The notes under the pieces were generated by a model. That model was not told where the DNA came from and ran no database searches. It was given only the letters and a program-made list of their open reading frames with translations. From assembly GCA_963778905.1 (NCBI GenBank), contig CAVZWH010000024.1:12498-76497 (forward strand): a DNA stretch of 64,000 nucleotides. Reading direction: 5' to 3'. Of this stretch, positions 1-64,000 are shown piece after piece. A program made the translations under genes and the position numbers. This stretch comes from Candidatus Staskawiczbacteria bacterium (lineage in GTDB: Bacteria > Patescibacteriota > Minisyncoccia > Minisyncoccales > Staskawiczbacteraceae). Within the stretch, counting starts at the first letter, position 1; each line of letters starts with the position of its first letter.

Positions 1-335
<335 letters not shown>

Positions 336-336
<1 letters not shown>

Positions 337-1124
337 TGGAAACAACAATTAACGGAGTTAAAACTAACTACCAAGTTTTTGGCGATAAGGTCGCGAGAGA
401 TTTTCGCGTAGCGGAATCTCCCGACCTAGGAAAACCCTTTTTGATTTTGCATGGCTGGGGATCTAACTCAGACAGATGGGTTTCTGTGGCAGAAAAAATT
501 TCAGAAAAAGGTTTTAAGGTTTATGTTCCGGATTTACCGGGATTCGGCAAATCAGATGCTTTAACGACTGCGTGGAATATGAACAATTATGTGAACTGGC
601 TGGAAAACCTGGTAAAAGAATTAAATTTGAATGAATTTTATTTGATGGGACATTCTTTTGGCGGGGCGCTGGCTGTTAAGCTAACCATAAAACATGCTCA
701 GGATGTAAAAAAATTATTTTTGGTCTCTGCCGCATCGGTTAGAAAAAAAACAACAAAAAAATGGGCGTATAAAAATATTTCTAAGATTGTCAAACCATTT
801 TCATTTTTTCCTTTTTATGAATTTTTTAGAAAAGCGTTTTATAAATTTGTTATCCGAAAGTCAGATTATGTTTATGTTGAGGGCGTGATGAAAGAAACAT
901 TTAAAAATGTTGTTTTTGAAGACTTGTCGCAGTTTACAGGATTTATCAGAACGCCAACCGTAATTATCTGGGGCGATAAAGACAAATCAACCCCGATAGA
1001 AGATGCTTATTTTATGAATGGAAAAATAAAAAATTCTAAATTGATAGTATTAAATGGATTCGGACACATTTTGAATAGAGATTGTCCGGAAATTTTAGCG
1101 GAGAAAATTTTAGAAAACACATAA
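336..1124 (+). CDS. alpha/beta-fold hydrolase
   Basis: HGWGSNS...GHSFGG nucleophile elbow (GxSxG), C-terminal GFGH; ATG overlaps serS stop. Confidence 0.7.
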
Positions 1125-1125
1125 C

Positions 1126-2757
1126 ATGTATTTATTGCTAAATACGCTTTGGTTTATATGGATGCTAAAATACGTCTTGTTTTGGCTGTATTTGTGGCAG
1201 TTAAAAGAATATCATATCGGCAGATTTATAGACCACCTTAGAACTCATAAAGGCAAGAAACTTTTATTTAGCCCAATCCAGATTTTTAAGTTTATTTCAG
1301 TATTAGTTCTTCTTCTATACAACAATAGTTTTTTTATCTATTTATTTCCAATTTTACTTTTAATATATATCGGCGAATTTCTCCTGGTTTTAAGAGCAAT
1401 TTTTTCTAAATCAATAAAAAAGCCGATAAGAACTTTCAAATCGTTATTTTTAACATCAGTTTCTTTTGCAATTGTTATTTTATTTTTGATCTGGACGTCA
1501 AACTTTTCTGATACATTTGGAGTAATTCTTCTTTTAGCTTTTGACGTTTTAATTCCGCTGATTATTTCTGCGGTTGTCCTTATATTTCAGCCGTTTTTTG
1601 TTATAATAAGAAGCAATATTTTGAAAAAAGCCGGCAAAAAACTTGAAAGGATAAAATCGGTCAGCAAGCTGACGGTTATAGCGGTTACCGGATCTTACGG
1701 AAAAACATCAACCAAAGAATTTTTGGCGACAATACTTTCTAAAAAATTTAAAGTTTTATCAACAAAAGAACATCAAAATTCTGAAATCGGTATTGCAAAA
1801 TGCATTTTAGAAGACCTAAAACCTCATCATCAGATTTTTATTGCCGAAGTCGGCGCTTATAACAAAGGAAAAGTAAAAGAAGTCTGCTCTATGCTAAAAC
1901 CAAAAATTGGCATTGTGACCGGCGTAAATGAGCAGCATCTGGCGCTTTTTGGCTCATTAAAAAATTTGCTTTCGGCGGAAGGAGGCGAGGAATTGGCGGA
2001 GGCTCTGCCAAAAGATGGAATTTTAGTTGTAAATGGCGACAACAGATATTGTTTAGCTCTTTGCAAGGGAACAATTGTCTGCGCGATCACAGATAAAAAC
2101 AAAAAAATTTATAGTTTGAGCAACAAGATAATAAATTCAGATATTTGGGCAGATAGCATCACCGTTCATAAAAATTATATTTCTTTTTTAGCAATTGATA
2201 AGTCGGGCAATATGGCGCATTTTGACGTAAAAGTTTTGGGCAAACAAAACGTTCAAAATCTTTTGGGAGCTATTTTGGTGGCAAAAGAATTGGGCATGAA
2301 TTTTGACCAGATTTCTGAAGCTTGCAAAGACATTTCACAAAAACAAGCAGGGATGGTTCTAAAACAAGGAAAACATGGCTTTGATATTATAGATTCTTCT
2401 TATTCTGCAAATTCTGATGGAGTTTTGGCCGATTTAGATTATTTTTCAATTTTCCAAGGCAAAAAAATTATTATAATGCCGTGTTTAATAGAGCTTGGAA
2501 AAAAATCTTTTGAAGTGCACCAGAAATTGGGCAAAAAAATTGGCGAGGTTTGCGATTTAGCCATAATAACAAGCAAAGACAGATTTGAAGAATTGAAAAA
2601 GGGAGCAATGGAGGCTGGAATGAAAGAAAAAAATATTATATTTTGCGACAATACGCAGGACATTTATTCAATGATTACGCTTTTTTGTAAATCTGGCGAC
2701 GCGGTTTTGTTAGAAGGCAGAGTTCCGGCTGGCTTAATAAAATTATTATCAAAATGA
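1126..2757 (+). CDS. Mur ligase family protein (MurF-like central+C-terminal domains) with ~180-aa N-terminal polytopic membrane domain
   Basis: VIAVTGSYGKTSTKEFL P-loop, DSSYSANSDGVLADLDYF and MPCLIELGKKSFEVHQKLG resemble MurF C-terminal domain; N-terminus is 5-6 hydrophobic helices instead of the Mur ligase N-domain. Confidence 0.65.
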   Translation: MYLLLNTLWFIWMLKYVLFWLYLWQLKEYHIGRFIDHLRTHKGKKLLFSPIQIFKFISVLVLLLYNNSFFIYLFPILLLIYIGEFLLVLRAIFSKSIKKPIRTFKSLFLTSVSFAIVILFLIWTSNFSDTFGVILLLAFDVLIPLIISAVVLIFQPFFVIIRSNILKKAGKKLERIKSVSKLTVIAVTGSYGKTSTKEFLATILSKKFKVLSTKEHQNSEIGIAKCILEDLKPHHQIFIAEVGAYNKGKVKEVCSMLKPKIGIVTGVNEQHLALFGSLKNLLSAEGGEELAEALPKDGILVVNGDNRYCLALCKGTIVCAITDKNKKIYSLSNKIINSDIWADSITVHKNYISFLAIDKSGNMAHFDVKVLGKQNVQNLLGAILVAKELGMNFDQISEACKDISQKQAGMVLKQGKHGFDIIDSSYSANSDGVLADLDYFSIFQGKKIIIMPCLIELGKKSFEVHQKLGKKIGEVCDLAIITSKDRFEELKKGAMEAGMKEKNIIFCDNTQDIYSMITLFCKSGDAVLLEGRVPAGLIKLLSK

Positions 2758-4019
2758 GTTATTTTAAGCCAATATCAATATCGCTTTCGCCAAATGTTGA
2801 AAAGGACGATTTACATCTGGCCCTAAATTTGATTGTGCGGCCATGGCTTTGGAAAAAAGGGAAAGCGGTGAGTGAATTAGAAAATGAATTTAGAAATTAT
2901 CTTGGCGTAAAATATGCTTTTTCTTTTAATTCTGGAAGAAGCGCTTTTTTTGCGATTTTGAAATCCTTAAATTTAGAGAAGCAAAGCGGCGTTTTGTTGC
3001 AGGCTTTTACTTGCAATGCGGTTCCAAACCCTGTTTTATGGTCAGATTTGGCTCCCGTTTATGTTGATTGCAATAAAGATGATTTTAATATTGATGTTGA
3101 AGACTTAAAGAAAAAAATTACTCCGCAAACAAAGGTTTTAATTGTTCAGCACACATTTGGACTGCCGGCAAACATGGACGAAATAATTTCTATTGTGCGG
3201 GACCCAAAGGGTACCCCTGGTTTGATTTTAATAGAGGACTGCGCGCATTCGTTGGGAGCAGAATTTAATGGGCAAAAAGTTGGCACATTAGGAAAAGCCG
3301 CATTTTTTAGTTTTTCAAGAGACAAAGTAATTTCTTCAGTTTATGGCGGCATGGCTGTCACCAACGACGAAAAAATTGCAAAAAATTTAGAACAATTGCA
3401 GAAAGAATTTGGCCAGCCATCAATGTTCTGGATTTTTCAGCAAATTTTGCATCCTATTTTATTGGGTTATATTATTTTGCCAGTTTATAACTTTTTGGAT
3501 TTGGGAAAAATATTTTTAGTTTTTTCGCAAGTGACGCATATTTTGTCTAAAGCTGTTTCCTGGAAAGAGAAAAGGGGACAACGCCCAGATTATTTTCCAA
3601 AAGCTTTGCCAAATGCAATGGCAATTATGGCTTTGAATCAATTTAACAAATTGGAAAAATTTAATAATCACAGGCAAAAGGTTGCAAATTATTATTTTGA
3701 AGCCTTAAAAGGCGGAAATTTCAAACTGCCTAAAAAATTTGAAAACAGAAAAAATATTTTTTTGCGTTTTACTGTAAAACACCCGAAAGCTCACGAAATA
3801 ATTTATGATGCCTGGCACAAACAAAATATATTGCTTGGCGACTGGTACACAAGTGCGATTGCTCCGTTTGACACAAAAATTGAGCAAATAAAATATAAAC
3901 CGGGAAGCTGTAAAAATGCCGAGGAATTATCAAAAACTACATTAAATCTGCCAACCCATATTAATATCTCAAAAAAAAATGCAGAATGTATTATTAACTT
4001 CCTAAAAACGTGGAATTAA
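2754..4019 (+). CDS. DegT/DnrJ/EryC1/StrS-family PLP-dependent sugar aminotransferase
   Basis: DCAHSLGAEFNGQKVGTLG and SFSRDKVIS (PLP-lysine region) motifs; overlaps upstream gene by 4 nt. Confidence 0.8.
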   Translation: MSYFKPISISLSPNVEKDDLHLALNLIVRPWLWKKGKAVSELENEFRNYLGVKYAFSFNSGRSAFFAILKSLNLEKQSGVLLQAFTCNAVPNPVLWSDLAPVYVDCNKDDFNIDVEDLKKKITPQTKVLIVQHTFGLPANMDEIISIVRDPKGTPGLILIEDCAHSLGAEFNGQKVGTLGKAAFFSFSRDKVISSVYGGMAVTNDEKIAKNLEQLQKEFGQPSMFWIFQQILHPILLGYIILPVYNFLDLGKIFLVFSQVTHILSKAVSWKEKRGQRPDYFPKALPNAMAIMALNQFNKLEKFNNHRQKVANYYFEALKGGNFKLPKKFENRKNIFLRFTVKHPKAHEIIYDAWHKQNILLGDWYTSAIAPFDTKIEQIKYKPGSCKNAEELSKTTLNLPTHINISKKNAECIINFLKTWN

Positions 4020-5062
4020 AAGAAATAATAAATAAAGATGAATGGGAGGAATTTTTGTTGCAGTGTACGGAAAAAACTTTTTTGCAATCCTGGAATTGGG
4101 GCGAATTTAACAAAGCAATGCAAAGCAAGATTTGGAGATTTGGAGTTTATAACGGCAAAAGATTAATTGCCGCCGCCTTAGTTATAAAAATTTCGGCAAG
4201 AAGAGGAACTTTTTTGTTTGTTCCTCATGGGCCGGTTGTTGCTGAAGGATTAGAAGAAAAAGATAAAAAAGAAATTTTGGAATTAATTTTAATCCAATTA
4301 AGCGGAATTTCCAAAGAAGAAAAAGCAAGTTTTATAAGATTTTCTCCAATTTTCAGCAGGAGCGAGAAAAATGAAAATATTTTTATTGATTTAGGTTTTA
4401 GGTTATCTCCTATTCATATGCATCCGGAGGCCACATGGGAATTAGATATTACTTTACCGGAAGAGAAGCTGTTAATAAATATGAGAAAAACCGCCAGATA
4501 TTTAATCCGCCAGGCAGAAAAAAATCCGGATATAGAAATAGTAAAAAGCAATAATATTGAGGACTTAAAACTTTTTTGGCCCGTTTATCAAAAAACTGCA
4601 AAACGGCACCACTTCGTAGTTTTTTCTGAAAAATATTTGCAGACAGAATTTAATTGTTTTTCTAACGACAAAGAAATATCAATATTTTTGGGAAAATATA
4701 AGGGACAGGTTGTGTCCTCGGCCATTTTTGTTATTTGGCAGGGTATTTGCTTTTATCATCATTCGGGGTCTTTAACAAAGTTCAATAAAATTCCGGTTTC
4801 TTATTTATTGCAGTGGCATGCTATAAAAGAGGCGAAAAACAGAGGATGTAAAATTTATAATTTTTGGGGAATTGCTCCGGGCATAGAAACCGAATCCGAT
4901 GCGCAAAAATCATCTCATCCCTGGGCTGGCCTGTCGCTTTTTAAGATGGGATTTGGCGGATATAAAAAAGAATATGTCAAAACACAGGATTTTGTTATCT
5001 CCAAAAAATATTGGATAAATTATATAATCGAAGTTTTAAGAAAACGTAAAAGAAACCTTTAA
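4010..5062 (+). CDS. FemAB-family peptidyltransferase (peptidoglycan interpeptide bridge formation), GTG start
   Basis: FLQSWNWGEF..., two GNAT-like halves, WGIAPG motif typical of FemX/FemAB proteins. Confidence 0.7.
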   Translation: MELKEIINKDEWEEFLLQCTEKTFLQSWNWGEFNKAMQSKIWRFGVYNGKRLIAAALVIKISARRGTFLFVPHGPVVAEGLEEKDKKEILELILIQLSGISKEEKASFIRFSPIFSRSEKNENIFIDLGFRLSPIHMHPEATWELDITLPEEKLLINMRKTARYLIRQAEKNPDIEIVKSNNIEDLKLFWPVYQKTAKRHHFVVFSEKYLQTEFNCFSNDKEISIFLGKYKGQVVSSAIFVIWQGICFYHHSGSLTKFNKIPVSYLLQWHAIKEAKNRGCKIYNFWGIAPGIETESDAQKSSHPWAGLSLFKMGFGGYKKEYVKTQDFVISKKYWINYIIEVLRKRKRNL

Positions 5063-5910
5063 TGTCTTATAGAAAAAAACACGTAAAAAGCAAGATTGGC
5101 AAAATAAAGCCTAAAAAATCAATATTCAAAAGATTATGGTTTTGGATTACAATTTTATTTTTGATAATTATTTTTTCTGTTTTTTATATCGTATTTTTTT
5201 ATTCTGGATTTCAGGTAAAAAATATTTTGATTTCAGGAAACGATAATATAAAAACTCAAGAACTGCAGGATATAATTTTGAATAACGCTAATACCGGGCT
5301 GGTTGGATTTTGGAATTTGAAAATAATATCTAAAAGCATCTTTTTAGTCAACACCGACAAAATAAATAAAGAGATTTTAGAAAAGTTTCCTATAATTGAA
5401 AGTTTAAGAATAAATAAAAAATTTCCAGAGACAATAACGCTGCAGGTCGCAGAAAGAAAACCAATCGGCGTTTTTTGTAACAATGATAATCAGTGTTTTC
5501 TAATTGATGAGAACGGGATTATATTTGAGCCATTGTTAATAGCTCCAAATAATTTTACTATTGTGCGACAAACATTAGAAGACAATAATATTTTTGCCGG
5601 GGAAAAAATTGTTAATCAAAATATAATTACCGCAATTTCCAAGATTCAAAAAATCTTGAAAGATAATTTTCAGATAGACTTAAAGGAAGCGTTGATTGCA
5701 AGTTCTGTAAGGTTAAATGTTACGACAAGCGAAAATTGGCAGATTTATTTTGATTTGAGTCCGGATTCTGATATTAATTTGCAGATTACAAAACTAAATC
5801 TTTTGTTGAATGGTGAAATTTCTTCAGACAGCAGAAAAAATTTGCGATATATAGATTTAAGGCCGAAAGATAGAGCCATTATCTGCGATAATAAAACTTG
5901 CGGAGGATGA
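5062..5910 (+). CDS. ftsQ: cell division protein FtsQ/DivIB-like (POTRA domain)
   Basis: N-terminal basic region + single TM, LQVAERKPIGVF POTRA-like core; position in PG/division cluster. Confidence 0.6.
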   Translation: MSYRKKHVKSKIGKIKPKKSIFKRLWFWITILFLIIIFSVFYIVFFYSGFQVKNILISGNDNIKTQELQDIILNNANTGLVGFWNLKIISKSIFLVNTDKINKEILEKFPIIESLRINKKFPETITLQVAERKPIGVFCNNDNQCFLIDENGIIFEPLLIAPNNFTIVRQTLEDNNIFAGEKIVNQNIITAISKIQKILKDNFQIDLKEALIASSVRLNVTTSENWQIYFDLSPDSDINLQITKLNLLLNGEISSDSRKNLRYIDLRPKDRAIICDNKTCGG

Positions 5911-5912
5911 TG

Positions 5913-5940
5913 AACCGCCGATAGGCGGTTTTTTGTTTTG
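5913..5940 (+). terminator. rho-independent terminator
   Basis: aaccgcc-gata-ggcggtt hairpin followed by TTTTTGTTTTG. Confidence 0.7.
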
Positions 5941-5998
5941 CCTTCAATAAATTTGACAAACTAATATAATCAATGTATAATAAAATATATTTAAAAAT

Positions 5999-6937
5999 AT
6001 GAATTATTCTTTGCCTGAGGCAAAATTTAACGTTGAATTTTTGCAAAATTTTTTAGAAAGCAATATTTTGTTATATTGCATTATTTTGCTTTTGGCATTA
6101 AAAATTATTACCGTTGCTGTCTCTATCAATTTTCCGCAGAATATATTTTTTGCCGACATAACAAGGGCATCTCTTGAAAATTTTGCAAACCAGACACGTC
6201 AATCAGTGGGTTTGCCCTCGTTGGTAGAAAATCAAAAATTAGATCAGGCCGCCCAATCAAAGGCAGAAAATATGGTGGCAGATGATTATTTTGCCCACAC
6301 AAGCCCGCAAGGAATTACGCCGTGGTATTGGTTTTTGCAAGCCGGATATAATTATAAATATGCCGGAGAAAATTTGGCAATTGGGTTTTTTGATTCGCAA
6401 GAAGTTTATAACGCCTGGTTAAATTCTCCTTCGCATAAGGCAAATATTGTAAATCCAAATTACAAGGAAGTTGGCACGGCCGTGTTGGCTGGATTCGGCC
6501 CAAACAATACAATTGTTGTTGTTCAGGATTTTGGAAGCCAGTTGCCGGCAAAACAAGTTGCAACCCAGCCAAAACAGACTTCAGCTGTTAAACCAAGTGA
6601 ACAAACCCCGGTTGCCAATGCCGGAGAAAAAGTTTTGTCGCAATCAACAGAATCGCAAAGTACGTTGGAAACCGCCAAAACAGGCAGTTCAAATGTTTAT
6701 TCTAAAATTATGAATTCTGTTTTATACAATTATGGCGGATTGTTGCAGGACATTATTTACGGAGTTTCTTTGGTCGTGATAGGAATTTTGCTTGCGCTGA
6801 TATTTTTTAACGCAAGCATTCCTTTTGAAAATAAACTTGTATTTAGGTCGGTTCTTATTGTAATATTATTATCACTGGCAACATTATTAAACAAAGGTTT
6901 TATAGTTGCAATTATTCCGTATCAAATAATTATTTAA
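5999..6937 (+). CDS. CAP (SCP/PR-1-like) domain secreted protein with C-terminal membrane anchor
   Basis: YFAHTSPQG...GENLAIGF...WLNSPSHKANI CAP-domain signature; N- and C-terminal hydrophobic segments. Confidence 0.7.
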   Translation: MNYSLPEAKFNVEFLQNFLESNILLYCIILLLALKIITVAVSINFPQNIFFADITRASLENFANQTRQSVGLPSLVENQKLDQAAQSKAENMVADDYFAHTSPQGITPWYWFLQAGYNYKYAGENLAIGFFDSQEVYNAWLNSPSHKANIVNPNYKEVGTAVLAGFGPNNTIVVVQDFGSQLPAKQVATQPKQTSAVKPSEQTPVANAGEKVLSQSTESQSTLETAKTGSSNVYSKIMNSVLYNYGGLLQDIIYGVSLVVIGILLALIFFNASIPFENKLVFRSVLIVILLSLATLLNKGFIVAIIPYQIII

Positions 6938-6938
6938 T

Positions 6939-7643
6939 ATGAACAAAGAAAACGCAAAGAAAATTTTGAAATTGGCTGTCGCGATATATCTGGCAAGTTT
7001 TCTGATTATTAACTGGAATGATGTTTCCTGGATTTTTAATTACAAAGAGGTTGCCGGATTAGTGGAAGATTTTTTCAATCCATATCCATCTATAGATGCT
7101 TCTACCATGAACGCATATTTTTATCCAAATCATAGCCAAGATGCTACTTCTGTGGCAACAGGACAACCTGTCGCCCAATCCATTAAAAACGTAAAAACAA
7201 ATTTTACGGACCAGCAAAACACATTAGAGGTTCCCAAATTATCTCTTTTGCTTCCCATAGTTTTTGCAGACAGCACAGATAAAGAAACTATGGCAAAAGA
7301 TCTTGATTTGGGAGTGGTATTTTATCCGGGATCAGTTTATCCCGGCCAAACCGGTCAGATGATAATTTTGGGGCACTCGGCTCCTCCTGGCTGGCCGCAC
7401 ATAAAACACGACTGGGCTTTTACCGACTTAGATAAGTTAGTTCCCGGAGATACAATATTAATTGACTTAAATAACAAACAATATACATATGTAGTAAAAG
7501 AAAAAGATATTATTAAAAGAGGAGCCGATGTCCCAACAGATAGTTCGGCCATTAATAATAATGTCCTAACACTGATTAGTTGCTGGCCGCCGGGAAAAGA
7601 TTATCAAAGGATAGCAGTTTCAGCAGAGTTCCAAAACAACTAA
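6939..7643 (+). CDS. sortase family transpeptidase
   Basis: N-terminal TM, conserved His (ILGHS) and TLISCWP (TLxTC catalytic Cys) motif. Confidence 0.75.
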   Translation: MNKENAKKILKLAVAIYLASFLIINWNDVSWIFNYKEVAGLVEDFFNPYPSIDASTMNAYFYPNHSQDATSVATGQPVAQSIKNVKTNFTDQQNTLEVPKLSLLLPIVFADSTDKETMAKDLDLGVVFYPGSVYPGQTGQMIILGHSAPPGWPHIKHDWAFTDLDKLVPGDTILIDLNNKQYTYVVKEKDIIKRGADVPTDSSAINNNVLTLISCWPPGKDYQRIAVSAEFQNN

Positions 7644-7787
7644 CACCCATTGACTTATTTACTTCAATATGGTAGGGTCAATCATTATTTAGTTTTCGTC
7701 ATTAAAAGTTGATTTAGTCAACACATAGCGCAACGTCAAATAAAAAATAATTTATTCTTTTTTATTCTAATTACAGCTACGAAAAAT

Positions 7788-10700
7788 ATGAATACATTTT
7801 TGAAAGTTTTCGTAATAACCGGCCTAACTATAGTTTCGGCAATTTTGATTTCCGTAACAATGGCGCCGGCTACGGCCAGAGCATTAAGTTGTGATGGGAA
7901 TTCAGGTCCTGCTAACCAAGGAACAGTTGTTTTAGCCCAAGACAGCACAGTAACCGTGACTGTTAATTATATCTGTAATGATCTTAGGGACACGGATTAT
8001 TTCGGTTTGTCGTCTCCAACAAAAATTACTTTTGGAGAAGCCCATAGTTCATCAAACGGATCATATAACGCTGGAAATTTCAAAGCAGGTACAGAACTAA
8101 TATTTTTTCTTTATGACGCCACTCATGGCAATACATGGTACACTGGTCCTGCCTCCAGAAACTCAGATGGACAAGTCCATGCAGATTTCAGAAATGTCGG
8201 AACCAATAACTGGACTATTGGTTTTAATGATGCAGCGTACCCAGCGGACAATAATTTATTCAACGATATTGTTATAAATGTGACCGCCACCCCTTCCTGC
8301 ACCGCCAACAGCACAAAACAGTGCTCGGGCAACGCAGTATATTGGTATAATTCATGTGGAACAAAAGGAAGCCTTTTTCAGCAATGTACATCAACACAAA
8401 CATGTACCAACGCTCAATGCGTAAACAATTGTACCCCCAACACCGCTAAGCAATGCGTCGGCAACGCTGTCTACAACTTTAACTCCTGCGGAGTTCAGGG
8501 TACTCTCTACCAGCAATGTACATCAAACCAGATTTGTCAGAACGCACAGTGCGTGAATATTGCCTGTTCATCAAACACCGACTGCGGTGCCAACGCCTAC
8601 ACCGGCTCACCCTTCTGCCAAGGCAACTCAGTTTACCAAAACTACATAACATACACATGTAACAACCCGGGAACAGCAAGCTCATCTTGTTCTAATAGTA
8701 CGGCCGCACAAAAGAAAAATGATTGTACAGCTAATCAGACGTGTTCGAACGGCGCATGCGTTAATCAAACCATCACCTGCACCAGCAACACCGACTGCGG
8801 AGCTAACGCCTACACCGGCTCACCCTTCTGCCAAGGCAACAGCGTTTACCAGAATTACATCACCTACACATGTAACAACGCTGGCACATCAACCTCGTAT
8901 TGCTCCAACAACACAGCAGCACAGAAAAAGAACGATTGCACAGCTAACCAGACCTGCGCCAACGGTTCGTGCACCAACCAGAACATAACCTGCACCAGCA
9001 ACACCGACTGCGGAACAAACAGCTACACCGGCTCACCCTTCTGTCAGTCAGGTAATGTATATCAAAACTACATAACATACACCTGCACTAATCCGGGAAC
9101 AGCCAGTTCGTACTGCTCAAACAACACAGCTTCACAATTAAAAACAACCTGCGCATCAGGACAGACCTGCGCCAACGGAAGCTGCTCAAATCAAACCATC
9201 ACCTGCACCAGCAACACCGACTGCGGAGCTAACGCCTACACCGGCTCACCCTTCTGCCAAGGCAACAGCGTTTACCAGAATTACATCACCTACACATGTA
9301 ACAACGCTGGCACATCAACCTCGTATTGCTCCAACAACACAGCAGCACAGAAAAAGAACGATTGCACAGCTAACCAGACCTGCGCCAACGGTTCGTGCAC
9401 CAACCAGAACATAACCTGCACCAGCAACACCGACTGCGGAACAAACAGCTACACCGGCTCACCCTTCTGTCAGTCAGGTAATGTATATCAAAACTACATA
9501 ACATACACCTGCACTAATCCGGGAACAGCCAGTTCGTACTGCTCAAACAACACAGCTTCACAATTAAAAACAACCTGCGCATCAGGACAGACCTGCGCCA
9601 ACGGAAGCTGCTCAAATCAAACCATCACCTGCACCAGCAACACCGACTGCGGAGCTAACGCCTACACCGGCTCACCCTTCTGCCAAGGCAACAGCGTTTA
9701 CCAGAATTACATCACCTACACATGTAACAACGCTGGCACATCAACCTCGTATTGCTCCAACAACACAGCAGCACAGCTAAAAACCACCTGCACGGGAAAC
9801 CAGACATGCAGCAACGGAAGCTGTTCAACAACCTGCACCCAAAACTCATATCAGCAATGCCAAGGAAACTATCTGTATTGGTACAACTCATGCGGAGTCC
9901 AGGAAGGCCAGTCGCAGTACTGCCCCAACGGATGCTCGGGCAACTCGTGCACGAACAACAACTGCACTTACCACTCGTACGAGCAGTGCATCGGCAACAA
10001 CCTTTACTGGTACAACTCGTGCGGAGTTCAGCAGGACTTGGTTCAGTACTGCCCAAACGGATGCTCAGGGAATACGTGCACGAACAATAATATTTATGCA
10101 ACAGTTCAAACAAATTCAGCGACAAATGTAAACAATAACCAGGCAACTCTAAATGGTTATTTATATTCCGGCAGCAACAATAATAATAATTGCACTAATT
10201 ATGTTTGGTTTCAATACGGACCAACTACTTCCTATGGGACTGAAACAAATCACCAGACGCAAGGTTATTCCGGAGCATTTAGCCAAATTGTAAACTTATA
10301 CAATAATTACAATACCAACAGCTATCACTTCAGGGCCGCAGCTCAGGATTGTTCGGGCAACACGGTTTACGGCCAGGACATGACAATTTACAGCAACAAT
10401 ATTGGAACAGGAACTTTAACCGTAAACAAAACAGTCAGAGACCTCACCACTGGTGCTGGATTTGCCAGCTCAACTTCAGCCTCTCCAAGCGATATGTTGA
10501 TGTTTATGATAACTTTGCAGAATACAGGCAGCCAAGATGTTTCAAATGTGATTGCCAGAGATTATCTTCCTGCAAACCTTATTTACAATGACCAGTTGAC
10601 CGTTGCCTGCACAACCAATAACAGCAATTACAATAATTGCAATGGAAGCAATTACAATTACACTGGAAATATTTCATCTGGCGTAAACTTAAATACAATA

Positions 10701-11087
10701 TATGCCGGCCAGACAGTAACAATTACTTATCAGGTGCAGGTTGCCGGAGCTGCAAACTTTTCTTACGGATCTACAACATTGAATAACAATGTTTCTGTAT
10801 CAAGCACTAACGGTAGCAACCCTACATCATCAGCATCAGTCATTGTAACCAGAACCGCAGTTTACGGAGCCAGCACAGTTTCAACCGGATTAACCAATAA
10901 TTTTTGGGTTGATTCGTTTTTCTTGCCATTATTGCTCACCTTAATTGGTCTTTGGATGTGGAGATCTGGAGTGTTTTTCGGAGTAGAAAAATGGTTAGAC
11001 AACAAGAAAAAAATCCGCAGAGGATACAAAGCAGAAAAAGAATTGAACCACAGAATTACTCAAATACAAAAGACAGAAAGAGTATAA
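7788..11087 (+). CDS. giant cysteine-rich repeat surface protein (signal peptide, ~15 Cys-rich modules, FN3-like + DUF11-like domains, C-terminal sorting-signal-like tail)
   Basis: Signal peptide-like N-terminus; alternating 71-aa six-Cys modules (CTSNTDCGANAYTGSPFCQGNSVYQNYITYTC...); YHFRAAAQ FN3-like; TLTVNKTVRDL...DYLPANLIY DUF11-like; C-terminal STGLTNN-hydrophobic-KKKIRRGYK tail. Confidence 0.8.
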   Translation: MNTFLKVFVITGLTIVSAILISVTMAPATARALSCDGNSGPANQGTVVLAQDSTVTVTVNYICNDLRDTDYFGLSSPTKITFGEAHSSSNGSYNAGNFKAGTELIFFLYDATHGNTWYTGPASRNSDGQVHADFRNVGTNNWTIGFNDAAYPADNNLFNDIVINVTATPSCTANSTKQCSGNAVYWYNSCGTKGSLFQQCTSTQTCTNAQCVNNCTPNTAKQCVGNAVYNFNSCGVQGTLYQQCTSNQICQNAQCVNIACSSNTDCGANAYTGSPFCQGNSVYQNYITYTCNNPGTASSSCSNSTAAQKKNDCTANQTCSNGACVNQTITCTSNTDCGANAYTGSPFCQGNSVYQNYITYTCNNAGTSTSYCSNNTAAQKKNDCTANQTCANGSCTNQNITCTSNTDCGTNSYTGSPFCQSGNVYQNYITYTCTNPGTASSYCSNNTASQLKTTCASGQTCANGSCSNQTITCTSNTDCGANAYTGSPFCQGNSVYQNYITYTCNNAGTSTSYCSNNTAAQKKNDCTANQTCANGSCTNQNITCTSNTDCGTNSYTGSPFCQSGNVYQNYITYTCTNPGTASSYCSNNTASQLKTTCASGQTCANGSCSNQTITCTSNTDCGANAYTGSPFCQGNSVYQNYITYTCNNAGTSTSYCSNNTAAQLKTTCTGNQTCSNGSCSTTCTQNSYQQCQGNYLYWYNSCGVQEGQSQYCPNGCSGNSCTNNNCTYHSYEQCIGNNLYWYNSCGVQQDLVQYCPNGCSGNTCTNNNIYATVQTNSATNVNNNQATLNGYLYSGSNNNNNCTNYVWFQYGPTTSYGTETNHQTQGYSGAFSQIVNLYNNYNTNSYHFRAAAQDCSGNTVYGQDMTIYSNNIGTGTLTVNKTVRDLTTGAGFASSTSASPSDMLMFMITLQNTGSQDVSNVIARDYLPANLIYNDQLTVACTTNNSNYNNCNGSNYNYTGNISSGVNLNTIYAGQTVTITYQVQVAGAANFSYGSTTLNNNVSVSSTNGSNPTSSASVIVTRTAVYGASTVSTGLTNNFWVDSFFLPLLLTLIGLWMWRSGVFFGVEKWLDNKKKIRRGYKAEKELNHRITQIQKTERV
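8769..9775 (+). repeat. perfect 426-bp (142-aa) tandem repeat, ~2.4 copies, inside the giant surface protein gene; diverged copy at ~8563-8768
   Basis: Identical nucleotide stretches begin at 8769, 9195 and 9621 (accatcacctgcaccagcaacaccgactgcggagctaacgcc...), third copy diverges near 9775. Confidence 0.9.
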
Positions 11088-11094
11088 AGAAACA

Positions 11095-11130
11095 AAAAGC
11101 CCGCGACCAAGTCGCGGGCTTTTTGTTTTT
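11095..11130. terminator. bidirectional rho-independent terminator (serves giant gene on + and recR on -)
   Basis: agcccgcgac-caa-gtcgcgggct hairpin flanked by A-run upstream and TTTTTGTTTTT downstream. Confidence 0.75.
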
Positions 11131-11727
11131 ATTTGCGGCCTTCCAGCGCATTTTCTAAAGTTTCTTCGTCGGCGTACTCAAGTTCGCCGCCGACCGGAAT
11201 TCCTTTTGCCAGATGAGTGATTTTGAAAGCGGGCGAGGGAATTGCTTCTTTTATTGTGGATTCAACTAAAACAGATGTTGCTCTGCCTTCGGGCGTTGGA
11301 TTTAATGCAATAATTATTTCTGAAAAATTATTATCTTTTACTCTTTTTTTAGTTCTTCAATTCTTAATTGATTTATATCTTCTTTTCTCATTGTTGCCAC
11401 AGTTCCACCCAAAATGAAATAAAGTCCGTTATATTTTTTTGTGCTTTCAAGCGACAATAAATCTGTTTCTTTTTCAACTATGCAAAGCAGATTTTTATTT
11501 CTTGATGGATTTTGGCAAATAGTACATAATTTTTCACCGCCTTCAAAAGGGTCAAAACAAAGTTCGCATAATTTTATTTTGTTTTTTAATTCTATAATTG
11601 CATCTGCCAGCTCGTCTATTTTTTCTTTTGGCAGTTTCATCAAATAATAAACAAAACGGCCGGCAGTTCTGGAGCCAACCGTAGGAAATTTTCTAAAAAT
11701 ATCTTTTAGTTTTTCTATTGAATCCAT
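11129..11727 (-). CDS. recR: recombination protein RecR, interrupted by a frameshift in an A7/T7 homopolymer (11344-11350)
   Basis: N-terminal part (ORF 11338-11727: HhH, C4 zinc finger CELC...CTIC, start of Toprim LLCIVEKETD) stops at 11338; the rest of the Toprim/C-terminus (IIIALNPTPEGRATSV...ITHLAKGIPVGGELEYADEETL) continues in another frame down to the TAA at 11129. Confidence 0.7.
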
Positions 11728-11728
11728 A

Positions 11729-13078
11729 TTATGCTTCGCTAGAATATTCGCCTTTATCTAAATTTCTGAAACTTACCCTGTGTTCGTCAAAATATAAATC
11801 AATGCCGCCGGTTGGGCCATTTCTGTGCTTTTCAATTAAAATTTTTGCAACGTTTTTGCTCAGCGAATTTTCGTTGTATTTATCTTCTCTGTAAATAAAC
11901 ATTACAACATCGGCGTCCTGCTCAATGGCTCCGGATTCGCGCAAATCAGCCAATCTTGGAATTTGCGGGACTCTTGCCTCAACCGCGCGAGATAATTGGG
12001 ATAAAACAAGTACCGGCACATTTAATTCTTTTGCCAGCATTTTTAATGCCCTGGAATTTTCTGTGACCTGCTGAACCGCCGATTGAAATCTGTTCATTGG
12101 TTCCATCAACTGCAGATAATCTATAACAATTAATGACAAACCCTTGTTTGCCTGAAGCCGGCGCGCCATGGCTCTTATCTGCAAAATGTTTACAGAGCCG
12201 GCGTCGTCAATATACAAAGGCGCGTCAGACAAACTTCCCATGGCGTGCTGAATTCTTGAATAATCGTCTGATGTCAGCCGGCCGTTTCTTAAATTCCACA
12301 GATTAATATTTGCCATGCTGGCCAAAAGTCTGTCGGCTAATTGATCTTTTGACATTTCAAGCGAAAAAAGTCCGACTGGTTTATTTTCTAAAACCGCAAT
12401 GTTTCTGGCAATGTCTAAAGCCAGCGAAGTTTTTCCCATGCTTGGCCTGGCTGCCAAAATTACCAAATCAGATTTTTGCAAACCGCCCAAAATTTTATCT
12501 AAATCAGTAAAACCGGTTGCAACTCCGCGCAATTTGCCGGCATATTTTGAAAGCTCGTCTAATCTTTCAAAGGTGTCTGATAAAATATCTTTTATGGGCA
12601 AAAATGCCTGAGTCAAAGATCTTTGTCCAATTGAGAAAACAGTTTTTTCTGCTTTATCTAACAAAACATCAACTTCTTCTGCCTCGTCAAAAGCAGACAA
12701 ACCAATTTCTTCTGAGGCAGAAATTAAATCTCTTAAAATCTTTTTTTGTCTGACAATTTTTGCATAATTGGAAACGTGCGTGGCAGTTGGGACTGTGTTG
12801 ATTAAAGAGGTTAAATATGTTAACCCGCCAATATCTTCCAATTTATTTTTTTCTTTTAACCTGGCGGAAACCGAAAGAATATCAATTGGATTTGACCTTT
12901 CGTAAAGCTCGGCCATTGCGCCAAATATATCTTGGTGGATTCCTTTGTAAAAATCTTCTGCTTTTATAAAATCAACAATTTTTACAATTGCATCTTTGTC
13001 CAACATCAAACAGCCCAGCAAACATTGTTCTGCTTCAGTATTTTGCGGAGGAAGTTTTTCTGCCAATTCTTTAGCCAT
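11729..13078 (-). CDS. dnaB: replicative DNA helicase DnaB
   Basis: Walker A GKTSLALDIARN, DnaB N-terminal and RecA-like C-terminal motifs, 449 aa (no intein). Confidence 0.9.
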   Translation of the reverse strand: MAKELAEKLPPQNTEAEQCLLGCLMLDKDAIVKIVDFIKAEDFYKGIHQDIFGAMAELYERSNPIDILSVSARLKEKNKLEDIGGLTYLTSLINTVPTATHVSNYAKIVRQKKILRDLISASEEIGLSAFDEAEEVDVLLDKAEKTVFSIGQRSLTQAFLPIKDILSDTFERLDELSKYAGKLRGVATGFTDLDKILGGLQKSDLVILAARPSMGKTSLALDIARNIAVLENKPVGLFSLEMSKDQLADRLLASMANINLWNLRNGRLTSDDYSRIQHAMGSLSDAPLYIDDAGSVNILQIRAMARRLQANKGLSLIVIDYLQLMEPMNRFQSAVQQVTENSRALKMLAKELNVPVLVLSQLSRAVEARVPQIPRLADLRESGAIEQDADVVMFIYREDKYNENSLSKNVAKILIEKHRNGPTGGIDLYFDEHRVSFRNLDKGEYSSEA

Positions 13079-13192
13079 AATATGTCTTTATATCAAAACT
13101 ATGAAAACTGGGCAAGGGATTGACAATGTAATAATTATATTGTATTGTTAATATATAGAACAGAAGGGAGTTTTTTTGAAAGGAGGCGACAC

Positions 13193-13429
13193 ATGTTCGC
13201 CGAACATAAAACAGAATGTGTTGTTTGGGACGGCTTTCCGGCGACAATAACCAAAGACGGGAGGCTTGTTTTTGGAGAAGACAAGGAAACCTTAGAGCAG
13301 GGCATTTCCCGCCGTTCGGCATTGATTGAATTTTTCTCCTCAAGAGGAGAAAAAGCGGAGGCGGAAAAGGTTCGCCAGATCCTCCAAAAAATGATGCGGC
13401 TGGCTGAAGATGTCGGTTCTCATCAGTAG
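13193..13429 (+). CDS. small hypothetical protein (78 aa) in a GC-rich island; strong SD (AGGAGG-N7-ATG)
   Basis: ORF with canonical RBS; codon usage GC-rich (GGC, GAC, CGC) unlike neighbours; no recognisable family. Confidence 0.25.
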   Translation: MFAEHKTECVVWDGFPATITKDGRLVFGEDKETLEQGISRRSALIEFFSSRGEKAEAEKVRQILQKMMRLAEDVGSHQ

Positions 13430-13445
13430 GTCTGCGAGCGCGGAC

Positions 13446-13493
13446 TAAAAAGCCGATTGGCAAAATCTCTAAACAGAGAAATTTCAATCGGCT
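13446..13493 (-). terminator. rho-independent terminator of cysS
   Basis: On minus strand agccgattg...caatcggct hairpin followed by TTTTT. Confidence 0.7.
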
Positions 13494-13504
13494 GTTTGTT
13501 TGCT

Positions 13505-14908
13505 TTAAATTCCTCTCGCAATCGGCCCTTTTTTTGTATCTTCAACTATAAATCCTTTTCTTGCAATCTCTGCGCGAATTTCGTCTGATTTCTGCCAGTT
13601 CTGATTTTTTCTGGCAAATTCTCTTTCTTTCACTAATTTTTTTATTTCAGCTGGAATTGTTTTGTTCACTTTCTTAAAATTAATAATTCCAAAAATATCA
13701 TTTATTTCTTGGAAAAACTTATAAATTTCTTCAGCATCTTTTTTGGAAATTAAATCTTTTTCTAAAAGTTCGTTTGCTTTTTTAATAAATTCAAACATTA
13801 CTGCAAAGGCTTTGGGCGTATTAAAATCATCATCCAATTCCTTATAGAAGTCTGATTTGAATTTTGAAATTAGTTTTGAATTTTTAGTTGTCGTTTTTCG
13901 TTTTTCGCTTTTAGTTTTTAGTTTTCTAAGAAATTCTTCAATTTTTTCAACAGTTGATTTTACTTCAATCATTGCTGATTCAGAATAATCAACCGGAGAA
14001 GACCACAAATTTTTTGCAACGAAGAACTTCAAATAATTTGCCGGGCATCTTTTCAAAAAATCGCTTATGGTAATAAAATTTCCCAGGGATTTGGACATTT
14101 TTTGGCCATTGACCGTTAAAAATCCAACATGCATCCAATATTTTACCATTGGTGCCTTTCCGGAAATTGCTTCCATTTGGCTTATCTCTGCTTCGTGGTG
14201 CGGAAAAATTAAATCTCTTGCTCCGCCGTGTATGTCGTATTGCGGTCCGAAAAATTTTTCTGTTATTGCGGTATCTTCAATGTGCCAGCCTGGGCGCCCC
14301 GAACCCCACGGGCTTTTCCAGTTTGGTTCATTCTCAGCAGAAAATTTCCACAAGCAAAAATCGCCTCTATTTTTTTTGTCTTTGCTGTAATCAATACGCG
14401 AAACAGCGTCTTCTGCCTGCAGAGCGGTTCTGCCGGAAAGTTTTCCATATTTTTTGAATTTTGAAATGTCGTAATAAATTCCATCGCCTTCAATTTTGTA
14501 AGCAAAACCTTTTTCTTGCAGGCGTTTTACCTGGCTGATTATTTCTTTGATATAATTTGTGGCTCTGGCATATTTTGAAACGCTGTCAATGCCCAGAAGT
14601 TTCATATTTTGCAGATATTCTTTTTCAAATGCCAATGCCAAATCTTTTGGAGAAACTCCTTTTTCTCTGGCGCGGGCAATAATTTTGTCGTCTAAATCGG
14701 TTATGTTCTGCAAGTAAAAAACATTAAAACCAGAAACTTTCAAATATTTTACAAACGAATCAAAAGCAATATAGTTTCTGGCGTGGCCTATGTGAGAATA
14801 ATCGTAAACCGTCGGACCGCAGACAAATAAATTAACTTGTTTGCCTTTTTTTGGCTTGAATAAATCTTTTTTGCCAGATAACGTGTTATATATTTTTAAA
14901 TTTGACAT
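13505..14908 (-). CDS. cysS: cysteinyl-tRNA synthetase
   Basis: HIGHARNY and KMSKSLGN class I aaRS motifs, zinc-binding Cys region. Confidence 0.9.
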   Translation of the reverse strand: MSNLKIYNTLSGKKDLFKPKKGKQVNLFVCGPTVYDYSHIGHARNYIAFDSFVKYLKVSGFNVFYLQNITDLDDKIIARAREKGVSPKDLALAFEKEYLQNMKLLGIDSVSKYARATNYIKEIISQVKRLQEKGFAYKIEGDGIYYDISKFKKYGKLSGRTALQAEDAVSRIDYSKDKKNRGDFCLWKFSAENEPNWKSPWGSGRPGWHIEDTAITEKFFGPQYDIHGGARDLIFPHHEAEISQMEAISGKAPMVKYWMHVGFLTVNGQKMSKSLGNFITISDFLKRCPANYLKFFVAKNLWSSPVDYSESAMIEVKSTVEKIEEFLRKLKTKSEKRKTTTKNSKLISKFKSDFYKELDDDFNTPKAFAVMFEFIKKANELLEKDLISKKDAEEIYKFFQEINDIFGIINFKKVNKTIPAEIKKLVKEREFARKNQNWQKSDEIRAEIARKGFIVEDTKKGPIARGI

Positions 14909-15521
14909 GTCCTTTTTCTTTTAATTCTAATATTCTTGTAAACATGCTTAAAAAAGAAAAAATTATAGAAATCCACAAAACATCAATGAAGAAAATAGGC
15001 GGCGAGTTTGGCCAGACTATTAAAATTACAATAAATACAACAGACATTAAAACCATCTTTGTTTTACCATAAATATTTGATTCAAGATATATTTCCTTTG
15101 ATTTATAAAATATTGAGGCCAAAGCGTTGATAATTTCCACCAAGATTAATATTAGAAGCAGCCATTTGTGGTAGTGATATAAGCTGTAAACAGCAATTGG
15201 GATTATTAAAATTCTGTCAGACGTAGAATCTAACATGGCGCCAAATTCAGTAACTTTATTTGTGCCTCTTGCAATCGGTCCGTCAATGAGGTCGGTGAAG
15301 ACGCCAACGCAAAAAAGAGACACTATTAAAATTTTATTTTCAATGCCAAGCCAAAAAATTAGTATAAACAACACTATGCTTATTAAAACTCTAACCCAAG
15401 TAACCTGATTGGGCGAAACACGAGAAGGCCAATAGGGTTTTATAAAAAGAAAAAGAAATTCGTCCCGCCAGTGGTCAATTTTTTCTAAAAAATATTTTAG
15501 GTCGTCTAAAAAATTTTTCAT
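14886..15521 (-). CDS. CDP-alcohol phosphatidyltransferase family protein
   Basis: DLIDGPIARGTNKVTEFGAMLDSTSDRI = D-G-x2-A-R-x8-G-x3-D-x3-D signature; multiple TM helices; overlaps cysS start by 23 nt. Confidence 0.7.
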   Translation of the reverse strand: MKNFLDDLKYFLEKIDHWRDEFLFLFIKPYWPSRVSPNQVTWVRVLISIVLFILIFWLGIENKILIVSLFCVGVFTDLIDGPIARGTNKVTEFGAMLDSTSDRILIIPIAVYSLYHYHKWLLLILILVEIINALASIFYKSKEIYLESNIYGKTKMVLMSVVFIVILIVWPNSPPIFFIDVLWISIIFSFLSMFTRILELKEKGHVKFKNI

Positions 15522-15584
15522 AGGTTTAATTATCTTACCAAACTTTGCAAAAAAATGGAACTATGATAACCTTAAATAATTTCC

Positions 15585-16145
15585 ATGAAAAAAAACGATA
15601 TCATTTTTGCAATAGTTTGCGGATTGGCAGTGGCTTGGATTGCTTTGGATTTTTTCGGCAAGTATGGTTGGATTTTTTTCTTTGTCTTACCGATTTTTTC
15701 AGTAATTGGTTTGTGTCTGGTTGAGTTGATTGGAAAAAAAATATTGTTTGTGCGCCAGGCCGGCAAATTTATTTTGGCAGGAAGCCTTGCCGATGTGATT
15801 GATATTAAAGTTTTTCAGTTTTTGTTTTGGCTGGCTCCATTTTCTTTGATATTCAAGGCAATTTCTTTTTTGGTTGCAACTTTCGTAAAATATTGGTGGA
15901 ATAAATATTGGGCATTTGAAAAAATGGAAAAAGAGGATATAAATAAGGAAGCAATTCAGTTTTTTGCAGTAACGCTGGCGGGATTAATATTAAATGTAGG
16001 GGCGTTTTATTACTTTACAAAAATATTGGGACCGCAATTTTCAATGCCAATTAAAACCTGGACAGAACTAAGCGTAATTTTTGCGGCGTTAGTATCTGCA
16101 GCATGGAACTTTTTAGGATATAAGTTTATCGTGTTCAAAAAATAG
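15585..16145 (+). CDS. GtrA-like polytopic membrane protein
   Basis: Four-plus TM helices; C-terminal AAWNFLGYKFIVFKK resembles GtrA-family C-terminus. Confidence 0.4.
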   Translation: MKKNDIIFAIVCGLAVAWIALDFFGKYGWIFFFVLPIFSVIGLCLVELIGKKILFVRQAGKFILAGSLADVIDIKVFQFLFWLAPFSLIFKAISFLVATFVKYWWNKYWAFEKMEKEDINKEAIQFFAVTLAGLILNVGAFYYFTKILGPQFSMPIKTWTELSVIFAALVSAAWNFLGYKFIVFKK

Positions 16146-16172
16146 AAATCCTCGCGGCTTCACCGCTATAGC

Positions 16173-16222
16173 GCAATTTTGTAAAAATTTATTTTTACTT
16201 CGTAAAAGTTTTACAAAATTGC
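16173..16222 (+). terminator. long AT-rich hairpin (14-bp perfect inverted repeat + inner stem) followed by T-rich tract; probable terminator/regulatory element upstream of dnaX
   Basis: gcaattttgtaaaa ... ttttacaaaattgc perfect IR with 22-nt spacer containing inner tttac-ttc-gtaaa stem; followed by ggatttatatatttt. Confidence 0.35.
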
Positions 16223-16286
16223 TGGATTTATATATTTTCCTCCGCTTCGCTACGGGCTGCCATTCGGCAGAAAATATAAAAAAATT

Positions 16287-17393
16287 ATGGCAAATTTAGT
16301 TTTGTATAGAAAATATAGGCCGCAGAGGTTTGCGGAGGTCGTGGGGCAAGAGCATGTGGTTACAACCCTAACCAATTCAATAAAAGGAAATAATATTTCC
16401 CATGCTTATTTGTTTTCCGGACCGCGGGGAAGCGGGAAAACAACAATTGCCAGATTGTTTGCCAAGGCCATAAATTGTGAGAAGCCGGTTGACGGCTTTG
16501 AGCCGTGCAACAAATGCTCTTCGTGTTTGGAAATTATGGCAGGAAATTCAATGGATTTAATTGAAATTGACGCGGCTTCGCACACCGGAGTTGACGATAT
16601 TAGGCAATTAATTGAAGGAGTAAAATTTGCGCCGGTAAAATCAAAATACAAGATATTTATAATTGACGAATGCCACCAGCTTTCAAAATCTGCGGCAAAT
16701 GCTTTGCTAAAAACATTGGAAGAGCCGCCGGCTCACGCGATATTTTTGCTGGCAACAACAGAATCGCACAAAATGATTCCGACAATTTTGTCGCGATGCC
16801 AAAAATTTGATTTCAAAAGATTGCAGGTGCCGGAAATTATTAAAAAACTGGAATTTATTTCCAAAAAAGAAAATGTAAAGTTTGACGAATCAGCTTTGTC
16901 ATTAATTGCTTTGAATTCACGCGGGTCATTTAGAGACGCAGAGTCATTGTTAGACCAATGTATGAGTTTTGCCGGGGAGGGAAGCGTGATAAAAACGCAG
17001 GATATAAAAGAATTATTGGGAATTGTTGAAGTTGGCGAAATTTCCCGATTTGTTGACCAGCTTGTAACAAAAAATACCAAAGACGCAATTTTTTCCATAA
17101 ATTTATTGTGCGACAATGGAGTTGATTTACAGGAATTTACCAAAACGTTGGTTTTCTATCTGCGGCAAGCTCTGCTTTCAAAAATTAATCCCGGTTTTTT
17201 GAATTTACAGAATTCCGGTTTATCTTTGCAGGAATTAGAAAAAATGAAAACGCAGACAGCAAATTTAACTCAAAAAGATTTGCAAAATATGCTGGAGTTT
17301 TTCATTGACGCAGAAAATAAAATAAAATATTCATCGGTTGCTCAATTACCATTGGAATTAGCAATAATAAATATAACGCATACAGAATCATAA
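16287..17393 (+). CDS. dnaX: DNA polymerase III subunit gamma/tau (short form)
   Basis: YRPQRFAEVVGQEHV, GPRGSGKTT Walker A, DECHQLS, SRCQKF sensor motifs. Confidence 0.85.
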   Translation: MANLVLYRKYRPQRFAEVVGQEHVVTTLTNSIKGNNISHAYLFSGPRGSGKTTIARLFAKAINCEKPVDGFEPCNKCSSCLEIMAGNSMDLIEIDAASHTGVDDIRQLIEGVKFAPVKSKYKIFIIDECHQLSKSAANALLKTLEEPPAHAIFLLATTESHKMIPTILSRCQKFDFKRLQVPEIIKKLEFISKKENVKFDESALSLIALNSRGSFRDAESLLDQCMSFAGEGSVIKTQDIKELLGIVEVGEISRFVDQLVTKNTKDAIFSINLLCDNGVDLQEFTKTLVFYLRQALLSKINPGFLNLQNSGLSLQELEKMKTQTANLTQKDLQNMLEFFIDAENKIKYSSVAQLPLELAIINITHTES

Positions 17394-17510
17394 TTATTGT
17401 AAATCTTATTGTGCGACAATTTGCGGCCTGCAAGGGCTGTTTTTTTATCCACATACTTGCATTTCAAAAAAGAGGTATAATAAAAGAATATACATTAAAT
17501 TATAAATTTC

Positions 17511-19133
17511 ATGGCAGAATTACAATTAATAGATTATATACAAAAAGCAAGACTGGCTGGCCAGGCAGATGAGCAAAGCAGAGCTTTGCTTTATCAAAAT
17601 GGCTGGACAGATGCAGAAGTTAATGATGCTTTTACTACAATAGACCAGCCGCAGCCACAGGTTATGAGCCAGCCAAAAGTTGACGATCAACCGCAAGTTG
17701 TGAATCAGCTACAACCACAGGCTCAATATCAACCTCAAACAACACCAAACCAAATGCCCAAAGAAAAAAAAGGAATGCCATTGATACTGAAAATTTTTAT
17801 ATTTTTAATTATTTTAGTTGTTTTAGCTGGCGCAGGATTATTTGTTGCCGGTCAATATTTTAATGTAAATATTCCATGGAATCCTTTTGCTCTTAGCCCG
17901 CAAGCTGTTGTCAAAAACATGATGGCAAATATGAAAAATATTAAAGCTTATCACACCTCCATTCAGGTAAGCATCAGCGCCGCGAGCAGCGCCAACGCAA
18001 ATCAAACCCTTGGCAGTTTTTCTCTTGACACCGAAGGCGGCACCGACATTACAGATGCAAAAAATCCAAAAGCAGATTATACTATTTCAGTTAATCTTGG
18101 ATTGCCAGCTGCTGTGACTTCGCCAATTTTAGCTAATATGGATGTAATCGGCGTAAATAATGTTTTATATTTGAGACTCAACAGCCTTCAAATGCCAACC
18201 GAATACACAAATGGAATAAACACAGCTCAAATTTTGGGAAATTGGCTGGAAGCTGATCAAGACTCCATGAAAGCGCTTACAGCCGCAGAGTCCAGCCAAA
18301 TCGGCCAAGTAACTTTACCACCAAGCAGCGCCAGTCAAAAAATGGCTCAAGAAATTCAGAATTTGATATCATCGGAAAATTTGGTTTCTGTTGACAAGCA
18401 ATTAAGCGACCAAGTTATAAATGGTCAGGACACATATCATTATTCTATAACTATAAGCAGCGCAAAATTAAAAGATTTGGCGACCAAAATTATGAATTTG
18501 ACAACGCAAGAAGCGGCCAGCACGCAGAATAGCGGAACCTCTGCTGGCAGTTCTTTGGTTGACGGCATGGCAGGAGGCGTTGCAAATTCTTTTATAGATG
18601 CAGTTGGCGACATAAATGCAGAAATATGGATTGGCAAAAAAGATTATTTGCTTTATCAGGTTAAATTTGACAAGACGATTGATTTAAATAAACTTTTCCC
18701 GGGAGCTAACACTCAATTAGCGATAAAGGTTGATGATAATAATTCTAATTTTAATAAACCAATAACAGTCCAAGAGCCGGCAAGCTCGCAAAAAATAGAA
18801 GACTTTGTTTTACCGCTGATAAAAGTTCAGCAGATACAGTCAGATATGTCTCAAGTAGGATCTACAGCTCAAATGCTTTTTACCGCAGATCAAAGTTATT
18901 TTTCGTTATGCACGAAAGGATTGCTAAACGGCTATGATACAAAATTTGGGACTCAACTCGTAAGCAGCGCTAAAGACTTGATGAATCAAGGGGCAAAAAA
19001 TCCATTATGTTTTGCGGGTGTTAATGATTTTTGCGTATCAACTCAGCTGGCAGATGGAAGCTGGATATGCGTAGATAAAATTGGAAACACTGGAAAAACA
19101 AAATGTATTTCATTCAAAACCGTCTGCCAATAA
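17511..19133 (+). CDS. hypothetical membrane-anchored protein (Gln/Pro-rich linker, single TM, large extracytoplasmic domain ending in 6-Cys motif)
   Basis: TM at ~aa 92-115; C-terminal CFAGVNDFCVSTQLADGSWICVDKIGNTGKTKCISFKTVC. Confidence 0.45.
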   Translation: MAELQLIDYIQKARLAGQADEQSRALLYQNGWTDAEVNDAFTTIDQPQPQVMSQPKVDDQPQVVNQLQPQAQYQPQTTPNQMPKEKKGMPLILKIFIFLIILVVLAGAGLFVAGQYFNVNIPWNPFALSPQAVVKNMMANMKNIKAYHTSIQVSISAASSANANQTLGSFSLDTEGGTDITDAKNPKADYTISVNLGLPAAVTSPILANMDVIGVNNVLYLRLNSLQMPTEYTNGINTAQILGNWLEADQDSMKALTAAESSQIGQVTLPPSSASQKMAQEIQNLISSENLVSVDKQLSDQVINGQDTYHYSITISSAKLKDLATKIMNLTTQEAASTQNSGTSAGSSLVDGMAGGVANSFIDAVGDINAEIWIGKKDYLLYQVKFDKTIDLNKLFPGANTQLAIKVDDNNSNFNKPITVQEPASSQKIEDFVLPLIKVQQIQSDMSQVGSTAQMLFTADQSYFSLCTKGLLNGYDTKFGTQLVSSAKDLMNQGAKNPLCFAGVNDFCVSTQLADGSWICVDKIGNTGKTKCISFKTVCQ

Positions 19134-20107
19134 GTAAAAAAATAATTATCGCAGTTTTGTTTTTAATAGCTGCTGTTTTAACAGCAGCTATTTGTTATTT
19201 ATTTTTACATAAATTAAATCCAAAAATTGTAAATAAAAAACCTGCGGTTAACGTGTGCTATGCTGTTCCTGAAAAAAATTATGTTCAACTATTGTTTGTT
19301 GGAGATATAATGTTTGATAGAGGAATAAGATATTATGCCCAAAAAAACAACGGAAACGATTTTATCTTTGATAAAATTTCGCAGACGCTTGCAGAAAATG
19401 ATTTAGTTGTTGCAAATCTTGAAGGCCCGATTACGGATAATAAATCAATTAGCGCCGATACAGCTCCCGGAAGCACAGATAATTATTTTTTCACTTTTGA
19501 TCCTGGCGTTGCCAAAACTCTTTTTGAAAAAAATATCAGATTGGTTAATTTGGGAAACAACCATATACTAAATTTTGGAAGCGCCGGATTAAAATCAACG
19601 CAAAAATATTTAGACCAGGCAGATGTTGATTATTTTGGAGCTCCCGGTGGCTTAAGAAGCATAATAAAAAATATTGCTGGATTGAAAATAGCTTTTGTAA
19701 GTTATAATCAGTTTAACGGAGACCGGGCATCAGATGTTGTAAATGAAATTAAAAAAGTAAAATCAGAGGCAGATTTGGCGGTTGTTTTTAGCCATTGGGG
19801 AGTTGAATATAGTTTGGCTCCCACCGATTTAATGAAAAGTTTGGCGCACCAATTTATTGATGCCGGTGCAGATTTGGTTATCGGTTCGCATCCGCACGTG
19901 ATTGAGCCAATGGAAATTTACAATGGAAAAAAAATTTATTATTCTTTGGGAAATTTCATTTTTGACCAATATTTTAACGAAGATGTCCGCAATGGTCTTG
20001 GCGTGGTAGTAAAAATCGATAAAGACACAAAACAGCTGGATTTTTCAGAAAAAAATTTTTATTTGCAAAATAACGGCCAAACAATTGAAAAAACTGCAGA
20101 AAAATGA
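19103..20107 (+). CDS. CapA/PgsA-family metallophosphatase-fold protein (poly-gamma-glutamate capsule synthesis-like)
   Basis: LLFVGDIMFDRGI, ANLEGPIT, NLGNNHILNFG, HWGVEY, GSHPHV motifs. Confidence 0.65.
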   Translation: MYFIQNRLPISKKIIIAVLFLIAAVLTAAICYLFLHKLNPKIVNKKPAVNVCYAVPEKNYVQLLFVGDIMFDRGIRYYAQKNNGNDFIFDKISQTLAENDLVVANLEGPITDNKSISADTAPGSTDNYFFTFDPGVAKTLFEKNIRLVNLGNNHILNFGSAGLKSTQKYLDQADVDYFGAPGGLRSIIKNIAGLKIAFVSYNQFNGDRASDVVNEIKKVKSEADLAVVFSHWGVEYSLAPTDLMKSLAHQFIDAGADLVIGSHPHVIEPMEIYNGKKIYYSLGNFIFDQYFNEDVRNGLGVVVKIDKDTKQLDFSEKNFYLQNNGQTIEKTAEK

Positions 20108-20130
20108 TATTATTCAAAAATCATAAACAT

Positions 20131-20201
20131 TCCGGGATCGTCTAATGGTAGGACACGGCCCTTTGGAGGCCGGTATCTTGGTTCGAATCCAAGTCCCGGA
20201 A
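20131..20201 (+). tRNA. tRNA-Gln (anticodon TTG)
   Basis: Cloverleaf: acceptor tccggga/tcccgga, D-arm UCGUCUAAUGGUAGGAC, anticodon stem cggcc/ggccg with loop cTTTGga, T-loop GGTTCGAATCC; CCA not encoded. Confidence 0.85.
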
Positions 20202-20210
20202 CAAATAAAA

Positions 20211-20852
20211 ATGCTGAAAGATTTAGTAAAAAGCTATAAAAAATATCTGGCGAACAAATATTTTGTTTGGTCATCAATTTTTGGTTTGCTTTTTTTAATC
20301 TTTAGTTTAGGCATTAATTTTTTGGCGGCGGCATACGCCACAGAAAAGGCGAGTAGCGCAGTAACAGATATAATTTTAAGCAATATACCAATTTACAATG
20401 TTGCCAACATTTTTGTATACGGGCTACTTGCTTTAATTGTTTTTATAGCTTTTATAACTTTAATCAGGCCTCAAAGAATTCCTTTTATAGCAAAAAGCAC
20501 GGCCACCTTTATTTTAATCCGTTCTATTTTTATAAGTTTGACCCATATCGGGCCATACCAAAATACAATTCCGATAAATGTTGATATTTTGAAAATATTT
20601 ACAACCGGCGGCGATTTATTTTTTTCCGGACACACTGGTTTGCCTTTTTTAATGGCATTGATTTTTTGGCAGAAAAAATTCCTTCGTTATTTATTTATTG
20701 CTCTTTCTGTTGCATTCGGAGCAGTAGCTTTGTTGGGGCACTATCACTATACAATAGATGTTTTATCGGCATTTTTTATAACATACGGCATTTACCATAT
20801 CTGCCTTAAATTTTTTAAGAAAGATTATCAAATTTTTTTGAACGGCACTTAA
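20211..20852 (+). CDS. PAP2-superfamily membrane phosphatase-like protein
   Basis: TLIRPQR (KxxxxxxRP-like), FFSGHTG (PSGH) and GHYHYTIDV (SRxxxxxHxxxD-like) motifs; start chosen downstream of tRNA (track ORF start 20145 overlaps the tRNA). Confidence 0.55.
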   Translation: MLKDLVKSYKKYLANKYFVWSSIFGLLFLIFSLGINFLAAAYATEKASSAVTDIILSNIPIYNVANIFVYGLLALIVFIAFITLIRPQRIPFIAKSTATFILIRSIFISLTHIGPYQNTIPINVDILKIFTTGGDLFFSGHTGLPFLMALIFWQKKFLRYLFIALSVAFGAVALLGHYHYTIDVLSAFFITYGIYHICLKFFKKDYQIFLNGT

Positions 20853-20868
20853 ACTTAAATTATTTTAT

Positions 20869-21456
20869 ATGATTACAATTTTAACTGACGAAAATTTTGA
20901 GGAACAAATAAAAAGCATTGAAAAATTAGTGCTTGTTGATTTTTTTGCAACGTGGTGCGAGCCGTGCTCTGTGCTCGCTCCGATTTTAGAAAAAATTGCA
21001 GAAGAGTTGAAAGAAAAAATTATTTTAATGAAGGCCAATCTTGACGATGTTCCAAAAGCTGCGGGAAAATTTGGAGTTGAAAAAATTCCGACAATAATTT
21101 TATTCAAAAACGGCCAGCCAATTTCAGGACTTGTTGGATTAGCCCCATATTCTTCAATTAAAGAATGGATAGAAAATGCGGAAAAAGAAAACGAACCGGA
21201 TATTAAAGAAATAATAAACAGATATGATAATTATGCAAAATCAAACGGATTTAGATTAAATCCTGACAAAAAAATAGTTGAAAGAGTTGTTAAGGGACTT
21301 TTAGCCAATGAAAAAAAATACGGGAAAAAATATTGTCCATGCAGAAGAATTTCTGGCAACGAAGAAAAAGATTCAGAAAAAATTTGCCCTTGCGCATTTC
21401 ACAAACAAGAAATTGAAAAAGACGGCCATTGTTTGTGCAATTTATATGTAAAATAG
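20869..21456 (+). CDS. thioredoxin domain fused to ferredoxin-thioredoxin-reductase catalytic-subunit-like Cys-rich domain
   Basis: N-terminal Trx fold with WCEPC active site; C-terminal YCPCRR...ICPCAFH...GHCLCNLY resembles FTR-beta CPC/CPC/CHC cluster. Confidence 0.6.
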   Translation: MITILTDENFEEQIKSIEKLVLVDFFATWCEPCSVLAPILEKIAEELKEKIILMKANLDDVPKAAGKFGVEKIPTIILFKNGQPISGLVGLAPYSSIKEWIENAEKENEPDIKEIINRYDNYAKSNGFRLNPDKKIVERVVKGLLANEKKYGKKYCPCRRISGNEEKDSEKICPCAFHKQEIEKDGHCLCNLYVK

Positions 21457-21489
21457 AACAAAATAGACAAATATATCGTATAAATTACA

Positions 21490-23433
21490 ATGGATGGCGA
21501 AATCGCAAACGCTAAAAAACAAAGCGACAGGACAATAAGCTATATAGAGGCCATTTTTTTGCCGCTGATACTGGCGGTCTTGTTTACAATACAAAATCAG
21601 GCATTTAACGGGTGGCTGGGTCTTTATTCAAAAGCATATTCTGTAAGGTTGTCTTTGGTGACTTTTGCGTTGGGAATTATTTTGTACGGTCCTTCTTTGC
21701 TTTTCAAAAAAAGATATAAATATATATATCTTTTTTTGATTTCATTTTTAGTTTTTTTTATTTTTTCTGCCCAATTTTTATATTACAGATATTCGCAAAG
21801 TTTTTTGCAATTTTCAGCAATAAAATATTTAGGCCAGGCAGACAGCGTGGAGGGCACTGTAAAAACTTTGCTTACGCCGGAGTTGCTGCTGTTTTTTAGC
21901 AATGTAATTATAGTTTTAATCGCGCTGATTTTAACATCCAGAAAAAAATATATAGAATTTGTTTTGCCAAAATGGGAAAAAATAATTATTATTTTAGCGA
22001 TGATAATTATGGTGGTTATTGGATATAAATATCTTTTGGACACAGAAAAAAAAGAGTGGGGAAGCACCAGCCGGCTTTATACAGACGTTTATGACTTAAA
22101 AACGCTGGTGGGCAAAATGGGAATTATGAATTTTTTTCTTGAAGATACGTTTAAGTATGTTTTAAGAAGTAATTTAATTTCAGCAGCCGATAAAAATTTT
22201 TTACAAACTTTTGCAAAAAACAGGACAACGCCAGAAACCGGCCAAAAATATTTTGCTTCAGAAAAAGGAAAAAATGTCATAATTATACAGGTGGAATCTT
22301 TGGAAAACGCTGTTATAAATAAAACAATTAATGGTCAGGAAATTACTCCAAACTTAAATCAGTTGGCAAAAAATGGCTTGTATTTTGACAATTATTACAC
22401 TCAAATTGGCCCGGGCAATACTGCTGACGCCGAATTTTCCACAATGGATTCTTTATATCCTTTGCCAGACGACGTGGTTTTTATTGATTATGCAAAAAAT
22501 CAGTACAATGCCTTGCCGCAGCTTCTTGTAAATAGTGGCTATGAAACTTATTCTATGCACGGAGATGTGCCGACATTTTGGAACCGGTCAAATATTTATC
22601 CTAGTTTGGGATACCAAAAAGCTTATGACTTAGACGATTATGTTGTGACAAGGCCGGTTGGCAAGGGTCCGTCTGATTTGGGAGATGAAGATTTATTTTC
22701 GCAGTCTTTGCCAAGATTAAAAAATTTTAAGCAGCCGTTTATGGCAACTTTAATCACAATGAGTTCGCACACCCCGTTTATTTTGCCAGATGATTTGCAG
22801 ACCTTGCAAATTCCGTCTGACACAACTTTGAATTACCAACAGCAGCAATATTTAGAAAGTGTGCACTATACTGACAAAGCAATCGGCGAATTTATAGACG
22901 GATTAAAAAAAGACGGCTTATATAACAATTCTTTAATTTTTATCTGGGGCGACCACGGAAGTTTTACAAATATTTCTTCGGCTTTGGGCCAAGATAAAAA
23001 TACTTTGCCGGAATTAGCTAACAGCCAGGTGCCGATGATTATTTTGGGAACAAATTTAACCGGAACCATAAATACTCCTGGCAGCCATTTGGATATTTAT
23101 CCTACTATTACAAATCTTTTGGGAATTACAGCTCCCAAAACTATTTTAGGCCAAGATTTATTAAACACAAAAGGACCCGCAAGCGGGTACCCCGTTGAAA
23201 CGCATTTTGAACTTGTTTCCGGCGGCATAGATGCTATTCTAACTGCTAATTTGGCGTATCGGGCAAGTGAGGACGGCTTGTTCAAAGACGGTTCTTGCGA
23301 ATCCTGGCCAGACCAAAAATCTCTGCCAATTACTAATTGTCAAAATTTATATAACCAGCAGGCAGAAAACATAAAAGCTTCTAATATTATTATAAGAGGC
23401 AATTTGCTTTATGTACTTGACAAACAAAGATAA
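21490..23433 (+). CDS. LTA-synthase/sulfatase-family membrane protein (LtaS-like phosphoglycerol transferase)
   Basis: 5 N-terminal TM helices + extracellular alkaline-phosphatase-like domain (QVESLENA..., YYTQIGPGNTADAEFSTMDSLYP, HGDV, IWGDHG). Confidence 0.7.
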   Translation: MDGEIANAKKQSDRTISYIEAIFLPLILAVLFTIQNQAFNGWLGLYSKAYSVRLSLVTFALGIILYGPSLLFKKRYKYIYLFLISFLVFFIFSAQFLYYRYSQSFLQFSAIKYLGQADSVEGTVKTLLTPELLLFFSNVIIVLIALILTSRKKYIEFVLPKWEKIIIILAMIIMVVIGYKYLLDTEKKEWGSTSRLYTDVYDLKTLVGKMGIMNFFLEDTFKYVLRSNLISAADKNFLQTFAKNRTTPETGQKYFASEKGKNVIIIQVESLENAVINKTINGQEITPNLNQLAKNGLYFDNYYTQIGPGNTADAEFSTMDSLYPLPDDVVFIDYAKNQYNALPQLLVNSGYETYSMHGDVPTFWNRSNIYPSLGYQKAYDLDDYVVTRPVGKGPSDLGDEDLFSQSLPRLKNFKQPFMATLITMSSHTPFILPDDLQTLQIPSDTTLNYQQQQYLESVHYTDKAIGEFIDGLKKDGLYNNSLIFIWGDHGSFTNISSALGQDKNTLPELANSQVPMIILGTNLTGTINTPGSHLDIYPTITNLLGITAPKTILGQDLLNTKGPASGYPVETHFELVSGGIDAILTANLAYRASEDGLFKDGSCESWPDQKSLPITNCQNLYNQQAENIKASNIIIRGNLLYVLDKQR

Positions 23434-23465
23434 AGGGATAAATTGAAAGTGTAATCAAAAAAAAT

Positions 23466-25037
23466 ATGAAAAACACAATTTTCAAACAAATATTTCTTTT
23501 AACTATTTGTTTTTTGCTTCTTTCCGTTGGCACAGCTGTATTTGCTCAAACCGTATCGCAAATTCAGACAAATTCAGCAACAAACATATCCAGCTACCAA
23601 GCAACCTTAAACGGATATTCATCCGGAAGTTCTTATAATACATATGTTTATTTTCAGTGGGGAACAACAAATGGCTATGGCAGCCAAACAAATCAACAAA
23701 ATATAAACTCTGCCGGCTCGTTTATCCAAGTTATCGCAGGTTTATCCGCCAACACCACTTACCATTTTAGAGCAGTTGCGCAAAACAATTACGGAACAGT
23801 TTATGGAAATGACATGACTTTTTACACAAGCGGAACCGGCACAAACACAATAACAGCCAACGCCGGACCAGATTTGTATTTGGGTTCTGGGCAAGCGGCA
23901 ACTTTGCAGGGTTCGGGATACGATCCAAACGGATATTCAATAAATTATTATTGGACATGCAATGGCGGAACTTTATCAAATTACAATATTGCTCAGCCAA
24001 CTTACACAGCTCCCTACGCAATCAATGGCAGCAGCCAAACAACTTATACTTGCACGCTTACAGCTACAAATAGTTATGGAAGTTCAAATTCAGACAGCAT
24101 GATAGTTTATGTAAATTATAATAACAACAATAACAACGGATCTTTTTATGCGCAGACAAATTCAGCAACAAATGTTCAAAATAATCAAGCAACCTTAAAC
24201 GGATATGAAGCCGGCGGCGCAACTTACAATAATTATGTTTGGTTTCAATACGGAACTGACACAAATTATGGAAACAATACAAACCAGCAGACGTTAAATT
24301 ATTCCGGCTCGTTTACCCAAAACATTGCAAACCTTTCTTACAACACCACTTACCATTTTAGAGCAGTTGCAGAAAGCAGTGGTCAAACAGTTTATGGCCA
24401 GGATATGACTTTCAACAGCAACGGCTCAAATAATAATTATTATGGCAATGGATCTTTATCAATTACAAAGCAAGTTATAAATCTTTCTTCTGGAAACTTA
24501 GCTTGGCAGTCATCAGTAAACGCAAAACCTGGCGACGTATTAAGTTTTGCCATAACTTTGCAGGCAACTGGCGGCCAGGAAATTGACAATGTTTTTGTGC
24601 GCGACAATCTGCCCGCAGACCTAATTTACAAAGGAAATATGACCGTAAATGCTTCGCAAAATTATTCGGGAAACCCTGCGTCGGGAATTAACATCGGCAC
24701 AATTCCAGCTGGCGGAATAGAAGTTATTGCTTATCAGGCGCAAGTGGCTCCGGCAGCAAATTTCATTTATGGAACAACAACATTAAGCAACAATGCAACC
24801 ATTACCAGCACAGAAGCGGGAACGCAAACCGCCAGCGCATCAGTTTTTGTGAATAATTCGTTGGTTTACGGAGCAGCAACATCTGTTTCAACCGGCTTAA
24901 CCAACAACCCAATAACAGATTCATTTTTCTTGCCAATGATTTTAATTATTTTTGGCTCTTGGTTTTATTTTTCAGGAAACGTTTACAAATTTTCCGACTG
25001 GCTTGGGTCACGGTTAGGAATTGGAATAAAGTTTTAG
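23466..25037 (+). CDS. surface protein with two FN3-like domains and DUF11-like domain; C-terminal tail homologous to that of the giant protein at 7788-11087
   Basis: Signal peptide; two TNSATN...ATLNGY...TYHFRAVA repeats; DUF11-like ITKQVINLSSG...DNLPADLIY; C-terminus VYGAATSVSTGLTNNPITDSFFLPMILIIFGSWFYF. Confidence 0.7.
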   Translation: MKNTIFKQIFLLTICFLLLSVGTAVFAQTVSQIQTNSATNISSYQATLNGYSSGSSYNTYVYFQWGTTNGYGSQTNQQNINSAGSFIQVIAGLSANTTYHFRAVAQNNYGTVYGNDMTFYTSGTGTNTITANAGPDLYLGSGQAATLQGSGYDPNGYSINYYWTCNGGTLSNYNIAQPTYTAPYAINGSSQTTYTCTLTATNSYGSSNSDSMIVYVNYNNNNNNGSFYAQTNSATNVQNNQATLNGYEAGGATYNNYVWFQYGTDTNYGNNTNQQTLNYSGSFTQNIANLSYNTTYHFRAVAESSGQTVYGQDMTFNSNGSNNNYYGNGSLSITKQVINLSSGNLAWQSSVNAKPGDVLSFAITLQATGGQEIDNVFVRDNLPADLIYKGNMTVNASQNYSGNPASGINIGTIPAGGIEVIAYQAQVAPAANFIYGTTTLSNNATITSTEAGTQTASASVFVNNSLVYGAATSVSTGLTNNPITDSFFLPMILIIFGSWFYFSGNVYKFSDWLGSRLGIGIKF

Positions 25038-25238
25038 AAAGAAAAAAACGAGATGATTTCAAGGCGCAGCAAGGAGGTTGTATCCTCTGGATACGCCGAC
25101 GAAGCTGCAACGAAGAAATCGCTCGTTTTTTTCTTTCCCTTCGGGCGGGCGAATTAAGGCAATCTTCTTCGTTGCTTCGGAGCTCGCGTACCACAGAGGG
25201 TACAACTCGCTCCTCGCGCCTCGAAGATTGCCTTAATT
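25037..25238. ncRNA. candidate structured RNA / paired inverted-repeat element (two perfect 16-bp inverted repeats with GC-rich spacers)
   Basis: IR1 gaaagaaaaaaacgag (25037-25052) / ctcgtttttttctttc (25122-25137); IR2 aattaaggcaatcttc (25152-25167) / gaagattgccttaatt (25223-25238); inner hairpins gtacc-acagag-ggtac, cc-ttcg-gg; GC content far above genome background. Confidence 0.3.
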
Positions 25239-25304
25239 CGCTTCCGCTAAAATTATTCCAATTCCTAACCGTGACCCTGAAAATACATTTAATCAATAAA
25301 ACAA

Positions 25305-25335
25305 AAAAGAGTTATTAAATAACTCTTTTTTGTTT
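25305..25335. terminator. bidirectional rho-independent terminator
   Basis: aagagtta-ttaaa-taactctt hairpin with A-run before and TTTTTTGTTT after. Confidence 0.7.
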
Positions 25336-25362
25336 CTAAAAAATTTGATAATATAGATAAAT

Positions 25363-28278
25363 ATGCCATTAGATTTATCCAAATTAAATGAGGAGCAAAA
25401 AGAGGCTGTGCTTTACGACAAAGGCCCGCTTTTGATTGTTGCCGGAGCCGGAACCGGAAAAACAACTGTTATCACACAGAGAATTGTGAATTTAATTGAA
25501 AAAAAATTAGTGGCGCCAGAAGAAATTTTGGCTGTAACTTTTACCGAAAAAGCTGCTTTTGAAATGGAAGAAAGAGTGGATAAATTACTGGATTTTGGAT
25601 ATATTGATTTGTGGATTTCAACTTTTCATTCTTTTTGCGAAAGAGTTTTGCGCGAAAATGCTTTAGATATTGGCTTGCCGAGCGATTTCAAAATTTTAGA
25701 CCAAACTTCCGGCTGGCTTTTAGCCCGGCAAAATTTAGACAAGTTTGATCTAAAATATTACAAAGCATTGGGAAATCCCACAAAATTTATTCAGGCATTA
25801 ATTTCTCATTTTTCTCATTGCAAAGACCAGGAAGTTTATCCAGAAAATTATTTAGAATATGCCGACACCTTAAAAACAAGAGATGACGGTTTAGAAGACG
25901 GAGAAACAGAAAGAATTATGGAAGTCGCAAATGCATATCACGTTTATCAGCAAATTTTATTGGAAAACAGCGCATTGGATTTTGGAGATTTAATAAATTA
26001 TTGCCTAAAACTTTTCAAAAAACGCCCATTAATTCTAAAAAAATATCGTGAAAAATTTAAATATATTTTGGTTGACGAATTTCAGGATACAAACTGGTCG
26101 CAATATGAATTGATAAAATTGTTGGCGGAGCCTAAAAATAATTTAACAGTTTGCGCCGATGACGACCAGGCGATTTATCGCTGGAGAGGAGCTTCTTTTT
26201 CAAATATTGTAAAATTTCAGGAAGATTTTCCAAATGCAAAACAAATTTCTTTAATTAAAAATTATAGGTCTTCGCAAAACATTTTAGACAAGTCATATGA
26301 TTTTATAATACAAAATAATCCCGACAGATTGGAATTTAGAAACAAAATAAATAAAAAACTTGTGGCAAATACAAAAGAAGAGGGGATTGTTGAACATATT
26401 CACGAGAAAACCTTAGACCAGGAAGTTGGTCAAACCTTAAAAAAGATTTTAGAAATTATAAAGCGCGACAAAGAAGCAACTTACAATGATTTTGCAATTT
26501 TAGTAAGGGCAAACGATTCGGCAATTCCGTTTATTAAGGCATTAGAAAGGGCAAATTTACCTTATCAATTTTTAGCTTCGCGCGGATTATACTCAAAACC
26601 AGTAATTTTGGATATAATTTCTTATTTTAAGCTGTTAGACAATTATCACGAAGGAACTGCGGTTTACAGAGTTTTGAATTTGCCATTTTTGGGGATTTCA
26701 GAAACAGACATCGCAACAATTACTCAATTTTGCCGCAGAAAAACAATTTCACTTTTTGATGCGTTGCAGCAGTTATCAATAATTCCCGGAATTTCCGCCA
26801 AAACAAAAGAAAAAGTTGTTTTTGTGTTAAGCTTAATAAAAAAACACAGCGGGGATGCGCGAGAAAAAGGAGTTTCAGAAATTTTAATTGCATTTTTGGA
26901 GGATTCTGGATACTTAAAATATTTAATCAATAAAAATGAAATAGAAAAAATTGATTTGTTAAATCAGTTTTACAAAAAAATAAAAACTTTTGAAGAAGCA
27001 ACAATTGAACCGACTTTGAAAAATTTTATGGAGGAAATGAATTTGGAATTGGAATCTGGCGAAGAAGGAAAACTGGAATTTGACCCTGAAAAAGGTCCCG
27101 ATATGATAAAAGTTATGACAATTCACGGAGCAAAAGGTTTGGAATTTAAGTACGTATTTTTAGTAAATATGGTTGATAAAAGATTTCCAACCATTGAAAG
27201 AAAAGATCCAATTGAACTGCCCGATGAGCTAATAAAAGATATAAAACCAAAAGGAGATGTTCATTTGCAGGAAGAGAGGCGGCTTTGTTATGTGGCAATG
27301 ACCAGAGCAAAAAAAGAACTCTATTTTACTTCAGCTGACGATTACGGCGGACAAAGAAAGAAAAAAATATCAAGATTTTTGTCAGAAATGAATTATAAAT
27401 CAGCTGACGAAAGTAAACCAAGTGAAAATGGATTATTAGCCGAAAAATTAAATCCAGCCGAAAGATTAAAGAAAAAAACAGAGCCGCAATATCTGCCTCA
27501 ACATTTTTCTTATTCCCAATTGGCTGCATTTGAAAAATGTCCGCTGCAATATAAATTTGGATTTATTTTGAAAGTGCCGACCCGAGGCAAAGCAGTTTTC
27601 TCTTTTGGAAAAACAATGCACAATACTTTGTACGAATTTTTGAAATTGAGTAATGAAGATAAAAAATCAGCGCAAGAAAATTTATTTGGAGAAAAAACAG
27701 CAAAAAACAGCAATAAAAAAAGTAAAAATTTTGACGAATTAACAAAATTATACGAAAAAAACTGGATTGATGAATGGTACGAAAATCAAAAACAAAAAGA
27801 TGATTATTATAAGTTGGGCAAAAGAATAATAAAGGAATTTTACAGCCAGTTTGAGAAAAATCCGCCAAAAATTTTGAAAATTAATGGAAGCCTGGCTTTA
27901 GAAATGCCGTTTAACTTAAAAATTGGCGAGCACACATTGTTTGGAGTTATTGACAGAATTGATGAGGAAAAAAACGGAGTTTTTATTATTGATTACAAAA
28001 CCGGCTCGTCAAAAGAAAAACCGGAAAAAGAACAGCTTTTAATTTACCAAATAGCAGCCCAGGAAGTTTTGCACTTAAAGCCTAAACAGCTTGCGTATTA
28101 TTATTTAGAAGACGGAAAATTTGCTTCATTTTTAGGTTCAGAAAGCGATTTGCAAAAACAAAAAGAAAAAATAATTGAGGAAATTGAGAAAATAAAAAAC
28201 AGCGAATTTGAGCCAACGCCCGGCTGGCAGTGCCAGTACTGCGATTTCAAAGACATCTGCGACTTTGCTCAACGCTAA
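25363..28278 (+). CDS. UvrD/PcrA-family ATP-dependent DNA helicase fused to C-terminal PD-(D/E)xK (RecB/Cas4-like) nuclease domain with 4-Cys cluster
   Basis: LIVAGAGTGKTT Walker A, DEFQDTN, helicase motifs; C-terminal VIDYKTG nuclease motif and C...CQYCDFKDIC cysteine cluster. Confidence 0.8.
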   Translation: MPLDLSKLNEEQKEAVLYDKGPLLIVAGAGTGKTTVITQRIVNLIEKKLVAPEEILAVTFTEKAAFEMEERVDKLLDFGYIDLWISTFHSFCERVLRENALDIGLPSDFKILDQTSGWLLARQNLDKFDLKYYKALGNPTKFIQALISHFSHCKDQEVYPENYLEYADTLKTRDDGLEDGETERIMEVANAYHVYQQILLENSALDFGDLINYCLKLFKKRPLILKKYREKFKYILVDEFQDTNWSQYELIKLLAEPKNNLTVCADDDQAIYRWRGASFSNIVKFQEDFPNAKQISLIKNYRSSQNILDKSYDFIIQNNPDRLEFRNKINKKLVANTKEEGIVEHIHEKTLDQEVGQTLKKILEIIKRDKEATYNDFAILVRANDSAIPFIKALERANLPYQFLASRGLYSKPVILDIISYFKLLDNYHEGTAVYRVLNLPFLGISETDIATITQFCRRKTISLFDALQQLSIIPGISAKTKEKVVFVLSLIKKHSGDAREKGVSEILIAFLEDSGYLKYLINKNEIEKIDLLNQFYKKIKTFEEATIEPTLKNFMEEMNLELESGEEGKLEFDPEKGPDMIKVMTIHGAKGLEFKYVFLVNMVDKRFPTIERKDPIELPDELIKDIKPKGDVHLQEERRLCYVAMTRAKKELYFTSADDYGGQRKKKISRFLSEMNYKSADESKPSENGLLAEKLNPAERLKKKTEPQYLPQHFSYSQLAAFEKCPLQYKFGFILKVPTRGKAVFSFGKTMHNTLYEFLKLSNEDKKSAQENLFGEKTAKNSNKKSKNFDELTKLYEKNWIDEWYENQKQKDDYYKLGKRIIKEFYSQFEKNPPKILKINGSLALEMPFNLKIGEHTLFGVIDRIDEEKNGVFIIDYKTGSSKEKPEKEQLLIYQIAAQEVLHLKPKQLAYYYLEDGKFASFLGSESDLQKQKEKIIEEIEKIKNSEFEPTPGWQCQYCDFKDICDFAQR

Positions 28279-28283
28279 ACATT

Positions 28284-28313
28284 AAAAAAATCGCCTCAAC
28301 AGGCGATTTTTTA
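28284..28313. terminator. bidirectional rho-independent terminator
   Basis: aaaaaaatcgcc-tcaac-aggcgattttttatttt. Confidence 0.75.
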
Positions 28314-28316
28314 TTT

Positions 28317-29315
28317 TTATCTTACTGATTTATAACCGCCAGGGACGCCATTTGGAGATAAAATAATTTGCCAAAGTTGAATTTGCCTTGCCCGAAATGA
28401 GCCGGCGCAGCTAAGCAGATAATAATTCCACATTCTGTAAAATCTGTCGTCGTATTTATTTTTTAATTTTGGCCAATTTTTCTCAAAATTTTTGTGCCAT
28501 TGCATCAAAGTTTTGTCATAATCGGCGCCAAAGTTGTGCACATCTTCAATGACAAATAATTTTTCTGAGCTGGATGTAATTTGTTTCAAAGAGGGGAGCG
28601 CTCCGTTTGGAAAAATATATTTATTCAGCCACGGATCAGAACCGACCCCAGAAGTTAGGCTGCCGATTGTGTGAAGCAAAAATAATCCATCGTCATTTAG
28701 GCATTTTTTTATCACATCAAAATATATTTTATAGTTTTTTGCGCCGACATGTTCAAACATTCCAATTGAAACAATATGGTTAAATTTTTCTTGCAAATCT
28801 CTGTAATCTTGCAGTCTTATTTCTACCTTCAATCCTTTGCATAATTTTTTTGCGAAATTTATTTGTTCTTTTGAAACAGTAATTCCAACAGCTGAAACTT
28901 TATAGTTTTCTGCTGCGTATTTAATAAAACCACCCCATCCGCACCCAATATCCAAAATTTTCTGGCCTGGCTGTAAATTTAATTTTTTGCAAATCAAGTC
29001 GTATTTTGCAATTTGCGCCGAGTCCAAATCGGGGTATCCTTTGGGTCGTTTTTTCCAATATCCGCAGCTGTAAGCCATTGTTTTTCCAAGCATGGCAGAA
29101 AACAATTCATTATCTAAATCATAATGTTTTTCGCCAACTTGGAATGCGCGATTTTTTGCCTGTAAATTAAATATTTTTGCTAAAATTGCGCCGGAAATAA
29201 GCGGCAAAGAAAAACCAATTTTTTCAGGTATTTTTGCCAAAAATAATTTATAAAAAAATTGGTCTAAATTTTTGCACTCCCACCATTTGTCCATGTAAGA
29301 TTCACCCAATCCCAA
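28317..29315 (-). CDS. cfa: cyclopropane-fatty-acyl-phospholipid synthase family SAM-dependent methyltransferase (TTG start, N-terminally short)
   Basis: GESYMDKWW, ILDIGCGWGG SAM motif, GMFEHVG, CFA-synthase C-terminal region. Confidence 0.75.
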   Translation of the reverse strand: MGLGESYMDKWWECKNLDQFFYKLFLAKIPEKIGFSLPLISGAILAKIFNLQAKNRAFQVGEKHYDLDNELFSAMLGKTMAYSCGYWKKRPKGYPDLDSAQIAKYDLICKKLNLQPGQKILDIGCGWGGFIKYAAENYKVSAVGITVSKEQINFAKKLCKGLKVEIRLQDYRDLQEKFNHIVSIGMFEHVGAKNYKIYFDVIKKCLNDDGLFLLHTIGSLTSGVGSDPWLNKYIFPNGALPSLKQITSSSEKLFVIEDVHNFGADYDKTLMQWHKNFEKNWPKLKNKYDDRFYRMWNYYLLSCAGSFRARQIQLWQIILSPNGVPGGYKSVR

Positions 29316-29556
29316 AGACCCTTCGGTTTTTACCCTGTTATAAAAATTTTAATTCAAAACTTTTATGTCCCAAGGATTGTTGCCATTTATTTTAATTCCA
29401 GACGGCTCCAATAATTTGTTTGCCCATGCCTCATTGTCCATATAAATTTATATTATCAGGCACAGAAAAAATTTCAATGAAGGTGCGTTGCAAACGAAGG
29501 AATAAAGGGTTAAAATATAAAAATATGGAAAATATAAATTTATAATTTTTCAAAAA

Positions 29557-30030
29557 ATGAATACCAAAAAAATATTACTTTCACTGGGATTCATCGCTGT
29601 TTTGGGAATTTATATAGTTTATCAGCGGGCAAGTAGTAATAATAATCCGATATTAAATAATGGGCAGTCTTCTTCTGTTTTGCCATCTGGCGGCCAAAAT
29701 CAAACCACAAATCAAAGTCAAACTACAAACCAACCGGTAGCGATTTCCGGATATAAAGACGGCCAATATACCGGAAGTTCGGTTAATGTTTTTTATGGTC
29801 AGGTTCAGGTTCAAGCAGTAATCAGCGGAGGGAAAATAGTTGATATAAAATTTTTGAACTATCCACAAGATAATAGAAATTCTCTTAGCAGGAGCAACAG
29901 TGCTTTGCCTCAATTAAAATCAGAGGCGATACAAGCACAGAGCGCCAATGTAAATGCGGTTTCCGGAGCCACCCAAACAAGCAGTGGATTTGTTCAGTCA
30001 TTGTCATCTGCTCTTTCTCAAGCAAGCTAA
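29557..30030 (+). CDS. FMN-binding domain protein (membrane-anchored, flavinylation target motif SGAT)
   Basis: N-terminal TM; C-terminal NAVSGATQTSSGFVQS matches FMN_bind [S/T]GAT flavinylation motif. Confidence 0.6.
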   Translation: MNTKKILLSLGFIAVLGIYIVYQRASSNNNPILNNGQSSSVLPSGGQNQTTNQSQTTNQPVAISGYKDGQYTGSSVNVFYGQVQVQAVISGGKIVDIKFLNYPQDNRNSLSRSNSALPQLKSEAIQAQSANVNAVSGATQTSSGFVQSLSSALSQAS

Positions 30031-30031
30031 T

Positions 30032-30796
30032 ATGAAAGAAACAAAACTTTTAATGGGAATGCCCATATCGGTGGAAATTGTTGACGAAACTGCAACGCAG
30101 GACAACATAAACAAAATTTTTGATTATTTCAAATATATTGATGAGAAATTCAGCGTATTCAAAAATAATAGCGAAATCACAAAAATAAATAACGGAAAGA
30201 TTAAAAAAGCAGATTATAGTTTTGACATGAAAACTATTTTTGAGCTTGCAGAGCAAACCAAAAAAGAAACTGACGGATATTTTGATATTGTAAACAATAA
30301 TGGAAAATATAATCCTTCTGGAATAGTAAAGGGATGGGCGATATACAAGGCGGCGGAACTATTAAAAAATATGGGTTATGAAAATTTTTATGTTGATGCG
30401 GGCGGCGATATACAAGTCCAAGGAAAAAATAAAGAAAAAGGGGTGCCCGCTCGTGGGCCGTGGAAAATAGGCATAAAAAATCCTTTTAATCAGAAAGAAA
30501 TTGTTAAAGTTGTTTACTTAGATAAAAATCAAGGAATAGCCACGTCTGGAACATATATACGAGGCCAGCACATATATAATCCAAAAAATAGACAGGAAAA
30601 AATGAATGAAATTGTAAGTATTTCTGTAATTGGCCCAAATGTTTGTGAGGCAGATAGATTTGCAACCGCAGCTTTTGCAATGCAAAGAAAAGGAATTAAT
30701 TTTATTGAAAAGTTAGATGGATTTGAGGCTTATATGATAGATAAAAATGGCATCGCCACCATGACAAGTAATTTTGAAAAATATATCCAATGCTAA
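30032..30796 (+). CDS. apbE: ApbE-family FAD:protein FMN transferase
   Basis: SGIVKGWAIYKAAELL, VDAGGDIQVQG, ATSGTY motifs; start set at MKETK rather than the upstream in-frame ATG at 29954 that overlaps the previous gene. Confidence 0.7.
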   Translation: MKETKLLMGMPISVEIVDETATQDNINKIFDYFKYIDEKFSVFKNNSEITKINNGKIKKADYSFDMKTIFELAEQTKKETDGYFDIVNNNGKYNPSGIVKGWAIYKAAELLKNMGYENFYVDAGGDIQVQGKNKEKGVPARGPWKIGIKNPFNQKEIVKVVYLDKNQGIATSGTYIRGQHIYNPKNRQEKMNEIVSISVIGPNVCEADRFATAAFAMQRKGINFIEKLDGFEAYMIDKNGIATMTSNFEKYIQC

Positions 30797-32280
30797 AATT
30801 TATAGATAATTTTCTAAACAAAACAACAATGTACAGGCTTGTTTTATACTGCCTGATATTTTTAGTTATAGTGGCTCTGGTTTTCAGTTTTTTAGGAAAG
30901 CTGCCTTTTAAGCCGTTAGATTTTTTATTTTCTACATTTTTTTTGCTTTCTTTTTGCATTTTGATAAATTGGATTTTTGCAAAAGTTTTTGAAGCTCCGT
31001 CAAATATAGAGTCGGTTTACATAACAGCTTTAATTTTGACTCTCATCATAAGCCCAGTGCCGGGCTTAAACCAATTGTTGTTTTTGTTTTTTGCCAGCGG
31101 CATAGCAATGGCTTCAAAATATATTTTAGCCATCTTCAAAAAACATATTTTTAATCCAGTTGCAATTTCTGTTGCCATCACATCCTTAGCCGCTGGCCAA
31201 TCTGCCAGCTGGTGGGTGGGAAATTTGTATATGGCGCCCTTTGTTTTAATAATTGGAATATTAATTACAAGAAAAATAAAAAAGGCTGACTTGGTAATAA
31301 GTTTTTTTGCAGTATCTGCGGCAGCGATATTAGTTAATAGTTTTTTAACCGGCGGAAATATTTTGAAAAGCGCCGAATTTATTTTATTTTATTCTTTTAT
31401 TCCTTTTTTGGGTTTTGTAATGCTCACAGAACCAATGACAACGCCGCCAACAAAAAAATTGCGAATAGCGTACGGAGCTTTAGTGGGATTTTTGTCTGCT
31501 CCGTTTGTTAATATAGCGGGTTTCTATTTTACGCCCGAAATAGCTCTTTTAGCCGGAAACATATTTTCATATTTTGCTAGTCCGAAAGAAAAATTAGTGT
31601 TAAAAATAATAGGTAAAATAGAAATTGCAAACAATACTTATGATTTTATATTTAAACCTGATAGAAAACTAAATTTTAAGCCCGGGCAATATTTAGAATG
31701 GACTCTATCGCATGAAAAAAGAGATAATAGGGGAATGAGAAGATATTTTACGATAGCTTCTTCTCCGACAGAGGAGAATATAAGAATGGGTGTTAAATTT
31801 TATGACAAACCCAGTACCTATAAACAATCCTTGATGTCGCTTAAGAACGGCAAAATTATCGTGGCATCACAATTGGCAGGAGATTTTGTTTTACCAGAGG
31901 ATAAGAATAAAAAATTAGTCTTTATTGCCGGCGGAATAGGTGTTACGCCATTTAGAAGTATGATAAAATATCTTATAGACAAGAATGAAAAAAGAGATAT
32001 AGTTATTTTTTATTCAAATAAAACCGTTGACGATATTGCATATAAAAATATTTTTGACGAAGCTGAAAAAAAGCTGGGAATCAAAACAATTTACCATTTA
32101 ACTGACAAAAGTGGATTTCTAAACCATGAAATGATCCAAAAATATGTGCCGGATTTTAAAGAGAGAATGTTTTTTATTTCAGGGCCACGATCTATGATTT
32201 TAACTTTTCAGAAAGCATTGAAAGAAGCAGGGGTTAATAAAAATCACATCCGAACAGATTTCTTTCCCGGATTTGCATAA
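30790..32280 (+). CDS. fusion: NqrB/RnfD-like polytopic membrane domain + C-terminal ferredoxin-NADP-reductase-like FAD/NAD(P)-binding domain
   Basis: N-terminal ~250 aa with HIFNPVA and MLTEPMTTPPT motifs (RnfD/NqrB-like); C-terminal RRYFTIASSP (RxYS FAD motif) and FIAGGIGVTPF (NAD-binding). Confidence 0.6.
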   Translation: MLKFIDNFLNKTTMYRLVLYCLIFLVIVALVFSFLGKLPFKPLDFLFSTFFLLSFCILINWIFAKVFEAPSNIESVYITALILTLIISPVPGLNQLLFLFFASGIAMASKYILAIFKKHIFNPVAISVAITSLAAGQSASWWVGNLYMAPFVLIIGILITRKIKKADLVISFFAVSAAAILVNSFLTGGNILKSAEFILFYSFIPFLGFVMLTEPMTTPPTKKLRIAYGALVGFLSAPFVNIAGFYFTPEIALLAGNIFSYFASPKEKLVLKIIGKIEIANNTYDFIFKPDRKLNFKPGQYLEWTLSHEKRDNRGMRRYFTIASSPTEENIRMGVKFYDKPSTYKQSLMSLKNGKIIVASQLAGDFVLPEDKNKKLVFIAGGIGVTPFRSMIKYLIDKNEKRDIVIFYSNKTVDDIAYKNIFDEAEKKLGIKTIYHLTDKSGFLNHEMIQKYVPDFKERMFFISGPRSMILTFQKALKEAGVNKNHIRTDFFPGFA

Positions 32281-32339
32281 TTTGTATTTATGTAAAAATT
32301 GTGCTATTATTAATAATCATTACTATTAATTAAACTGAC

Positions 32340-32897
32340 TTGGAAACGCAAGACAAAGTCTTAATACAGCAATATTTGAAAGGTGACGAAAAATCATTGG
32401 AGATTTTGATTGGAAAATATTTAAAACCTATTTACAGTCTTACTTATAGGAATATTGGAAATGCCGTGCAGGCAGAAGATGTTACGCAGGAAGTCTTTAT
32501 AAAAGTTTGGAAAAACTTAAAAAAATTTGATCAGAATAAGAATTTTAAACCTTGGATTTTTCAAATTGCCAAAAATACCTCCATTGATTATCTAAGAAAA
32601 AAGAAATCTATACCATTTTCCAGATTTGAAAACGAAAAAGGACAAAATATTTTATCTGAGAACTTAGTTGCAGCTCCTGTAAACTTAATTGAAAACCTAA
32701 GTGATAAAAGAGTTCTGGCAGGCGCAGCGCAGAACTTAAACGACAAAGAACAAAAAATTATAAGTCTCCGACACAATGATGGCTTGAGTTTTAAAGAAAT
32801 TGCCGACGTTTTTGAGGAATCCATTAATACCGTTAAAAGCAGATATCGCCGGGCTCTGGCAAATATGAGGGCAAACATTAAAAAAAGAGAAACTTAA
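32340..32897 (+). CDS. ECF-family RNA polymerase sigma factor (sigma-70 regions 2 and 4)
   Basis: DVTQEVFIKVWKNLKKFD (region 2.x), LSFKEIADVFEESINTVKSRYRRAL (region 4 HTH); TTG start. Confidence 0.75.
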   Translation: METQDKVLIQQYLKGDEKSLEILIGKYLKPIYSLTYRNIGNAVQAEDVTQEVFIKVWKNLKKFDQNKNFKPWIFQIAKNTSIDYLRKKKSIPFSRFENEKGQNILSENLVAAPVNLIENLSDKRVLAGAAQNLNDKEQKIISLRHNDGLSFKEIADVFEESINTVKSRYRRALANMRANIKKRET

Positions 32898-32926
32898 TTA
32901 CTCGGTCGAGCGTATTAATTCATAGT

Positions 32927-33304
32927 ATGAATACTTTTTACATAGAACCTCCAATCGAACTTTTTGAAAGAATAATAATGCGCATTCATAAAGAAGAGCG
33001 TGTTTTGGTTTTAAGAAGAGTTATTTTATTTTCAATAACTTTAGTGGTGTCGGTGGTTGGTTTTTTTCCGGCGCTGAATATGTTGATATCTGATTTTAAT
33101 CAATCCGGATTTTTAAACTTTTTATCTTTAATATTTTCGGATTTTCCAACCGTTGTGAAATATTGGCAAAGCTTCGCGATGATTCTTTTGGAATCATTGC
33201 CGGCATTGAGTTTAGCATTATTTTTAGCCATCTTGCTTACGCTTTCACAATCTATTAAATCTTTAACAAAAGACGTTAAATTTGTAATTAAAGCGCAAGC
33301 ATAA
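32927..33304 (+). CDS. putative anti-sigma factor / small membrane protein downstream of ECF sigma
   Basis: Position immediately after ECF sigma gene; two TM helices; no zinc motif. Confidence 0.35.
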   Translation: MNTFYIEPPIELFERIIMRIHKEERVLVLRRVILFSITLVVSVVGFFPALNMLISDFNQSGFLNFLSLIFSDFPTVVKYWQSFAMILLESLPALSLALFLAILLTLSQSIKSLTKDVKFVIKAQA

Positions 33305-33305
33305 A

Positions 33306-33833
33306 ATGAGCGAAAATTTTTTACAATCAAAATTATTTAAAGGAATTGTTTTGGGAATAGCCGGTCTCGTAATACTGGTTTTTGTTTTTGGCTTAGGAGT
33401 TTATGTTGGTATGGAAAAGGCTGATTTCTCTTTTAGATGGGCAGAAGAATATCATCAAAATTTTGGAGGACCTCAAGGGGGAATTTTTGGAAACTTTTTC
33501 GGTTCAGAAAAGGAGTTTGCTAATTCGAATGGTTCTTACGGTCAAATAATAAAAATAGACGGAAATATTTTAACCGTAAAAGATAATGATGGCGATAATA
33601 CTGAAAAAACAATTTTAGTTGGAGATAAGACTATAATAATACTTCAGAGAAAAAATATAAAATTATCTGATCTTAAAATAGGCGAGAATATAGTTGTGAT
33701 AGGAAGTCCGAATAATGATGGACAAATTCAGGCAGAACTTATAAGAGTAATGCCCGCAAAACCAGTTAATCCATCAACAACCACTCCGCCGCCAGTTAAT
33801 AATCCAGTTCCGCCGCCAACTCAAGGTTCTTAA
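33306..33833 (+). CDS. hypothetical membrane-anchored secreted protein (DUF5666-like beta repeats, Pro-rich tail)
   Basis: N-terminal TM, repeated (D)GS..T...I beta-strand motifs similar to ORF 37832-38278. Confidence 0.4.
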   Translation: MSENFLQSKLFKGIVLGIAGLVILVFVFGLGVYVGMEKADFSFRWAEEYHQNFGGPQGGIFGNFFGSEKEFANSNGSYGQIIKIDGNILTVKDNDGDNTEKTILVGDKTIIILQRKNIKLSDLKIGENIVVIGSPNNDGQIQAELIRVMPAKPVNPSTTTPPPVNNPVPPPTQGS

Positions 33834-33877
33834 AATTTTCACAAAAATAAATAAAATAATATTAATTTAAATCTATT

Positions 33878-35608
33878 ATGAATTTTTTCGGAAAAACAAA
33901 GGAAGTTGTTTTGAAGCACAAGTTTATTACGTTAGTAATTATTATTATTTTATGCGTTGGCGGATATTACGGCTACGGATTAATTTTTCCTAAAAAAACA
34001 AGCACAACCTATGTAACCTCTCAGGCAGCAAATGGAACGGTTACAACGTCGGTGTCCGGTTCCGGTCAAGTTGCCGCATCAAGCACTCTAAGCCTGCAAT
34101 TTCAGGCTTCCGGCACTCTTACTTATTTACCGGTACAGAATGGGCAAACTGTTTCAAGGGGGCAACTTATTGCCGAGCTAGATACAACTACCGCGCAAGA
34201 ATCCATCACAAACGATGAATCACAACTTCAGTCAGCGCAAATTTCTTTGCAAAAATTGGAAGGAGCAAGCACGTTGACCACTCCTCAAAACAAACAAGAC
34301 GCTTTAAATAATTTACAGACTGCAAATAATAATCTAAATCAAGACTATCAGTCGGGTTATAATACGATCTCGAGCGTTTTTACTGATTTGCCAAACATAA
34401 TGACAGATTTGCAAAATACTATTTATGGAAGCACCTTTAACAATTACCAGCAAAACATTGATTATTATACTTACAGCGCAAACACGTACGATCCGTCTGC
34501 AATTAATTTTAAAACTGGTTTAGTTGCATCATATCAAACAGCTTCAACGGATTATGCAAAAAATTTCAGCGATTACGAATCATTAACTACATCATCCAGT
34601 AATAGCAACATTGACTCTATGATTACCGAGACATACAATACGGCAAAGGATATTGCCCAGGCTATAAAAGATACAAACAATCTTATTCAATTTTATGAAG
34701 ACACTCTTACTAAATACAATATAAAAGTAAATTCTGCTGCAACTTCCCAGCTCGCAACTATTAATAGTGATTCAGTTAAAGCAGATAGCGACATTACAAG
34801 CTTGCTAAATATTCAAAACACTATTAAAAATGATGAAAATACAATATCAACTGACAACGAAGCAGTTGCTAATTCAGATTTAGATTTGCAATCTGCGCAA
34901 CTATCAGTTCAAAATGCGCAGAACAGTCTTGCCAATGACAAAGCTAATCTTGCCAATTATTATATTTATGCTCCGTTTGATGGTGCGTTGGGTAAAATAA
35001 CTGCAGAAGTCGGCCAGCAAGTCGGATCTGGAACATCTATTGCAACAATAGTCACAACGCAGGACATCTGCACAATTCCTTTAAATGAAGTTGATGCTGC
35101 AAAAGTTTCTCAAGGACAAGACGTTGTGCTAACTTTTAATGCTCTTCCAAATTTAACTGTTGCAGGAAAAGTTGCAACCATAGACCCAATTGGAACGGTT
35201 ACATCAGGAGTTGTCACATATAATGTGCAGATTAGTTTTGCAACGCAAGATTCAAGAGTAAAATCCGGAATGAGCATAAATGCGGAAATTATAACAGGCG
35301 TGGCGCAAAATGTTTTAGTAGTTCCAAATTCGGCAATAAAATCCCAAGGGACAACAAAATATGTCCAGGTTTTGGTTAATGGCGTGCCTCAAACAAAAAT
35401 AGTTACCGTTGGATTGAGCAGCGTTACGAGCACTCAAATTTTATCCGGACTTAATGTCGGTGATAAAGTTATAACCCAAACAGTGACAACCGGTGCCACG
35501 AGCACAAGCACGACGGGAACAGCTGGCGCTTCAACACTTAGACTTGGCGGCGGTGGGGGATTTGGCGGTGGAGGCGGAGGCTCTATAAGAGTGAGCGGTG
35601 GCCTTTAA
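33878..35608 (+). CDS. HlyD/MacA-family periplasmic adaptor (membrane fusion protein) with long coiled-coil and Gly-rich tail
   Basis: N-terminal TM, biotinyl/lipoyl-like hairpin (GTLTYLPVQNGQTVSRGQLIAELD), long coiled coil, C-terminal beta-barrel domain, GGGGGFGGGGGG tail. Confidence 0.65.
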   Translation: MNFFGKTKEVVLKHKFITLVIIIILCVGGYYGYGLIFPKKTSTTYVTSQAANGTVTTSVSGSGQVAASSTLSLQFQASGTLTYLPVQNGQTVSRGQLIAELDTTTAQESITNDESQLQSAQISLQKLEGASTLTTPQNKQDALNNLQTANNNLNQDYQSGYNTISSVFTDLPNIMTDLQNTIYGSTFNNYQQNIDYYTYSANTYDPSAINFKTGLVASYQTASTDYAKNFSDYESLTTSSSNSNIDSMITETYNTAKDIAQAIKDTNNLIQFYEDTLTKYNIKVNSAATSQLATINSDSVKADSDITSLLNIQNTIKNDENTISTDNEAVANSDLDLQSAQLSVQNAQNSLANDKANLANYYIYAPFDGALGKITAEVGQQVGSGTSIATIVTTQDICTIPLNEVDAAKVSQGQDVVLTFNALPNLTVAGKVATIDPIGTVTSGVVTYNVQISFATQDSRVKSGMSINAEIITGVAQNVLVVPNSAIKSQGTTKYVQVLVNGVPQTKIVTVGLSSVTSTQILSGLNVGDKVITQTVTTGATSTSTTGTAGASTLRLGGGGGFGGGGGGSIRVSGGL

Positions 35609-35728
35609 TTCAAATTAAAATGATAGAGTGCAAAAATATAAAAAAATTTACAGCTTCTATTTATTTTTTAAATGAAGGGTGCAAGCTCAATAAAATTCGG
35701 AAGTTCGAAATAAATTAATCTTGTAAAA

Positions 35729-36475
35729 ATGATAGAGTGTAAAGATATAAAAAAAATTTATAACAACGGAGGCGAAGAAACGATTGTATTAAAAGGAATT
35801 TCTTTTAAAATAACTGATGGTGAATTCATCGCGATTATGGGTCCGTCTGGTTCTGGAAAATCAACTTTGATGCATATTCTGGGCGCGTTAGATTCGCCAA
35901 CTAGCGGAACTTATTTATTGGATAATAAAGATGTTTCAAAACTTTCCGATAATGAATTGGCATACACACGAAGAAATAAAATCGGATTTGTTTTTCAATC
36001 TTACAATTTATTGCCAAGAGCAACCGTATTAAAAAATGTGATGATGCCTTTAATGTATGCAGGAGTTCCAATTAAACAAAGGGAAGAAAAAGCAATCGAA
36101 TGCTTAGTCGCGGCTGGGCTTCCTGATAATCGCTGGCATCATTTTTCAAACCAGCTTTCCGGCGGTCAGATGCAAAGAGTTGCCATCGCCAGGTCTTTAG
36201 TTAACGATCCTTCAATTATTTTGGCTGACGAGCCTACGGGAAATTTGGATTCAAAAACAGGAGAAATTGTTTTGGCGACGTTTCAGAAGTTAAATGATGA
36301 CAAAAAGGTTACCATTGTTTTAATTACGCACGAAAGATATGTTGCCGAGCACGCAAACAGAATTATACATATTTTAGACGGAGAAATTGTGCAAGATGAA
36401 AAAAATATCAAAAGACGCAAGGCCGACATTAATGGAAATTCTCATCAAAACGAATTTGAGGAAATTAAAAAATAA
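35729..36475 (+). CDS. ABC transporter ATP-binding protein (MacB/LolD/FtsE-like)
   Basis: GPSGSGKST Walker A, LSGGQMQRVAIARSL signature, ILADEPTGNLD Walker B. Confidence 0.85.
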   Translation: MIECKDIKKIYNNGGEETIVLKGISFKITDGEFIAIMGPSGSGKSTLMHILGALDSPTSGTYLLDNKDVSKLSDNELAYTRRNKIGFVFQSYNLLPRATVLKNVMMPLMYAGVPIKQREEKAIECLVAAGLPDNRWHHFSNQLSGGQMQRVAIARSLVNDPSIILADEPTGNLDSKTGEIVLATFQKLNDDKKVTIVLITHERYVAEHANRIIHILDGEIVQDEKNIKRRKADINGNSHQNEFEEIKK

Positions 36476-36491
36476 TTAAAATATAAATCAA

Positions 36492-37724
36492 ATGAAAGTA
36501 AATGATTTATTTGAAGAAACAACTTCCGCTCTTACCTCAAACAAAATGCGTTCAGGCCTGACGATTTTAGGTATAGTTATTGGAATTGCCTCTGTGATTG
36601 CTATGGTTGCAATTGGAAACGGTAGCCAAAGCTCAATAGACGCCACGATACAGTCAATTGGCTCTAATCTAATTATGGTAACTCCCGGAATGGCAAGAGG
36701 CGCTGGAGCTGGTCCTGTTTCCGCCGGCAGAGGCGGAGCAACAACATTAACTCAGGCAGATTCAGACGCAATTCAAAGCCAGGTTACCTCGATTGGAGCC
36801 ATTTCTCCGGAATTATCAAAAAGATATCAAGTAAAAGCCGACGGGAATAATACAAATACAACGGTTACCGGAACAGTTTCAGCTTATGCAGAAGTTCGTA
36901 ATGAGCAAATGGCTTCCGGTTCATTTATTTCCGACCAAGACGTAGCCAGTCTGTCAAAAGTTGCAGTATTGGGACCTACAACAGAATCTGATTTGTTTGG
37001 TACCGGCGTTGACGCAACCGGACAGACAATAACAATAAATAATATTATTTTTACGATAGTTGGGATTTTAAAGTCAAAAGGTGGAACAGGATTTGGAAAT
37101 CAAGATGACGTAATTTTTGTGCCAATTTCTACGGCTCAGCAATATTTGGCAGGTAATTCAAATAATTTTCTTTCAGAAATTGATATTTCGGCTAGCAGTC
37201 AGAGCAAAATGGCCTCAATTCAAACGCAAGTAACAAATTTACTTTTAGCGCGCCATAATATTACAAATCCGACGCTGGCCGACTTTCAGGTTTTAAATCA
37301 ACAAGACATTGTAAATACTGCTTCGTCAGTTACAAACACGATGACTATTTTATTGGCATCAGTTGCCGGAATTTCGCTTGTCGTTGGAGGAATTGGAATT
37401 ATGAATATGATGTTGACAACGGTTACTGAAAGGACGCGGGAAATTGGATTAAGAAAAGCAATTGGAGCAGATGAAGCAGACATTAATATACAATTTTTAA
37501 CAGAATCTTTTATGCTGACTCTCATTGGAGGAATAATCGGAATTGCTTTAGGATGGACCGTCTCATGGGGCATAACAAAATTTACAGGAACAGCAACAAG
37601 CGTTTCAATGCTGTCAATTATCCTGGCATTTGGAGTTTCAGCTGTGATTGGAGTTGTCTTTGGATATTATCCCGCAAGACGTGCGTCAAAACTAAATCCA
37701 ATCGAAGCATTGAGGTATGAATAA
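36492..37724 (+). CDS. ABC transporter permease, FtsX/MacB-type
   Basis: N-terminal TM, large periplasmic domain, C-terminal 3-TM FtsX domain (TERTREIGLRKAIGA). Confidence 0.8.
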   Translation: MKVNDLFEETTSALTSNKMRSGLTILGIVIGIASVIAMVAIGNGSQSSIDATIQSIGSNLIMVTPGMARGAGAGPVSAGRGGATTLTQADSDAIQSQVTSIGAISPELSKRYQVKADGNNTNTTVTGTVSAYAEVRNEQMASGSFISDQDVASLSKVAVLGPTTESDLFGTGVDATGQTITINNIIFTIVGILKSKGGTGFGNQDDVIFVPISTAQQYLAGNSNNFLSEIDISASSQSKMASIQTQVTNLLLARHNITNPTLADFQVLNQQDIVNTASSVTNTMTILLASVAGISLVVGGIGIMNMMLTTVTERTREIGLRKAIGADEADINIQFLTESFMLTLIGGIIGIALGWTVSWGITKFTGTATSVSMLSIILAFGVSAVIGVVFGYYPARRASKLNPIEALRYE

Positions 37725-37831
37725 TTTTTAAATTTTATAATTTTTAAATAATTTCTTAATTTCTTAATTTTTAAAAATTTGATCATTGTATCATTATTTT
37801 AAAAATTGAAAAATTAGAAATTAAAAATTTA

Positions 37832-38278
37832 ATGAGCAAAACATATAAAATCGTTACAGCAATCATTGTGTTGCTGGTCGTAGGTGGCGGAGCGTTTTAT
37901 TTTGGAATGAATTATGGCAAAAGCCAAGCTGCGACAACCGCAACTGCGGCGCGCGCAGGTTTTGCCGGTAGAACGGGACGAACGGGAGCAGCCGGAGCAG
38001 GTTTTACCACCGGAACCATTCTTTCCAATGACGGAAGCACTATAACTTTGCAATTACCGGCAAGCACTGGTGGTTCAAAAATAATTTTATATTCAACTGC
38101 AACTCAAATTTCTAAAACCACAGCCGGAACATCAGCTGATTTAGCAGTTGGCACATCTGTAAGTGTGACTGGAACAACAAATTCTGATGGAAGTGTAACG
38201 GCTAATTCAATTCAAATCAGACCAGCAGGTGTAAATCCTGGAGGCCCAAACATACCAACATCAGCTGCAGGTCAGTAA
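37832..38278 (+). CDS. hypothetical secreted protein (DUF5666-like)
   Basis: Signal anchor + Gly/Ala/Thr-rich region + NDGSTITLQL / NSDGSVTANSIQI repeats; paralog-like to 33306-33833. Confidence 0.4.
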   Translation: MSKTYKIVTAIIVLLVVGGGAFYFGMNYGKSQAATTATAARAGFAGRTGRTGAAGAGFTTGTILSNDGSTITLQLPASTGGSKIILYSTATQISKTTAGTSADLAVGTSVSVTGTTNSDGSVTANSIQIRPAGVNPGGPNIPTSAAGQ

Positions 38279-38305
38279 AAATATAATTATTTCATTGTGT
38301 GACAT

Positions 38306-38803
38306 ATGAACAAAATATTAATAGGTTTAGTCATAGTATTAATTATAATCGCAGTTGTGGCAATATATTTTTCTTTGCCAAAACAAAATAATAAACCAAT
38401 AATGCAAAATCAAATAAATCAAAATCCTCAACAAAGTGGAAGCTCTCCAACTGCAACTACTAGTTTCGATATTCAAGGAATGAAGGTTGAAATTTTAAAA
38501 CAAGGAACCGGCGAAGGGGCAAAAGTGGGGGACAACATAGTGGTAAATTATGTTGGAACTTTAACAGATGGCACAAAATTTGATTCTTCAATTGACAGAA
38601 ACCAGCCATTTCCATATACTTTGGGCCAAAATATGGTTATAAAAGGATGGGAGCTTGGGCTTTTGGGAATGAAAGTCGGTGAAAAAAGAAAACTGACAAT
38701 TCCGCCGGAATTAGCATACGGAGAAGCAGGGCGTCCACCGGTTATTCCTCAAAACGCAACCTTAATATTTGAAATTGATATGTTGTCTATTAACGGTAAA
38801 TAG
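38306..38803 (+). CDS. FKBP-type peptidyl-prolyl cis-trans isomerase (membrane-anchored)
   Basis: YVGTLTDGTKFDSS...PFPYTLGQNMVIKGWELGLLGMKVGEKRKLTIPPELAYG FKBP core. Confidence 0.8.
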   Translation: MNKILIGLVIVLIIIAVVAIYFSLPKQNNKPIMQNQINQNPQQSGSSPTATTSFDIQGMKVEILKQGTGEGAKVGDNIVVNYVGTLTDGTKFDSSIDRNQPFPYTLGQNMVIKGWELGLLGMKVGEKRKLTIPPELAYGEAGRPPVIPQNATLIFEIDMLSINGK

Positions 38804-38820
38804 AAATTATCACAAAATCA

Positions 38821-38847
38821 AAAAACCGGGCTTTACCCGGTTTTTTG
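38821..38847 (+). terminator. rho-independent terminator
   Basis: accgggc-ttt-acccggt hairpin + TTTTTTG. Confidence 0.75.
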
Positions 38848-38929
38848 ATTAAACGCTTGACATGCGTCTGCATTTATAATATAATAGATTATCTAATAGT
38901 TAGGTAATCAAACTATTAAACAATCATCT

Positions 38930-39349
38930 ATGGAGATTAATGAAAAACTATTATCTGCGATATTTAATATCGGCGGATTAATAAAAGAAAAAATGCATGC
39001 AAGCGATTGCTTAAAGGACTTTACATATTCAGAATTTGAAGTTTTAAAATTTGTAGGAAGCAACAAAAATACAACGATGAAATCGATAGCTAATTATCTG
39101 CACATAAAACCTTCTTCGGCAACTCCTGTAATTGATGGCTTGGTAAAAAAGGGGAACATAAAAAGAACACAAAGCAAAGATGACAGAAGGGTGCTTTATA
39201 TAGCCATAACGCCAAAAGGATTGAAATCTTTACAAAAAAAGTATAAAAATATACATAAAACTATTGAAAAAGTTTTTGGAAAGCTTAGTGATAAAGATAA
39301 AAAAACATTAATAAAAATATTTGAAAAAATTCATGCAGAAAATATATAA
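38930..39349 (+). CDS. MarR-family transcriptional regulator
   Basis: Winged-HTH MarR pattern (FTYSEFEVLKFV...MKSIANYLHIKPSSATPVIDGLVKKGNIKR). Confidence 0.7.
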   Translation: MEINEKLLSAIFNIGGLIKEKMHASDCLKDFTYSEFEVLKFVGSNKNTTMKSIANYLHIKPSSATPVIDGLVKKGNIKRTQSKDDRRVLYIAITPKGLKSLQKKYKNIHKTIEKVFGKLSDKDKKTLIKIFEKIHAENI

Positions 39350-40841
39350 AAATCTAATCATAGCAGGAATTGTAATAGTAGCAATCGGAATTGCTGTTTT
39401 GCTGTGGATGTTCTTTGGCAGAAGTTCGCCATTAATTCTGTCTTCAGTCCAAGCACACAATGGCGACATCACAGAAAAAATAAATTTAACAGGACAAGTT
39501 AAGGCATCTCAGGGCGTTGATTTGGCTTTTGTGGCTTCTGGAAAGATTATAGCAAATTACGTAAAAGCCGGTGATAAAATTTATGCTGGTCAAAGTTTGG
39601 CTGTTCTTGATCAAAATTCGGCAATGGCAACTTTGACAATCGCAAAAGGAGCATTGGCTCAGGCGCAAGCAAACTACGACAAGCTTTTAGCGGGCACGAC
39701 TCAGCAAAACATTCAGACAGTTCAAGATTCTATAAATTTATCTAAACAAAATTTAACCAACGCATATAACGGAGCTATAAACACATTGAATAATGCTTAC
39801 ACCAGCATATATAACGCATACAATGTTGCTGTTTTAATGCAAAATAATTATTTTTCAGCGCAGGATCAGCAAGGCATTCAGGTTTCTGACGCGAGAAATG
39901 ATATCAATAGCAACATGCAAAATGCGCAAAATTATTTGAATACAGCTGAAAAATCTTTGGCGCCCGCAGACATTGATACAAATGTCACGCAAATGATTTT
40001 AGCACTTAACAATGTTTATGACGATATAAATACTATTAGAGCTCAATGCGACCAGGGAATATATTATTCCAAAGTTGTGGCTGGAGATAAAGCATCTTTG
40101 GACACTCAAAAAACATCTATTAACACAACCTTGACCGGTGTTACTGCTTTGCAGCAAAATATTGCATCTTTGAAATTAGTTTTACAATCAGCACAAGACC
40201 AGTTAAGCGTCGCAACAGCTCCACCGACGCAAGAAAACATTAAATCAGCCAAAGCTCAAATACTTTCAGCTCAAGGGCAAGTTGATTTGGCGCAGGCTGC
40301 TGTAAATAACACAATTTTATTTGCGCCATTCAGTGGCCAGGTTGATAAAGATAATGTTGTTGTCGGTTCAATTGCATCTCCCAACGCGCCGGTAATAACA
40401 ATTTCAAATAATAATCTTGAAATAGACACGAGTGTTCCCGAGATTGATGTAGCAAATACAAAAATTGGAGATTTAGCAAACGTTGCTTTAGATGCATTTG
40501 GAAATGACACTATTTTTCCGGCAACAATTATTTCTATTGATTCAGCTCCGTCAATTGTAAATGGCATATCGGTTTATGGCGCCAAATTAAAATTTAATAA
40601 TTCAGACAGCAGAATAAATCCTGGCATGACGGCCAACATAACCGTAATCTCTGATACTCATTCAAATGTTTTGATAGTTCCGATATCGGCAGTCATACAA
40701 CAAAATGGCAAATATTTTGTGATAGTTGATAAAGGAAATTCTCAAAAAGAATCTAGAGAAATTACTGTCGGCCTGAGAGATGACAAAAATATTGAAATAA
40801 CTTCTGGATTATCATTAAACGAAAAAGTACTTGCATATTAA
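39321..40841 (+). CDS. HlyD-family efflux periplasmic adaptor
   Basis: N-terminal TM, lipoyl-like hairpin, long coiled coil, C-terminal beta-barrel. Confidence 0.6.
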   Translation: MKKFMQKIYKNLIIAGIVIVAIGIAVLLWMFFGRSSPLILSSVQAHNGDITEKINLTGQVKASQGVDLAFVASGKIIANYVKAGDKIYAGQSLAVLDQNSAMATLTIAKGALAQAQANYDKLLAGTTQQNIQTVQDSINLSKQNLTNAYNGAINTLNNAYTSIYNAYNVAVLMQNNYFSAQDQQGIQVSDARNDINSNMQNAQNYLNTAEKSLAPADIDTNVTQMILALNNVYDDINTIRAQCDQGIYYSKVVAGDKASLDTQKTSINTTLTGVTALQQNIASLKLVLQSAQDQLSVATAPPTQENIKSAKAQILSAQGQVDLAQAAVNNTILFAPFSGQVDKDNVVVGSIASPNAPVITISNNNLEIDTSVPEIDVANTKIGDLANVALDAFGNDTIFPATIISIDSAPSIVNGISVYGAKLKFNNSDSRINPGMTANITVISDTHSNVLIVPISAVIQQNGKYFVIVDKGNSQKESREITVGLRDDKNIEITSGLSLNEKVLAY

Positions 40842-41508
40842 AACTATGGAAAATAAAACTTTAGAAAATTTAGAAAAAGCAGAAAAAAAAATTGTTAAGA
40901 GCACCCGCAATAAAATAATCGCGGTGATTGTTGTTGCGGTGGTAATCTTGGGTAGCGTAATCGGGTTAATATATTGGAACATTGTTTCACACAGAGTTTA
41001 CATAGAAAATTCTTCAATATCAGCCCCCGTGGTTAATTTGTCTCCATCAGTTGGCGGAATTTTACAAGAAGTTTATGTTAATGTTGGCGACGAAGTGCAA
41101 AATTCGGCGCCAATTGCAAGAGTTGGCAACGAGTTGATAAAAGCGCCCTTGGCAGGCCAAATTTTATCTATAAATACAAGCATAGGAACTTCGTTCGGGC
41201 CAGGCCAGGCGGTCGCCACAATGATAAATCCAAACGATTTAAGAGTTGTCGGGCAGGTTGAGGAAGACAAAGGATTGTCACAAATAAAAATCGGGCAACA
41301 GGCAATTTTCACAGTTGATGCTTTTGGTTCAAAAGAATATTCCGGTATTGTAGACGAAATTAGTCCGACTTCCGACGCGGGCGACATTGTTTTTAATATT
41401 TCTGGCACAAGGCAGGAAATGAATTTTGATGTTAAGGTAAGATTTGACACAACTCAATACCCAGAATTAAAAAACGGAATGTCAGCAAAACTTTGGATTT
41501 ACAAATAG
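40831..41508 (+). CDS. HlyD/EmrA-family membrane fusion protein (short)
   Basis: N-terminal TM, biotinyl/lipoyl-like motifs (APLAGQILSINTSIGTSFGPGQAVATM). Confidence 0.55.
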   Translation: MHIKTMENKTLENLEKAEKKIVKSTRNKIIAVIVVAVVILGSVIGLIYWNIVSHRVYIENSSISAPVVNLSPSVGGILQEVYVNVGDEVQNSAPIARVGNELIKAPLAGQILSINTSIGTSFGPGQAVATMINPNDLRVVGQVEEDKGLSQIKIGQQAIFTVDAFGSKEYSGIVDEISPTSDAGDIVFNISGTRQEMNFDVKVRFDTTQYPELKNGMSAKLWIYK

Positions 41509-41518
41509 ATAAATAAAA

Positions 41519-43024
41519 ATGATTCAAGAAGACCATCCAAATTTTAAGTGGCTTGTGTTGCTCACTGTAATTATCGGAACTTTTTTGGGCAGATTAGATC
41601 AGACAATCGTAAACCTGGCTCTGCCAAAAATAATTGAAGATTTCAAAATTACAATTACCGCAGCCGGCTGGATTGCAACCGCGTACATATTAGCTAACGC
41701 GGTTTTTGTTCCTATTTGGGGAAAATTGGGCGACACCGTGGGCAGAAAAAAAATTTATATTTTGGGTTTTTCAATTTTTATTTTTGGCTCGGCTTTGGCA
41801 GGATTTGCGTGGAATCTAAGTTCTATGATTGTTTTTAGAATTATCCAAGCTGTCGCAAGTTCGGCAGATTATCCAACAGCCATGGCAATTTTAGCGGTAA
41901 CTTTTAAGCAGGGCAGGGAGCGGGCGCAGGCATTGGGTTTGTGGTCGGTTTCTTTTGCGGCAGCCGCGGTTTGTGGCCCGTTAATAGGAGGTCCTATGAT
42001 TGATGCATTTGGCTGGAGGAGCATATTTTTGTTAAATATTCCGGTTGGTCTTGTTGGGCTTGCAATGGCTTTTATTTTTGTCAGAGAGTCGGTTTCCGAA
42101 CACAAAACAATACATTTTGACTGGTCGGGCGCAATTGTTCTTGGCACGGCTCTTTCGGCATTAGTTTTGGTTCTTGACCAGGGAAGCGCTTGGGGCTGGT
42201 TAGCATATCAAAGCATAATTTGTTATATTGCTACAATTTTATTTACAATTATTTTTGTGTTTATAGAAAAATTTGCAGCCGAACCGATTGTTGACCTTAA
42301 GTTTTTCAAAAATAGCGTTTTTGTAAACACTTTAACAAATAATTTTATTACTTTTATGGCGTTATCGGGCGCATTATTTTTGGTTCCGATTTTTGTTGAA
42401 ACTTATTTAGGATATGACGCCACAAAAACCGGATATTTATTTATTCCGATGGCTCTTTTTATGGTGGTGGCCTCGGCAATTGGCGGAAGTTTGACTGGAA
42501 AAGTCCAGCCAAGATATGTAATTTTTGCCAGTACTTTTGTGGCATCCATTGGGTTGTTTATGTTTTCAGGTTTAGACCCAAGGACAAGCGCCATGGGCAT
42601 AATTATTCCTCTTTCGGTAATGGCTTTTGGGCTGGGTTTTGGCATGGCGCAGAGAACATCTGTTATTGCCGCCGTTGTGCCAACCGAAGAAATTGGAGTT
42701 GCTTCATCAATTTTGGCGCTTGGCAGAAATATCGCCGGAGCTTTTGGCATTGCAATTTTTGGCACAATTTTAACTAACGTCACAAATACAAATGTTTTGA
42801 ATATCGCTTATCACAGCACAATAAAAATTTTAAATCCGCAAATTTACCAGCAGGCAGTGGAATTAATTATTCTGAAAGCCCAGGTTGACGCGTACCAGCC
42901 GGTTTTTATTTCAGCCGCGGTTGTATTGCTGATAGGAGCCGCGCTTTCCTTATTGATTAAGGTCTCTAAAGAAAAAATGCACGGAGGAGCGCATGACGGC
43001 CAAGAAGTTTTTATTGAAGTTTAG
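41519..43024 (+). CDS. MFS transporter, DHA2 (EmrB/QacA) drug-efflux family, 14 TM
   Basis: GRLDQTIVNLALP, GKLGDTVGRKK motif A, 14 hydrophobic segments. Confidence 0.8.
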   Translation: MIQEDHPNFKWLVLLTVIIGTFLGRLDQTIVNLALPKIIEDFKITITAAGWIATAYILANAVFVPIWGKLGDTVGRKKIYILGFSIFIFGSALAGFAWNLSSMIVFRIIQAVASSADYPTAMAILAVTFKQGRERAQALGLWSVSFAAAAVCGPLIGGPMIDAFGWRSIFLLNIPVGLVGLAMAFIFVRESVSEHKTIHFDWSGAIVLGTALSALVLVLDQGSAWGWLAYQSIICYIATILFTIIFVFIEKFAAEPIVDLKFFKNSVFVNTLTNNFITFMALSGALFLVPIFVETYLGYDATKTGYLFIPMALFMVVASAIGGSLTGKVQPRYVIFASTFVASIGLFMFSGLDPRTSAMGIIIPLSVMAFGLGFGMAQRTSVIAAVVPTEEIGVASSILALGRNIAGAFGIAIFGTILTNVTNTNVLNIAYHSTIKILNPQIYQQAVELIILKAQVDAYQPVFISAAVVLLIGAALSLLIKVSKEKMHGGAHDGQEVFIEV

Positions 43025-43036
43025 AAACAGAACGAT

Positions 43037-43061
43037 AAAATCGCCGAAAGGCGATTTTTTT
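43037..43061 (+). terminator. rho-independent terminator
   Basis: aaatcgcc-gaaa-ggcgatttttttt. Confidence 0.8.
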
Positions 43062-43086
43062 GGTACAATAAACGTATAAATAGTAT

Positions 43087-43629
43087 ATGAAAAAATATGA
43101 AACAATAGTTTTAGGCGGAGGGTGTTTTTGGTGCACAGAAGCTGTGTTTAAGATGCTAAAGGGAATTATTTCAGTTGAACCAGGATATGCCGGAGGCACA
43201 AAAGAAAACCCAACTTACGAGGAAGTTTGTTCTGGAAAAACCGGGCATGCTGAGGTCATAAAAATTGAATATGACCCAAAAATTATTTCTTTTGAAAAAA
43301 TTTTAACAGTATTTTTTGCAAGCCACGATCCAACAACTATAAACAAGCAAAGAAATGACGTGGGCGAACAATACAGGTCAATGATTTTATATACAAATGA
43401 AAATCAAAAAACTGAAGCAGAAAATTTTATAAAAAAATTAAATGACTCCAGCAAAGAAGATAAGCCGATTGTCACGGAAACAAAATCTTTTGATAAATTC
43501 TATTCAGCAGAAAATTATCACAAAGATTACTACAAAAATCATCCAAAGAAAGCTTACTGCCAGGTTGTCATAAATCCAAAATTAGATAAAGTAAAAGAAA
43601 AATTTGCAAATTTATTAAAAAATTTATGA
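43087..43629 (+). CDS. msrA: peptide methionine sulfoxide reductase MsrA
   Basis: GGGCFWC active site, EVCSGKTGHAEVIKIEYDP. Confidence 0.85.
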   Translation: MKKYETIVLGGGCFWCTEAVFKMLKGIISVEPGYAGGTKENPTYEEVCSGKTGHAEVIKIEYDPKIISFEKILTVFFASHDPTTINKQRNDVGEQYRSMILYTNENQKTEAENFIKKLNDSSKEDKPIVTETKSFDKFYSAENYHKDYYKNHPKKAYCQVVINPKLDKVKEKFANLLKNL

Positions 43630-43979
43630 AAAAAGATTTCAAAAATTTAGCTACAGAGCAGTATAAAATAATGAGAGAGAAGGGGACTGAGACACCTTTT
43701 ACGGGCAAGTATGTCCACGAGACAAAAAACGGAACATATAATTGCGCCGCCTGCGGAAATCCTTTATTCAAATCAGATGCAAAATTTGATTCTGGTACCG
43801 GTTGGCCGAGTTTCGACCAGGCGATAGAAGGTTCTGTGGAATATAAACCAGATGGAAACCGCACGGAAATAATTTGTTCAAAATGTAAATCTCATTTAGG
43901 CCACGTATTTGATGATGGTCCGACCAAAACTGGTAAACGTTATTGCATCAATTCTGTGTGCTTGGATTTGAAATCCTAA
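43626..43979 (+). CDS. msrB: peptide methionine-(R)-S-oxide reductase MsrB
   Basis: CAACGNPLF...GWPSF...CSKCKSHLGHVFDDGP zinc/active-site motifs; overlaps msrA by 4 nt. Confidence 0.85.
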   Translation: MKKDFKNLATEQYKIMREKGTETPFTGKYVHETKNGTYNCAACGNPLFKSDAKFDSGTGWPSFDQAIEGSVEYKPDGNRTEIICSKCKSHLGHVFDDGPTKTGKRYCINSVCLDLKS

Positions 43980-43985
43980 AAATAA

Positions 43986-45179
43986 ATGGAAAACAACAAT
44001 AAATCACAAAAAAAGAACCGAAATGTTTTTTATGTCGGGCTTTTGAGTTTTTTTGGCGGAATAAGCCAGGATATTTTTTCGCCAATTTTGCCAATTTACT
44101 TAACTTCAATTTTAGGGTTTGATAAAACCATTGTGGGCATTGCCGAAGGAATTGTTACAGCAAGCGCAAATCTTTTTGCAATTGTTGCAGGATTTTTATC
44201 CGACAAATTAAAAAAACAAAAGCCAATAATTTTTTTAGGATATTTTTTATCAATGATTGGCAGAGTTTTGCTGGTTTTTTTTACTTCAATCGGTTCGGTT
44301 GTTGGTCTAAGATTGCTTGACGGCACAGGAAAGGGAATTAAAGAACCGCCGAAAGATGTTTTGGTGGCCGGCTCATCAGAAAAGCAAGTGCGCGGAAAAA
44401 GTTTTGGAATTGCAACAATGCTTGATACTTTGGGTTCTGTTGCAGGCCCTCTAATTTTATTTTTTCTTCTCTGGATTTTCAAAAACAGCAGCACACTTTA
44501 TCACGATATCTTATTTTTTTCGGCAGTTCCTTTAATAATCACTCTTTTATTGATATTTAAGCTTAAAGAATTACCAAAATCCGAAATTAAAAAGGTAGAA
44601 GTGCCGCAGTCAAAAGGTAAATTGCCGGCAACGTTTTATATTTTTATTGCAATAATTATTATTTTTACTTTGGGAAATTCTTCTGACGCATTTTTAATTC
44701 TTCGGGCAAAAAATCTTGGCGTAACATTATTGGAAATTCCACTAGTAATTGCGCTTTTCAATTTAATTTATGCTTTGGCTGCGGTTCCGTTTGGATCTTT
44801 ATCAGACAAAATCGGCAGAATTCCAACTTTGATTATCGGCTGGGCCTCGTATGCTTTGGTTTATTTGGGATTTGCTATTTCCACGCACGCAATTTTAATC
44901 TGGTTTTTGTACGGATTTTACGGAATTTATTATGCGATAAGCATGGGAGTTTCTAAAGCTTTTTTGTCGGACATCGTAAATCCCGACCACCGCGGCAGAG
45001 CTTTTGGAATTTACGGAATGACAGTTGGGCTTACAACTTTGCCGGCAAGTTTTTTGGCCGGGATTCTCTGGGATAAATTTGGAGCTGCAATTCCATTTTA
45101 TTTTGGAGCTGCAATGGCGCTGCTGGCCTGCATTAGTTTGTTATTTTATTCCAAGTATTGCAAAAATTTTATAAAGTAA
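43986..45179 (+). CDS. MFS transporter (12 TM)
   Basis: Twelve hydrophobic segments, GxLxDRxGR-like motif (LSDKIGRIP). Confidence 0.7.
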   Translation: MENNNKSQKKNRNVFYVGLLSFFGGISQDIFSPILPIYLTSILGFDKTIVGIAEGIVTASANLFAIVAGFLSDKLKKQKPIIFLGYFLSMIGRVLLVFFTSIGSVVGLRLLDGTGKGIKEPPKDVLVAGSSEKQVRGKSFGIATMLDTLGSVAGPLILFFLLWIFKNSSTLYHDILFFSAVPLIITLLLIFKLKELPKSEIKKVEVPQSKGKLPATFYIFIAIIIIFTLGNSSDAFLILRAKNLGVTLLEIPLVIALFNLIYALAAVPFGSLSDKIGRIPTLIIGWASYALVYLGFAISTHAILIWFLYGFYGIYYAISMGVSKAFLSDIVNPDHRGRAFGIYGMTVGLTTLPASFLAGILWDKFGAAIPFYFGAAMALLACISLLFYSKYCKNFIK

Positions 45180-45196
45180 TATTATATAAAACAAAG

Positions 45197-45272
45197 GGGG
45201 TCGTAAGCTCAATAGGGAGAGCCCCGCACTCTTTGTGCGGAAGGAATGTAGGTTCAAATCCTGCCGACTCCA
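45197..45272 (+). tRNA. tRNA-like gene, probable tRNA-Lys(CTT), atypical (3-nt linker between acceptor and D-stem, 7-nt variable loop)
   Basis: Acceptor ggggtcg/cgactcc (one G-U), D-arm gctc-AATAGGGA-gagc, anticodon stem ccgca/tgcgg loop cuCUUug, T-arm gtagg-TTCAAAT-cctgc; followed by terminator. Confidence 0.5.
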
Positions 45273-45274
45273 TT

Positions 45275-45304
45275 GACCCGAAGACTCGCTTTGGGTCTTT
45301 TTTT
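45275..45304 (+). terminator. rho-independent terminator
   Basis: gacccgaag-actcg-ctttgggtc hairpin + TTTTTTT. Confidence 0.7.
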
Positions 45305-45349
45305 ACCTCTTGATTTTTTCGTTTTTTAGAGTATAATAAAAACACAAAT

Positions 45350-45826
45350 ATGGAAGAAAAAAACATAGAAAAATTACAAAAAGAATTAGAAGAAGCCAAG
45401 GCAAAGTGCGAGGAATATTTGAACGGCTGGAAAAGAGAGCGCGCGGATTTTTTGAACTACAAAAAAGACGAAATGGAGAGAATGGGGCAGTTGGTAAAAT
45501 ATGCAAACGAGGAATTGATTTTGAAAATAATTCCAATTTTGGATAATATTTGTTTGGCAGAATCGCACGTGCCGGAAGATTTGAAAAATAATACTTGGAT
45601 TGAAGGATTTTTGCAGATTAAAAAACAGCTGTCAGATTTTCTTTCCAAAGAGGGGATTGAATCCATAAAAACTATCGGCCAAAAATTTGATCCAAACTTT
45701 ATGGAAGTCGTTGAGGAAGTTGAGGCCAAAGACAAAAAATCTAGCGTAGTAATTGAAGAGGTGCAAAAAGGTTATACTCTGCAAGGAAAAATAATTCGCC
45801 CGACAAAAGTTAAAATATCAAAATAA
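45350..45826 (+). CDS. grpE: nucleotide exchange factor GrpE
   Basis: Coiled-coil N-terminus, WKRERADFLNYKKDEMER GrpE signature, C-terminal beta domain. Confidence 0.8.
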   Translation: MEEKNIEKLQKELEEAKAKCEEYLNGWKRERADFLNYKKDEMERMGQLVKYANEELILKIIPILDNICLAESHVPEDLKNNTWIEGFLQIKKQLSDFLSKEGIESIKTIGQKFDPNFMEVVEEVEAKDKKSSVVIEEVQKGYTLQGKIIRPTKVKISK

Positions 45827-45828
45827 AT

Positions 45829-46482
45829 ATGAATAAGAATAAAATTATCAGGCAAGTCCAAAGTTATGTTAAAAAAGAATTTGAAGGGGAATCAAGCGGA
45901 CACGATTGGTGGCACATTTTCAGAGTTTGGAAAATGGCAAAAGAGATAGCAAAAAAAGAGGGCGGCGATTTGTTTGTCATTGAACTGGGGGCGTTGTTGC
46001 ACGATATCGCTGATTGGAAATTCCACGGCGGCGACTTAAAAGCAGGTTCAAAAAAGGCAAGACCATTGTTAAAAAAATTTAAAGTTGATAAAACAACTAT
46101 AGAACACGTTTGTGATATCATAGATAATGTTTCTTTCAAGGGCGCTGGCGCTAAAAATGGAATAAAAACACTGGAAGGAAAAATAGTTCAGGATTCTGAC
46201 AGATTAGATGTTATCGGCGCCATTGGTATTGCCAGAACATTTGCATACGGAGGAAACAAAGGACGAGAAATATATAATCCAAACATAAAACCAAAACTTC
46301 ACAAATCATTTGATGATTACAAAAATAACAAAAGCTCATCTGTAAACCATTTTTACGAAAAAGTTTTATTATTAAAGGACAGACTAAATACAAAAACTGC
46401 AAAGAAGATAGCCGAACCAAGACACAAGTTTCTGGAAAATTATTTGAAACAATTTTTTAAGGAATGGGAAGTAAAAATATAA
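45829..46482 (+). CDS. HD-domain metal-dependent phosphohydrolase
   Basis: GHDWWH...LLHDIAD HD motif. Confidence 0.7.
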   Translation: MNKNKIIRQVQSYVKKEFEGESSGHDWWHIFRVWKMAKEIAKKEGGDLFVIELGALLHDIADWKFHGGDLKAGSKKARPLLKKFKVDKTTIEHVCDIIDNVSFKGAGAKNGIKTLEGKIVQDSDRLDVIGAIGIARTFAYGGNKGREIYNPNIKPKLHKSFDDYKNNKSSSVNHFYEKVLLLKDRLNTKTAKKIAEPRHKFLENYLKQFFKEWEVKI

Positions 46483-46506
46483 AATTAATTATTAAATAAA
46501 AAAATT

Positions 46507-47535
46507 ATGGATAAAAAAGAACTAATAAAAAAAATTGAAGAGCAGAGGAAGTCTAAGGTTATTACATATGTAACCAGCGACAGACAAGGACCAGTAAATG
46601 CGCGAATTGCAATGGATGTTGTGCCGATTATTTCTAAACAATTGCAAAAAATCGGGAAAACGCAAAACATTGATTTGTTTTTATACAGCAGTGGCGGAGA
46701 TACTATGGTGCCCTGGAGGTTGGTTTCAATGATTAGAGAATACTGCGACAAATTTTCGGTGATAATTCCATACAAAGCCCACTCTGCTGCCACCATGATT
46801 TCTTTGGGAGCTGACGAAATTGTAATGAGCGATTTGTCCGAACTTTCGCCAATTGACCCGTCAACTGCCAACATTTTTAACCCTTCAGACCCGCAAAATC
46901 CGCTAAACAAAATTCCAATTTCAGTTGAAGACGTTATGGCATATTTCGACTTGGCAAAAAATAAATTTGGAATTAAAACTGATGAGGATTTGGCAAAAAT
47001 TTTTAATAAATTTGTAGAATCAAATCCGCAAATTCATCCTTTAGCACTTGGCAATATTAACCGCACTCATAATTTGATAAGAATACTTGCAAAACGGCTT
47101 TTGAAAAGCCACAAATCGCCGATGAAAGAAGATGAAATTGATAAAATTGTTGATTATTTTACAGAAAAACTTTATTCGCATCAATATTTTATTGGCAGAA
47201 AGGAAGCAAAAGACGACTTAGGATTAAAAAATGTTGTTAATGCCGATGATGCTTTGGCAAAATCAATGACAGAACTTTACGAGGCATACAAGGAAGAAAT
47301 GGGACTTGGCATTGGCGTGTGGAATCCAGAAAACGAGCTTGGATTAAACGTAAGCCAAAATAAAAAAGATTATAAAATCGCTAATATTGAAAGCGCGGAA
47401 TTATCAAATTATTTCAATCTTTCAATAGAATACAAACGCCAGCAAATTAATATGGTTCAGCAAACGCCCCAAGGCCCAATTCAAGTCCCGCAAGAACAAG
47501 TCATCTGGCGCGTCGTCGACCAAGGCTGGAAATAA
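46507..47535 (+). CDS. ClpP/crotonase-fold serine protease-like protein (SDH/S49-like)
   Basis: LFLYSSGGDTMVPWRLVSMIREY...AHSAATMISLGADEIVM resembles serine-dehydrogenase-proteinase/SppA-like families. Confidence 0.5.
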   Translation: MDKKELIKKIEEQRKSKVITYVTSDRQGPVNARIAMDVVPIISKQLQKIGKTQNIDLFLYSSGGDTMVPWRLVSMIREYCDKFSVIIPYKAHSAATMISLGADEIVMSDLSELSPIDPSTANIFNPSDPQNPLNKIPISVEDVMAYFDLAKNKFGIKTDEDLAKIFNKFVESNPQIHPLALGNINRTHNLIRILAKRLLKSHKSPMKEDEIDKIVDYFTEKLYSHQYFIGRKEAKDDLGLKNVVNADDALAKSMTELYEAYKEEMGLGIGVWNPENELGLNVSQNKKDYKIANIESAELSNYFNLSIEYKRQQINMVQQTPQGPIQVPQEQVIWRVVDQGWK

Positions 47536-47539
47536 AAAT

Positions 47540-48253
47540 ATGGTAGAACCAATTATAACAATAATTTTCATAATTTTTGATTTTTTTAATAAGGGTTTAG
47601 GGCTAATAACCTTAATCGTCGGCTCCTTTGCAATCGCTCTCTATATCGCGCAAAAGAAAGAATATAAAAGAAACATTGCTCAACTAATAGATCAAGAAAT
47701 AAGATATGCTGAAAATCAAATAACCAATTCGCACATTATTACTAAAGGAAATTATTATTTGGCACATAAATTGCTACCGACAAATCATTGGTATAAGAAT
47801 ATAAACTTATTTATGAAAGATTTTAACGAGACAAAAATCGATAAAATAAGTAGATTTTATTCGCAGGTGGAGTATTTAGATGAGATAATAAAAAAAATAT
47901 CTGACTACAAAAACGACATTCTAAAGGAAACAATAGTATCAAATGGTAAAATATTGGCGAAAGCAGACATAAGTATCGCCGTAGAACTACATGAGATAAA
48001 AAATTTGTTAACCGCGAAGCTGCAATTAGAGCAGGGCCATAACCTACAAATTGGCGAGACAAAAGATGCGACACAAGGGTACAATGTGCAACAAGCATCA
48101 TCCACGCATAAAGTCGACATAATAGTTGAAAGGAAATTAATGGCCGAAGATATATTGAATGAAGTTTCCAATAAAATAGAATTTATTTATAACACACCAA
48201 TAGGAGAAAAATTTAGAGATATTTCGAAAAAGAAATGGCATCAATTTTTATAA
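47540..48253 (+). CDS. hypothetical membrane-anchored protein
   Basis: N-terminal TM; no recognised motifs. Confidence 0.4.
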   Translation: MVEPIITIIFIIFDFFNKGLGLITLIVGSFAIALYIAQKKEYKRNIAQLIDQEIRYAENQITNSHIITKGNYYLAHKLLPTNHWYKNINLFMKDFNETKIDKISRFYSQVEYLDEIIKKISDYKNDILKETIVSNGKILAKADISIAVELHEIKNLLTAKLQLEQGHNLQIGETKDATQGYNVQQASSTHKVDIIVERKLMAEDILNEVSNKIEFIYNTPIGEKFRDISKKKWHQFL

Positions 48254-48440
48254 AAATAATTAAAAAATAAAAACATGGATAATGACATATCAGAAAAACT
48301 AAATAAGATAATTGAATTATTAGAAGAAATTAATACAAACATAATTACCATTGAAGAGAATACAGCAATAAGCGCCACTGAAAGAGCAAGAAGACAAGAA
48401 CAGGGCTATTAATCAAATTAAAATAATAAACAAAAAACAT

Positions 48441-50315
48441 ATGTCAAAAATTTTAGGAATCGATTTAGGTACAACGTTTTCGGCCATGGCGGTGGTGGAA
48501 GGAGGCGAGGCGAAGATTATTGAGAATAAAGAGGGGGCTAGAACTACGCCGTCTATTGTGGCAATCACAAAATCAGGAGAAAGAGTGGTTGGGGTTTTGG
48601 CTAAAAGGCAAGCTGTAACAAATCCAACAAACACAATTTTTTCTGTTAAAAGATTAATTGGAAGAAAGTTTTCCGATGCGGAAGTGCAAAGAGATAAAAA
48701 ATTGTTGCCTTATGAAATTAGAGAATCAGCTGATGGCGGAGTGGATGTAAAAATGGGGGATAAATGGTTAAATCCTGCTGAAATTTCGGCAATGATTTTG
48801 CAAAAATTAAAAGCAGATGCTGAAGCAAAACTTGGAGAAACAATTTCCGAGGCAATCATTACTTGCCCGGCATATTTTGACGACTCGCAAAGAAAAGCAA
48901 CAAAAATTGCAGGAGAAATTGCAGGTTTTAAGGTTGACAGGGTTATAAACGAACCCACGGCAGCCGCACTTGCCTACGGATTAAACAAAAAGAAAGATGA
49001 GAAAATTGTGGTTTATGATTTTGGCGGAGGAACTTTTGATATTTCCATTTTAGATGTTGGAGCTGACACGGTTGAAGTAAAAGCAACCGGCGGAAACACG
49101 CACTTAGGCGGAGATGACTTTGACCAGAGAATTATGGATTGGGTTGTAAAAGAATTCAAAAAAGATAACGGAGTTGATTTGTCAAAAGATAATTTGGCTT
49201 TGCAGAGAATTAAAGAAGCTGCTGAAAAAGCAAAAATTGAATTGTCTTCAAGCTTGGAAACCGAAATTAATTTACCGTTTATAACTTCTGACCAATCCGG
49301 GCCAAAGCATTTGCTTTTGAAATTAAAAAGAGCTGATTTTGAAAATATGGTGCATGACTATATTGATAAATCAATTGATTTGGTAAAGAAAACAATGAAA
49401 GAAGCCGGACTTGAGCCAAAAGATATAAATGAAGTTGTGCTGGTGGGCGGACAGACAAGAATGCCAAAAATGATAGAGGAAGTTAAAAAATATTTTGGCA
49501 AAGAACCAAACAAAGAAGTAAACCCAGACGAAGTTGTAGCAATTGGAGCCGCTATTCAAGGCGGAATTATGCAGGGCGAGGTGCGGGATGTTTTATTGCT
49601 TGATGTAACTCCGTTGTCTTTGGGAATTGAAACTTTTGGCGGAGTAAATACAATTTTAATTTCAAAAAATACAACTGTGCCAACTGCAAAAACTCAGGTT
49701 TTTTCAACCGCAGCCGACAGCCAAACATCCGTGGAAATTCATGTTTTGCAGGGCGAGCGTCCAATGGCGCAAGACAATAAAACTTTAGGAAGATTTATTT
49801 TGGACGGAATTCCGCCCGCGCCACGTGGTTTGCCACAGATTGAAGTTTCTTTTGATATTGATGCCAATGGAATTTTGAATGTTTCGGCAAAAGACAAGGC
49901 AACAGGAAAAACTCAGTCAATAAAAATTGAGGGCTCGTCTGGAATTTCAAAAGAAGAAGTTGAAAGAATGAAAAAAGATGCGGAGATGCACGCTGCAGAT
50001 GATAAAAAGAAACAAGAAACAATTGAAATCAAAAATACTGCCGACGCTTTGGTTTACACTTGCGAAAAAACTTTGAAAGACTCTGCCGATAAAATAAAAC
50101 CAGAAGATAAAAAGGAAGTTGAGGATAAAATAAATGCCTTGAAAGAAGTCGAAAAAGGTGATAATATAGAAGAAATTAAATTGAAGACACAAGATTTATC
50201 TGCAACAATCCAGAAAATCGGAGCCGAACTTTACAAAAATCAGAAGCCAGAAGACAAGCCAAAGGACGAAGGTAAAAATGACGCCGAGGAAGGAAATTAT
50301 AAAGAAAAAAAATAA
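48441..50315 (+). CDS. dnaK: molecular chaperone DnaK (Hsp70)
   Basis: [26 protein letters not shown] Hsp70 signatures, full length 624 aa. Confidence 0.95.
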
Positions 50316-50318
50316 ACA

Positions 50319-51413
50319 ATGAATTATTATGAAGTTCTTGGAGTGCAGAAAACCGCCTCACAAGACGAAATAAAAAAAGCATTTCACAAACTGGCGCACA
50401 AATATCATCCGGACAAGGGCGGCGATGAAAAAAAGTTCAAGGAAATAAACGAGGCGTACCAGGTGCTTTCAGATAAACAAAAACGCGAGCAGTACGACCA
50501 ATACGGCAGAGTTTTTGAAAACGGTCAGCCAGGCGGAGATCAGGGATTTAATTGGGCATGGGGCAACAGACCCGGGGGACCCTCTGGGTCGGAAGAAATT
50601 GAGTTTGATTTTGGAGATGTTGGCGATATTTTTGCAGAATTTTTTGGCGGAGCGCGACCAGGCAGAGGCAGAAAAGATTTTAAAAAAGGAAAAGACATAC
50701 AAGTTGATATAGAAATAAATTTAGAAAAAACGCTGAAAGAATTTGTTGAAAAAATAATTTTAGCAAAGCAAGTTGTTTGCCACAGATGCCAAGGTACCGG
50801 AGCCGAAGTTGGAAGCAAAATAAAAGAATGTTTTTCCTGCAGAGGAACAGGACAAGTTCAGCAGATTAAAAAAACATTTTTGGGTTCGTACACAACTTTG
50901 GCAACGTGCCCCGAATGCAAAGGCGAAGGAACAATTCCCGAAAAACCATGCAACGTTTGCAAGGGCGAAGGCAGAATAAAAGGCGAAGAAACAATTGAAG
51001 TGCATATTCCCGCTGGAATTGACACAAATCAGGTAATCAAGGTTGACGGAAAAGGAGAGGCAGGAAAAAAAGGAGCAAAAGCAGGAAATTTATTTGTCAG
51101 AATTTTTGTAAAACAGCATTCTGCATTTGAAAGAAGGGGAGACGATTTATTTTCAGAATTTGAAGTAAATTTTTCGCAGGCAGCTTTGGGAGATGAAATT
51201 GAAATGAAAACATTGGAGGGCACAAACATTTTGTTGGAAGTTCCGGCAGGAACAGAATCAGGAAAAGTTTTAAGAATTTCGGGAAAAGGAATTCCGCATT
51301 TTGGCGGATATGGCAGAGGAAATTTGTATATTGAATTGAAAGTAAAAACACCGCGCAAATTATCCAGAAAACAAAAAGAATTATTAGAAAAATTAAAAGA
51401 GGAGGGAATTTAA
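50319..51413 (+). CDS. dnaJ: molecular chaperone DnaJ
   Basis: J-domain with HPD (KYHPDKG), G/F-rich region, four CxxCxGxG zinc-finger repeats. Confidence 0.9.
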
Positions 51414-51422
51414 TTTCCACAT

Positions 51423-51494
51423 GCCCCGGTAGCTCAATGGTAGAGCAGTAGCCTTTTAAGCTATTGGTTCCGAGTTCGAGTCTCGGCCGGGGCA
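51423..51494 (+). tRNA. tRNA-Lys (anticodon TTT)
   Basis: Acceptor gccccgg/ccggggc, D-arm gctc-AATGGTA-gagc, anticodon stem gtagc/gctat loop cuUUUaa, T-arm ccgag-TTCGAGT-ctcgg. Confidence 0.9.
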
Positions 51495-52967
51495 CAAATT
51501 AGAACAGCCGTTCGCCAAAGCCATTGCTTGGAACGGCTTTTTAAGTGTAAAAGTGAGGTTTTTACCGCTTAATTTGGAGTTCTGAAATAGAAAGTTGATA
51601 AATGCTCGCTTTTCCATTGGTTCAGAACTTTTGAATAGCGAATATGCCCGTTTAGCAAGGCTCATAATCATTGCAATAGTGATATAAAATTCTTTGTCGG
51701 CTTTCTGATGTTTTTCCATTTCCTTGTTTAGGGCTGTCTGTTTTGCGTCGTATTCGTTGATTTTTTTATCGTAGTCCTCTTTGGCTATTTCCTCGTCAGC
51801 TAATCTATCAAGCAAGTTGCTTTTTCTTTTTGCATATTTATCGTGCTCTGCCCGCAGAGTTTTCATTGAGCCCTCGTAAAACTCATTCTTTGCGTCCTCG
51901 CTCTGTGCCAAAAGCGTCATTAGGCGTGTTTTTTGCCTCTCTGTGAGGCTTATCTTGCGGAGAACCTTGTATATTGGCTTAAATAGGTCATTCTCGTTGA
52001 CATAGAGCCTTTTAGTGTGCATTTTCTTGCTGTTGGTGCAACTATAATAATGATATTTGCCTTTGTGTGTTTCCGCCGTAATCGTGCAACCGCAATCGGC
52101 ACATTTTACCAAACCTCTGAAAGCATAAGGTTTGCAAGCGTATCTAAACTGCTTTTTATTAAAGCCACTAAAAACATCTTGCACTCGGTCAAATAATTGT
52201 TTTGAAATTAAAGGCTCGTATCGGTGCGGATAGAGAACTCCCTTAATTCTCATTTGCCCGTAATAAAACGGGTCTCGTAAAATAATATAAATTTGTCCTC
52301 TTGGTAGGGGCTTGGGAGTTTTGGTATTGCTTCTTAATCCCGCCCTTTCCATTACCTCTTGAATTTGTTTAGTTGAGGAAGTCCCAGTTGCATACATCTC
52401 AAACATCTTAACAATAAATTGACTTCTTAACGGGTCGGGTATTACATTTATTCTTTTGCCCGTATCGTCATAAACTCCCACATAGCCGATTTTTGGTTTT
52501 GTAATCCATTCTTTGTTTTGTATCTTTTGCTCGTAGCTTCTTTTAACATCATCAGAAAGCCTATTAAGATATTGTTTAGCCAAAAATACTTTCGCCTCCC
52601 ACATAAACATCTGGTTGCCTGTTGCATTTTTATTTACAAAAAACCCGTCTTGCACAAAATGAATTTCTAAATCCTCTTTGCGTCGCATTTCGTCTAAATC
52701 AACAGCGTCCTTGAAATTCCTTGTTGCTCGGTCAACATTCTCACAAAGCAAAACTCTAACATCTTTATGGCTTCTAATATACGCAATAACTTCCTCAAAC
52801 TTTTTTCTTATTTTATCTCCCGCACTTTCGTGAAATGAAAAAGTCTCAACTATTTCAAAGTCTTTTTTCTTTGCATATTCCTGCAACCTCCTTATTTGAG
52901 CGGGGAGTGAGTGTCCCTGCTCCTCCTGCTCCTTTGTTGAAACTCTTGCGAGTATTACCGCTTTCAT
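51456..52967 (-). CDS. large serine recombinase (resolvase-type catalytic domain + recombinase/zinc-ribbon domains)
   Basis: N-terminal VILARVSTKEQ...SLPAQ catalytic Ser motif, C-terminal CADCGCT...YYSC zinc ribbon, coiled-coil; 3' end overlaps tRNA-Lys antisense; ATG overlaps res stop (ATGA). Confidence 0.8.
   Translation of the reverse strand: MKAVILARVSTKEQEEQGHSLPAQIRRLQEYAKKKDFEIVETFSFHESAGDKIRKKFEEVIAYIRSHKDVRVLLCENVDRATRNFKDAVDLDEMRRKEDLEIHFVQDGFFVNKNATGNQMFMWEAKVFLAKQYLNRLSDDVKRSYEQKIQNKEWITKPKIGYVGVYDDTGKRINVIPDPLRSQFIVKMFEMYATGTSSTKQIQEVMERAGLRSNTKTPKPLPRGQIYIILRDPFYYGQMRIKGVLYPHRYEPLISKQLFDRVQDVFSGFNKKQFRYACKPYAFRGLVKCADCGCTITAETHKGKYHYYSCTNSKKMHTKRLYVNENDLFKPIYKVLRKISLTERQKTRLMTLLAQSEDAKNEFYEGSMKTLRAEHDKYAKRKSNLLDRLADEEIAKEDYDKKINEYDAKQTALNKEMEKHQKADKEFYITIAMIMSLAKRAYSLFKSSEPMEKRAFINFLFQNSKLSGKNLTFTLKKPFQAMALANGCSNLCPGRDSNSEPIA
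51506..51542 (+). terminator. rho-independent terminator after tRNA-Lys (lies antisense within recombinase ORF)
   Basis: agccgttc...gaacggct hairpin + TTTT. Confidence 0.6.
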
Positions 52968-55633
52968 TTAATAACTGCTTTTAATTTTCTATGAAACTCT
53001 GGCTCATAGGTATAGTTCCCATTTCTTACAATTTCAGTAAAGAAATTGTTATAATCGTCTGAGCTTACAATATAACCAAAATACTTTTTGCCTTTCAAAA
53101 CTTTGTTTAGCTCGGCTAAATAATTATTAAGCCCCTCTAATTTCAGTTTGTTTTTTAAAGTAATATCAGTTTTATCTTTTATCTCAACAAGTAAATAAAC
53201 ACTATCATTCATTTTAATTATAAAGTCGGGGTTAAACTCAATCTTATATTCGTCCTTACTGCAATCAATATAATAAAAGCCCCTTGATTTTGATTTTATC
53301 CACGCCTCAATGGTTTCATTGTTATTAAATAACCTTTCAATAAATTCTTTTTCATTGTCGCTATCTGGGAGTATAAAATTTAAAGGGTTCTTATATTTAT
53401 CTTTTTTAATATCATAAAATCTTTTTAAAATTGATTTTTTAGCTTTACCCTTAAACAATTCAAGGTCTTCTTTGTCGTCTATTAACCCCTGCCTTTGATA
53501 TTTTTTTAATTCGTAATTTACCAAATCTTCCAAATAATCCCACTTTTCAATATCGGTAATTTCTTGGCAATAAAAAGCCTTTTCATAATCATCTAAAAAA
53601 GTCTTAATGCCAACATTAGAAACTCCAAAATCTTTCGTATTTTTTTGTTTAATTTCGTATTGCTTTTTTTCCTCTTTGGCTTTTTCAGATATGCCCCAAT
53701 CAATACTGCTAAATTCTTCTTCAATCCTTCTAAAATTATAAACTGAAATTCTGTCTTTAATTTTTGACTTCTTAATCGTGGAGCAATCTAAAACACAATC
53801 AGCAAACTCTTCTGCGTTCCTAAATTTATCGGTAAAATCAGTATCAAGCCCAACGCCTTGATTATACCAGTCAACCAAATACTTTTTTGAATAATACTCA
53901 ATTTCAAAATTTGCCTGCATATAGCCCTCGCCCTTATCTCTTAAAGTCATAGTTCCAAACGCAACATCTAAATCTTTGCCTTGCTCCTTAAAGTTAGCAG
54001 TTGCCTTATTCAATGTATCTTTCATTGATATTTTTACTGCTTTCTGCGTTTCTCTTTTCTGTTGTGCTTTATCAAAATCTTCATTAAAATCCTCAAACTT
54101 TTCTTCTAAATAATCAATGTCAAAATTAAATTCTTTTGTTGGTTTAACCTCAAAGCGGTTTGTTGTATCAACAACATCATTAACTAATAAATTTATATTT
54201 TCGTCTCCCCATTTTTTGTGGTTTAAAACAATAACTTCTTGATATTTATCGTCTAAATTTGGCACACGCCTTAAACCCCTGCCGACTACCTGCGAAATTA
54301 AAAGTTTTGAATTAAACGCTCTCTCTTGGTGAGGGACAATTAAAAATACATTCTTGCAGTCCCAACCCTCTGAAAGCATACTAACCGAAATTATCCATTC
54401 AACTTTGTTTGCCTTGCTTCCGTCGTAAATATCAACATTATCAAATAGCTCTTCATTTTTTAAATGCTCGGGGTCAGAGGTGTAGCAAATCACTTTTTCG
54501 TCAATATCCTTTTCTTTTTTGTCTTTCAAAATCTTTTTAAAATCCTCCTCAACTTTTTTGGCTTCGTTAATATCGGCAGTAATGATAATGCCAATCGGTT
54601 TTTTGTTTATACCGTTATTTTTAAATTCTTTTTTAATTTTCTCTAACTGCTCTATGGCTAATAAAAATTGTTGTTTTTCTGCTTGAATTTCAGATATTTT
54701 TTCGTCGCCCTCTGGAAGATATTTAATATCCTTAATTACATCATTTTTAATAGCGTCCATTAAACCATATCTGTAAATAACATTATGCAAATATGTATTT
54801 GTTGCCTCAAACGGAGTAGCAGTAAAGTTTATAATGTTTTTTATTTTATAATCAGCATTATCTAAAAACTCCTTCCATTTTTTAATATCTTGGTATTCTT
54901 GGTTTCTCGGGTTGCTCCCCTGATTGAAATTATAAATATGGTGGGCTTCGTCATTTATTATTAAAACATCTTCGCCTCTGCCGTTTCCAAAACTTTCCTC
55001 TTTTGACAAAACAGCATTTTCGCTTTCATAAAATTTATGTATGTTATCAATAGCCAAACAATTATCTCCCAAAGCGTCCTCGTGCAAAGAAACAAGGTTT
55101 GGAAGTTTTAAGTTTTGAATTGATTTTATTTTATCAAAAAGCTCCTCAAACTTTTGGTTTAATTGTTTTTTAATTGTCTTTGACGGAGTAATTATTTGCA
55201 CTCTTTTAATCTCTGGCAGTTCGTTTAAAAGAATTATCGCAATTAAAAACATTACATAGCTTTTGCCAGTTCCAGTCGGCAAATCAATAGTCGCAATACG
55301 CTTGTTTAAATCGTCTAATTTGCCCTTAAAACCACTTCCGTATATTTCCTTGTAATAGTCCTCTAAGTCGCTGTTATGGGCTAAATTTTCGCTTAACAGC
55401 CCGTCTAAATCGCTATACTCTAAGTAATAGCTTAAAAGCTCCTCAATGGCTTGTTTCTGAAAGAAAAACTTGTTTGTGTCTTTATCCTCGCCCCGTCCGC
55501 AGACAACATCAATCAACTCCTGATATTTTTCAAGGACTTCTGGCTTTACTCTTTTTTTAGGTTTAAGTATTAGCTTGTCTGTTTTTAATTCCATAGTTTT
55601 AAATCGTAAATTGTTTAAATAATTCATTGCCAA
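52964..55633 (-). CDS. Type III restriction enzyme Res subunit (SF2 helicase + endonuclease)
   Basis: DLPTGTGKSYVM Walker A, NDEAHHIY DEAH box, helicase C-terminal motifs; immediately downstream of mod with 35-nt overlap. Confidence 0.75.
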   Translation of the reverse strand: MAMNYLNNLRFKTMELKTDKLILKPKKRVKPEVLEKYQELIDVVCGRGEDKDTNKFFFQKQAIEELLSYYLEYSDLDGLLSENLAHNSDLEDYYKEIYGSGFKGKLDDLNKRIATIDLPTGTGKSYVMFLIAIILLNELPEIKRVQIITPSKTIKKQLNQKFEELFDKIKSIQNLKLPNLVSLHEDALGDNCLAIDNIHKFYESENAVLSKEESFGNGRGEDVLIINDEAHHIYNFNQGSNPRNQEYQDIKKWKEFLDNADYKIKNIINFTATPFEATNTYLHNVIYRYGLMDAIKNDVIKDIKYLPEGDEKISEIQAEKQQFLLAIEQLEKIKKEFKNNGINKKPIGIIITADINEAKKVEEDFKKILKDKKEKDIDEKVICYTSDPEHLKNEELFDNVDIYDGSKANKVEWIISVSMLSEGWDCKNVFLIVPHQERAFNSKLLISQVVGRGLRRVPNLDDKYQEVIVLNHKKWGDENINLLVNDVVDTTNRFEVKPTKEFNFDIDYLEEKFEDFNEDFDKAQQKRETQKAVKISMKDTLNKATANFKEQGKDLDVAFGTMTLRDKGEGYMQANFEIEYYSKKYLVDWYNQGVGLDTDFTDKFRNAEEFADCVLDCSTIKKSKIKDRISVYNFRRIEEEFSSIDWGISEKAKEEKKQYEIKQKNTKDFGVSNVGIKTFLDDYEKAFYCQEITDIEKWDYLEDLVNYELKKYQRQGLIDDKEDLELFKGKAKKSILKRFYDIKKDKYKNPLNFILPDSDNEKEFIERLFNNNETIEAWIKSKSRGFYYIDCSKDEYKIEFNPDFIIKMNDSVYLLVEIKDKTDITLKNKLKLEGLNNYLAELNKVLKGKKYFGYIVSSDDYNNFFTEIVRNGNYTYEPEFHRKLKAVIK

Positions 55634-57653
55634 AATCGTCCATAAAAATTATGGCAATTTCTTTGCCTAATCCATTTTTATCTAAAACAATTTTCTTACT
55701 CTTTACAAATCCTTCAATTTTCTTTTCATTGCCTTCGTCGTCTTCCTCAACATCATTATCAGCAAAAAATGTTTCCGACACTTTAAAAGATTTTTGGTTG
55801 TAATCTTTATCAACTAAAATCATAGCTAAATTTTCAATTCCGTCTTTGTCGCCAATTTTTACGCTATTTATTTTTATTTCAACTCCGTCTTTATCTTTTT
55901 TAATTTCTTCCTCAATTTCTATCTCAAAAGTATTAACAAAATCAAACCCTGCAATGTTAGAAAACTTTGTCTCAATATCCGACTTCTTTTTTACTTGGCT
56001 TATTTTGTTTATTTTTTCCAAAGCAACTTTATCTATTTCGGGAGCTGTTTCGTCTGTTTTGTTTTTTAGGTTTCCTCTGTTGGCTTTTAGTATTACATTA
56101 TTTCTTAAATGTTTTATAATCTGTGAGCTATCCCTATTTTCAATTACAAACTGCACGAGCAAAGAGTAGGGGATTTTGTGGATATAAAATTGAGTGTCTT
56201 TAATCTTTAAATAGTTAGTGTATAGCTTATCTTGGTTCTGGGAGATAATAATATAAACTCTTTTTAATTTACCGCCCAATTTTTTCTCTAATTGCTCTAA
56301 ATCTTGTTTTGTTATTTTACCCTTGTTAGAAAAAACATAAACAAAGTTATTGCTATATTTTCCATTAAACTCCACGCCGTTTATTTTCTCTGCTTTGTTT
56401 TTATCAACTTGAAACAAATCACAAGCAAAGTTTTTATATAAGTCGTCTTCAATAATAATCTGCTTGTCTAAATCTCTAATCTCATAAACCCCGCTATTCA
56501 TAACAATAAATGGCTTATGATTTTGAATATCTAAAAGTCTTTTTTGTGTCGTATAAATAGCTAATTTACCAGCGTCAATTCCAATCCATTTTCGGTTTAG
56601 TTCTTCTGCCATAATACAAGTTGTTCCACTACCAGCAAAAGCGTCTAAGATAAGCTCACCCTCTTTTGTGCTTGCATTTAAAATCCTCGTCAGCAATCCT
56701 TTTGATTTTTGTGTAGGGTATCCTGTATATTGATTTGAGCCACTGATAAATGGTTTTGTATAATCTCCGTCCCAAACATCTCTAACATAAACTTCGCTGT
56801 AATACTTATCAAAAATAATGCTCTTAAATCTATCTGGCAAAGACTTTCCATTTTTTATTAGTTGTATAATTTTTTCTTTATCTTTTTCTGATAATTCATT
56901 GCATTTCCCTTCTTCTTTCTTTGTATCAATAAAGGGCTTTTCATATATTACTTTTTCTTTTTCTTGTTTAAAATAAAAATCTTTGTTTTTTGAGTAAAAT
57001 AATATAGTTTGGTGTTTCCTTGCAAAAGAACTCCTGCTTATTCCTTGTATTCTATAACCATATATTATTTCGTTTATCAATTTATCCTTTCCAAAAATTT
57101 CGTCCATAACCAATTTAATTGCGTGGACACTACGATAATCTAAATGCACATAAATACACCCGTCTTTACTTAAAAGCTCTTTCATTAAGAATAGTCTCTC
57201 TCTTAAAAACTCAACAAATTCTGCACCCTCTAATTTATCTTTATAGGCTTTTGTTTCTCCGTTTTTAAAATCACTTTGTGTCGCAAAGGGAGGGTCAATA
57301 TAAATCAGTTTAATTTGCTCTTTGTATCCGTTATCAAGCAAGTATTTTAATGCTTGTAAGTTGTCGCCATAAATCAATTTGTTATACCAATTTTTCTCTC
57401 CCGCAATTTCGCTCTTTTCTTTGCTTGTGCCAAATTTTCTAATCTCTTGAAACGGGGCAGATATTGTTTTATCAATTATGGTTCTTTTATCTTTTTTTCC
57501 GTCATAAATTAACTGAGCTGTTTTATTAACTCCCAATGCCTTTTGCAAATCAAAAATTTCATTATCAAATCTAAAATCAACTGGGAGCTTCCCGTATTTT
57601 TCTAAAATTTCCTTTTTGATTTTATAATCGTCAAAACTCTTTTGATTTGCCAT
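55599..57653 (-). CDS. Type III restriction-modification Mod subunit (beta-class N6-adenine DNA methyltransferase)
   Basis: IYIDPPF (motif IV DPPF/Y) preceding LILDAFAGSGTT (motif I), central variable target-recognition region. Confidence 0.8.
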   Translation of the reverse strand: MANQKSFDDYKIKKEILEKYGKLPVDFRFDNEIFDLQKALGVNKTAQLIYDGKKDKRTIIDKTISAPFQEIRKFGTSKEKSEIAGEKNWYNKLIYGDNLQALKYLLDNGYKEQIKLIYIDPPFATQSDFKNGETKAYKDKLEGAEFVEFLRERLFLMKELLSKDGCIYVHLDYRSVHAIKLVMDEIFGKDKLINEIIYGYRIQGISRSSFARKHQTILFYSKNKDFYFKQEKEKVIYEKPFIDTKKEEGKCNELSEKDKEKIIQLIKNGKSLPDRFKSIIFDKYYSEVYVRDVWDGDYTKPFISGSNQYTGYPTQKSKGLLTRILNASTKEGELILDAFAGSGTTCIMAEELNRKWIGIDAGKLAIYTTQKRLLDIQNHKPFIVMNSGVYEIRDLDKQIIIEDDLYKNFACDLFQVDKNKAEKINGVEFNGKYSNNFVYVFSNKGKITKQDLEQLEKKLGGKLKRVYIIISQNQDKLYTNYLKIKDTQFYIHKIPYSLLVQFVIENRDSSQIIKHLRNNVILKANRGNLKNKTDETAPEIDKVALEKINKISQVKKKSDIETKFSNIAGFDFVNTFEIEIEEEIKKDKDGVEIKINSVKIGDKDGIENLAMILVDKDYNQKSFKVSETFFADNDVEEDDEGNEKKIEGFVKSKKIVLDKNGLGKEIAIIFMDDFGNELFKQFTI

Positions 57654-57657
57654 AAAA

Positions 57658-57837
57658 TTATTTGGTTTTTACTTTATTTAAAAAATTATTAAACTCTTCC
57701 TTATCTATTCTAAACTCTTTGCCTATTTTATAGGCTTTTACTTTTTTCCGCTTAATGTATCTGTAAATTGTCATTGTTGAAACTCTTAGCTTTTCAGCTA
57801 ACTCCTCAACAAGGTAAAATTCTTTTTCTTGTGTCAT
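57658..57837 (-). CDS. excisionase-family HTH DNA-binding protein (59 aa; not in ORF track because <60 aa)
   Basis: MTQEKEFYLVEELAEKLRVSTMTIYRYIKRKKVKAYKIGKEFRIDKEEFNNFL matches HTH_17/Xis pattern; stop 4 nt before mod ATG. Confidence 0.5.
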   Translation of the reverse strand: MTQEKEFYLVEELAEKLRVSTMTIYRYIKRKKVKAYKIGKEFRIDKEEFNNFLNKVKTK

Positions 57838-57841
57838 ATTT

Positions 57842-57997
57842 TTATTTTTTTATTAACCTAATATCGTCGCCATAAACAGCCTCATAAAGTCCCACAAAGT
57901 TGTTAGCTCGGCGGGTTGCTTCCTCGTCTGATAATTTTATGCCGTAATTTTTATAATATAGCTCCCTAAATTCCTCAACAGCTTCTTTTGGCAACAT
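57842..57997 (-). CDS. small hypothetical protein (51 aa) upstream of xis-like gene
   Basis: ORF MLPKEAVEEFRELYYKNYGIKLSDEEATRRANNFVGLYEAVYGDDIRLIKK in operon position; weak. Confidence 0.2.
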   Translation of the reverse strand: MLPKEAVEEFRELYYKNYGIKLSDEEATRRANNFVGLYEAVYGDDIRLIKK

Positions 57998-58072
57998 ATT
58001 TTTTTATTACTTTTTAATGCTATTATGTCATTATATCGTATTTAACAATGGTTGACAACAGCAAGCTGTGGA

Positions 58073-59203
58073 TTATTTACCTAAATCATTATTTTTTATA
58101 GTTTCCTTGATAAGTTCAGTTAATTCCTCCTTGCTAAGATTATATTTAACCTCTACATTCTTACCCTCAAAATCAACATTCCTTATAATTTCTATTTGTT
58201 TATCTGTCTCAAACCTCCCATATCCGCCAGAGCCGAAAGTCGTTGCAGTATATTTATGCCCGAAATTCTGGCTAAACGCCCGTTTCTGCTCCTCTGTAAG
58301 TGATAGTTTTGATATTTGCCTAACTAATAAATGCCTGAAAGTGTGCGGGTGGTAATACTTAACTCCCGCATTTATAAATCTTTTTTCAAAGATTTTTCTT
58401 AATGCTGTCTGTGCTTTTATAAATACTGGCTCAACTTTTCCTGTGTTGTAATAACCTATATTATCTTTGCCGTTTTCAATTTTAGTAGCGGGGAATATAG
58501 GATTTTCTGGCGTAAATCCTCTTTGCTTTTGCAAGTAATCATACCATTGCATAAAATAAGTTAAGGTCTCTTTGTAGAAAAAGGGGATTAAGACAGAGGT
58601 TATATTTGTTGAATTTTTTGTTTTTACTCCTAATTCAGTATGTTGGTATAAAACTTGTTTCTCTCGGTCAAAACTTTTCATTGGGAGCGTCATAATAGCC
58701 TCAATTCTCGCCCCTGTCATAACAGCCAAAGAAAGCAAAGCCTTGTCTCTCATTTCAATCTCGTTCTCTCCCTTGATATTCTCAATGGCTTTTTTAACAT
58801 CTTGCAAGTCGGGGCATTTTATATCTTTCGGTTGTGTAGCTTCCTGATTTTCCTTGTTAGTTAGGTGCAGATAATCAACAGCGTTATTATTGTTTATCCT
58901 TTTGTAGCCGTTTTGTTTTGATAACCAGTCAAAAAAAAGCCTTATAAATCGTAAAATATGATAGCTGTAAGTTAGGCTAACATTTTCTTGGGAGCGGACT
59001 TTTTTCTTATTTCTTAGCCAGTTGGTAAATTCAACCGCCATAGTCTCGTTAAAATTTTTAAAATCTTTATAATCGGTAAAATCCTCCCATAAACAAATAG
59101 CATTTTCGCACCTGTTAATGCTTTTGGGCGAAAATCTTTTATAGTTTTTAAGCCATTCGTAAAATTTCCTTTTTACCTGCTCGTTTTTATAAGTTGTTTT
59201 CAT
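58073..59203 (-). CDS. tyrosine recombinase / phage-type integrase
   Basis: N-terminal SAM-like DNA-binding domain; catalytic region with ARIEA (Arg), HPHTFRHLL (HxxR), downstream Tyr. Confidence 0.7.
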   Translation of the reverse strand: MKTTYKNEQVKRKFYEWLKNYKRFSPKSINRCENAICLWEDFTDYKDFKNFNETMAVEFTNWLRNKKKVRSQENVSLTYSYHILRFIRLFFDWLSKQNGYKRINNNNAVDYLHLTNKENQEATQPKDIKCPDLQDVKKAIENIKGENEIEMRDKALLSLAVMTGARIEAIMTLPMKSFDREKQVLYQHTELGVKTKNSTNITSVLIPFFYKETLTYFMQWYDYLQKQRGFTPENPIFPATKIENGKDNIGYYNTGKVEPVFIKAQTALRKIFEKRFINAGVKYYHPHTFRHLLVRQISKLSLTEEQKRAFSQNFGHKYTATTFGSGGYGRFETDKQIEIIRNVDFEGKNVEVKYNLSKEELTELIKETIKNNDLGK

Positions 59204-59273
59204 AATTTTGTTAGTTTAATTGGTTAATGGTTGAATATGGTATTTACGAGTAATAATAAATAACTATTTAATC

Positions 59274-59666
59274 TCATTGGCATACCCCCGAATACTTATT
59301 TAGCTTTGTCCCGCAAAACTCACAAATACCAGTTTTTTTAATTTGCTTATGGTTATCTTTTCCTATTGTTTTGCCAGTTTCAAGAGCTTGCTCACTGCCA
59401 GCTTTTGCTTTAACCCCTTTTCGGCATTTCATACATAAAAACTCATCTTCTTTAATATGTATTTTTCCTTTCTCCCGTTGTATTTTTATAAAATCTATTA
59501 AATCCTCCCCCCATATTAAAAATGGTTTTATTCCTTCAATGGTTGCTAACCCCTCCTCGTTAATCCAACGACGGCAAGTTTCACCGCCAACTCCCCAAAC
59601 AGCCGTTATTTCTTTTATTAAATAGCTTCTTTTTTCCGTTATTAAATTGATATTGTATTTAGGCAT
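59274..59666 (-). CDS. hypothetical HTH + C-terminal zinc-ribbon protein
   Basis: ITAVWGVGGETCRRWINEEGL HTH-like; CMKCRKG...CEFCGTK CxxC-CxxC. Confidence 0.4.
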   Translation of the reverse strand: MPKYNINLITEKRSYLIKEITAVWGVGGETCRRWINEEGLATIEGIKPFLIWGEDLIDFIKIQREKGKIHIKEDEFLCMKCRKGVKAKAGSEQALETGKTIGKDNHKQIKKTGICEFCGTKLNKYSGVCQ

Positions 59667-59948
59667 AGGGTTATCTGTCGGTTTCTTGTTTAGGCTCTTT
59701 AATTTCTTTCTTTTTGTAAAGGTGCGGATTAACTCTCATATCAACCTTTAATAACAACTGAAAAAATCCCAACAAGTTCTGCTCGGCTTCATAATCGTCA
59801 ACCTCATCTATATTTTCATTATTTAGTTTGTCGGGGTTTTCCGCTTTCATACTCCTATCCTCCCACGAGAAATGAACTTAAATAAATCTTAACAATAGCA
59901 ATAAAAAAAGCCGATTTTACTCGGCGTTTGAAAGTTGATATTTTCTAT

Positions 59949-59977
59949 TAAGTTCTGTTAAGTTCTTTTAAGTTCTT
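59949..59977. repeat. three direct repeats TTAAGTTCT at 10-bp spacing (iteron-like)
   Basis: ttaagttct at 59949, 59959, 59969; straddles stop codon of ORF 59958-61322. Confidence 0.6.
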
Positions 59978-61322
59978 TACTCTTTCTTTTTTTAAGAACC
60001 GAAAATTGCTTTTCTGTTATGATTTTTGTCTTTATTTCTGGGTTAATCATTCTAATATCCCGCCCAATGATAACATCTGTAAGGGTATATTTCCCGCCCA
60101 TATAAATCGGGCAGGCTTCATTATAATCAAAATAGTCTCTCATACTAACTGAAATATCTTTTACATTAGTCCTACTCTCTGGGCGTATGTTTTTATCTTT
60201 TATTTCTTGTATAAAAATTTGCCAACTCTCGGAAATGTCTTTTATCTCCCTCGTCTCGCCATAATCCTCATTAACGGCAACCGAGTGTTTGCCATTTTTC
60301 ATTTTTATTATTGTTATTTTTTCAACCTTGCTCTTTGGCTTTAATTCTTTTGTTTTCTTTTTACCTACTGGCTCTGCATTTTTAACCATCTCTTCTACAA
60401 CTCGCTGTTGTGATTTTGTCCGCAAAGAGGCTTTTTCGGCTTCGCTTAATTCGGGCTTCGGAGCGTCTAACATTCCGAACGCTCTGCTTTGCATTTCGTT
60501 TAATGCTTCAAGCCCTCTTAATGCCTCACTCTTTTTGCTTAAATCCTTAATCAAATAATTATGTATTGCGGTTGCGTAGTTGAGATATTTTTTCCGTTTA
60601 AGGTGAGTTGGGACAAAATGGGAGATTGTGCCGTCGCTAAAATCTTTCATTTTTTCAAAATCAATACGCACTAATTCAAGAGCCCAAAGGTCATACCAAT
60701 TTTTTGGCTCTGCATAAGCAAGTTTTCTAATAGTTTCCTCAACATTTCGGACAACTTCATAAACAAAAAGTAAATCTCCCCAAACGCCCCATTCCTCAAT
60801 TTCTGCCAGATTGTCATATAAGTATTTTAGGGCGTGAAATTCCCTTATCTTGGCTGTTATATTTATATTCCGAAAAAACATATCGCCATCTCTTTCCTCA
60901 ACAAATTTATCAACTAAATCTTTATGCCCGTTAATTTTGAGATGGTGTATTAGGTCGGAAAAATACTGGCGTAAAGTGTCTATTTTATATGCGGTAGAAC
61001 CTATTGTTTGCGGGCTTTCCTCTCTTTCATATCCTGCGATTATTTCAAGCGTTATCGGGTCGTCAATTTTCTGTTTTTTTATTTCTGCAAACAAATTATT
61101 TTTCAAAATGGCTAATTCGGCAATAGCCTCTTTTTCGCCGTTCTGAACCGCCGTTCTTTGCTTTATTGCCTCCCCTTTTAACTTATCGGCTATAACGCTC
61201 GTTTCTGGCGTTTCAATTATAAACTTTACATAGCTGGCTAAATCCTTAAAAAAATAATAATCGTCCTGCTGTTCTGCAAATGCTTTGTAATAACGCTCTA
61301 AATTTTCGGTCGTGTCGCTCAT
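59958..61322 (-). CDS. hypothetical protein (454 aa), no recognisable domain; island cargo
   Basis: Long ORF with coherent composition; Lys/Glu-rich; no motif recognised. Confidence 0.45.
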   Translation of the reverse strand: MSDTTENLERYYKAFAEQQDDYYFFKDLASYVKFIIETPETSVIADKLKGEAIKQRTAVQNGEKEAIAELAILKNNLFAEIKKQKIDDPITLEIIAGYEREESPQTIGSTAYKIDTLRQYFSDLIHHLKINGHKDLVDKFVEERDGDMFFRNINITAKIREFHALKYLYDNLAEIEEWGVWGDLLFVYEVVRNVEETIRKLAYAEPKNWYDLWALELVRIDFEKMKDFSDGTISHFVPTHLKRKKYLNYATAIHNYLIKDLSKKSEALRGLEALNEMQSRAFGMLDAPKPELSEAEKASLRTKSQQRVVEEMVKNAEPVGKKKTKELKPKSKVEKITIIKMKNGKHSVAVNEDYGETREIKDISESWQIFIQEIKDKNIRPESRTNVKDISVSMRDYFDYNEACPIYMGGKYTLTDVIIGRDIRMINPEIKTKIITEKQFSVLKKRKSKELKRT

Positions 61323-61450
61323 TGCTTTTTAAGTATTTAGTATTTAACTATTTTACTTAAAAAGTTAATCATTGTAAAGTAAGCAGAATAAAATTATTTG
61401 AATTATTGCACTATAAATGAATGTGCTATATAATACAATAATTAACAATT

Positions 61451-62788
61451 ATGAATATCAAAAAATTGTTTTCTCCCAAAATACTAAATTACAAAGTTAA
61501 GACGCAGAAATACGGCTCAACTAATTATGTAAATTTGGATAATGCGGCTACAACCCCGCCTCTTTTGGCTGTGCAAAAAGGCGTTGACGATTATCTAATA
61601 AGCTATGGCTCGGTTCATAGGGGAGCTGGGACTAAATCTAAAATTTCAACAGATATTTATGAGGATAGCAGGGAAGTCATTAAAGATTTTGTTAATGCCC
61701 CAAAAGATAACTATGTTATTTTTACAACAAATACAACGGAGGCAATAAATACAGCCGCTTACTTTTTTTCGTTTTTGGAGGGCAAGGTTGCCGTTTCAGA
61801 AGTTGAGCATAGCTCGTCTTGGCTTCCGTGGATAGAAACAGAGGGAATAAAAATGCTCGGCTCAAAACAGGTGTCTTTATCCGAAGTTGAAAGCGAAAAT
61901 CAGAAAATACAGGAATTAGGGCGACAGCAAGTTATACAATATGATGTTAATGACGAGTTTGAATTTAATCTTGCGGACATTGAAAAAATACTCAAAGAAA
62001 ATAAAATAAAAGTCGTGGTCTTAACTGCGGCTTCAAACATCACTGGATATTGCCCCGATATAAAATCGGTAGGCGAGTTAGCTCATAAATACGGAGCTTA
62101 TTTTTTGGTGGACGCTTGCCAGTTTATCCAACATCACAAAATTGATATGCAAGCTATGGGTATTGATTTTCTTGTTGCTTCGGGACACAAGTTTTATGCT
62201 CCGTATGGCGACGGATTTTTAATTGGTGCAAAGAATTTTCTTGACGAATTTTTGCCCTACCAGATTGGAGGAGGTAATTTGCCGTATATAACGCAGGAGG
62301 GCGAGTTTCTACGCTTTAAGACGCAATTAGCTCACGACCCTGGCACTCCCAACGCTGTGGGAGCTGTTGCTATGGCTATTGCCTTAAAAGAATTAAAAAA
62401 GATAGGTATGGACGATATTGAAAAGCACGACGAGAAACTTACAACTAAATTATTTGATTATCTCGCTTCAAACCCAAAGGTTGAACTTTATGTTTCTAAA
62501 AAACATTTGACTACCGTAATACCTTTCAATATCAAGGGAATGGGTGCAAATGAAGTTGCAGAAAGACTGAATAGCGTTTATGGTATTGGCGTAAGGGCTG
62601 GGAGTTTCTGCGTATATAAAGTAGTTAGAAAATTACTACATATCACAGACGAAACAGAAATAATTAAATCCGTAAAAGCTGGAAGCACAGAAAAAGTTCC
62701 GTCGTTAGTCAGAGCTTCAATAGGTCTTTGCAATACTGAAAAAGATATAAAACGCTTAATTGAGGCAATTAAGGAAATAACTAAATAA
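61451..62788 (+). CDS. class V aminotransferase-fold PLP enzyme (cysteine desulfurase/SufS-NifS-like)
   Basis: SGHKFYAPYGDGFL (PLP-Lys in SGHK), NTTEAIN, catalytic-loop Cys (GSFCVY). Confidence 0.7.
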   Translation: MNIKKLFSPKILNYKVKTQKYGSTNYVNLDNAATTPPLLAVQKGVDDYLISYGSVHRGAGTKSKISTDIYEDSREVIKDFVNAPKDNYVIFTTNTTEAINTAAYFFSFLEGKVAVSEVEHSSSWLPWIETEGIKMLGSKQVSLSEVESENQKIQELGRQQVIQYDVNDEFEFNLADIEKILKENKIKVVVLTAASNITGYCPDIKSVGELAHKYGAYFLVDACQFIQHHKIDMQAMGIDFLVASGHKFYAPYGDGFLIGAKNFLDEFLPYQIGGGNLPYITQEGEFLRFKTQLAHDPGTPNAVGAVAMAIALKELKKIGMDDIEKHDEKLTTKLFDYLASNPKVELYVSKKHLTTVIPFNIKGMGANEVAERLNSVYGIGVRAGSFCVYKVVRKLLHITDETEIIKSVKAGSTEKVPSLVRASIGLCNTEKDIKRLIEAIKEITK

Positions 62789-62795
62789 TTAAAAT

Positions 62796-63494
62796 ATGAA
62801 TACAACAAATGTTAAGCCGTCGCAATTAAACTACGATAAATACACCTCTGATAAATACGACAAAGACATTGTTAATTCAATCCCATTTCATAGACAAATC
62901 CATAGTTTAATGATTGATTTTGTTAGAGATAATTATAAACCCGAAGAAAAGCAGGAAATTCTTGATTTGGGAGTTGGGACAGCTATCACAAGCCGACTAA
63001 TAAAAGATGTTTTACCAAATGCTAATTTTGACTTGGTTGATTTCTCCCGACAAATGCTAAAAGGTGCAAAGGAAAAAATGGGGTCTGAAAATGCGAATTA
63101 TATTTTTGGAGACTATGCAAAACTGAAATTAAAAAAGAAATACGATATTATTATTTGTGTTATCGGACTACACCACCAAACTCACGCTGGCAAGAAACAA
63201 ATGTTTAAGAAAATATACGGCTTATTGAAACCCAAAGGAGTATTTCTTTTTGCAGACTTAATAACTTACCGAAATGAAAAAGAGGCGGCACTAAATCAAG
63301 CTAAACACTTTAAGCACTTGGCAGATAATACAGAGGACGATAAAACTCTGTCTGAATGGGCTTATCACCATTTATATCTGAACGATTTAGCTCCCATTGA
63401 AGACCAAATAAAATGGCTAAAAGAGGACGGCTTCAGGGTTGATAAAAAGTTTTTGCAATTCAATACAACCCTATTGATTTGTAGAAAAAAGTAA
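62796..63494 (+). CDS. class I SAM-dependent methyltransferase
   Basis: ILDLGVGTAITS (motif I), DLVDFS (motif II acidic), IICVIGLHH. Confidence 0.7.
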   Translation: MNTTNVKPSQLNYDKYTSDKYDKDIVNSIPFHRQIHSLMIDFVRDNYKPEEKQEILDLGVGTAITSRLIKDVLPNANFDLVDFSRQMLKGAKEKMGSENANYIFGDYAKLKLKKKYDIIICVIGLHHQTHAGKKQMFKKIYGLLKPKGVFLFADLITYRNEKEAALNQAKHFKHLADNTEDDKTLSEWAYHHLYLNDLAPIEDQIKWLKEDGFRVDKKFLQFNTTLLICRKK

Positions 63495-63499
63495 GGTAT

Positions 63500-63657
63500 T
63501 TTAACGGACGAACCCTATAAGGCGAAATTAAAAGTTGAGGCGAGAGCGTCTAACTCAACCCTCATAGCCCGCCAGTCAAAAGTTCTAAGTTCGTCTAATA
63601 GAGGGCACAAACACATGCTAAGTCAGGTGACCTGGAGGCATGGCTAAAAAAGCAAAC
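63500..63657 (+). ncRNA. candidate structured RNA (GC-rich, multiple helices incl. possible pseudoknot) ending in intrinsic terminator
   Basis: Helices: ggacgaac(63506-13)/gttcgtct(63589-96); gttgag(63534-39)/ctcaac(63554-59); ccctc(63559-63)/gaggg(63601-05); catgc(63614-18)/gcatg(63638-42) enclosing tcagg-uga-cctgg; no ORF; followed by terminator. Confidence 0.3.
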
Positions 63658-63660
63658 TAA

Positions 63661-63688
63661 AATCGCCATTTTTTTCGGCGATTTTTTG
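63661..63688 (+). terminator. rho-independent terminator
   Basis: atcgcc-attttttc-ggcgat + TTTTTGTT. Confidence 0.7.
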
Positions 63689-63697
63689 TTGCTCGCT

Positions 63698-64000
63698 TTA
63701 TTGCAAGGTTATCTTTTTGTCTTTGAGCGTCAATTGACTTTTAAGATATGAGAGCAGTTCACGTTTTTCGTATATCGTTCCTTCCGCCAATAAATATTTC
63801 GCATAATTCTTAATGTCAATTTCTGCGTTGCGTGAATCCTTTTTATGTCCGAGCACGCCAATCCTGAATTTGTTGAATCTGGCAATCTCTTTTTCTATCG
63901 CACCTTTTACTCCGATACTATCTATATCTATCCGGTCGATTAAATTTATCAGTTCGGCTATTAATCCTTGCTCATTAATCGGTGGATTTTTACAGTCAAT
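63698..64000 (-). CDS. hypothetical protein, C-terminal part (gene continues beyond window end)
   Basis: Open frame on minus strand from window end to TAA at 63698-63700 (…LLSYLKSQLTLKDKKITLQ*); not in ORF track because no in-window start. Confidence 0.35.
   Translation of the reverse strand: MDCKNPPINEQGLIAELINLIDRIDIDSIGVKGAIEKEIARFNKFRIGVLGHKKDSRNAEIDIKNYAKYLLAEGTIYEKRELLSYLKSQLTLKDKKITLQ

What the first reader, a model, noticed from the sequence alone, without database searches (positions are those of the whole stretch)
6939..11087. Sortase adjacent to a 1099-aa cysteine-rich modular surface protein
A canonical sortase (TLISCWP catalytic Cys) sits directly upstream of a giant secreted protein. 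That protein is built from about 15 small disulfide-type modules with six Cys per 71 aa: CTSNTDCGANAYTGSPFCQGNSVYQNYITYTC... alternating with ...NSCGxQG..QQC modules. These are followed by an FN3-like domain, a DUF11-like domain and a C-terminal hydrophobic/basic tail. I recognise nothing like this module architecture; it looks like a lineage-specific adhesin that could mediate attachment in an episymbiotic small-genome bacterium. A CAP/SCP domain protein immediately upstream of the sortase adds to a probable cell-surface/host-interaction locus.
Basis: partly seen in the sequence, partly recalled or inferred. Interest (0 to 1): 0.75.

Follow-up and report, generated by a model that had tools for sequence, protein, structure and literature searches.

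The report
Sortase-linked cysteine-module adhesin of CPR bacterium
An ultra-small (CPR, Staskawiczbacteria-like) bacterium encodes, within its cell-wall and division gene cluster, a CAP protein, a sortase and a 1099-aa surface fibre with a lectin-like tip, a stalk of cysteine-rich modules of an undescribed fold also found in DPANN archaea, and a conserved C-terminal anchor that is not the classical LPXTG.

Summary
The genes are CAP (5999-6937), sortase (6939-7643) and a 1099-aa, 78-Cys protein (7788-11087). The big protein has 10 Cys modules, not about 15. Two 44-aa and two 43-aa six-Cys "A" modules flank six 71-aa "B" modules with eight Cys each (not six). A and B are homologous.

The architecture is that of a fibrillar adhesin:
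- signal peptide
- Cys-module stalk
- FN3-like domain
- CLIPPER (DUF11) domain
- near-invariant C-terminal signal VYGAxx[IV]S-T-G-LTNN...DSFFLP-TM

The gene order FemAB-FtsQ-CAP-sortase-substrate is conserved across Staskawiczbacteria. A second protein in the window (23466-25037) carries the same signal.

Best reading: a Sec-exported, disulfide-stapled adhesin that the adjacent sortase processes at a non-LPXTG motif. Surface location is well supported. Sortase cleavage and glycan binding are inferred. I rate it a new variant of a known kind, of moderate-to-good interest.

The parts
4010..5062 (+). FemAB-family peptidyltransferase (context). It would build the peptidoglycan cross-bridge that a sortase uses as nucleophile.
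   Evidence: Pfam FemAB 7.5e-38. Conserved directly upstream of FtsQ-CAP-sortase in all 8 comparison loci.
5062..5910 (+). FtsQ/DivIB (context); followed by a terminator-like hairpin at 5912-5931.
   Evidence: POTRA_1 5.6e-10 and FtsQ_DivIB_C; terminator scan.
5953..5981 (+). Perfect sigma-70 consensus promoter (TTGACA-17-TATAAT, 12/12) just upstream of the CAP gene. Likely start of a CAP-sortase-adhesin transcript.
   Evidence: This is a consensus match only; function is inferred.
5999..6937 (+). TM-anchored CAP/YkwD-like protein (312 aa). Its stop is 1 nt before the sortase start.
   Evidence: Pfam CAP 6.4e-16. NCBIfam YkwD 2.1e-27 and DalA 1.8e-12, both below cutoff. Syntenic in 7 of 8 comparison loci.
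6939..7643 (+). Membrane-anchored sortase (234 aa) with the His (LGHSAPPGWP), Cys (SCWPPG) and Arg (QRI) catalytic residues.
   Evidence: Pfam Sortase 9.3e-19. No class A-F model reaches its cutoff. The catalytic motifs are at least 99% conserved in 120 homologs of 68-80% identity.
7788..7880 (+). Signal peptide of the 1099-aa protein (aa 1-31, ...ATARA|LS).
   Evidence: Sequence features only; no predictor was run.
7881..8297 (+). Head domain (aa 32-170): PA-IIL/LecB-like (DUF4114) beta-sandwich with a partly degenerate Ca2+/sugar loop (FNDAAYPADNNLFNDIV).
8298..8564 (+). Two short 'A' Cys modules (aa 171-259; 44 aa; C-x7-C-x10-C-x9-C-x5-C-x4-C).
   Evidence: Homologous to B modules (hhalign probability 93%, E 3.4e-7).
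8565..9833 (+). Six long 'B' Cys modules (aa 260-682; 71-aa period; 8 Cys each). All-beta hairpin fold with no PDB relative.
8763..9776 (+). 426-bp unit (two B modules) repeated 2.4 times at 100% identity: a recent tandem expansion. The copy number depends on assembly quality.
   Evidence: TRF. B2=B4 and B3=B5 are identical at the DNA level.
9834..10082 (+). Two short A' Cys modules (aa 683-765; 43 aa; C-x7-C-x10-C-x9-C-x3-C-x4-C).
10083..10412 (+). FN3-like domain (aa 766-875), also present twice in the second substrate.
   Evidence: The profile hits titin, neogenin, contactin and DCC FN3 domains. Pfam fn3 hits are sub-threshold only.
10413..10847 (+). CLIPPER (DUF11) CnaA-like stalk domain (aa 876-1020). 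Candidate isopeptide triad K882 / D926 / N1004-1006.
   Evidence: Pfam DUF11 5.3e-6, above cutoff. TIGR01451. Function of the domain from PMC12617251. Conservation of the triad positions.
10848..11087 (+). C-terminal sorting/anchor region (aa 1021-1099): TRTAVYGASTVS-T1033-G1034-LTNNFWVDSFFLP + TM + RSG + conserved basic amphipathic tail. The proposed sortase site is T|G at nt 10884-10889.
   Evidence: Near-invariant in 86 of 120 homologs. No curated model matches it. Present in 46 GTDB loci.
11090..11128 (.). Strong bidirectional terminator hairpin (18-bp stem, 9 GC pairs) right after the stop codon.
   Evidence: The same hairpin appears as sub-threshold 'Thr_leader' hits on both strands.
23466..25037 (+). 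Second protein with the same type-1 signal (523 aa): signal peptide, 2 FN3-like domains, PKD-like region, DUF11-like region, ...LVYGAATSVSTGLTNNPITDSFFLP-TM. It has no Cys modules.

Best explanation
The locus encodes a surface fibre (fibrillar adhesin) and the enzyme that processes it. It belongs to a Ca. Staskawiczbacteria-like CPR bacterium.

Proposed steps:
1. CAP, sortase and the 1099-aa protein are probably transcribed together, from a consensus promoter at 5953 to a strong terminator at 11090.
2. The protein is exported by Sec. Its 74 module cysteines are oxidised to disulfides, three per A module and four per B module. This produces a stiff, protease-resistant stalk of ten small beta-hairpin modules.
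3. An FN3-like domain and an isopeptide-type CLIPPER domain extend the stalk.
4. The stalk presents an N-terminal PA-IIL/LecB-like lectin-fold head away from the cell. Related genomes swap this head for other heads.
5. The C-terminal signal (VYGAxx[IV]S-T-G-LTNN-x3-DSFFLP, then a TM helix and basic residues) holds the precursor in the membrane.
6. The adjacent membrane-bound sortase most likely cleaves between Thr1033 and Gly1034. It then transfers the protein to the peptidoglycan cross-bridge made by the FemAB enzyme encoded two genes upstream of the CAP gene (FemAB-FtsQ-CAP-sortase).

Shown here: the domain architecture, the conservation of the signal, the conserved gene order, intact sortase catalytic residues, the confident module fold without known relatives, and the lectin fold of the head.

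Inferred: disulfide formation, sortase cleavage at TG, wall attachment, glycan or host binding, and co-transcription.
For: Architecture:
- Searches give signal peptide + head + repeated stalk + CLIPPER + anchor. This is the layout described for fibrillar adhesins in PMC12617251.

Head:
- DUF4114 is already linked to PA-IIL lectins and to a pilus-tip adhesin (PMC9109919).
- Heads are swapped between syntenic orthologs, and the B-module count varies from 0 to 24 across homologs and related loci.

Signal:
- T, G, T and P are invariant in 86 of 86 sequences; D-S-F in 85 of 86.
- It is shared by a second, unrelated cargo in the window and by module-free cargos in other genomes. That is how sorting signals behave.
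- The T-G lies about 12 residues after the last CLIPPER strand and just before a TM helix plus Arg/Lys, matching LPXTG signal geometry.

Sortase link:
- The sortase is immediately upstream in 4 of 4 ortholog loci.
- It is within 2.5 kb upstream, on the same strand, in 19 of 29 informative GTDB loci chosen by the signal alone.
- 4 of 4 loci chosen by the sortase alone have a secreted, C-terminally TM-anchored protein directly downstream.
- The His/Cys/Arg motifs are conserved in 120 homologs.
- FemAB, Mur ligases, FtsW and MurG in the same cluster show that a peptidoglycan wall is made.

Oxidative folding:
- CPR genomes are reported to be enriched in MdbA-like/VKOR pairs for oxidative folding.
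Against: - There is no experimental evidence for cleavage.
- The motif is not LPXTG or LAXTG, and the sortase fits no characterised class.
- The 35-aa tail after the TM helix (GxEKWxDNKKKxRRGYKAEKELxxRIxxI) is unusually long and well conserved for a segment that would be discarded. That hints at a retained membrane anchor or a second function.
- In three sortase-selected genomes the downstream protein carries a different anchor (type 2...SGFWEFLKRWYLWI...FRRLS) without a clear TG.
- Type 2 is sortase-adjacent in only 2 of about 19 informative metagenome loci.
- Both anchor types occur on the same contig (L004/L124).
- The conserved gene order could reflect shared ancestry of closely related genomes, not function.
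- In this particular protein the head's Ca2+/sugar loop has lost two of the five acidic or amide ligands (E to N, D to N, plus a 1-aa insertion). Glycan binding may therefore be altered or lost.
- No MdbA or VKOR gene lies in the window.
Confidence: 0.6

Rival explanations
1. The protein is a permanently membrane-anchored surface protein and is not a sortase substrate. On this view the conserved C-terminal region is a TM anchor plus a cytoplasmic amphipathic helix that docks to a division or cell-wall partner. The sortase sits next to it only because both genes belong to a conserved dcw-type cluster.
For: - The tail after the TM helix is long and strongly conserved.
- Conserved polar residues (D-S) and a Pro lie inside the hydrophobic segment.
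- The locus is embedded between FtsQ and, in some genomes, MurD/FtsW/MurG.
- The type-2 anchor on sister proteins looks like a plain tail anchor and is rarely sortase-adjacent.
Against: - The invariant T-G sits in the right place relative to the TM helix.
- The same extracellular and TM core is kept on a second cargo whose cytoplasmic tail is unrelated. So the tail is not the conserved functional unit across substrates.
- The catalytically intact sortase otherwise has no candidate substrate: no LPXTG or LAXTG occurs in a real ORF of the window.
Confidence: 0.22
2. The protein is a structural envelope component, such as a wall-spanning spacer or an S-layer-like fibril needed for cell-envelope integrity or division. 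It would then not be an adhesin for a host cell.
For: - It holds a constant position inside the cell-wall/division cluster across Staskawiczbacteria.
- A perfect consensus promoter suggests high expression.
- The lectin Ca2+ site is degenerate in this protein.
- The neighbouring CAP protein resembles divisome-associated or YkwD-type proteins.
Against: - Heads are swapped between orthologous loci.
- Stalk length varies 0-24 modules, with very recent duplications.
- The substrate evolves quickly (45-60% identity) next to a slowly evolving sortase (68-80%).
- These are hallmarks of proteins facing a variable external partner, not of housekeeping structure.
Confidence: 0.15
3. The sortase polymerises the protein into a covalent pilus, acting as a class C-type pilin polymerase.
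For: - Partial similarity to class C and D sortase models.
- CnaA-like (CLIPPER) domains are typical of Gram-positive pilins.
Against: - Scores are far below every class cutoff.
- Only one sortase and no pilin-motif partner or minor pilins are in the locus.
- The architecture, with one head and a repeat stalk, is that of a monomeric fibrillar adhesin.
Confidence: 0.03
4. The Cys modules are metal-binding or redox units. Archaeal homologs are annotated 'putative metal-binding motif protein'.
For: Names and PF11617 hits on the archaeal homologs.
Against: - PF11617 does not hit this protein or its modules. In the archaeal proteins it marks a different repeat.
- Cys numbers are even (6 or 8) with invariant spacing.
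- The protein is extracellular, and AF2 gives a compact beta fold at pLDDT 95.8. All of this fits disulfides.
Confidence: 0.03

Closest known systems
Gram-positive sortase-anchored fibrillar adhesins (MSCRAMM/CnaA-CnaB type, LPXTG; housekeeping sortase A/E)
   Same: - Signal peptide, distal binding domain, repeated stalk including an isopeptide-type CnaA-like (CLIPPER) domain.
- C-terminal tripartite signal (short motif ending in T-G, TM helix, basic residues).
- Adjacent membrane sortase with the His-Cys-Arg triad.
- A FemAB-type cross-bridge enzyme is present.
   Different: - The motif is [IV]-S-T-G-L-T-N-N, with a second conserved block DSFFLP inside the TM segment, not LPXTG or LAXTG.
- The tail is long and conserved.
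- The sortase fits no class A-F model.
- The stalk is built mainly from disulfide-rich mini-modules and not from Ig-like repeats.
- The host organism is a CPR bacterium.
PA-IIL/LecB family of Ca2+-dependent fucose/mannose lectins (Pfam DUF4114), including the DUF4114 tip of M. xanthus PilY1.1
   Same: - The family consensus keeps the E-D...D-x-D-Y-N-D Ca2+/sugar loop.
- The domain sits at the distal tip of a surface appendage, as in PilY1.1.
   Different: - It is a domain of a large protein, not a free tetramer.
- The C-terminal Gly carboxylate that LecB uses for Ca2+ binding cannot be used here.
- In this protein the loop is degenerate (N-D...D-N-N-L-F-N-D).
- The Pfam score is below threshold.
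Large cysteine-rich extracellular proteins of CPR bacteria (described for Peregrinibacteria, PMC4736985) and 'putative metal-binding motif' giant proteins of Pacearchaeota
   Same: - Large, secreted, about 7-10% Cys.
- Proposed to mediate attachment in episymbionts.
- Strain-variable.
- The Pacearchaeota proteins contain the very same B module.
   Different: - The earlier description was compositional and defined no module, fold, anchor or sortase link.
- The archaeal proteins lack the CPR C-terminal signals and carry other repeats (PF11617, FG-GAP).
Small disulfide-rich extracellular modules (EGF, Dickkopf_N, RGM_N, NGF-type cystine knot)
   Same: They are 40-70-aa extracellular modules stabilised by 3-4 disulfides, arranged in tandem as rigid spacers.
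   Different: - No significant sequence match. Best hits are Dickkopf_N E 0.06, RGM_N 0.0027 and NGF 0.06, all below cutoffs.
- The Cys spacing is distinct.

Membership tests
Sortase (Pfam PF04203) | Sortase domain scoring above the gathering threshold | tested here: met
   67.8 bits against a cutoff of 26.6, E 9.3e-19.
Sortase (Pfam PF04203) | Catalytic His, Cys (TLxTC-like) and Arg residues | tested here: met
   LGHSAPPGWP, TLISCWPPG and QRIAV are at least 99% conserved in 120 homologs.
Sortase classes A-F (NCBIfam class models) | Score at or above the class-specific cutoff | tested here: not met
   Classes C, D, E and F score 23-55 bits against cutoffs of 135-166. TIGR01076 scores 38.4 against 39.35. 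NCBI nevertheless labels relatives 'class E sortase'.
LPXTG-type cell-wall sorting signal | LPXTG (or LAXTG/LPXTA) pentapeptide | tested here: not met
   No such motif occurs in any real ORF of the window. The conserved motif is [ST][IV]STG.
LPXTG-type cell-wall sorting signal | Motif followed by a hydrophobic TM segment and a positively charged tail at the extreme C-terminus | tested here: met
   TG + LTNN + FWVDSFFLPLLLTLIGLWMW + RSG...KKKIRR. The tail is atypically long at 45 aa.
LPXTG-type cell-wall sorting signal | Cleavage by sortase and linkage to peptidoglycan | not testable with these tools
   Requires biochemistry or proteomics.
CLIPPER / DUF11 (PF01345) | Domain scoring above the gathering threshold | tested here: met
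   27.2 bits against 24.6. TIGR01451 scores 26.2 against 24.
CLIPPER / DUF11 (PF01345) | Lys-Asn isopeptide with a catalytic Asp | tested here: inconclusive
   Candidates K882, D926 and N1004-1006 are present. D926 is 94% conserved; the Lys and Asn positions each fall in the 60-85% band. No alignment to 9IFR was obtained. The paper notes that not all DUF11 domains have the bond.
PA-IIL/LecB-like lectin (DUF4114, PF13448) | Sequence match above the Pfam threshold | tested here: not met
   23.2 bits against a cutoff of 27 for this protein. Homologous heads in P0003, P0004 and P0005 carry precomputed PF13448 hits.
PA-IIL/LecB-like lectin (DUF4114, PF13448) | PA-IIL beta-sandwich fold | tested here: met
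   [not shown]
PA-IIL/LecB-like lectin (DUF4114, PF13448) | Ca2+/sugar-binding loop E-D...D-x-D-Y-N-D | tested here: inconclusive
   The loop is intact in five homologous heads but reads N-D...D-N-N-L-F-N-D here. Three of five ligands are kept and there is a 1-aa insertion.
Fibronectin type III | Recognisable FN3 sequence profile | tested here: inconclusive
   The family profile hits FN3 domains of titin (7e-9), neogenin, contactin and DCC. Pfam fn3 hits are sub-threshold only, best E 0.039. No structure was predicted for this domain.
Known Cys-rich module families (EGF, EB, Dickkopf_N, RGM_N, MopE PF11617, MXAN_6577, NGF knot) | Significant sequence or fold match | tested here: not met
   [not shown]
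CAP superfamily (PF00188) | CAP domain scoring above threshold | tested here: met
   59.7 bits against 21.1.
Fibrillar adhesin (architectural class) | Signal peptide + distal binding domain + tandem stalk repeats + surface anchor | tested here: met
   Actual adhesion was not tested.

The most novel reading that the evidence does not exclude
Two linked novelties.

(1) The 65-71-aa eight-Cys module and its six-Cys short form make up an undescribed extracellular domain family with a new fold. CPR bacteria and DPANN archaea, the two radiations of ultra-small episymbionts, share it across domains. This implies inter-domain exchange of a surface-fibre building block.

(2) Staskawiczbacteria use an unclassified sortase that recognises a new sorting signal, VYGAxx[IV]S-T|G-LTNN...DSFFLP, in place of LPXTG. 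The dedicated substrate is hard-wired into the cell-division/wall operon.
Probability: 0.45. Interest if true: 0.72.

Novelty: new variant of a known kind. Interest (0 to 1): 0.58.

Why it matters
Almost nothing is known about how non-Saccharibacteria CPR cells build their surface or attach to partners. This locus offers three things.

- **A candidate attachment fibre that can be tested.** It has a recognisable lectin-type tip.
- **A candidate new sortase recognition motif.** It could be used to list the surface proteome of a whole CPR lineage from sequence alone, and possibly as a new sortase-tagging specificity.
- **A well-defined, confidently folding disulfide module absent from Pfam and the PDB.** It links the surface proteins of CPR bacteria and DPANN archaea, and so bears on gene exchange between the two episymbiotic radiations.

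Defining the module and the signal as profile models would annotate well over a thousand currently 'hypothetical' giant proteins.

Tried and rejected
- **Locating the exact contig:** The look-up of encoding contigs had no record for P0001. Cluster look-ups gave no names. The organism was therefore inferred from named relatives only.
- **AFDB fold search:** the library was not available. Distribution was obtained from sequence profiles.
- **Disulfide connectivity:** model coordinates are not exposed, so nothing could be read off. Only an inference is possible from the A-versus-B comparison. The two B-specific Cys, one in the N-terminal arm and C5 in the insert, probably pair with each other.
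- **Profile search of the 5.8-billion-protein set with the 48-aa type-1 signal:** it returned only 4 short fragments and was uninformative.
- **Alignment of the CLIPPER region to 9IFR by sequence:** no hit.
- **Sortase/anchor co-evolution:** the three type-2-linked sortases form a clade inside the type-1-linked ones. With n = 3 this cannot be separated from organism phylogeny.
- **Is the type-2 anchor also a sortase signal?** It is sortase-adjacent in only 2 of about 19 informative metagenome loci. I therefore do not claim it as a sortase signal.
- **Is high GC3 a general property of the modules (selection on codons)?** Rejected. Of 23 orthologs and paralogs, only the closest relative shares it, and only partly.
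- **Disulfide machinery next to the locus:** no MdbA or VKOR lies in the window. The only thioredoxin is a cytoplasmic Trx-FTR fusion.
- **Rfam:** only 3 tRNAs pass the gathering score. The 'Thr_leader' hits at 11066-11161 are the terminator hairpin.

Full report
**1. What is in the sequence**

The + strand carries, in order:
- a FemAB-family gene (4010-5062)
- ftsQ (5062-5910)
- a CAP-domain gene (5999-6937)
- a sortase gene (6939-7643)
- a 1099-codon gene (7788-11087)

recR and dnaB follow, converging on the - strand. Pfam places the sortase (67.8 bits) and CAP (59.7 bits) well above threshold. The big protein has 78 Cys (7.1%) and is rich in N, T and S. Neighbouring proteins have 1-4 Cys each.

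A 12/12 sigma-70 consensus promoter lies at 5953-5981, just after a terminator-like hairpin that closes ftsQ. An 18-bp-stem bidirectional terminator (11090-11128) follows the big gene's stop codon. The CAP stop and the sortase start are 1 nt apart. CAP, sortase and the big gene therefore look like one transcription unit. This is an inference from consensus matches.

**2. Anatomy of the 1099-aa protein**

- **aa 1-31:** Sec-type signal peptide (basic n-region, 20 hydrophobic residues, ATARA|LS). I judged this by eye.
- **aa 32-170:** head domain.
- **aa 171-259:** two 44-aa 'A' modules with six Cys (C-x7-C-x10-C-x9-C-x5-C-x4-C).
- **aa 260-682:** six 71-aa-period 'B' modules with eight Cys (C-x5-C-x10-C-x13-C-x9-C-x11-C-x5-C-x4-C).
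- **aa 683-765:** two 43-aa A' modules with six Cys.
- **aa 766-875:** FN3-like domain.
- **aa 876-1020:** DUF11 domain.
- **aa 1021-1099:** C-terminal signal.

There are about 10 modules, not 15. The 71-aa module has eight Cys, not six. The short modules flank the long ones and do not alternate with them.

A and B are two forms of one module. Profile-profile comparison gives 93% probability and E 3.4e-7. A lacks B's N-terminal CxxxxxCG arm and a 12-residue insert that carries one Cys.

B2=B4 and B3=B5 are identical at the DNA level. They form a 426-bp unit repeated 2.4 times at 100% identity (8763-9776). This is a very recent expansion.

**3. The module is a real, uncurated family with no known fold relative**

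No Pfam or NCBIfam model reaches significance on the whole protein or on isolated modules. The best hits are Dickkopf_N (E 0.06) and RGM_N (0.0027), both below their cutoffs.

I mined 381 unique B instances from homologs. Of these, 320 have exactly the same Cys spacing.

A 67-sequence alignment gave an AlphaFold2 model with mean pLDDT 95.8. It is all-beta and made of long hairpins (E14-22, E25-36, E44-56, E61-64, E67-70). Comparisons with solved structures found nothing:
- Foldseek against the PDB: nothing better than E 2.6.
- Sequence profile against PDB chains: best E 0.06, to NGF.

Within the limits of a predicted model, the fold has no recognisable solved relative. AFDB could not be searched.

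**4. The module is not lineage-specific**

A search with the whole protein found 231 homologs under a candidate cap. The named ones come from Ca. Staskawiczbacteria and Doudnabacteria, which are CPR bacteria. Others come from Pacearchaeota and Nanoarchaeota, which are DPANN archaea.

An exhaustive profile search of 1.84 billion cluster representatives found the B module in 1,681 proteins at E <= 1e-3 and 1,019 at E <= 1e-10. Some proteins carry up to 29 copies.

Of the 125 representatives not seen before, 122 lack the CPR-type C-terminal anchors. Many begin like the Pacearchaeota proteins. One is NCBI VVB77927.1 '[uncultured archaeon]'. Another sits next to replication factor C genes, which are an archaeal hallmark.

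CPR bacteria and DPANN archaea therefore share the module, and most of its sequence diversity appears to be archaeal. Few of the representatives carry names, so that last statement rests on a handful of anchors plus sequence resemblance.

**5. The other domains**

Pfam DUF4114 scores 23.2 bits, just under its cutoff of 27. Homologous heads carry precomputed DUF4114 hits.

The literature already links DUF4114 to PA-IIL-type lectins and to the Ca2+-dependent tip domain of a Myxococcus pilus adhesin (PMC9109919).

The family consensus keeps LecB's Ca2+/sugar loop: FED..GGD.DYND against LecB EDGTDNDYND. In the window protein it reads FNDAAYPADNNLFND. Two acidic ligands have become Asn and one residue is inserted. 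I had typed the LecB sequence from memory and verified it against PDB 1OUR/1GZT. The lectin fold is therefore supported. Ca2+-dependent sugar binding by this particular head is doubtful.

*FN3-like domain.* A 13-sequence profile hits FN3 domains of titin (7e-9), neogenin, contactin and DCC. Pfam fn3 hits are sub-threshold only.

*DUF11.* This domain is now called CLIPPER. It is a CnaA-like stalk domain of fibrillar adhesins, with an intramolecular Lys-Asn isopeptide bond in many members (PMC12617251). Candidate residues K882, D926 and N1004-1006 are present, and D926 is 94% conserved. I could not verify the bond.

**6. The C-terminal signal**

Eighty-six of the 120 best homologs end with an almost invariant stretch of about 80 aa: TRtAVYGAst[IV]-S-T-G-L-T-N-N-FWv-D-S-F-f-L-P-L...W.[RK]SG.FFGIEKW.DNKKK.RRGYKAEKEL..RI..I. 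T, G, T and P are invariant in 86 of 86. D-S-F is kept in 85 of 86. No curated model covers it.

No LPXTG or LAXTG occurs in any genuine ORF of the window.

A second, otherwise different protein in the window has the same core...LVYGAATSVSTGLTNNPITDSFFLPMILIIFGSWFYFSG, but an unrelated tail. It lies at 23466-25037 and has two FN3-like domains plus PKD-like and DUF11-like regions, with no Cys modules.

A scan of 185,579 GTDB species genomes with the pattern TGLTNN[FL][WL]xD returned 46 loci. Nearly all come from Ca. Staskawiczbacteria or other Patescibacteria MAGs. Several genomes have 2-3 copies, and the cargos range from module-free proteins to a 2,161-aa protein with 24 B modules. This scan used a single narrow pattern, so the taxonomic range is a lower bound.

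One conserved C-terminal cassette on diverse cargos is how sorting signals behave.

**7. The link to the sortase**

*Gene order.*
- In four other contigs the order Mur ligase-DegT-FemAB-FtsQ-(CAP)-sortase-Cys-module protein-RecR-DnaB is conserved. The big proteins there are 45-60% identical to ours.
- Among the GTDB loci chosen only by the signal, 29 had at least 3 kb of upstream sequence or a sortase in view. In 19 of them the sortase lies within 2.5 kb upstream on the same strand. In 18 of those 19 the adjacent substrate has Cys modules.
- Starting instead from four sortase homologs, all four loci show FemAB-FtsQ-CAP-sortase followed by a secreted protein with a C-terminal TM anchor. In three, the cluster continues into MurL/MurD-FtsW-MurG. 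The pair is thus embedded in the division/cell-wall cluster.

*The enzyme.* The sortase is far more conserved than its substrate (68-80% identity across 120 clusters). The LGHSAPPGWP, SCWPPG and QRI motifs are invariant. It reaches no class A-F cutoff in NCBIfam, although NCBI labels relatives 'class E sortase'.

*Complication.* In three of the four sortase-selected loci the downstream Cys-module protein ends with a different anchor, which I call type 2...QSDSxSINF...[ST]GFW[DE]FLK[KR]WYLWI...FRRLSSE. A metagenome scan with that anchor gave 80 loci. About 19 of the ORFs caught by my type-2 pattern were informative, and only 2 had an upstream sortase. Type-1 and type-2 proteins also occur on the same contig (L004 and L124). 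The three type-2-linked sortases cluster together in a neighbour-joining tree. That cannot be separated from organism phylogeny. I therefore propose only type 1 as the sortase signal, and with moderate confidence.

**8. Mechanism proposed**

The protein is exported by Sec and undergoes oxidative folding. CPR genomes are reported to be enriched in MdbA-like/VKOR pairs (10.1101/335083), but none lies in this window.

The result would be a stiff stalk of ten disulfide-stapled hairpin modules plus FN3 and CLIPPER. It displays a lectin-fold head away from the cell.

The type-1 signal then retains the precursor in the membrane. The sortase cleaves at T1033|G1034 and transfers the protein to the FemAB-built cross-bridge.

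Three observations argue for an outward-facing, partner-binding role over a purely structural one:
- Heads are swapped between syntenic orthologs.
- B-module counts range from 0 to 24 across homologs and related loci.
- The substrate evolves much faster than the sortase.

Arguing against simple cleavage is the long, conserved cytoplasmic tail. From general knowledge, the C-peptides left behind by sortase A can act as signals in streptococci. That would reconcile a conserved tail with cleavage, but it is speculation here.

**9. Organism**

The closest named sortases and signals are from Ca. Staskawiczbacteria. One example is L022, whose signal is 92% identical to ours, with an adjacent sortase that is sister to the window's in the NJ tree. 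This group belongs to the Parcubacteria group within the Patescibacteria/CPR. The window's GC content of about 34% fits.

**10. Comparison with what is known, and novelty**

Known elements:
- the kind of system: a sortase with a fibrillar adhesin
- the CAP family, noted as nearly CPR-specific
- CLIPPER
- the DUF4114 lectin link
- the descriptive notion of large Cys-rich CPR surface proteins (PMC4736985)

Elements I did not find in the curated libraries, or in the few papers my searches returned:
- the definition of the 8-Cys/6-Cys module as a domain family with a confident and apparently new fold
- its sharing between CPR and DPANN
- the non-LPXTG type-1 signal tied to an unclassified sortase inside the dcw cluster

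I rate this a new variant of a known kind.

**11. Caveats**

- All structural statements rest on AF2 models.
- The taxonomy of most module-bearing proteins is unknown.
- The adjacency statistics come from related genomes and are not independent.
- recR next door is frameshifted at a homopolymer. The assembly may therefore contain indel errors, and the exact number of identical B modules should be checked against reads.

Noticed in passing
window 8298-10082 (Cys-module part of the gene 7788-11087): Synonymous codon usage differs sharply from the rest of the same gene and from the neighbouring genes. GC3 is 0.49-0.75 here against 0.28-0.38 elsewhere. AAC is 80% against 31%, TAC 83% against 28%, ACC 58% against 19%. 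Among 23 orthologs and paralogs, only the closest relative (L022) shares this, and only partly. Candidate causes are import of the array from a higher-GC donor, GC-biased gene conversion in a recombining repeat, or local codon selection. The cause is unresolved.
   Followed up: partly
window 23466-25037 (+), with 21490-23433 (+): A second protein carries the type-1 C-terminal signal (2 FN3-like domains, PKD-like and DUF11-like regions, no Cys modules). It lies directly downstream of an LtaS-type sulfatase/phosphoglycerol-transferase-like membrane protein (Pfam Sulfatase 2.3e-42).
   Followed up: partly
L051, L053, L054 (genes downstream of the sortase); L056-L135: A second conserved C-terminal anchor class (type 2) occurs on Cys-module proteins of the same lineage: ...QSDSxSINF...[ST]GFW[DE]FLK[KR]WYLWI...FRRLSSE. 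These proteins are mostly 300-500 aa with 1-3 A modules. They are rarely sortase-adjacent and co-occur with type-1 proteins on the same contigs (L004/L124). The function and processing of this anchor are unknown.
   Followed up: partly
window 11088-11727 (-): recR is split by a frameshift. Residues 1-129 are in one frame (11338-11727). The Toprim/C-terminal half (...NNFSEIIIALNPTPEGRATS...LEYADEETLENALEGRK) continues in another frame after an A5 homopolymer (TCTGAAAAATT). It is either a pseudogene or a long-read indel error. Intact RecR in related loci is about 200 aa.
   Followed up: partly
window 51423-61322: A probable integrated mobile element lies next to a tRNA gene (51423-51494). On the - strand it has a large serine recombinase (51456-52967), type III restriction Res (52964-55627) and Mod methylase (55599-57653) subunits, a tyrosine integrase (58073-59203) and an unannotated 454-aa ORF. 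GC skew flips sign over exactly this stretch (about 52-62 kb).
   Followed up: partly
window 20869-21456 (+): A single 195-aa ORF fuses a thioredoxin domain (WCEPC) to a ferredoxin-thioredoxin reductase catalytic beta-chain domain (Pfam Thioredoxin 1.8e-28 + FeThRed_B 1.7e-22). It has no signal peptide, so it is cytoplasmic and not the oxidase for the Cys-rich protein.
   Followed up: no
window 13079-13504: This is a 425-bp gap between dnaB and cysS containing only implausible ORFs. No Rfam family matched at E <= 0.1. Related loci carry small unannotated ORFs at the same place.
   Followed up: partly
L011 3761-10243 (Ca. Staskawiczbacteria MFD01223.bin.2.87): A 2,161-aa type-1-signal protein has 24 tandem B modules and 208 Cys and is not next to the sortase. 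The archaeal record-holder P0243 (VVB77927.1) has 29 modules in 2,594 aa.
   Followed up: no
window 19103-20852 (+): A PGA_cap (CapA-like capsule synthesis, 4.4e-60) gene and a PAP2_C-domain gene lie between a tRNA and the Trx fusion. They are further envelope-related genes in the window.
   Followed up: no

What the first reader, a model, noticed from the sequence alone, without database searches (positions are those of the whole stretch)
8769..9775. Perfect 426-bp tandem repeats inside the giant surface-protein gene
Three repeat starts at 8769, 9195 and 9621 are nucleotide-identical over hundreds of bases (about 2.4 copies), with a more diverged copy just upstream at 8563-8768. Nucleotide identity implies very recent duplication or ongoing copy-number variation by recombination/slippage, which is a classic route to antigenic or size variation of surface proteins. 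It also means assemblers may have collapsed or expanded the true copy number. The antisense ORFs in this region (9712-10146 minus, 9752-10090 plus, 8719-8988 plus) are artefacts of the repeat's low complexity.
Basis: seen in the sequence. Interest (0 to 1): 0.55.

Follow-up and report, generated by a model that had tools for sequence, protein, structure and literature searches.

The report
Recently duplicated modules in surface protein
A cell-surface protein gene of an uncultivated ultra-small (CPR) bacterium holds a perfectly duplicated block of two cysteine-rich 71-residue modules, a familiar route to length change in bacterial surface proteins, and short-read assemblies cannot be trusted on its copy number.

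Summary
Window 8763-9776 (1014 nt) is a 100% identical tandem repeat of period 426, 2.38 copies.

The basic unit is 213 nt (71 aa, eight invariant Cys). Two subtypes, A and B, are about 71% identical and alternate as A'-A-B-A-B-A*.

The gene (7788-11087, 1099 aa) is not giant. It has a signal peptide, a DUF4114-like tip, four short and six long Cys-rich modules, DUF11, a conserved VSTGLTNN motif, a TM helix and a conserved tail. It follows a sortase gene in a locus syntenic across about 20 Staskawiczbacteria-like (CPR) genomes.

Homologues carry 0-13 modules. Modules are more alike within a species than between species, which indicates concerted evolution.

In a sister species, two assemblies with flanks identical at 11,998 of 12,000 nt differ by exactly three modules. 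This is either real copy-number variation or assembler disagreement.

Best reading: a recent in-frame unequal recombination in the stalk of a Periscope-like surface protein. The window's copy number (1.38, 2.38 or more) is unverified.

The module matches no Pfam or NCBIfam family, and the Foldseek search of PDB found no similar fold. The antigenic-variation claim is untested.

This is a new member of a known kind, of moderate interest.

The parts
7788..11087 (+). Surface-protein gene, 1099 aa, that contains the repeat
   Evidence: ORF. There are 230 homologues at E<=1e-5, mostly CPR bacteria plus some DPANN archaea. It is syntenic in about 20 genomes.
7788..7883 (+). Predicted Sec signal peptide (aa 1-32, hydrophobic core, ATARA then LS)
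   Evidence: Read directly from the translation. No predictor was run.
7884..8291 (+). N-terminal tip domain, DUF4114-like
   Evidence: Pfam PF13448 scores 22.3 bits, below the 27-bit cutoff, on aa 98-167. Homologues P0003-P0005 carry PF13448. The tip domain is replaced by unrelated domains in orthologues L001 and L002.
8298..8552 (+). Two short (~43 aa, 6-Cys) modules
   Evidence: Regex and translation. They share only the C-terminal motif with the long modules (hhalign probability 94%).
8550..8762 (+). Long module A' (71 aa, 8 Cys), an older diverged copy
   Evidence: 74-77% nt identity to A.
8763..9776 (+). Perfect tandem repeat, period 426 nt, 2.38 copies: A (8763-8975), B (8976-9188), A (9189-9401), B (9402-9614), and the first 162 nt of A* (9615-9776)
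9777..9827 (+). Diverged tail of module A*. Identity to A drops abruptly from 100% to 61%. The tail is B-like (74.5%).
   Evidence: A sharp breakpoint of this kind is typical of recombination or gene conversion.
9834..10079 (+). Two further short 6-Cys modules (129-nt period)
   Evidence: Family D2.
10467..10832 (+). DUF11 / TIGR01451 domain
   Evidence: Pfam scores 27.2 bits against a 24.6 cutoff. NCBIfam scores 26.2 bits against a 24 cutoff.
10854..11084 (+). Conserved C-terminal anchor: TAVYGAST-VSTGLTNN motif (10854-10901), hydrophobic helix (10902-10982), and a KKKIRR-rich 34-aa conserved tail (10983-11084)
   Evidence: Alignment of 29 homologues. The same motif closes a second protein at 23466-25037.
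6939..7643 (+). Sortase gene immediately upstream, with an N-terminal TM helix and H (ILGHS), C (TLISC) and R residues present
   Evidence: Pfam Sortase at 9.3e-19. Translation. The adjacency is conserved.
5999..6937 (+). CAP/YkwD-family secreted protein, a conserved neighbour
23466..25037 (+). Paralogous surface protein with the same C-terminal anchor but no Cys-rich modules

Best explanation
The repeat is the coding sequence of autonomously folding, disulfide-rich 71-residue beta modules. These modules form the middle (stalk) part of a secreted, C-terminally anchored surface protein of a Staskawiczbacteria-like CPR bacterium.

Shown: the array is a higher-order repeat in which two old module subtypes, A and B, alternate. 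One A-B block (426 nt, 142 codons, in frame) is present twice without a single difference. A third A copy is identical for 162 nt and then switches abruptly to an older, B-like tail.

Inferred: the simplest history has two steps. First, conversion of the start of the last module to A-type. Second, one unequal homologous crossover (or replication slippage) between the 162-nt identical segments, which adds exactly one A-B block. Every module is a multiple of 3 nt and folds on its own, so any integer number of modules gives a functional protein. The family therefore gains, loses and homogenises modules over time.

Inferred consequence: a change in stalk length, and so in how far the N-terminal tip domain is held from the cell. 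This is the logic of Periscope proteins. The exact number of A-B blocks in the real genome is not established by this assembly.
For: - The perfect repeat and its A/B substructure are shown.
- All 8 Cys per module are invariant in 62 di-modules.
- AlphaFold2 models the di-module at mean pLDDT 94.4 as an all-beta structure with three long strands plus a short hairpin per module.
- Module number ranges from 1 to 13 among the 60 best-scoring homologues counted. One syntenic orthologue, L016, is too short to hold any module.
- Concerted evolution: module nt identity is 0.71-0.80 within a species and 0.54-0.65 between species. There is no 1:1 module orthology with the closest relative, L005.
- Recurrence: exact runs of 500, 410 and 287 nt occur in orthologue L001, and 659 nt in L004.
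- L001 and L026 have flanks identical at 11,998 of 12,000 nt, but arrays of 8 and 5 modules with mosaic differences.
- Surface location: signal peptide, sortase neighbour, DUF11, and a conserved motif plus TM plus tail shared with a paralogue.
- The concept matches the Periscope class as reviewed in PMC9704523.
Against: - No reads and no second genome of the same species were available. The exact protein is a singleton cluster, no contig is on record for it, and a 28-mer of unit A is absent from the JGI metagenomes.
- The layout R-tail-B-R-tail-B-R-tail* is what an assembler produces by going round a graph loop one time too many or too few. Relatives are all MAGs, and several contigs break in this gene.
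- Only about 5 of 105 homologues hold >=95% identical modules. Strain sets with diverged modules show fixed length. Fast variation is therefore not a general property of the family.
- The function of the tip domain is unknown.
Confidence: 0.6

Rival explanations
1. The copy number is an assembly artefact. The real gene has A'-A-B-A* (1.38 copies) or more than two A-B blocks, and the assembler mis-counted passes through a loop created by the 162-nt exact repeat.
For: - The observed structure is exactly one extra pass through a loop.
- All relatives are MAGs, and at least 5 of 22 contigs end inside this gene.
- Two assemblies of practically the same genome give 8 and 5 modules, and one of them is a MEGAHIT k141 contig.
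- PMC9704523 states that short reads cannot resolve such repeats.
Against: - Even the collapsed form keeps a perfect 162-nt repeat 426 nt apart, so recent exchange is real in any case.
- The ORF stays intact.
- Mosaic orders such as X-Y-Y-X-Y-X in L001 are not simple loop errors.
- The sequencing technology of the window is unknown.
Confidence: 0.3
2. Identity is maintained by gene conversion under selection for uniform modules. This would be homogenisation without any standing copy-number variation in the population.
For: - Modules are more alike within a species than between species.
- The A-to-A* boundary is sharp, like a conversion tract.
- Length is fixed in strain sets of relatives.
Against: - Conversion alone does not explain the variation in module number among homologues (0-13), nor the 3-module difference between L001 and L026.
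- Conversion and unequal crossover use the same machinery and normally occur together.
Confidence: 0.15
3. It is a programmed, high-frequency size or antigenic variation system that evades phage or host recognition.
For: - Perfect long repeats favour frequent RecA-type exchange.
- In the sister species the array is rearranged while 12 kb of flank differs by 2 nt.
- Strain variation of Cys-rich surface proteins is reported in CPR Peribacteria (PMC4736985).
Against: - There is no evidence of population heterogeneity for this locus.
- No dedicated recombinase or silent cassette lies nearby: the neighbours are sortase, CAP, recR and dnaB.
- Most family members have old, diverged modules.
Confidence: 0.1

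Closest known systems
Periscope proteins (SasG/Aap G5-E, Rib/Alpha C/R28, Sgo0707 SHIRT, intimin BIg), as reviewed in PMC9704523
   Same: It is a secreted protein with an N-terminal tip domain and a C-terminal anchor beside a sortase. It carries tandem domain-sized repeats (71 aa) that are identical at the DNA level. Module number differs among relatives, and between two near-identical genomes of a sister species. Homologous recombination is the likely driver.
   Different: The organism is an uncultivated CPR bacterium, not a pathogen. The module is a new 8-Cys beta module with no Pfam or NCBIfam family and no Foldseek match in PDB. It is presumably stabilised by disulfides rather than a hydrophobic core. 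The repeat is an A-B dimer. Only 2.4 copies are identical, and the other modules are old. The anchor motif is not LPXTG. Strain-level variation and rod shape are not demonstrated here.
Large extracellular cysteine-rich proteins of CPR bacteria (Peribacteria; PMC4736985)
   Same: They are CPR surface proteins with about 7% Cys and a signal peptide. The cited paper proposes a role in attachment and notes strain variation. A sortase is present in those genomes.
   Different: That report gives no module definition. No homology with those proteins was tested here. This protein is shorter (1099 aa, against an average of 1655 aa) and belongs to a Staskawiczbacteria-type locus.
LPXTG cell-wall sorting signal substrates of sortases
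   Same: The tripartite C-terminus has a conserved short motif ending in TG, a hydrophobic helix and a basic segment. The sortase gene is adjacent and its catalytic H/C/R residues are intact.
   Different: The motif is [IVA]-[SP]-T-G-L-T-N-N, not LPXTG. A conserved 34-residue tail follows the helix, which suggests the tail has a function of its own. No NCBIfam sorting-signal model matches. Cleavage is untested.
DUF11 / TIGR01451 repeat surface proteins
   Same: One DUF11 domain scores above both curated cutoffs.
   Different: DUF11 is not the repeated element. The perfect repeat lies in a different, unclassified module.

Membership tests
Periscope proteins | Cell-surface attached protein (secretion signal, cell-distal functional domain, C-terminal anchor) | tested here: met
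   Sequence level only. The evidence is the signal peptide, the C-terminal motif plus TM plus basic tail conserved in 29 homologues and a paralogue, and the adjacent sortase.
Periscope proteins | Tandem repeats of more than 50 residues with very high DNA identity between repeats | tested here: met
   The 142-aa block (two 71-aa modules) is 100% identical over 1014 nt. The other four module comparisons are only 65-77%.
Periscope proteins | Repeat number varies between closely related strains or within a population | tested here: inconclusive
   No second genome of this species was found. Sister-species assemblies L001 and L026 have flanks identical at 11,998 of 12,000 nt and differ by 3 modules. 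Assembler error cannot be excluded.
Periscope proteins | Repeats form a rigid, rod-like stalk | not testable with these tools
   The AF2 di-module is confident (pLDDT 94.4; three long strands per module).
LPXTG-type sortase substrate | Canonical LPXTG (or a known class variant) pentapeptide | tested here: not met
   The motif is VSTGLTNN, with consensus [IVA][SP]TG. No LPXTG-like hit was found in the window ORFs. No NCBIfam signal model matches.
LPXTG-type sortase substrate | Hydrophobic segment and positively charged tail after the motif, with a sortase encoded in the genome | tested here: met
   The tail is unusually long (34 aa) and conserved.
LPXTG-type sortase substrate | Cleavage at the motif and linkage to peptidoglycan | not testable with these tools
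   This needs biochemistry.
DUF11 / TIGR01451 repeat protein | HMM score above the curated cutoff | tested here: met
   PF01345 scores 27.2 against a 24.6 cutoff. TIGR01451 scores 26.2 against a 24 cutoff.
Known Cys-rich repeat families (PF11617 MopE-type metal-binding motif, Dickkopf_N, EB module, ADAMTS_CR_2) | HMM match of the 71-aa or 43-aa module above threshold | tested here: not met
   Only sub-threshold noise was found: Dickkopf_N at E 0.18 and EB at E 3.8. Nothing matched in NCBIfam. The PDB profile search gave only a weak LDL-receptor match at 3.7e-4 over 27 residues.
Diversity-generating retroelement target (VR/TR pair) | Two near-identical repeats that differ at adenine positions | tested here: not met
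   The copies are 100% identical and tandem. A and B differ at all base types and in 40 of 71 codons. A reverse transcriptase was not searched for.

The most novel reading that the evidence does not exclude
CPR bacteria may possess their own Periscope-like system. It would consist of a sortase-linked surface protein whose stalk is built from a previously unclassified eight-cysteine beta module, which is also found in DPANN archaea. The stalk length would be retuned by recombination among DNA-identical modules, changing how far an exchangeable tip domain reaches towards host cells. The protein would be anchored through a non-LPXTG signal ([IV]STGLTNN) read by the adjacent sortase.
Probability: 0.25. 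Interest if true: 0.6.

Novelty: new member of a known kind. Interest (0 to 1): 0.4.

Why it matters
CPR bacteria are thought to live attached to other cells, and their attachment proteins are largely unknown. This locus gives a concrete, conserved candidate: a sortase plus a modular Cys-rich stalk protein with a swappable tip.

It also yields a definable new module with roughly 1,700 representative clusters and no Pfam or NCBIfam model in the copies searched here.

For genome users the practical point is a caution. The length of this gene in short-read MAGs is unreliable. In the one available pair of near-identical genomes, the two assemblies disagree by three modules.

The phenomenon itself, high-identity tandem domain repeats in a surface protein, is well known.

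Tried and rejected
- Looking up the exact protein's contig found none on record.
- The protein's cluster is a singleton.
- A scan of JGI metagenomes for a 28-mer of unit A gave 0 hits.
- The GTDB representative scan did not contain the source genome. The best relative is 67% identical.
- The PDB sequence-profile search gave only a weak LDL-receptor match.
- Pfam and NCBIfam scans of the modules and of the C-terminal signal returned nothing meaningful.
- A single 639-nt deletion does not convert L001 into L026; 59 mismatches remain. The difference between them is mosaic.
- The DGR idea was rejected because the copies are identical.
- The nested ORFs were rejected as genes. They are not conserved in orthologues and are explained by the T-poor composition.
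- Literature searches found no paper on this module or on a CPR sorting signal.
- I did not model the N-terminal domain, because only about 6 homologues share it.

Full report
**Observation**

Tandem Repeats Finder reports an array at 8763-9776 with period 426, 2.4 copies, 100% matches and no indels. It overlaps a looser 213-nt periodicity over 8574-9823 (74% matches). A direct offset scan gives one uninterrupted self-match of 588 nt at offset 426 starting at 8763, and 162 nt at offset 852. The identical tract is therefore 1014 nt long.

The diverged upstream copy is real: 8550-8762 is 74-77% identical to the next unit. The two unit subtypes differ in 40 of 71 codons, 22 of them synonymous, while the duplicated copies differ nowhere.

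**Anatomy**

The repeat lies in the ORF 7788-11087 (+), 1099 aa. This is the longest ORF in the window but not a giant one.

The basic unit is 213 nt, or 71 aa, with the spacing C-x5-C-x10-C-x13-C-x9-C-x11-C-x5-C-x4-C. Six such modules follow each other:
- A' at 8550-8762
- A at 8763-8975
- B at 8976-9188
- A at 9189-9401
- B at 9402-9614
- A* at 9615-9827

A and B are 71% identical in nucleotides. A* equals A for 162 nt and then falls abruptly to 61% identity, with a B-like tail (74.5%).

Two shorter six-Cys modules (~43 aa) flank the array on each side. They share only the C-terminal 'L..C..NQTC.NG.C' hairpin with the long modules (hhalign probability 94%).

Upstream of the modules are a signal peptide, read from the sequence, and a DUF4114-like domain that scores below threshold (22.3 bits against a 27-bit cutoff). 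Downstream is a DUF11/TIGR01451 domain that scores above both curated cutoffs.

The C-terminus is strongly conserved in 29 homologues. It reads TAVYGAS-[TS]-[IV]-STGLTNN, followed by a hydrophobic helix and a basic 34-residue tail. A second protein in the window (23466-25037) ends with the same motif and helix but has no Cys-rich modules.

**Context and origin**

The gene directly follows a sortase (6939-7643; Pfam 9.3e-19). The sortase has H, C (TLISC) and R residues in place. A CAP/YkwD protein lies before the sortase, and FemAB and FtsQ lie upstream of that. recR, dnaB and cysS lie downstream on the other strand.

The order FemAB-FtsQ-CAP-sortase-[this gene]-dnaB-cysS recurs in about 20 species-level genomes, nearly all labelled Candidatus Staskawiczbacteria or other CPR/Patescibacteria MAGs. 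The source genome itself is not among the GTDB representatives. The closest relative, L005, is 67% identical and has the same architecture with five diverged long modules.

**The module**

The 71-aa module has no Pfam or NCBIfam family. The PDB profile search gave no meaningful sequence match, and the Foldseek PDB search gave no structural match (best E 0.65).

An alignment of 62 di-modules has all 16 Cys invariant. AlphaFold2 models the di-module with mean pLDDT 94.4 as all-beta, with three long strands plus a short hairpin per module.

A profile search of 1.84 billion representative proteins finds 1,700 proteins at E<=1e-3 and 1,064 at E<=1e-10. Named hits are CPR bacteria and DPANN archaea.

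**Evolutionary behaviour**

- The 60 best-scoring homologues counted carry 1 to 13 long modules. One syntenic orthologue, L016, is too short to hold any.
- Modules are more similar within a species (mean nt identity 0.71-0.80) than between species (0.54-0.65). This is concerted evolution.
- There is no one-to-one module orthology with the closest relative.
- The 426-nt (two-module) period is also seen by TRF in the orthologues L001 and L002.
- Identical modules are the exception. Only about 5 of 105 multi-module homologues have pairs at >=95% identity.
- Identical modules nevertheless recur. L001 has exact runs of 500, 410 and 287 nt, and L004 has one of 659 nt.

The most telling comparison is L001 (JGI, 97.6-kb contig) against L026 (ENA, MEGAHIT k141, 122.5-kb contig). 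They share 11,998 of 12,000 flanking nucleotides, yet they encode 1111-aa and 898-aa proteins. The difference is exactly three modules, with further mosaic differences that a single deletion does not explain.

Relatives with diverged modules, by contrast, keep a constant length. Ten variants at 98.7-99.9% identity are all 841 aa. The 1187-aa P0002 is identical in two samples.

**Mechanism**

I conclude that the perfect repeat records a very recent in-frame exchange between modules.

The layout is R-tailA-B-R-tailA-B-R-tail*, where R is the 162-nt segment shared by A and A*. This layout is what one unequal crossover or slippage between two R copies produces from an A'-A-B-A* ancestor. The earlier identity of R in A* needs a conversion step. 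The sharp 100%-to-61% boundary fits that.

Each module is 3n nucleotides long and folds on its own, so gain or loss is tolerated. The expected effect is a change in the length of a disulfide-stapled stalk between the membrane or wall anchor and an exchangeable tip domain. The tip differs among syntenic orthologues.

This is how Periscope proteins are described (PMC9704523). The duplication, the module character and the surface features are shown. The recombination route, the stalk role and any population-level variation are inferred.

**The main caveat**

The same layout is also what an assembler yields when it passes a graph loop once too often or too seldom. All relatives are MAGs, and at least five of 22 related contigs stop inside this gene. 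The L001/L026 disagreement may be assembler-made.

No reads, no second genome and no identical contig were available. The true number of A-B blocks may therefore be one, two or more. Even the collapsed form keeps a perfect 162-nt repeat, so recent exchange is real either way.

The three nested ORFs exist. Two of them are on the + strand, and two lie mostly in the short-module region. They are not conserved in position in orthologues. They follow from the T-poor composition (17% T against 31% for the window), which removes stop codons. Calling them artefacts is right, but the stated reason is imprecise. Antigenic variation is not supported by any evidence here.

**Comparison and novelty**

The finding works like a Periscope protein and meets two of that class's four defining features: surface attachment and DNA-identical domain repeats. 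Strain-level variation is inconclusive, and rod shape could not be tested.

It is not a canonical LPXTG protein, because the motif is [IVA][SP]TG-LTNN and the tail is long and conserved.

Large Cys-rich extracellular proteins with strain variation have been noted in CPR Peribacteria (PMC4736985). I found no description of this module or of this sorting motif.

I rate it a new member of a known kind, of moderate interest.

Noticed in passing
window 11132-11727 (-): recR is split by a -1 frameshift in a poly-A run (A7 at about 11343-11349, where the reading frame needs A8). The N-terminal part is a 129-aa ORF. The C-terminal 73 aa are 93% identical to the L002 RecR but sit in another frame. This is either a pseudogene or a homopolymer sequencing error. 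Orthologous loci have an intact 199-200 aa RecR.
   Followed up: partly
window 8295-10088: The Cys-rich modules use very different synonymous codons from the rest of the same gene and from its neighbours. GC3 is 0.61-0.74 against 0.30-0.38, AAC is 79% against 27%, and TAC is 83% against 12%. The effect is lineage-specific: weaker in L005 and reversed in L001. Biased gene conversion, translational selection and foreign origin are all possible.
   Followed up: partly
window 23466-25037 (+): A paralogous 523-aa surface protein has two Fn3-like repeats, a PKD-like domain and DUF11, and the same VYGA-x-T-x-VSTGLTNN plus TM C-terminus. It sits directly after an LtaS-like sulfatase-family gene (21490-23433). 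This supports a shared, undescribed C-terminal sorting or anchor signal.
   Followed up: partly
window 10983-11084: The 34-residue tail after the TM helix (EKWLDNKKK..R.YKAEKELNSRIA.I.K.E) is conserved across 25 or more homologues. This is unusual for a sortase signal that would be cleaved off, and it hints that the tail has a role inside the cell.
   Followed up: no
homologues P0047, P0076, P0084, P0101, P0119: The same 71-aa module occurs in DPANN archaea (Pacearchaeota and Nanoarchaeota labels). P0047 has up to 13 modules. A surface module is therefore shared between CPR bacteria and DPANN archaea.
   Followed up: no
L001, L002, L005, L007 versus the window, N-terminal 170 aa: The tip domain of this syntenic gene is swapped between species. 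It is DUF4114-like in the window, L005 and L007, and unrelated in L001 and L002. The L016 orthologue lacks the whole ectodomain stalk.
   Followed up: partly
window 20869-21456 (+): Thioredoxin is fused to a domain resembling the catalytic beta chain of ferredoxin-thioredoxin reductase, in one 195-aa protein.
   Followed up: no
window about 51400-51500: Gene orientation and GC skew both switch sign here. Genes are on the + strand up to 51.4 kb and on the - strand from 51.5 to 61.3 kb, and cumulative skew peaks here. A tRNA-Lys sits at the junction. This may be a replication landmark or only an operon boundary.
   Followed up: no
L008 and L022 (same MAG, CAYIVF01): Two contigs of one MAG carry the same FemAB-to-sortase stretch. 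One of them ends inside the repeat gene. This suggests strain heterogeneity or a repeat-induced assembly split.
   Followed up: no

Follow-up and report, generated by a model that had tools for sequence, protein, structure and literature searches.

LPXTG sorting signals are handled by the housekeeping class A sortases and LAXTG signals by those of class E. Classical sortase signals require neither the conservation of a motif of about 20 residues nor a long cytoplasmic helix. Other types of C-terminal tail, such as those of the PEP-CTERM/exosortase and PGF-CTERM/archaeosortase systems, combine a short conserved and lineage-restricted motif with a transmembrane (TM) segment and a basic cluster, and are carried by several otherwise unrelated secreted proteins per genome which share one dedicated processing enzyme. 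A closer parallel is provided by Streptococcus pyogenes, whose class B sortase Spy0129 cuts EVPTG between T and G in the FCT pilins and has the consensus (E/Q/V)(V/P)PTG (PMC3019223). Over half of the genomes of CPR/Patescibacteria encode a sortase (Méheust et al. 2019, PMC6744442). That study gives no sortase substrate motif, and we found no description of one for Parcubacteria in the literature or among curated models. We describe here a C-terminal tail which, judged from sequence and with a probability of roughly 0.6, serves Staskawiczbacteria and related Parcubacteria (CPR/Patescibacteria) as a sortase sorting signal which resembles LPXTG but is specific to their lineage.

The window, the whole stretch of DNA that was analysed (64 kb), comes from a Staskawiczbacteria bacterium, an uncultured and ultrasmall organism. 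It includes the following features:

5912-5931: terminator-like hairpin, after ftsQ and before the promoter
5953..5981, + strand: sigma-70-like promoter, TTGACA-17-TATAAT (12/12 matches), ahead of the CAP gene
5999..6937, + strand: CAP/SCP-domain membrane protein, 312 aa (Pfam PF00188, E 6e-16)
6939..7643, + strand: sortase, 234 aa, with an N-terminal membrane anchor and His146, Cys215 and Arg224
7788..11087, + strand: giant secreted surface protein, 1099 aa
11090..11128, no strand assigned: GC-rich hairpin with an 18-bp stem, immediately 3' of the stop codon of the giant protein gene
23466..25037, + strand: second secreted surface protein, 523 aa

Both surface protein genes are as described in the original prediction, and their products share the tail architecture that it reported: VYGA(S/A)T(S)VSTGLTNN…DSFFLP, a hydrophobic helix and a basic stretch. 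In the first protein an N-terminal signal peptide is accompanied by tandem modules rich in Cys (78 Cys), by an FN3-like module and by a DUF11 domain (residues 894-1015, 10467-10832), and the tail is of the long type. The second has a tail of the short type, together with a signal peptide, a pair of FN3-like modules, one PKD-like domain and a repeat of the DUF11 type. FN3-like and DUF11-like domains had been proposed for both. The DUF11-type repeat is recognised above cut-off in the first (PF01345, 27.2 against 24.6; TIGR01451, 26.2 against 24) and in the second (TIGR01451, 29.8 against 24), and repeated TYHFRA/SYHFRA modules are common to the two, but the Pfam fn3 model matches neither protein and finds only one of 86 relatives. 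The two proteins are indeed paralogues, as had been suspected, since their last ~310 residues can be aligned with 50% identity (E 6e-76), and the tail they have in common is therefore a matter of homology and not of independent recurrence. Against this 50% background STGLTNN and DSFFLP are 100% identical between the copies, while 8 of the 24 identical residues are encoded by different codons, a pattern which suggests purifying selection; recent gene conversion as the source of the identical motifs was rejected in view of these synonymous differences.

The two tails are laid out as follows:

10860..10928, + strand: conserved extracellular motif of the first protein, VYGASTVSTGLTNNFWVDSFFLP
10884-10889, + strand: candidate scissile bond T1033-G1034, within VYGASTVSTGLTNNFWVDSFFLP; the stretch across the candidate site is AVYGASTVSTGLTNNFWVD, and a candidate substrate peptide is TAVYGASTVSTGLTNNFWVD
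10917..10961, + strand: hydrophobic membrane segment FFLPLLLTLIGLWMW, from hydropathy
10962..11084, + strand: predicted cytoplasmic segment RSGVFFGVEKWLDNKKKIRRGYKAEKELNHRITQIQKTERV, a basic cluster and conserved helix ('long' tail subtype)
24864..25034, + strand: short-type tail of the second protein, formed by VYGAATSVSTGLTNNPITDSFFLP, the hydrophobic FFLPMILIIFGSWFYF and then SGNVYKFSDWLGSRLGIGIKF
24864-24935, + strand: VYGAATSVSTGLTNNPITDSFFLP, with the candidate T476-G477 bond at 24891-24896
24924-24971, + strand: FFLPMILIIFGSWFYF, hydrophobic stretch of the short-type tail

The first tail starts exactly where it had been placed, at 10860 (V1025). The second, originally located at 24840-25037, is present but starts eight codons later, at 24864. 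In the AF2 model of the first tail AVYGASTVSTGLTN is a coil (pLDDT <50) between the last beta strand and the membrane helix. The coil of the motif occupies fragment residues 140-153 and ends one residue before the helix, which is predicted from N1039 to R1059 (fragment residues 155-176) and is followed by a cytoplasmic helix (178-214). What had been seen as a short basic tail (KKKIRRGYK) after the membrane helix is basic but, in the first protein, belongs to a segment of 41 residues (R1059-V1099) conserved in the family. This long type is strongly basic (KKKIRR), whereas the C-terminal end of the second protein is short and weakly basic. No LPXTG, LAXTG or NPQTN pentapeptide occurs in either window tail, in agreement with the earlier reading; the core is [ST]-V-S-T-G.

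A word-indexed homology search with the tail returned only nine short fragments, but an exhaustive search with a profile built from nine tails retrieved 317 representative protein clusters, 202 of them at E<=1e-10, which rules out the view of the tail as a rare motif. Among the best 150 of the 317 matches the tail is always at the extreme C-terminus, in proteins of 71 to 2208 aa. The degenerate DNA pattern for TGLTNN-x3-DSF-x2-P occurs at 85 places in 596 Gb of species-representative genomes, almost all in Staskawicz-, Nealson- or Paceibacteria-type MAGs, and the tail HMM confirms all 85. The tail is thus a modular, strictly C-terminal and lineage-specific domain and not a local coincidence. 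An alignment of STGLTNN C-termini, suggested with the original prediction, bears out the conservation of the motif: the logo of 151 family tails shows hardly any variation at T-G, T-N-N, D-S-F and P (T 150/151, G 149/151, T 150, N 144, D 148, F 146, P 151/151). Within the pentapeptide core, position 2 is [V/I] in 147 of the 151 and position 3 is Ser in 115 and Pro in 18; LPXTG position 2 has no Pro. T20-N21 (between LT and NN) is as invariant as T17-G18, which leaves the scissile bond ambiguous. The family is tripartite, with the near-invariant extracellular motif followed by a variable hydrophobic stretch and a K/R cluster. Conservation spans about 20 residues (LTNN, DSF, P and W), to which the long type adds a cytoplasmic helix of ~35 residues; the 127 long tails have conserved columns at W53, K57-58, Y64, K68, L70, I74, I77 and E81.

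An N-terminal hydrophobic signal is present in 108 of 125 tail carriers that begin with M. Their bodies include DUF11 (51 of 86 at E<=0.001) together with PKD, Big_9, Laminin_G_3 and similar domains, and the tail is directly preceded by a DUF11 or FN3-like module. From their sequences the carriers look like adhesin-like exported proteins of Staskawiczbacteria, Nealsonbacteria and related Parcubacteria. No curated Pfam or NCBIfam model describes the tail. It has no match to a sorting-signal model, TIGR01167, PF00746 and the QVPTGV-class model included, at E<=1 in NCBIfam or E<=0.01 in Pfam, nor to the CTERM domain models of NCBIfam, and searches of the literature for the motif string or for CPR sortase substrates found no specific description.

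The sortase gene reported beside the first protein is indeed there, just upstream of it. Its product matches Pfam PF04203 (E 9e-19; 67.8 bits against a cut-off of 26.6) and its triad, H146 (ILGHS), C215 (TLISCWPPG) and R224 (YQRI), is invariant in 25 homologues. The core of the AF2 model (pLDDT about 65-88 per block of 10 residues) has the eight-stranded beta-barrel sortase fold and is matched by Foldseek to solved sortases with E 1.6e-10 and probability 1.00. Assignment to a class was attempted with NCBIfam, a PDB sequence search and Foldseek, and these methods do not separate the classes. None of the NCBIfam class A-F cut-offs is reached (class D 51.4 against 165, SrtD 54.7/140, class C 51.8/160, class E 44.8/160, class F 23.4/166, generic TIGR01076 38.4/39.35), and the class B model is not among the matches at E<=1. 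By Foldseek and by PDB sequence search the enzyme comes closest to class C pilus sortases (8gr6, 6ixz and 4g1j), but the Foldseek E-values for structures of classes C, D, E and A differ little (1e-10 to 1e-9). Some database records call relatives of this enzyme 'class E', for which its score lies far below the cut-off. Within the clade the sortase is 60-80% identical, which fits an enzyme whose substrate motif is fixed.

In the window, the 12/12 promoter and the 18-bp hairpin flank the set of CAP, sortase and surface protein genes, and the hairpin is likely to be a bidirectional terminator closing this unit. Sites of this promoter-like class are no more frequent than shuffled sequence would lead one to expect (16 against 12.9), so that it is only through its perfect match and its position that this promoter is suggestive. 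The CAP protein has one N-terminal and two C-terminal hydrophobic segments. Its gene, whose stop is 1 nt ahead of the sortase start, is the conserved first member of the trio and precedes the sortase in 30 of 33 close loci and also in six divergent ones. The CAP protein was considered as a second substrate on account of a 'TAKTG' before its C-terminal TM segments, and this was rejected because the motif is not conserved in 69 orthologues.

The tail is genetically linked to the sortase, as measured from either side. A same-strand upstream sortase is found at 26 of the 43 tail loci with visible upstream DNA (within 250 bp in 16), and a tail gene lies downstream at 22 of the 27 sortase loci with at least 4 kb of downstream sequence (directly adjacent in 20), most of these counts, taken over loci that are not de-replicated, not being independent since block synteny is shared. 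About 30 of 33 close loci retain a whole block of FemAB, FtsQ, CAP, sortase and tail protein genes followed by RecR and DnaB, which makes adjacency among close relatives weaker evidence than it seems at first sight. Where the lineages are divergent (sortase E 1e-46 to 1e-57) the genes on the flanks differ, but the sortase and tail genes are kept together, often with CAP. The sortase-adjacent tail proteins are of the long type in 44 of 46 cases. Short-tail paralogues never adjoin a sortase; the genes orthologous to that of the window adjoin UvrD in 6 of 7 loci, in some with LtaS or other genes of the window block on the opposite side. There are also four sortase loci without a nearby tail gene and two with a different tail, and the ~1-kb gaps between sortase and tail genes at 10 loci encode a mixture of secreted or Pro-rich proteins which share no conserved family. 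We found no genuine LPXTG, LAXTG or NPQTN C-terminal signal in 1.42 Mb of related DNA, which includes 110 ORFs of the tail family.

We infer recognition by the adjacent sortase, the position of the cut and the acceptor as follows. Tail carriers would be exported via their N-terminal signal peptides, their C-terminal hydrophobic helix would keep them in the membrane while the basic segment stays in the cytoplasm, and the disordered linker (…G-A-[S/T]-[S/T]-[V/I]-[S/P]-T-G-L-T-N-N…) would thereby be displayed just outside the membrane. The membrane-anchored sortase encoded next to the long-tail gene would then attack the LPXTG-like motif with Cys215, His146 and Arg224, most probably between T and G, and hand the protein to a cell-wall acceptor. 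Genes for a FemAB-type bridge-building enzyme and a Mur ligase lie just upstream of the CAP-sortase-tail set. The near-invariant LTNN…DSF…P would probably make additional contacts with the enzyme or the membrane interface outside the pentapeptide.

Like LPXTG systems, this one has substrates with a signal peptide whose extreme C-terminus carries a T-G motif within an extended linker, then a hydrophobic segment and finally basic residues clustered on the cytoplasmic side (a cluster which is weaker in the short copy), and it combines them with a membrane-anchored Cys/His/Arg sortase and a nearby peptidoglycan bridge gene (FemAB). It differs in its pentapeptide, x-[V/I]-[S/P]-T-G without L-P or L-A, in about 13 more near-invariant residues (LTNN-x3-DSF-x2-P), in the conserved cytoplasmic helix of the long subtype, a segment which is not typical of sortase signals, and in escaping both the LPXTG models and all sortase class cut-offs. 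The core resembles in part the class recognised by Spy0129 (in NCBIfam, the QVPTGV-class signal domain): Val is at position 2, Pro at position 3 is mostly replaced by Ser, and the substrate gene adjoins a dedicated sortase. By this analogy cleavage is probably at T-G, the proven scissile bond there and a candidate here. The two window proteins, however, have neither the pilin lysine motif YPKN nor an E-box, nothing in the Spy0129 class corresponds to the conserved LTNN…DSFFLP, and the window sortase is not of class B. The original prediction had placed a lineage-specific recognition motif in STGLTNN or FFLP. A conserved, lineage-restricted and sortase-linked module has been upheld, with an LPXTG-like core; FFLP, in the structural model, is the beginning of the membrane helix and not a likely cleavage site.

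A different reading, which we consider rather unlikely, is that the tail is an uncleaved C-terminal membrane anchor, its juxtamembrane motif and cytoplasmic helix helping the protein to insert into the membrane, to oligomerise or to contact a partner in the cytoplasm or wall, and that the sortase is a syntenic neighbour with other, unseen substrates. The long conserved cytoplasmic helix, with W and K/R-S-G in or after the TM segment, suggests a function of its own for the C-terminus, and the block synteny of close relatives, the isolation of short-tail paralogues from sortases and the failure of sorting-signal HMMs are all consistent with this. Against it, conservation peaks in the extracellular linker (T-G, T-N-N and D-S-F) and not in the TM core, and this linker is modelled by AF2 as disordered and hence is not a folded interaction surface. 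The linkage of sortase and tail outlasts the flanking synteny, no alternative substrate appears in the related DNA, and an invariant T-G nine residues before a hydrophobic stretch and then a basic cluster is the classic geometry of sortase substrates. The extension of the motif into the TM segment and basic cluster also resembles PEP-CTERM and PGF-CTERM more than a bare pentapeptide does, and the conserved neighbour of the sortase is a polytopic CAP-domain membrane protein, so the tail might be read by an exosortase-, archaeosortase- or rhombosortase-like enzyme or by a membrane protease. We regard this as very improbable: the tail motif lies ~9 residues outside the TM segment while theirs is at its edge, the CTERM models do not match, and the only recurrent enzyme neighbour of tail genes is a sortase (PF04203), whereas exosortases and their kin are polytopic. 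A scan of 44 of the 48 ORFs of at least 150 aa in the 64-kb window (all but four RecR-, DnaB-, CysS- and UvrD-like ones) finds no exosortase, archaeosortase, rhomboid or CPBP protein.

The enzyme could instead be a polymerase like the class C pilus sortases, joining tail proteins into a fibre or onto, for example, the CAP protein and not to peptidoglycan. Its top structural and PDB sequence matches, its operonic arrangement with one dedicated substrate, as in pilus islands, and an NPY in its conserved N-terminal segment, reminiscent of the class C lid D-P-[FWY], speak for this; but structures of classes A, D and E match at similar E-values, the class C score is far below cut-off and the putative lid lies in a region modelled with low confidence. 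Canonical pilin motifs were sought and rejected, YPKN and the E-box being absent from both window proteins and present in 2 and 0 of 149 family members, respectively, and the substrates are large, heterogeneous and adhesin-like, not pilin-sized, which makes this reading improbable. Somewhat less doubtful, although still distinctly unlikely, is a composite module whose recognition calls for much more than the pentapeptide and in which the invariant TGLTNN-x3-DSF-x2-P, the amphipathic cytoplasmic helix of the long type and the adjacent CAP protein act together with the sortase, for example as a CAP-sortase membrane complex which docks the TM segment and cytoplasmic helix of the substrate, or with a regulatory role for the released C-peptide. 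If true, this would be a distinct CPR surface-display system attaching the adhesins of episymbionts.

As an LPXTG-like sorting signal, the tail system remains an extension of the known sortase paradigm and not a new mechanism. It would provide a concrete peptide-enzyme pair for biochemistry, possibly a sortase with a new ligation specificity (x-V-S-T-G), and would let database records of 'hypothetical protein' be annotated. The tail HMM would be a searchable marker for the wall-displayed surface proteome of Staskawiczbacteria and their relatives, composed of large Cys-rich, PKD- or DUF11-type adhesin candidates which may mediate the attachment of these ultrasmall and probably host-dependent cells.

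The original prediction placed a sortase gene beside the first of two surface proteins that share the same end architecture, and both statements hold. The relevant features of the window (GC content 35.6%) are as follows.

5999-6937, CAP/SCP-domain membrane protein, stop codon 1 nt before the sortase start
6939-7643, sortase, just upstream of protein 1
7788-11087, protein 1 (the giant protein), ORF of 1099 aa, tail beginning at 10860
23466-25037, protein 2, ORF of 523 aa, tail beginning at 24864 (predicted at 24840)

The sortase matches PF04203 with 67.8 bits (cut-off 26.6). Protein 1 ends in ...VYGASTVSTGLTNNFWVDSFFLP-LLLTLIGLWMW-RSGVFFGVEKWLDNKKKIRRGYKAEKELNHRITQIQKTERV and protein 2 in ...VYGAATSVSTGLTNNPITDSFFLP-MILIIFGSWFYF-SGNVYKFSDWLGSRLGIGIKF. 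As predicted, LPXTG, LAXTG and NPQTN are absent from both tails, and neither is matched by a sorting-signal model of NCBIfam (E≤1) or Pfam (E≤0.01). The proteins are indeed paralogous, with 50% identity over their last ~310 residues (E 6e-76), and the common tail therefore reflects homology. Against this 50% background, STGLTNN and DSFFLP are 100% identical, while one third of the identical tail residues use differing codons, which indicates selection rather than recent conversion. The giant gene also includes a tandem array of a 213-bp unit (8574-9823; 5.9 copies, 74% matches) encoding Cys-rich modules. Within it, a 426-bp unit is repeated 2.4 times with 100% identity (8763-9776), either a very recent duplication or a repeat collapsed or expanded in assembly.

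A word-indexed search with the tail returned only nine fragments. Run exhaustively with HMMER over 1.84 billion cluster representatives, a profile of nine tail sequences matched 317 clusters at E≤1e-3, of which 202 reached E≤1e-10 and 23 reached E≤1e-30. Among the 150 matches listed, the profile match always reaches the protein C-terminus, and carriers are 71 to 2208 residues long. The logo of 151 tails reads V-x-G-A-[TS]-[TS]-[VI]-[SP]-T-G-L-T-N-N-φ-φ-x-D-S-F-φ-L-P-L-(7 hydrophobic)-W-φ-φ-[KR]-S-G, with T17 in 150 tails, G18 in 149, T20 in 150, N22 in 144, D26 in 148, F28 in 146 and P31 in all 151. In a long subtype (122 tails) a K/R cluster is followed by a conserved helix, ...Y-K-A-E-K-E-L-x-x-R-I-x-x-I-Q-K-x-E; a short subtype (21 tails) ends in ...S-G-x-x-Y-x-F-A-D-W-L-K-x-K. 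The window carries one of each. Database entries name these proteins "hypothetical protein", and we found no mention of the motif in the literature searched.

A degenerate DNA pattern encoding TGLTNN-x3-DSF-x2-P, worth ~41 bits by our own estimate and hence expected to give less than one chance match, was searched against 596 Gb of species-representative genomes. It matched 85 sites, all 85 in ORFs confirmed by the tail HMM and nearly all in metagenome-assembled genomes (MAGs) labelled Staskawiczbacteria, Nealsonbacteria, Paceibacterota, Minisyncoccales or Parcubacteria. Tail genes are also carried by short contigs from MAGs with the labels Syntrophales (L046, where a sortase is also present), Nanoarchaeota (L061), Bipolaricaulis (L081) and Berkelbacteria (L044), and by many contigs named "uncultured Candidatus Saccharibacteria"; mis-binning or mis-labelling of Parcubacteria contigs is the probable cause. 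On MAG contig CAZREI010000001.1 (L002, 9880-10003) the tail is a separate 102-aa ORF, parted by ~100 bp and a stop codon from a 1238-aa body ending in DUF11, and is a pseudogene, insertion or assembly artefact. Similar fragments account for several other "short" database matches.

Tail and sortase genes are linked. A same-strand sortase lies upstream of the tail ORF in 26 of 43 genome loci with at least 900 bp visible upstream, in 16 of them within 250 bp. Conversely, in a sample of 80 metagenome loci picked by sortase similarity alone, 27 extend at least 4 kb beyond the sortase, and 22 of these have a same-strand tail ORF downstream (loci not de-replicated), directly adjoining the sortase in 20. 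The long subtype makes up 44 of 46 sortase-adjacent tails; the classic short subtype is never sortase-adjacent and holds a second conserved locus adjoining UvrD, as in the window. Since the whole block FemAB-FtsQ-CAP-sortase-tail protein | RecR-DnaB is kept in ~30 of 33 loci of close relatives, most adjacency counts represent common synteny rather than independent events. More informative are seven divergent loci (L008, L019, L036, L063, L072, L073 and L077) whose sortases match at E-values of only 1e-46 to 1e-57. FtsQ, FemAB, RecR and DnaB were not detected near these loci; sortase and tail protein are still together, usually preceded by the CAP-domain membrane protein. As 1.42 Mb of related DNA includes 110 tail-family ORFs and no genuine C-terminal LPXTG, LAXTG or NPQTN signal, the tail family is the only visible candidate substrate of the sortase.

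Five sortase loci have no standard tail gene nearby. In two of these (L131, 5000-6208; L141, 6282-9203) the adjacent protein bears a different short tail, ...[ST]-S-G-F-W-x-F-x-K-x-W followed by a transmembrane (TM) segment and KRLSSE, with VPAT or GASTD directly before the SGFW. These are the only two instances in 1.4 Mb, and may represent a second, or a degenerate, signal type of the same sortase clade. At another locus (L148, 12413-15329) the sortase and tail genes are separated by a tandem set of four paralogous genes whose products are small secreted proteins (~220–250 aa, ending ...VVTKG.VVTY) without tails of their own; a similar ending occurs in an intervening gene of L007.

The sortase is 60–80% identical across the clade, H146, C215 and R224 are invariant among homologues, and its AlphaFold model matches solved sortases (E 1.6e-10). 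Its scores stay below the cut-off of every curated sortase class (51.8 against a cut-off of 160 for class C, 51.4 against 165 for D, 44.8 against 160 for E), and a structure search ranks class C top without separating the classes. Residues 25–66, which follow the TM anchor and precede a variable linker, are near-invariant (NWNDVSWIFNY...DFFNPYPSIDAS...YFYPNHS) and include an NPY resembling the class C D-P-[FWY] lid, in a region of AlphaFold confidence <50. Sortases are common in CPR (PMC6744442); we found no description of their substrate signal in the literature.

In an AlphaFold model of the C-terminal 215 residues of the giant protein (mean pLDDT 71), a DUF11-type beta sandwich extends to ...SASVIVTRT, exactly AVYGASTVSTGLTN is coil (pLDDT <50), a helix starts at NFWVDSFFLPLLLTLIGLWMWR and a second helix spans the basic and cytoplasmic segment. 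In this model the invariant T-G would therefore lie on an exposed linker, four residues ahead of the modelled helix and nine ahead of the hydrophobic stretch, an arrangement typical of sortase signals. The pentapeptide that closes with T-G is [ST]-[VI]-[SP]-T-G, for which the Streptococcus pyogenes sortase Spy0129 provides a direct precedent: it cuts EVPTG at the T|G bond and takes (E/Q/V)(V/P)PTG as substrate (PMC3019223). Geometry and precedent together favor a scheme, to which we assign a probability of roughly 0.6, in which tail proteins would be exported by Sec and retained in the membrane by the tail, the sortase would attack T1033|G1034 in protein 1 and T476|G477 in protein 2, and the protein would be transferred to a peptidoglycan acceptor. 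Cleavage at ...GLT|NN is an alternative, T-N being as invariant as T-G. Of the proposed lineage-specific sortase motif, the conserved, lineage-restricted and sortase-linked tail without a canonical signal stands, while we infer recognition, scissile bond and acceptor.

The tail departs from a textbook signal in several ways. Its conservation covers ~20 residues and continues within the membrane helix (P31, W40). The long subtype adds a cytoplasmic helix, roughly 35 residues long and likewise conserved. In contrast to LPXTG, the tail lacks Pro at position 2 and rarely has it at position 3. With the unassigned sortase class and the tail-less loci, these misfits keep three other explanations alive. 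That the tail is simply an uncleaved anchor is unlikely, though to be taken seriously; sortase-mediated polymerization is rather improbable, pilin motifs being absent; and processing by a non-sortase enzyme is the least probable. No such enzyme was found among the scanned ORFs of the window, which covers only 64 kb of the genome.

The CAP gene, upstream of the sortase in 30 of 33 close loci, is also found in divergent lineages without other synteny, so its product may work together with the sortase. This protein has one N-terminal and two C-terminal TM segments and ends in a conserved PHQIII; the "TAKTG" it contains is not conserved. CAP, sortase and surface protein likely form a single transcription unit, bracketed by a perfect TTGACA-17-TATAAT in front of the CAP gene and by a hairpin with an 18-bp stem after the giant gene's stop. 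Directly upstream of ftsQ-CAP-sortase, genes for a Mur ligase, a DegT-type aminotransferase and a FemAB-family enzyme (1126-5062) suggest that the peptidoglycan of this CPR organism carries an extra interpeptide bridge, to which sortases usually attach their substrates. Elsewhere, a probable mobile or defense island on the minus strand (51456-59203) encodes a large serine recombinase, a phage-type integrase and an untyped restriction-modification-like pair of a ResIII/SWI2-SNF2 helicase and an N6/N4 DNA methylase, and one ORF at 20869-21456 joins a thioredoxin domain and the catalytic domain of a ferredoxin-thioredoxin reductase (FeThRed_B) in a single protein.

An N-terminal hydrophobic signal is present in 108 of 125 carriers starting with M, and 86 scanned carrier bodies include DUF11 (51), PKD_4 (20), K319L-PKD (14), Big_9, DUF4114, Laminin_G_3 and other domains; by their sequences, the carriers look like exported adhesins. 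In some members (for example P0004) an FN3-like module directly precedes the tail, which is therefore a module and not merely the end of DUF11. The tail, which matches neither the curated LPXTG nor the QVPTGV model, is closest in predicted function to LPXTG-type signals, in motif to the VPTG class and in overall style to lineage-specific CTERM domains. The well-supported prediction is that it constitutes a sorting-signal family of the Parcubacteria, so far unannotated and served by a dedicated sortase.
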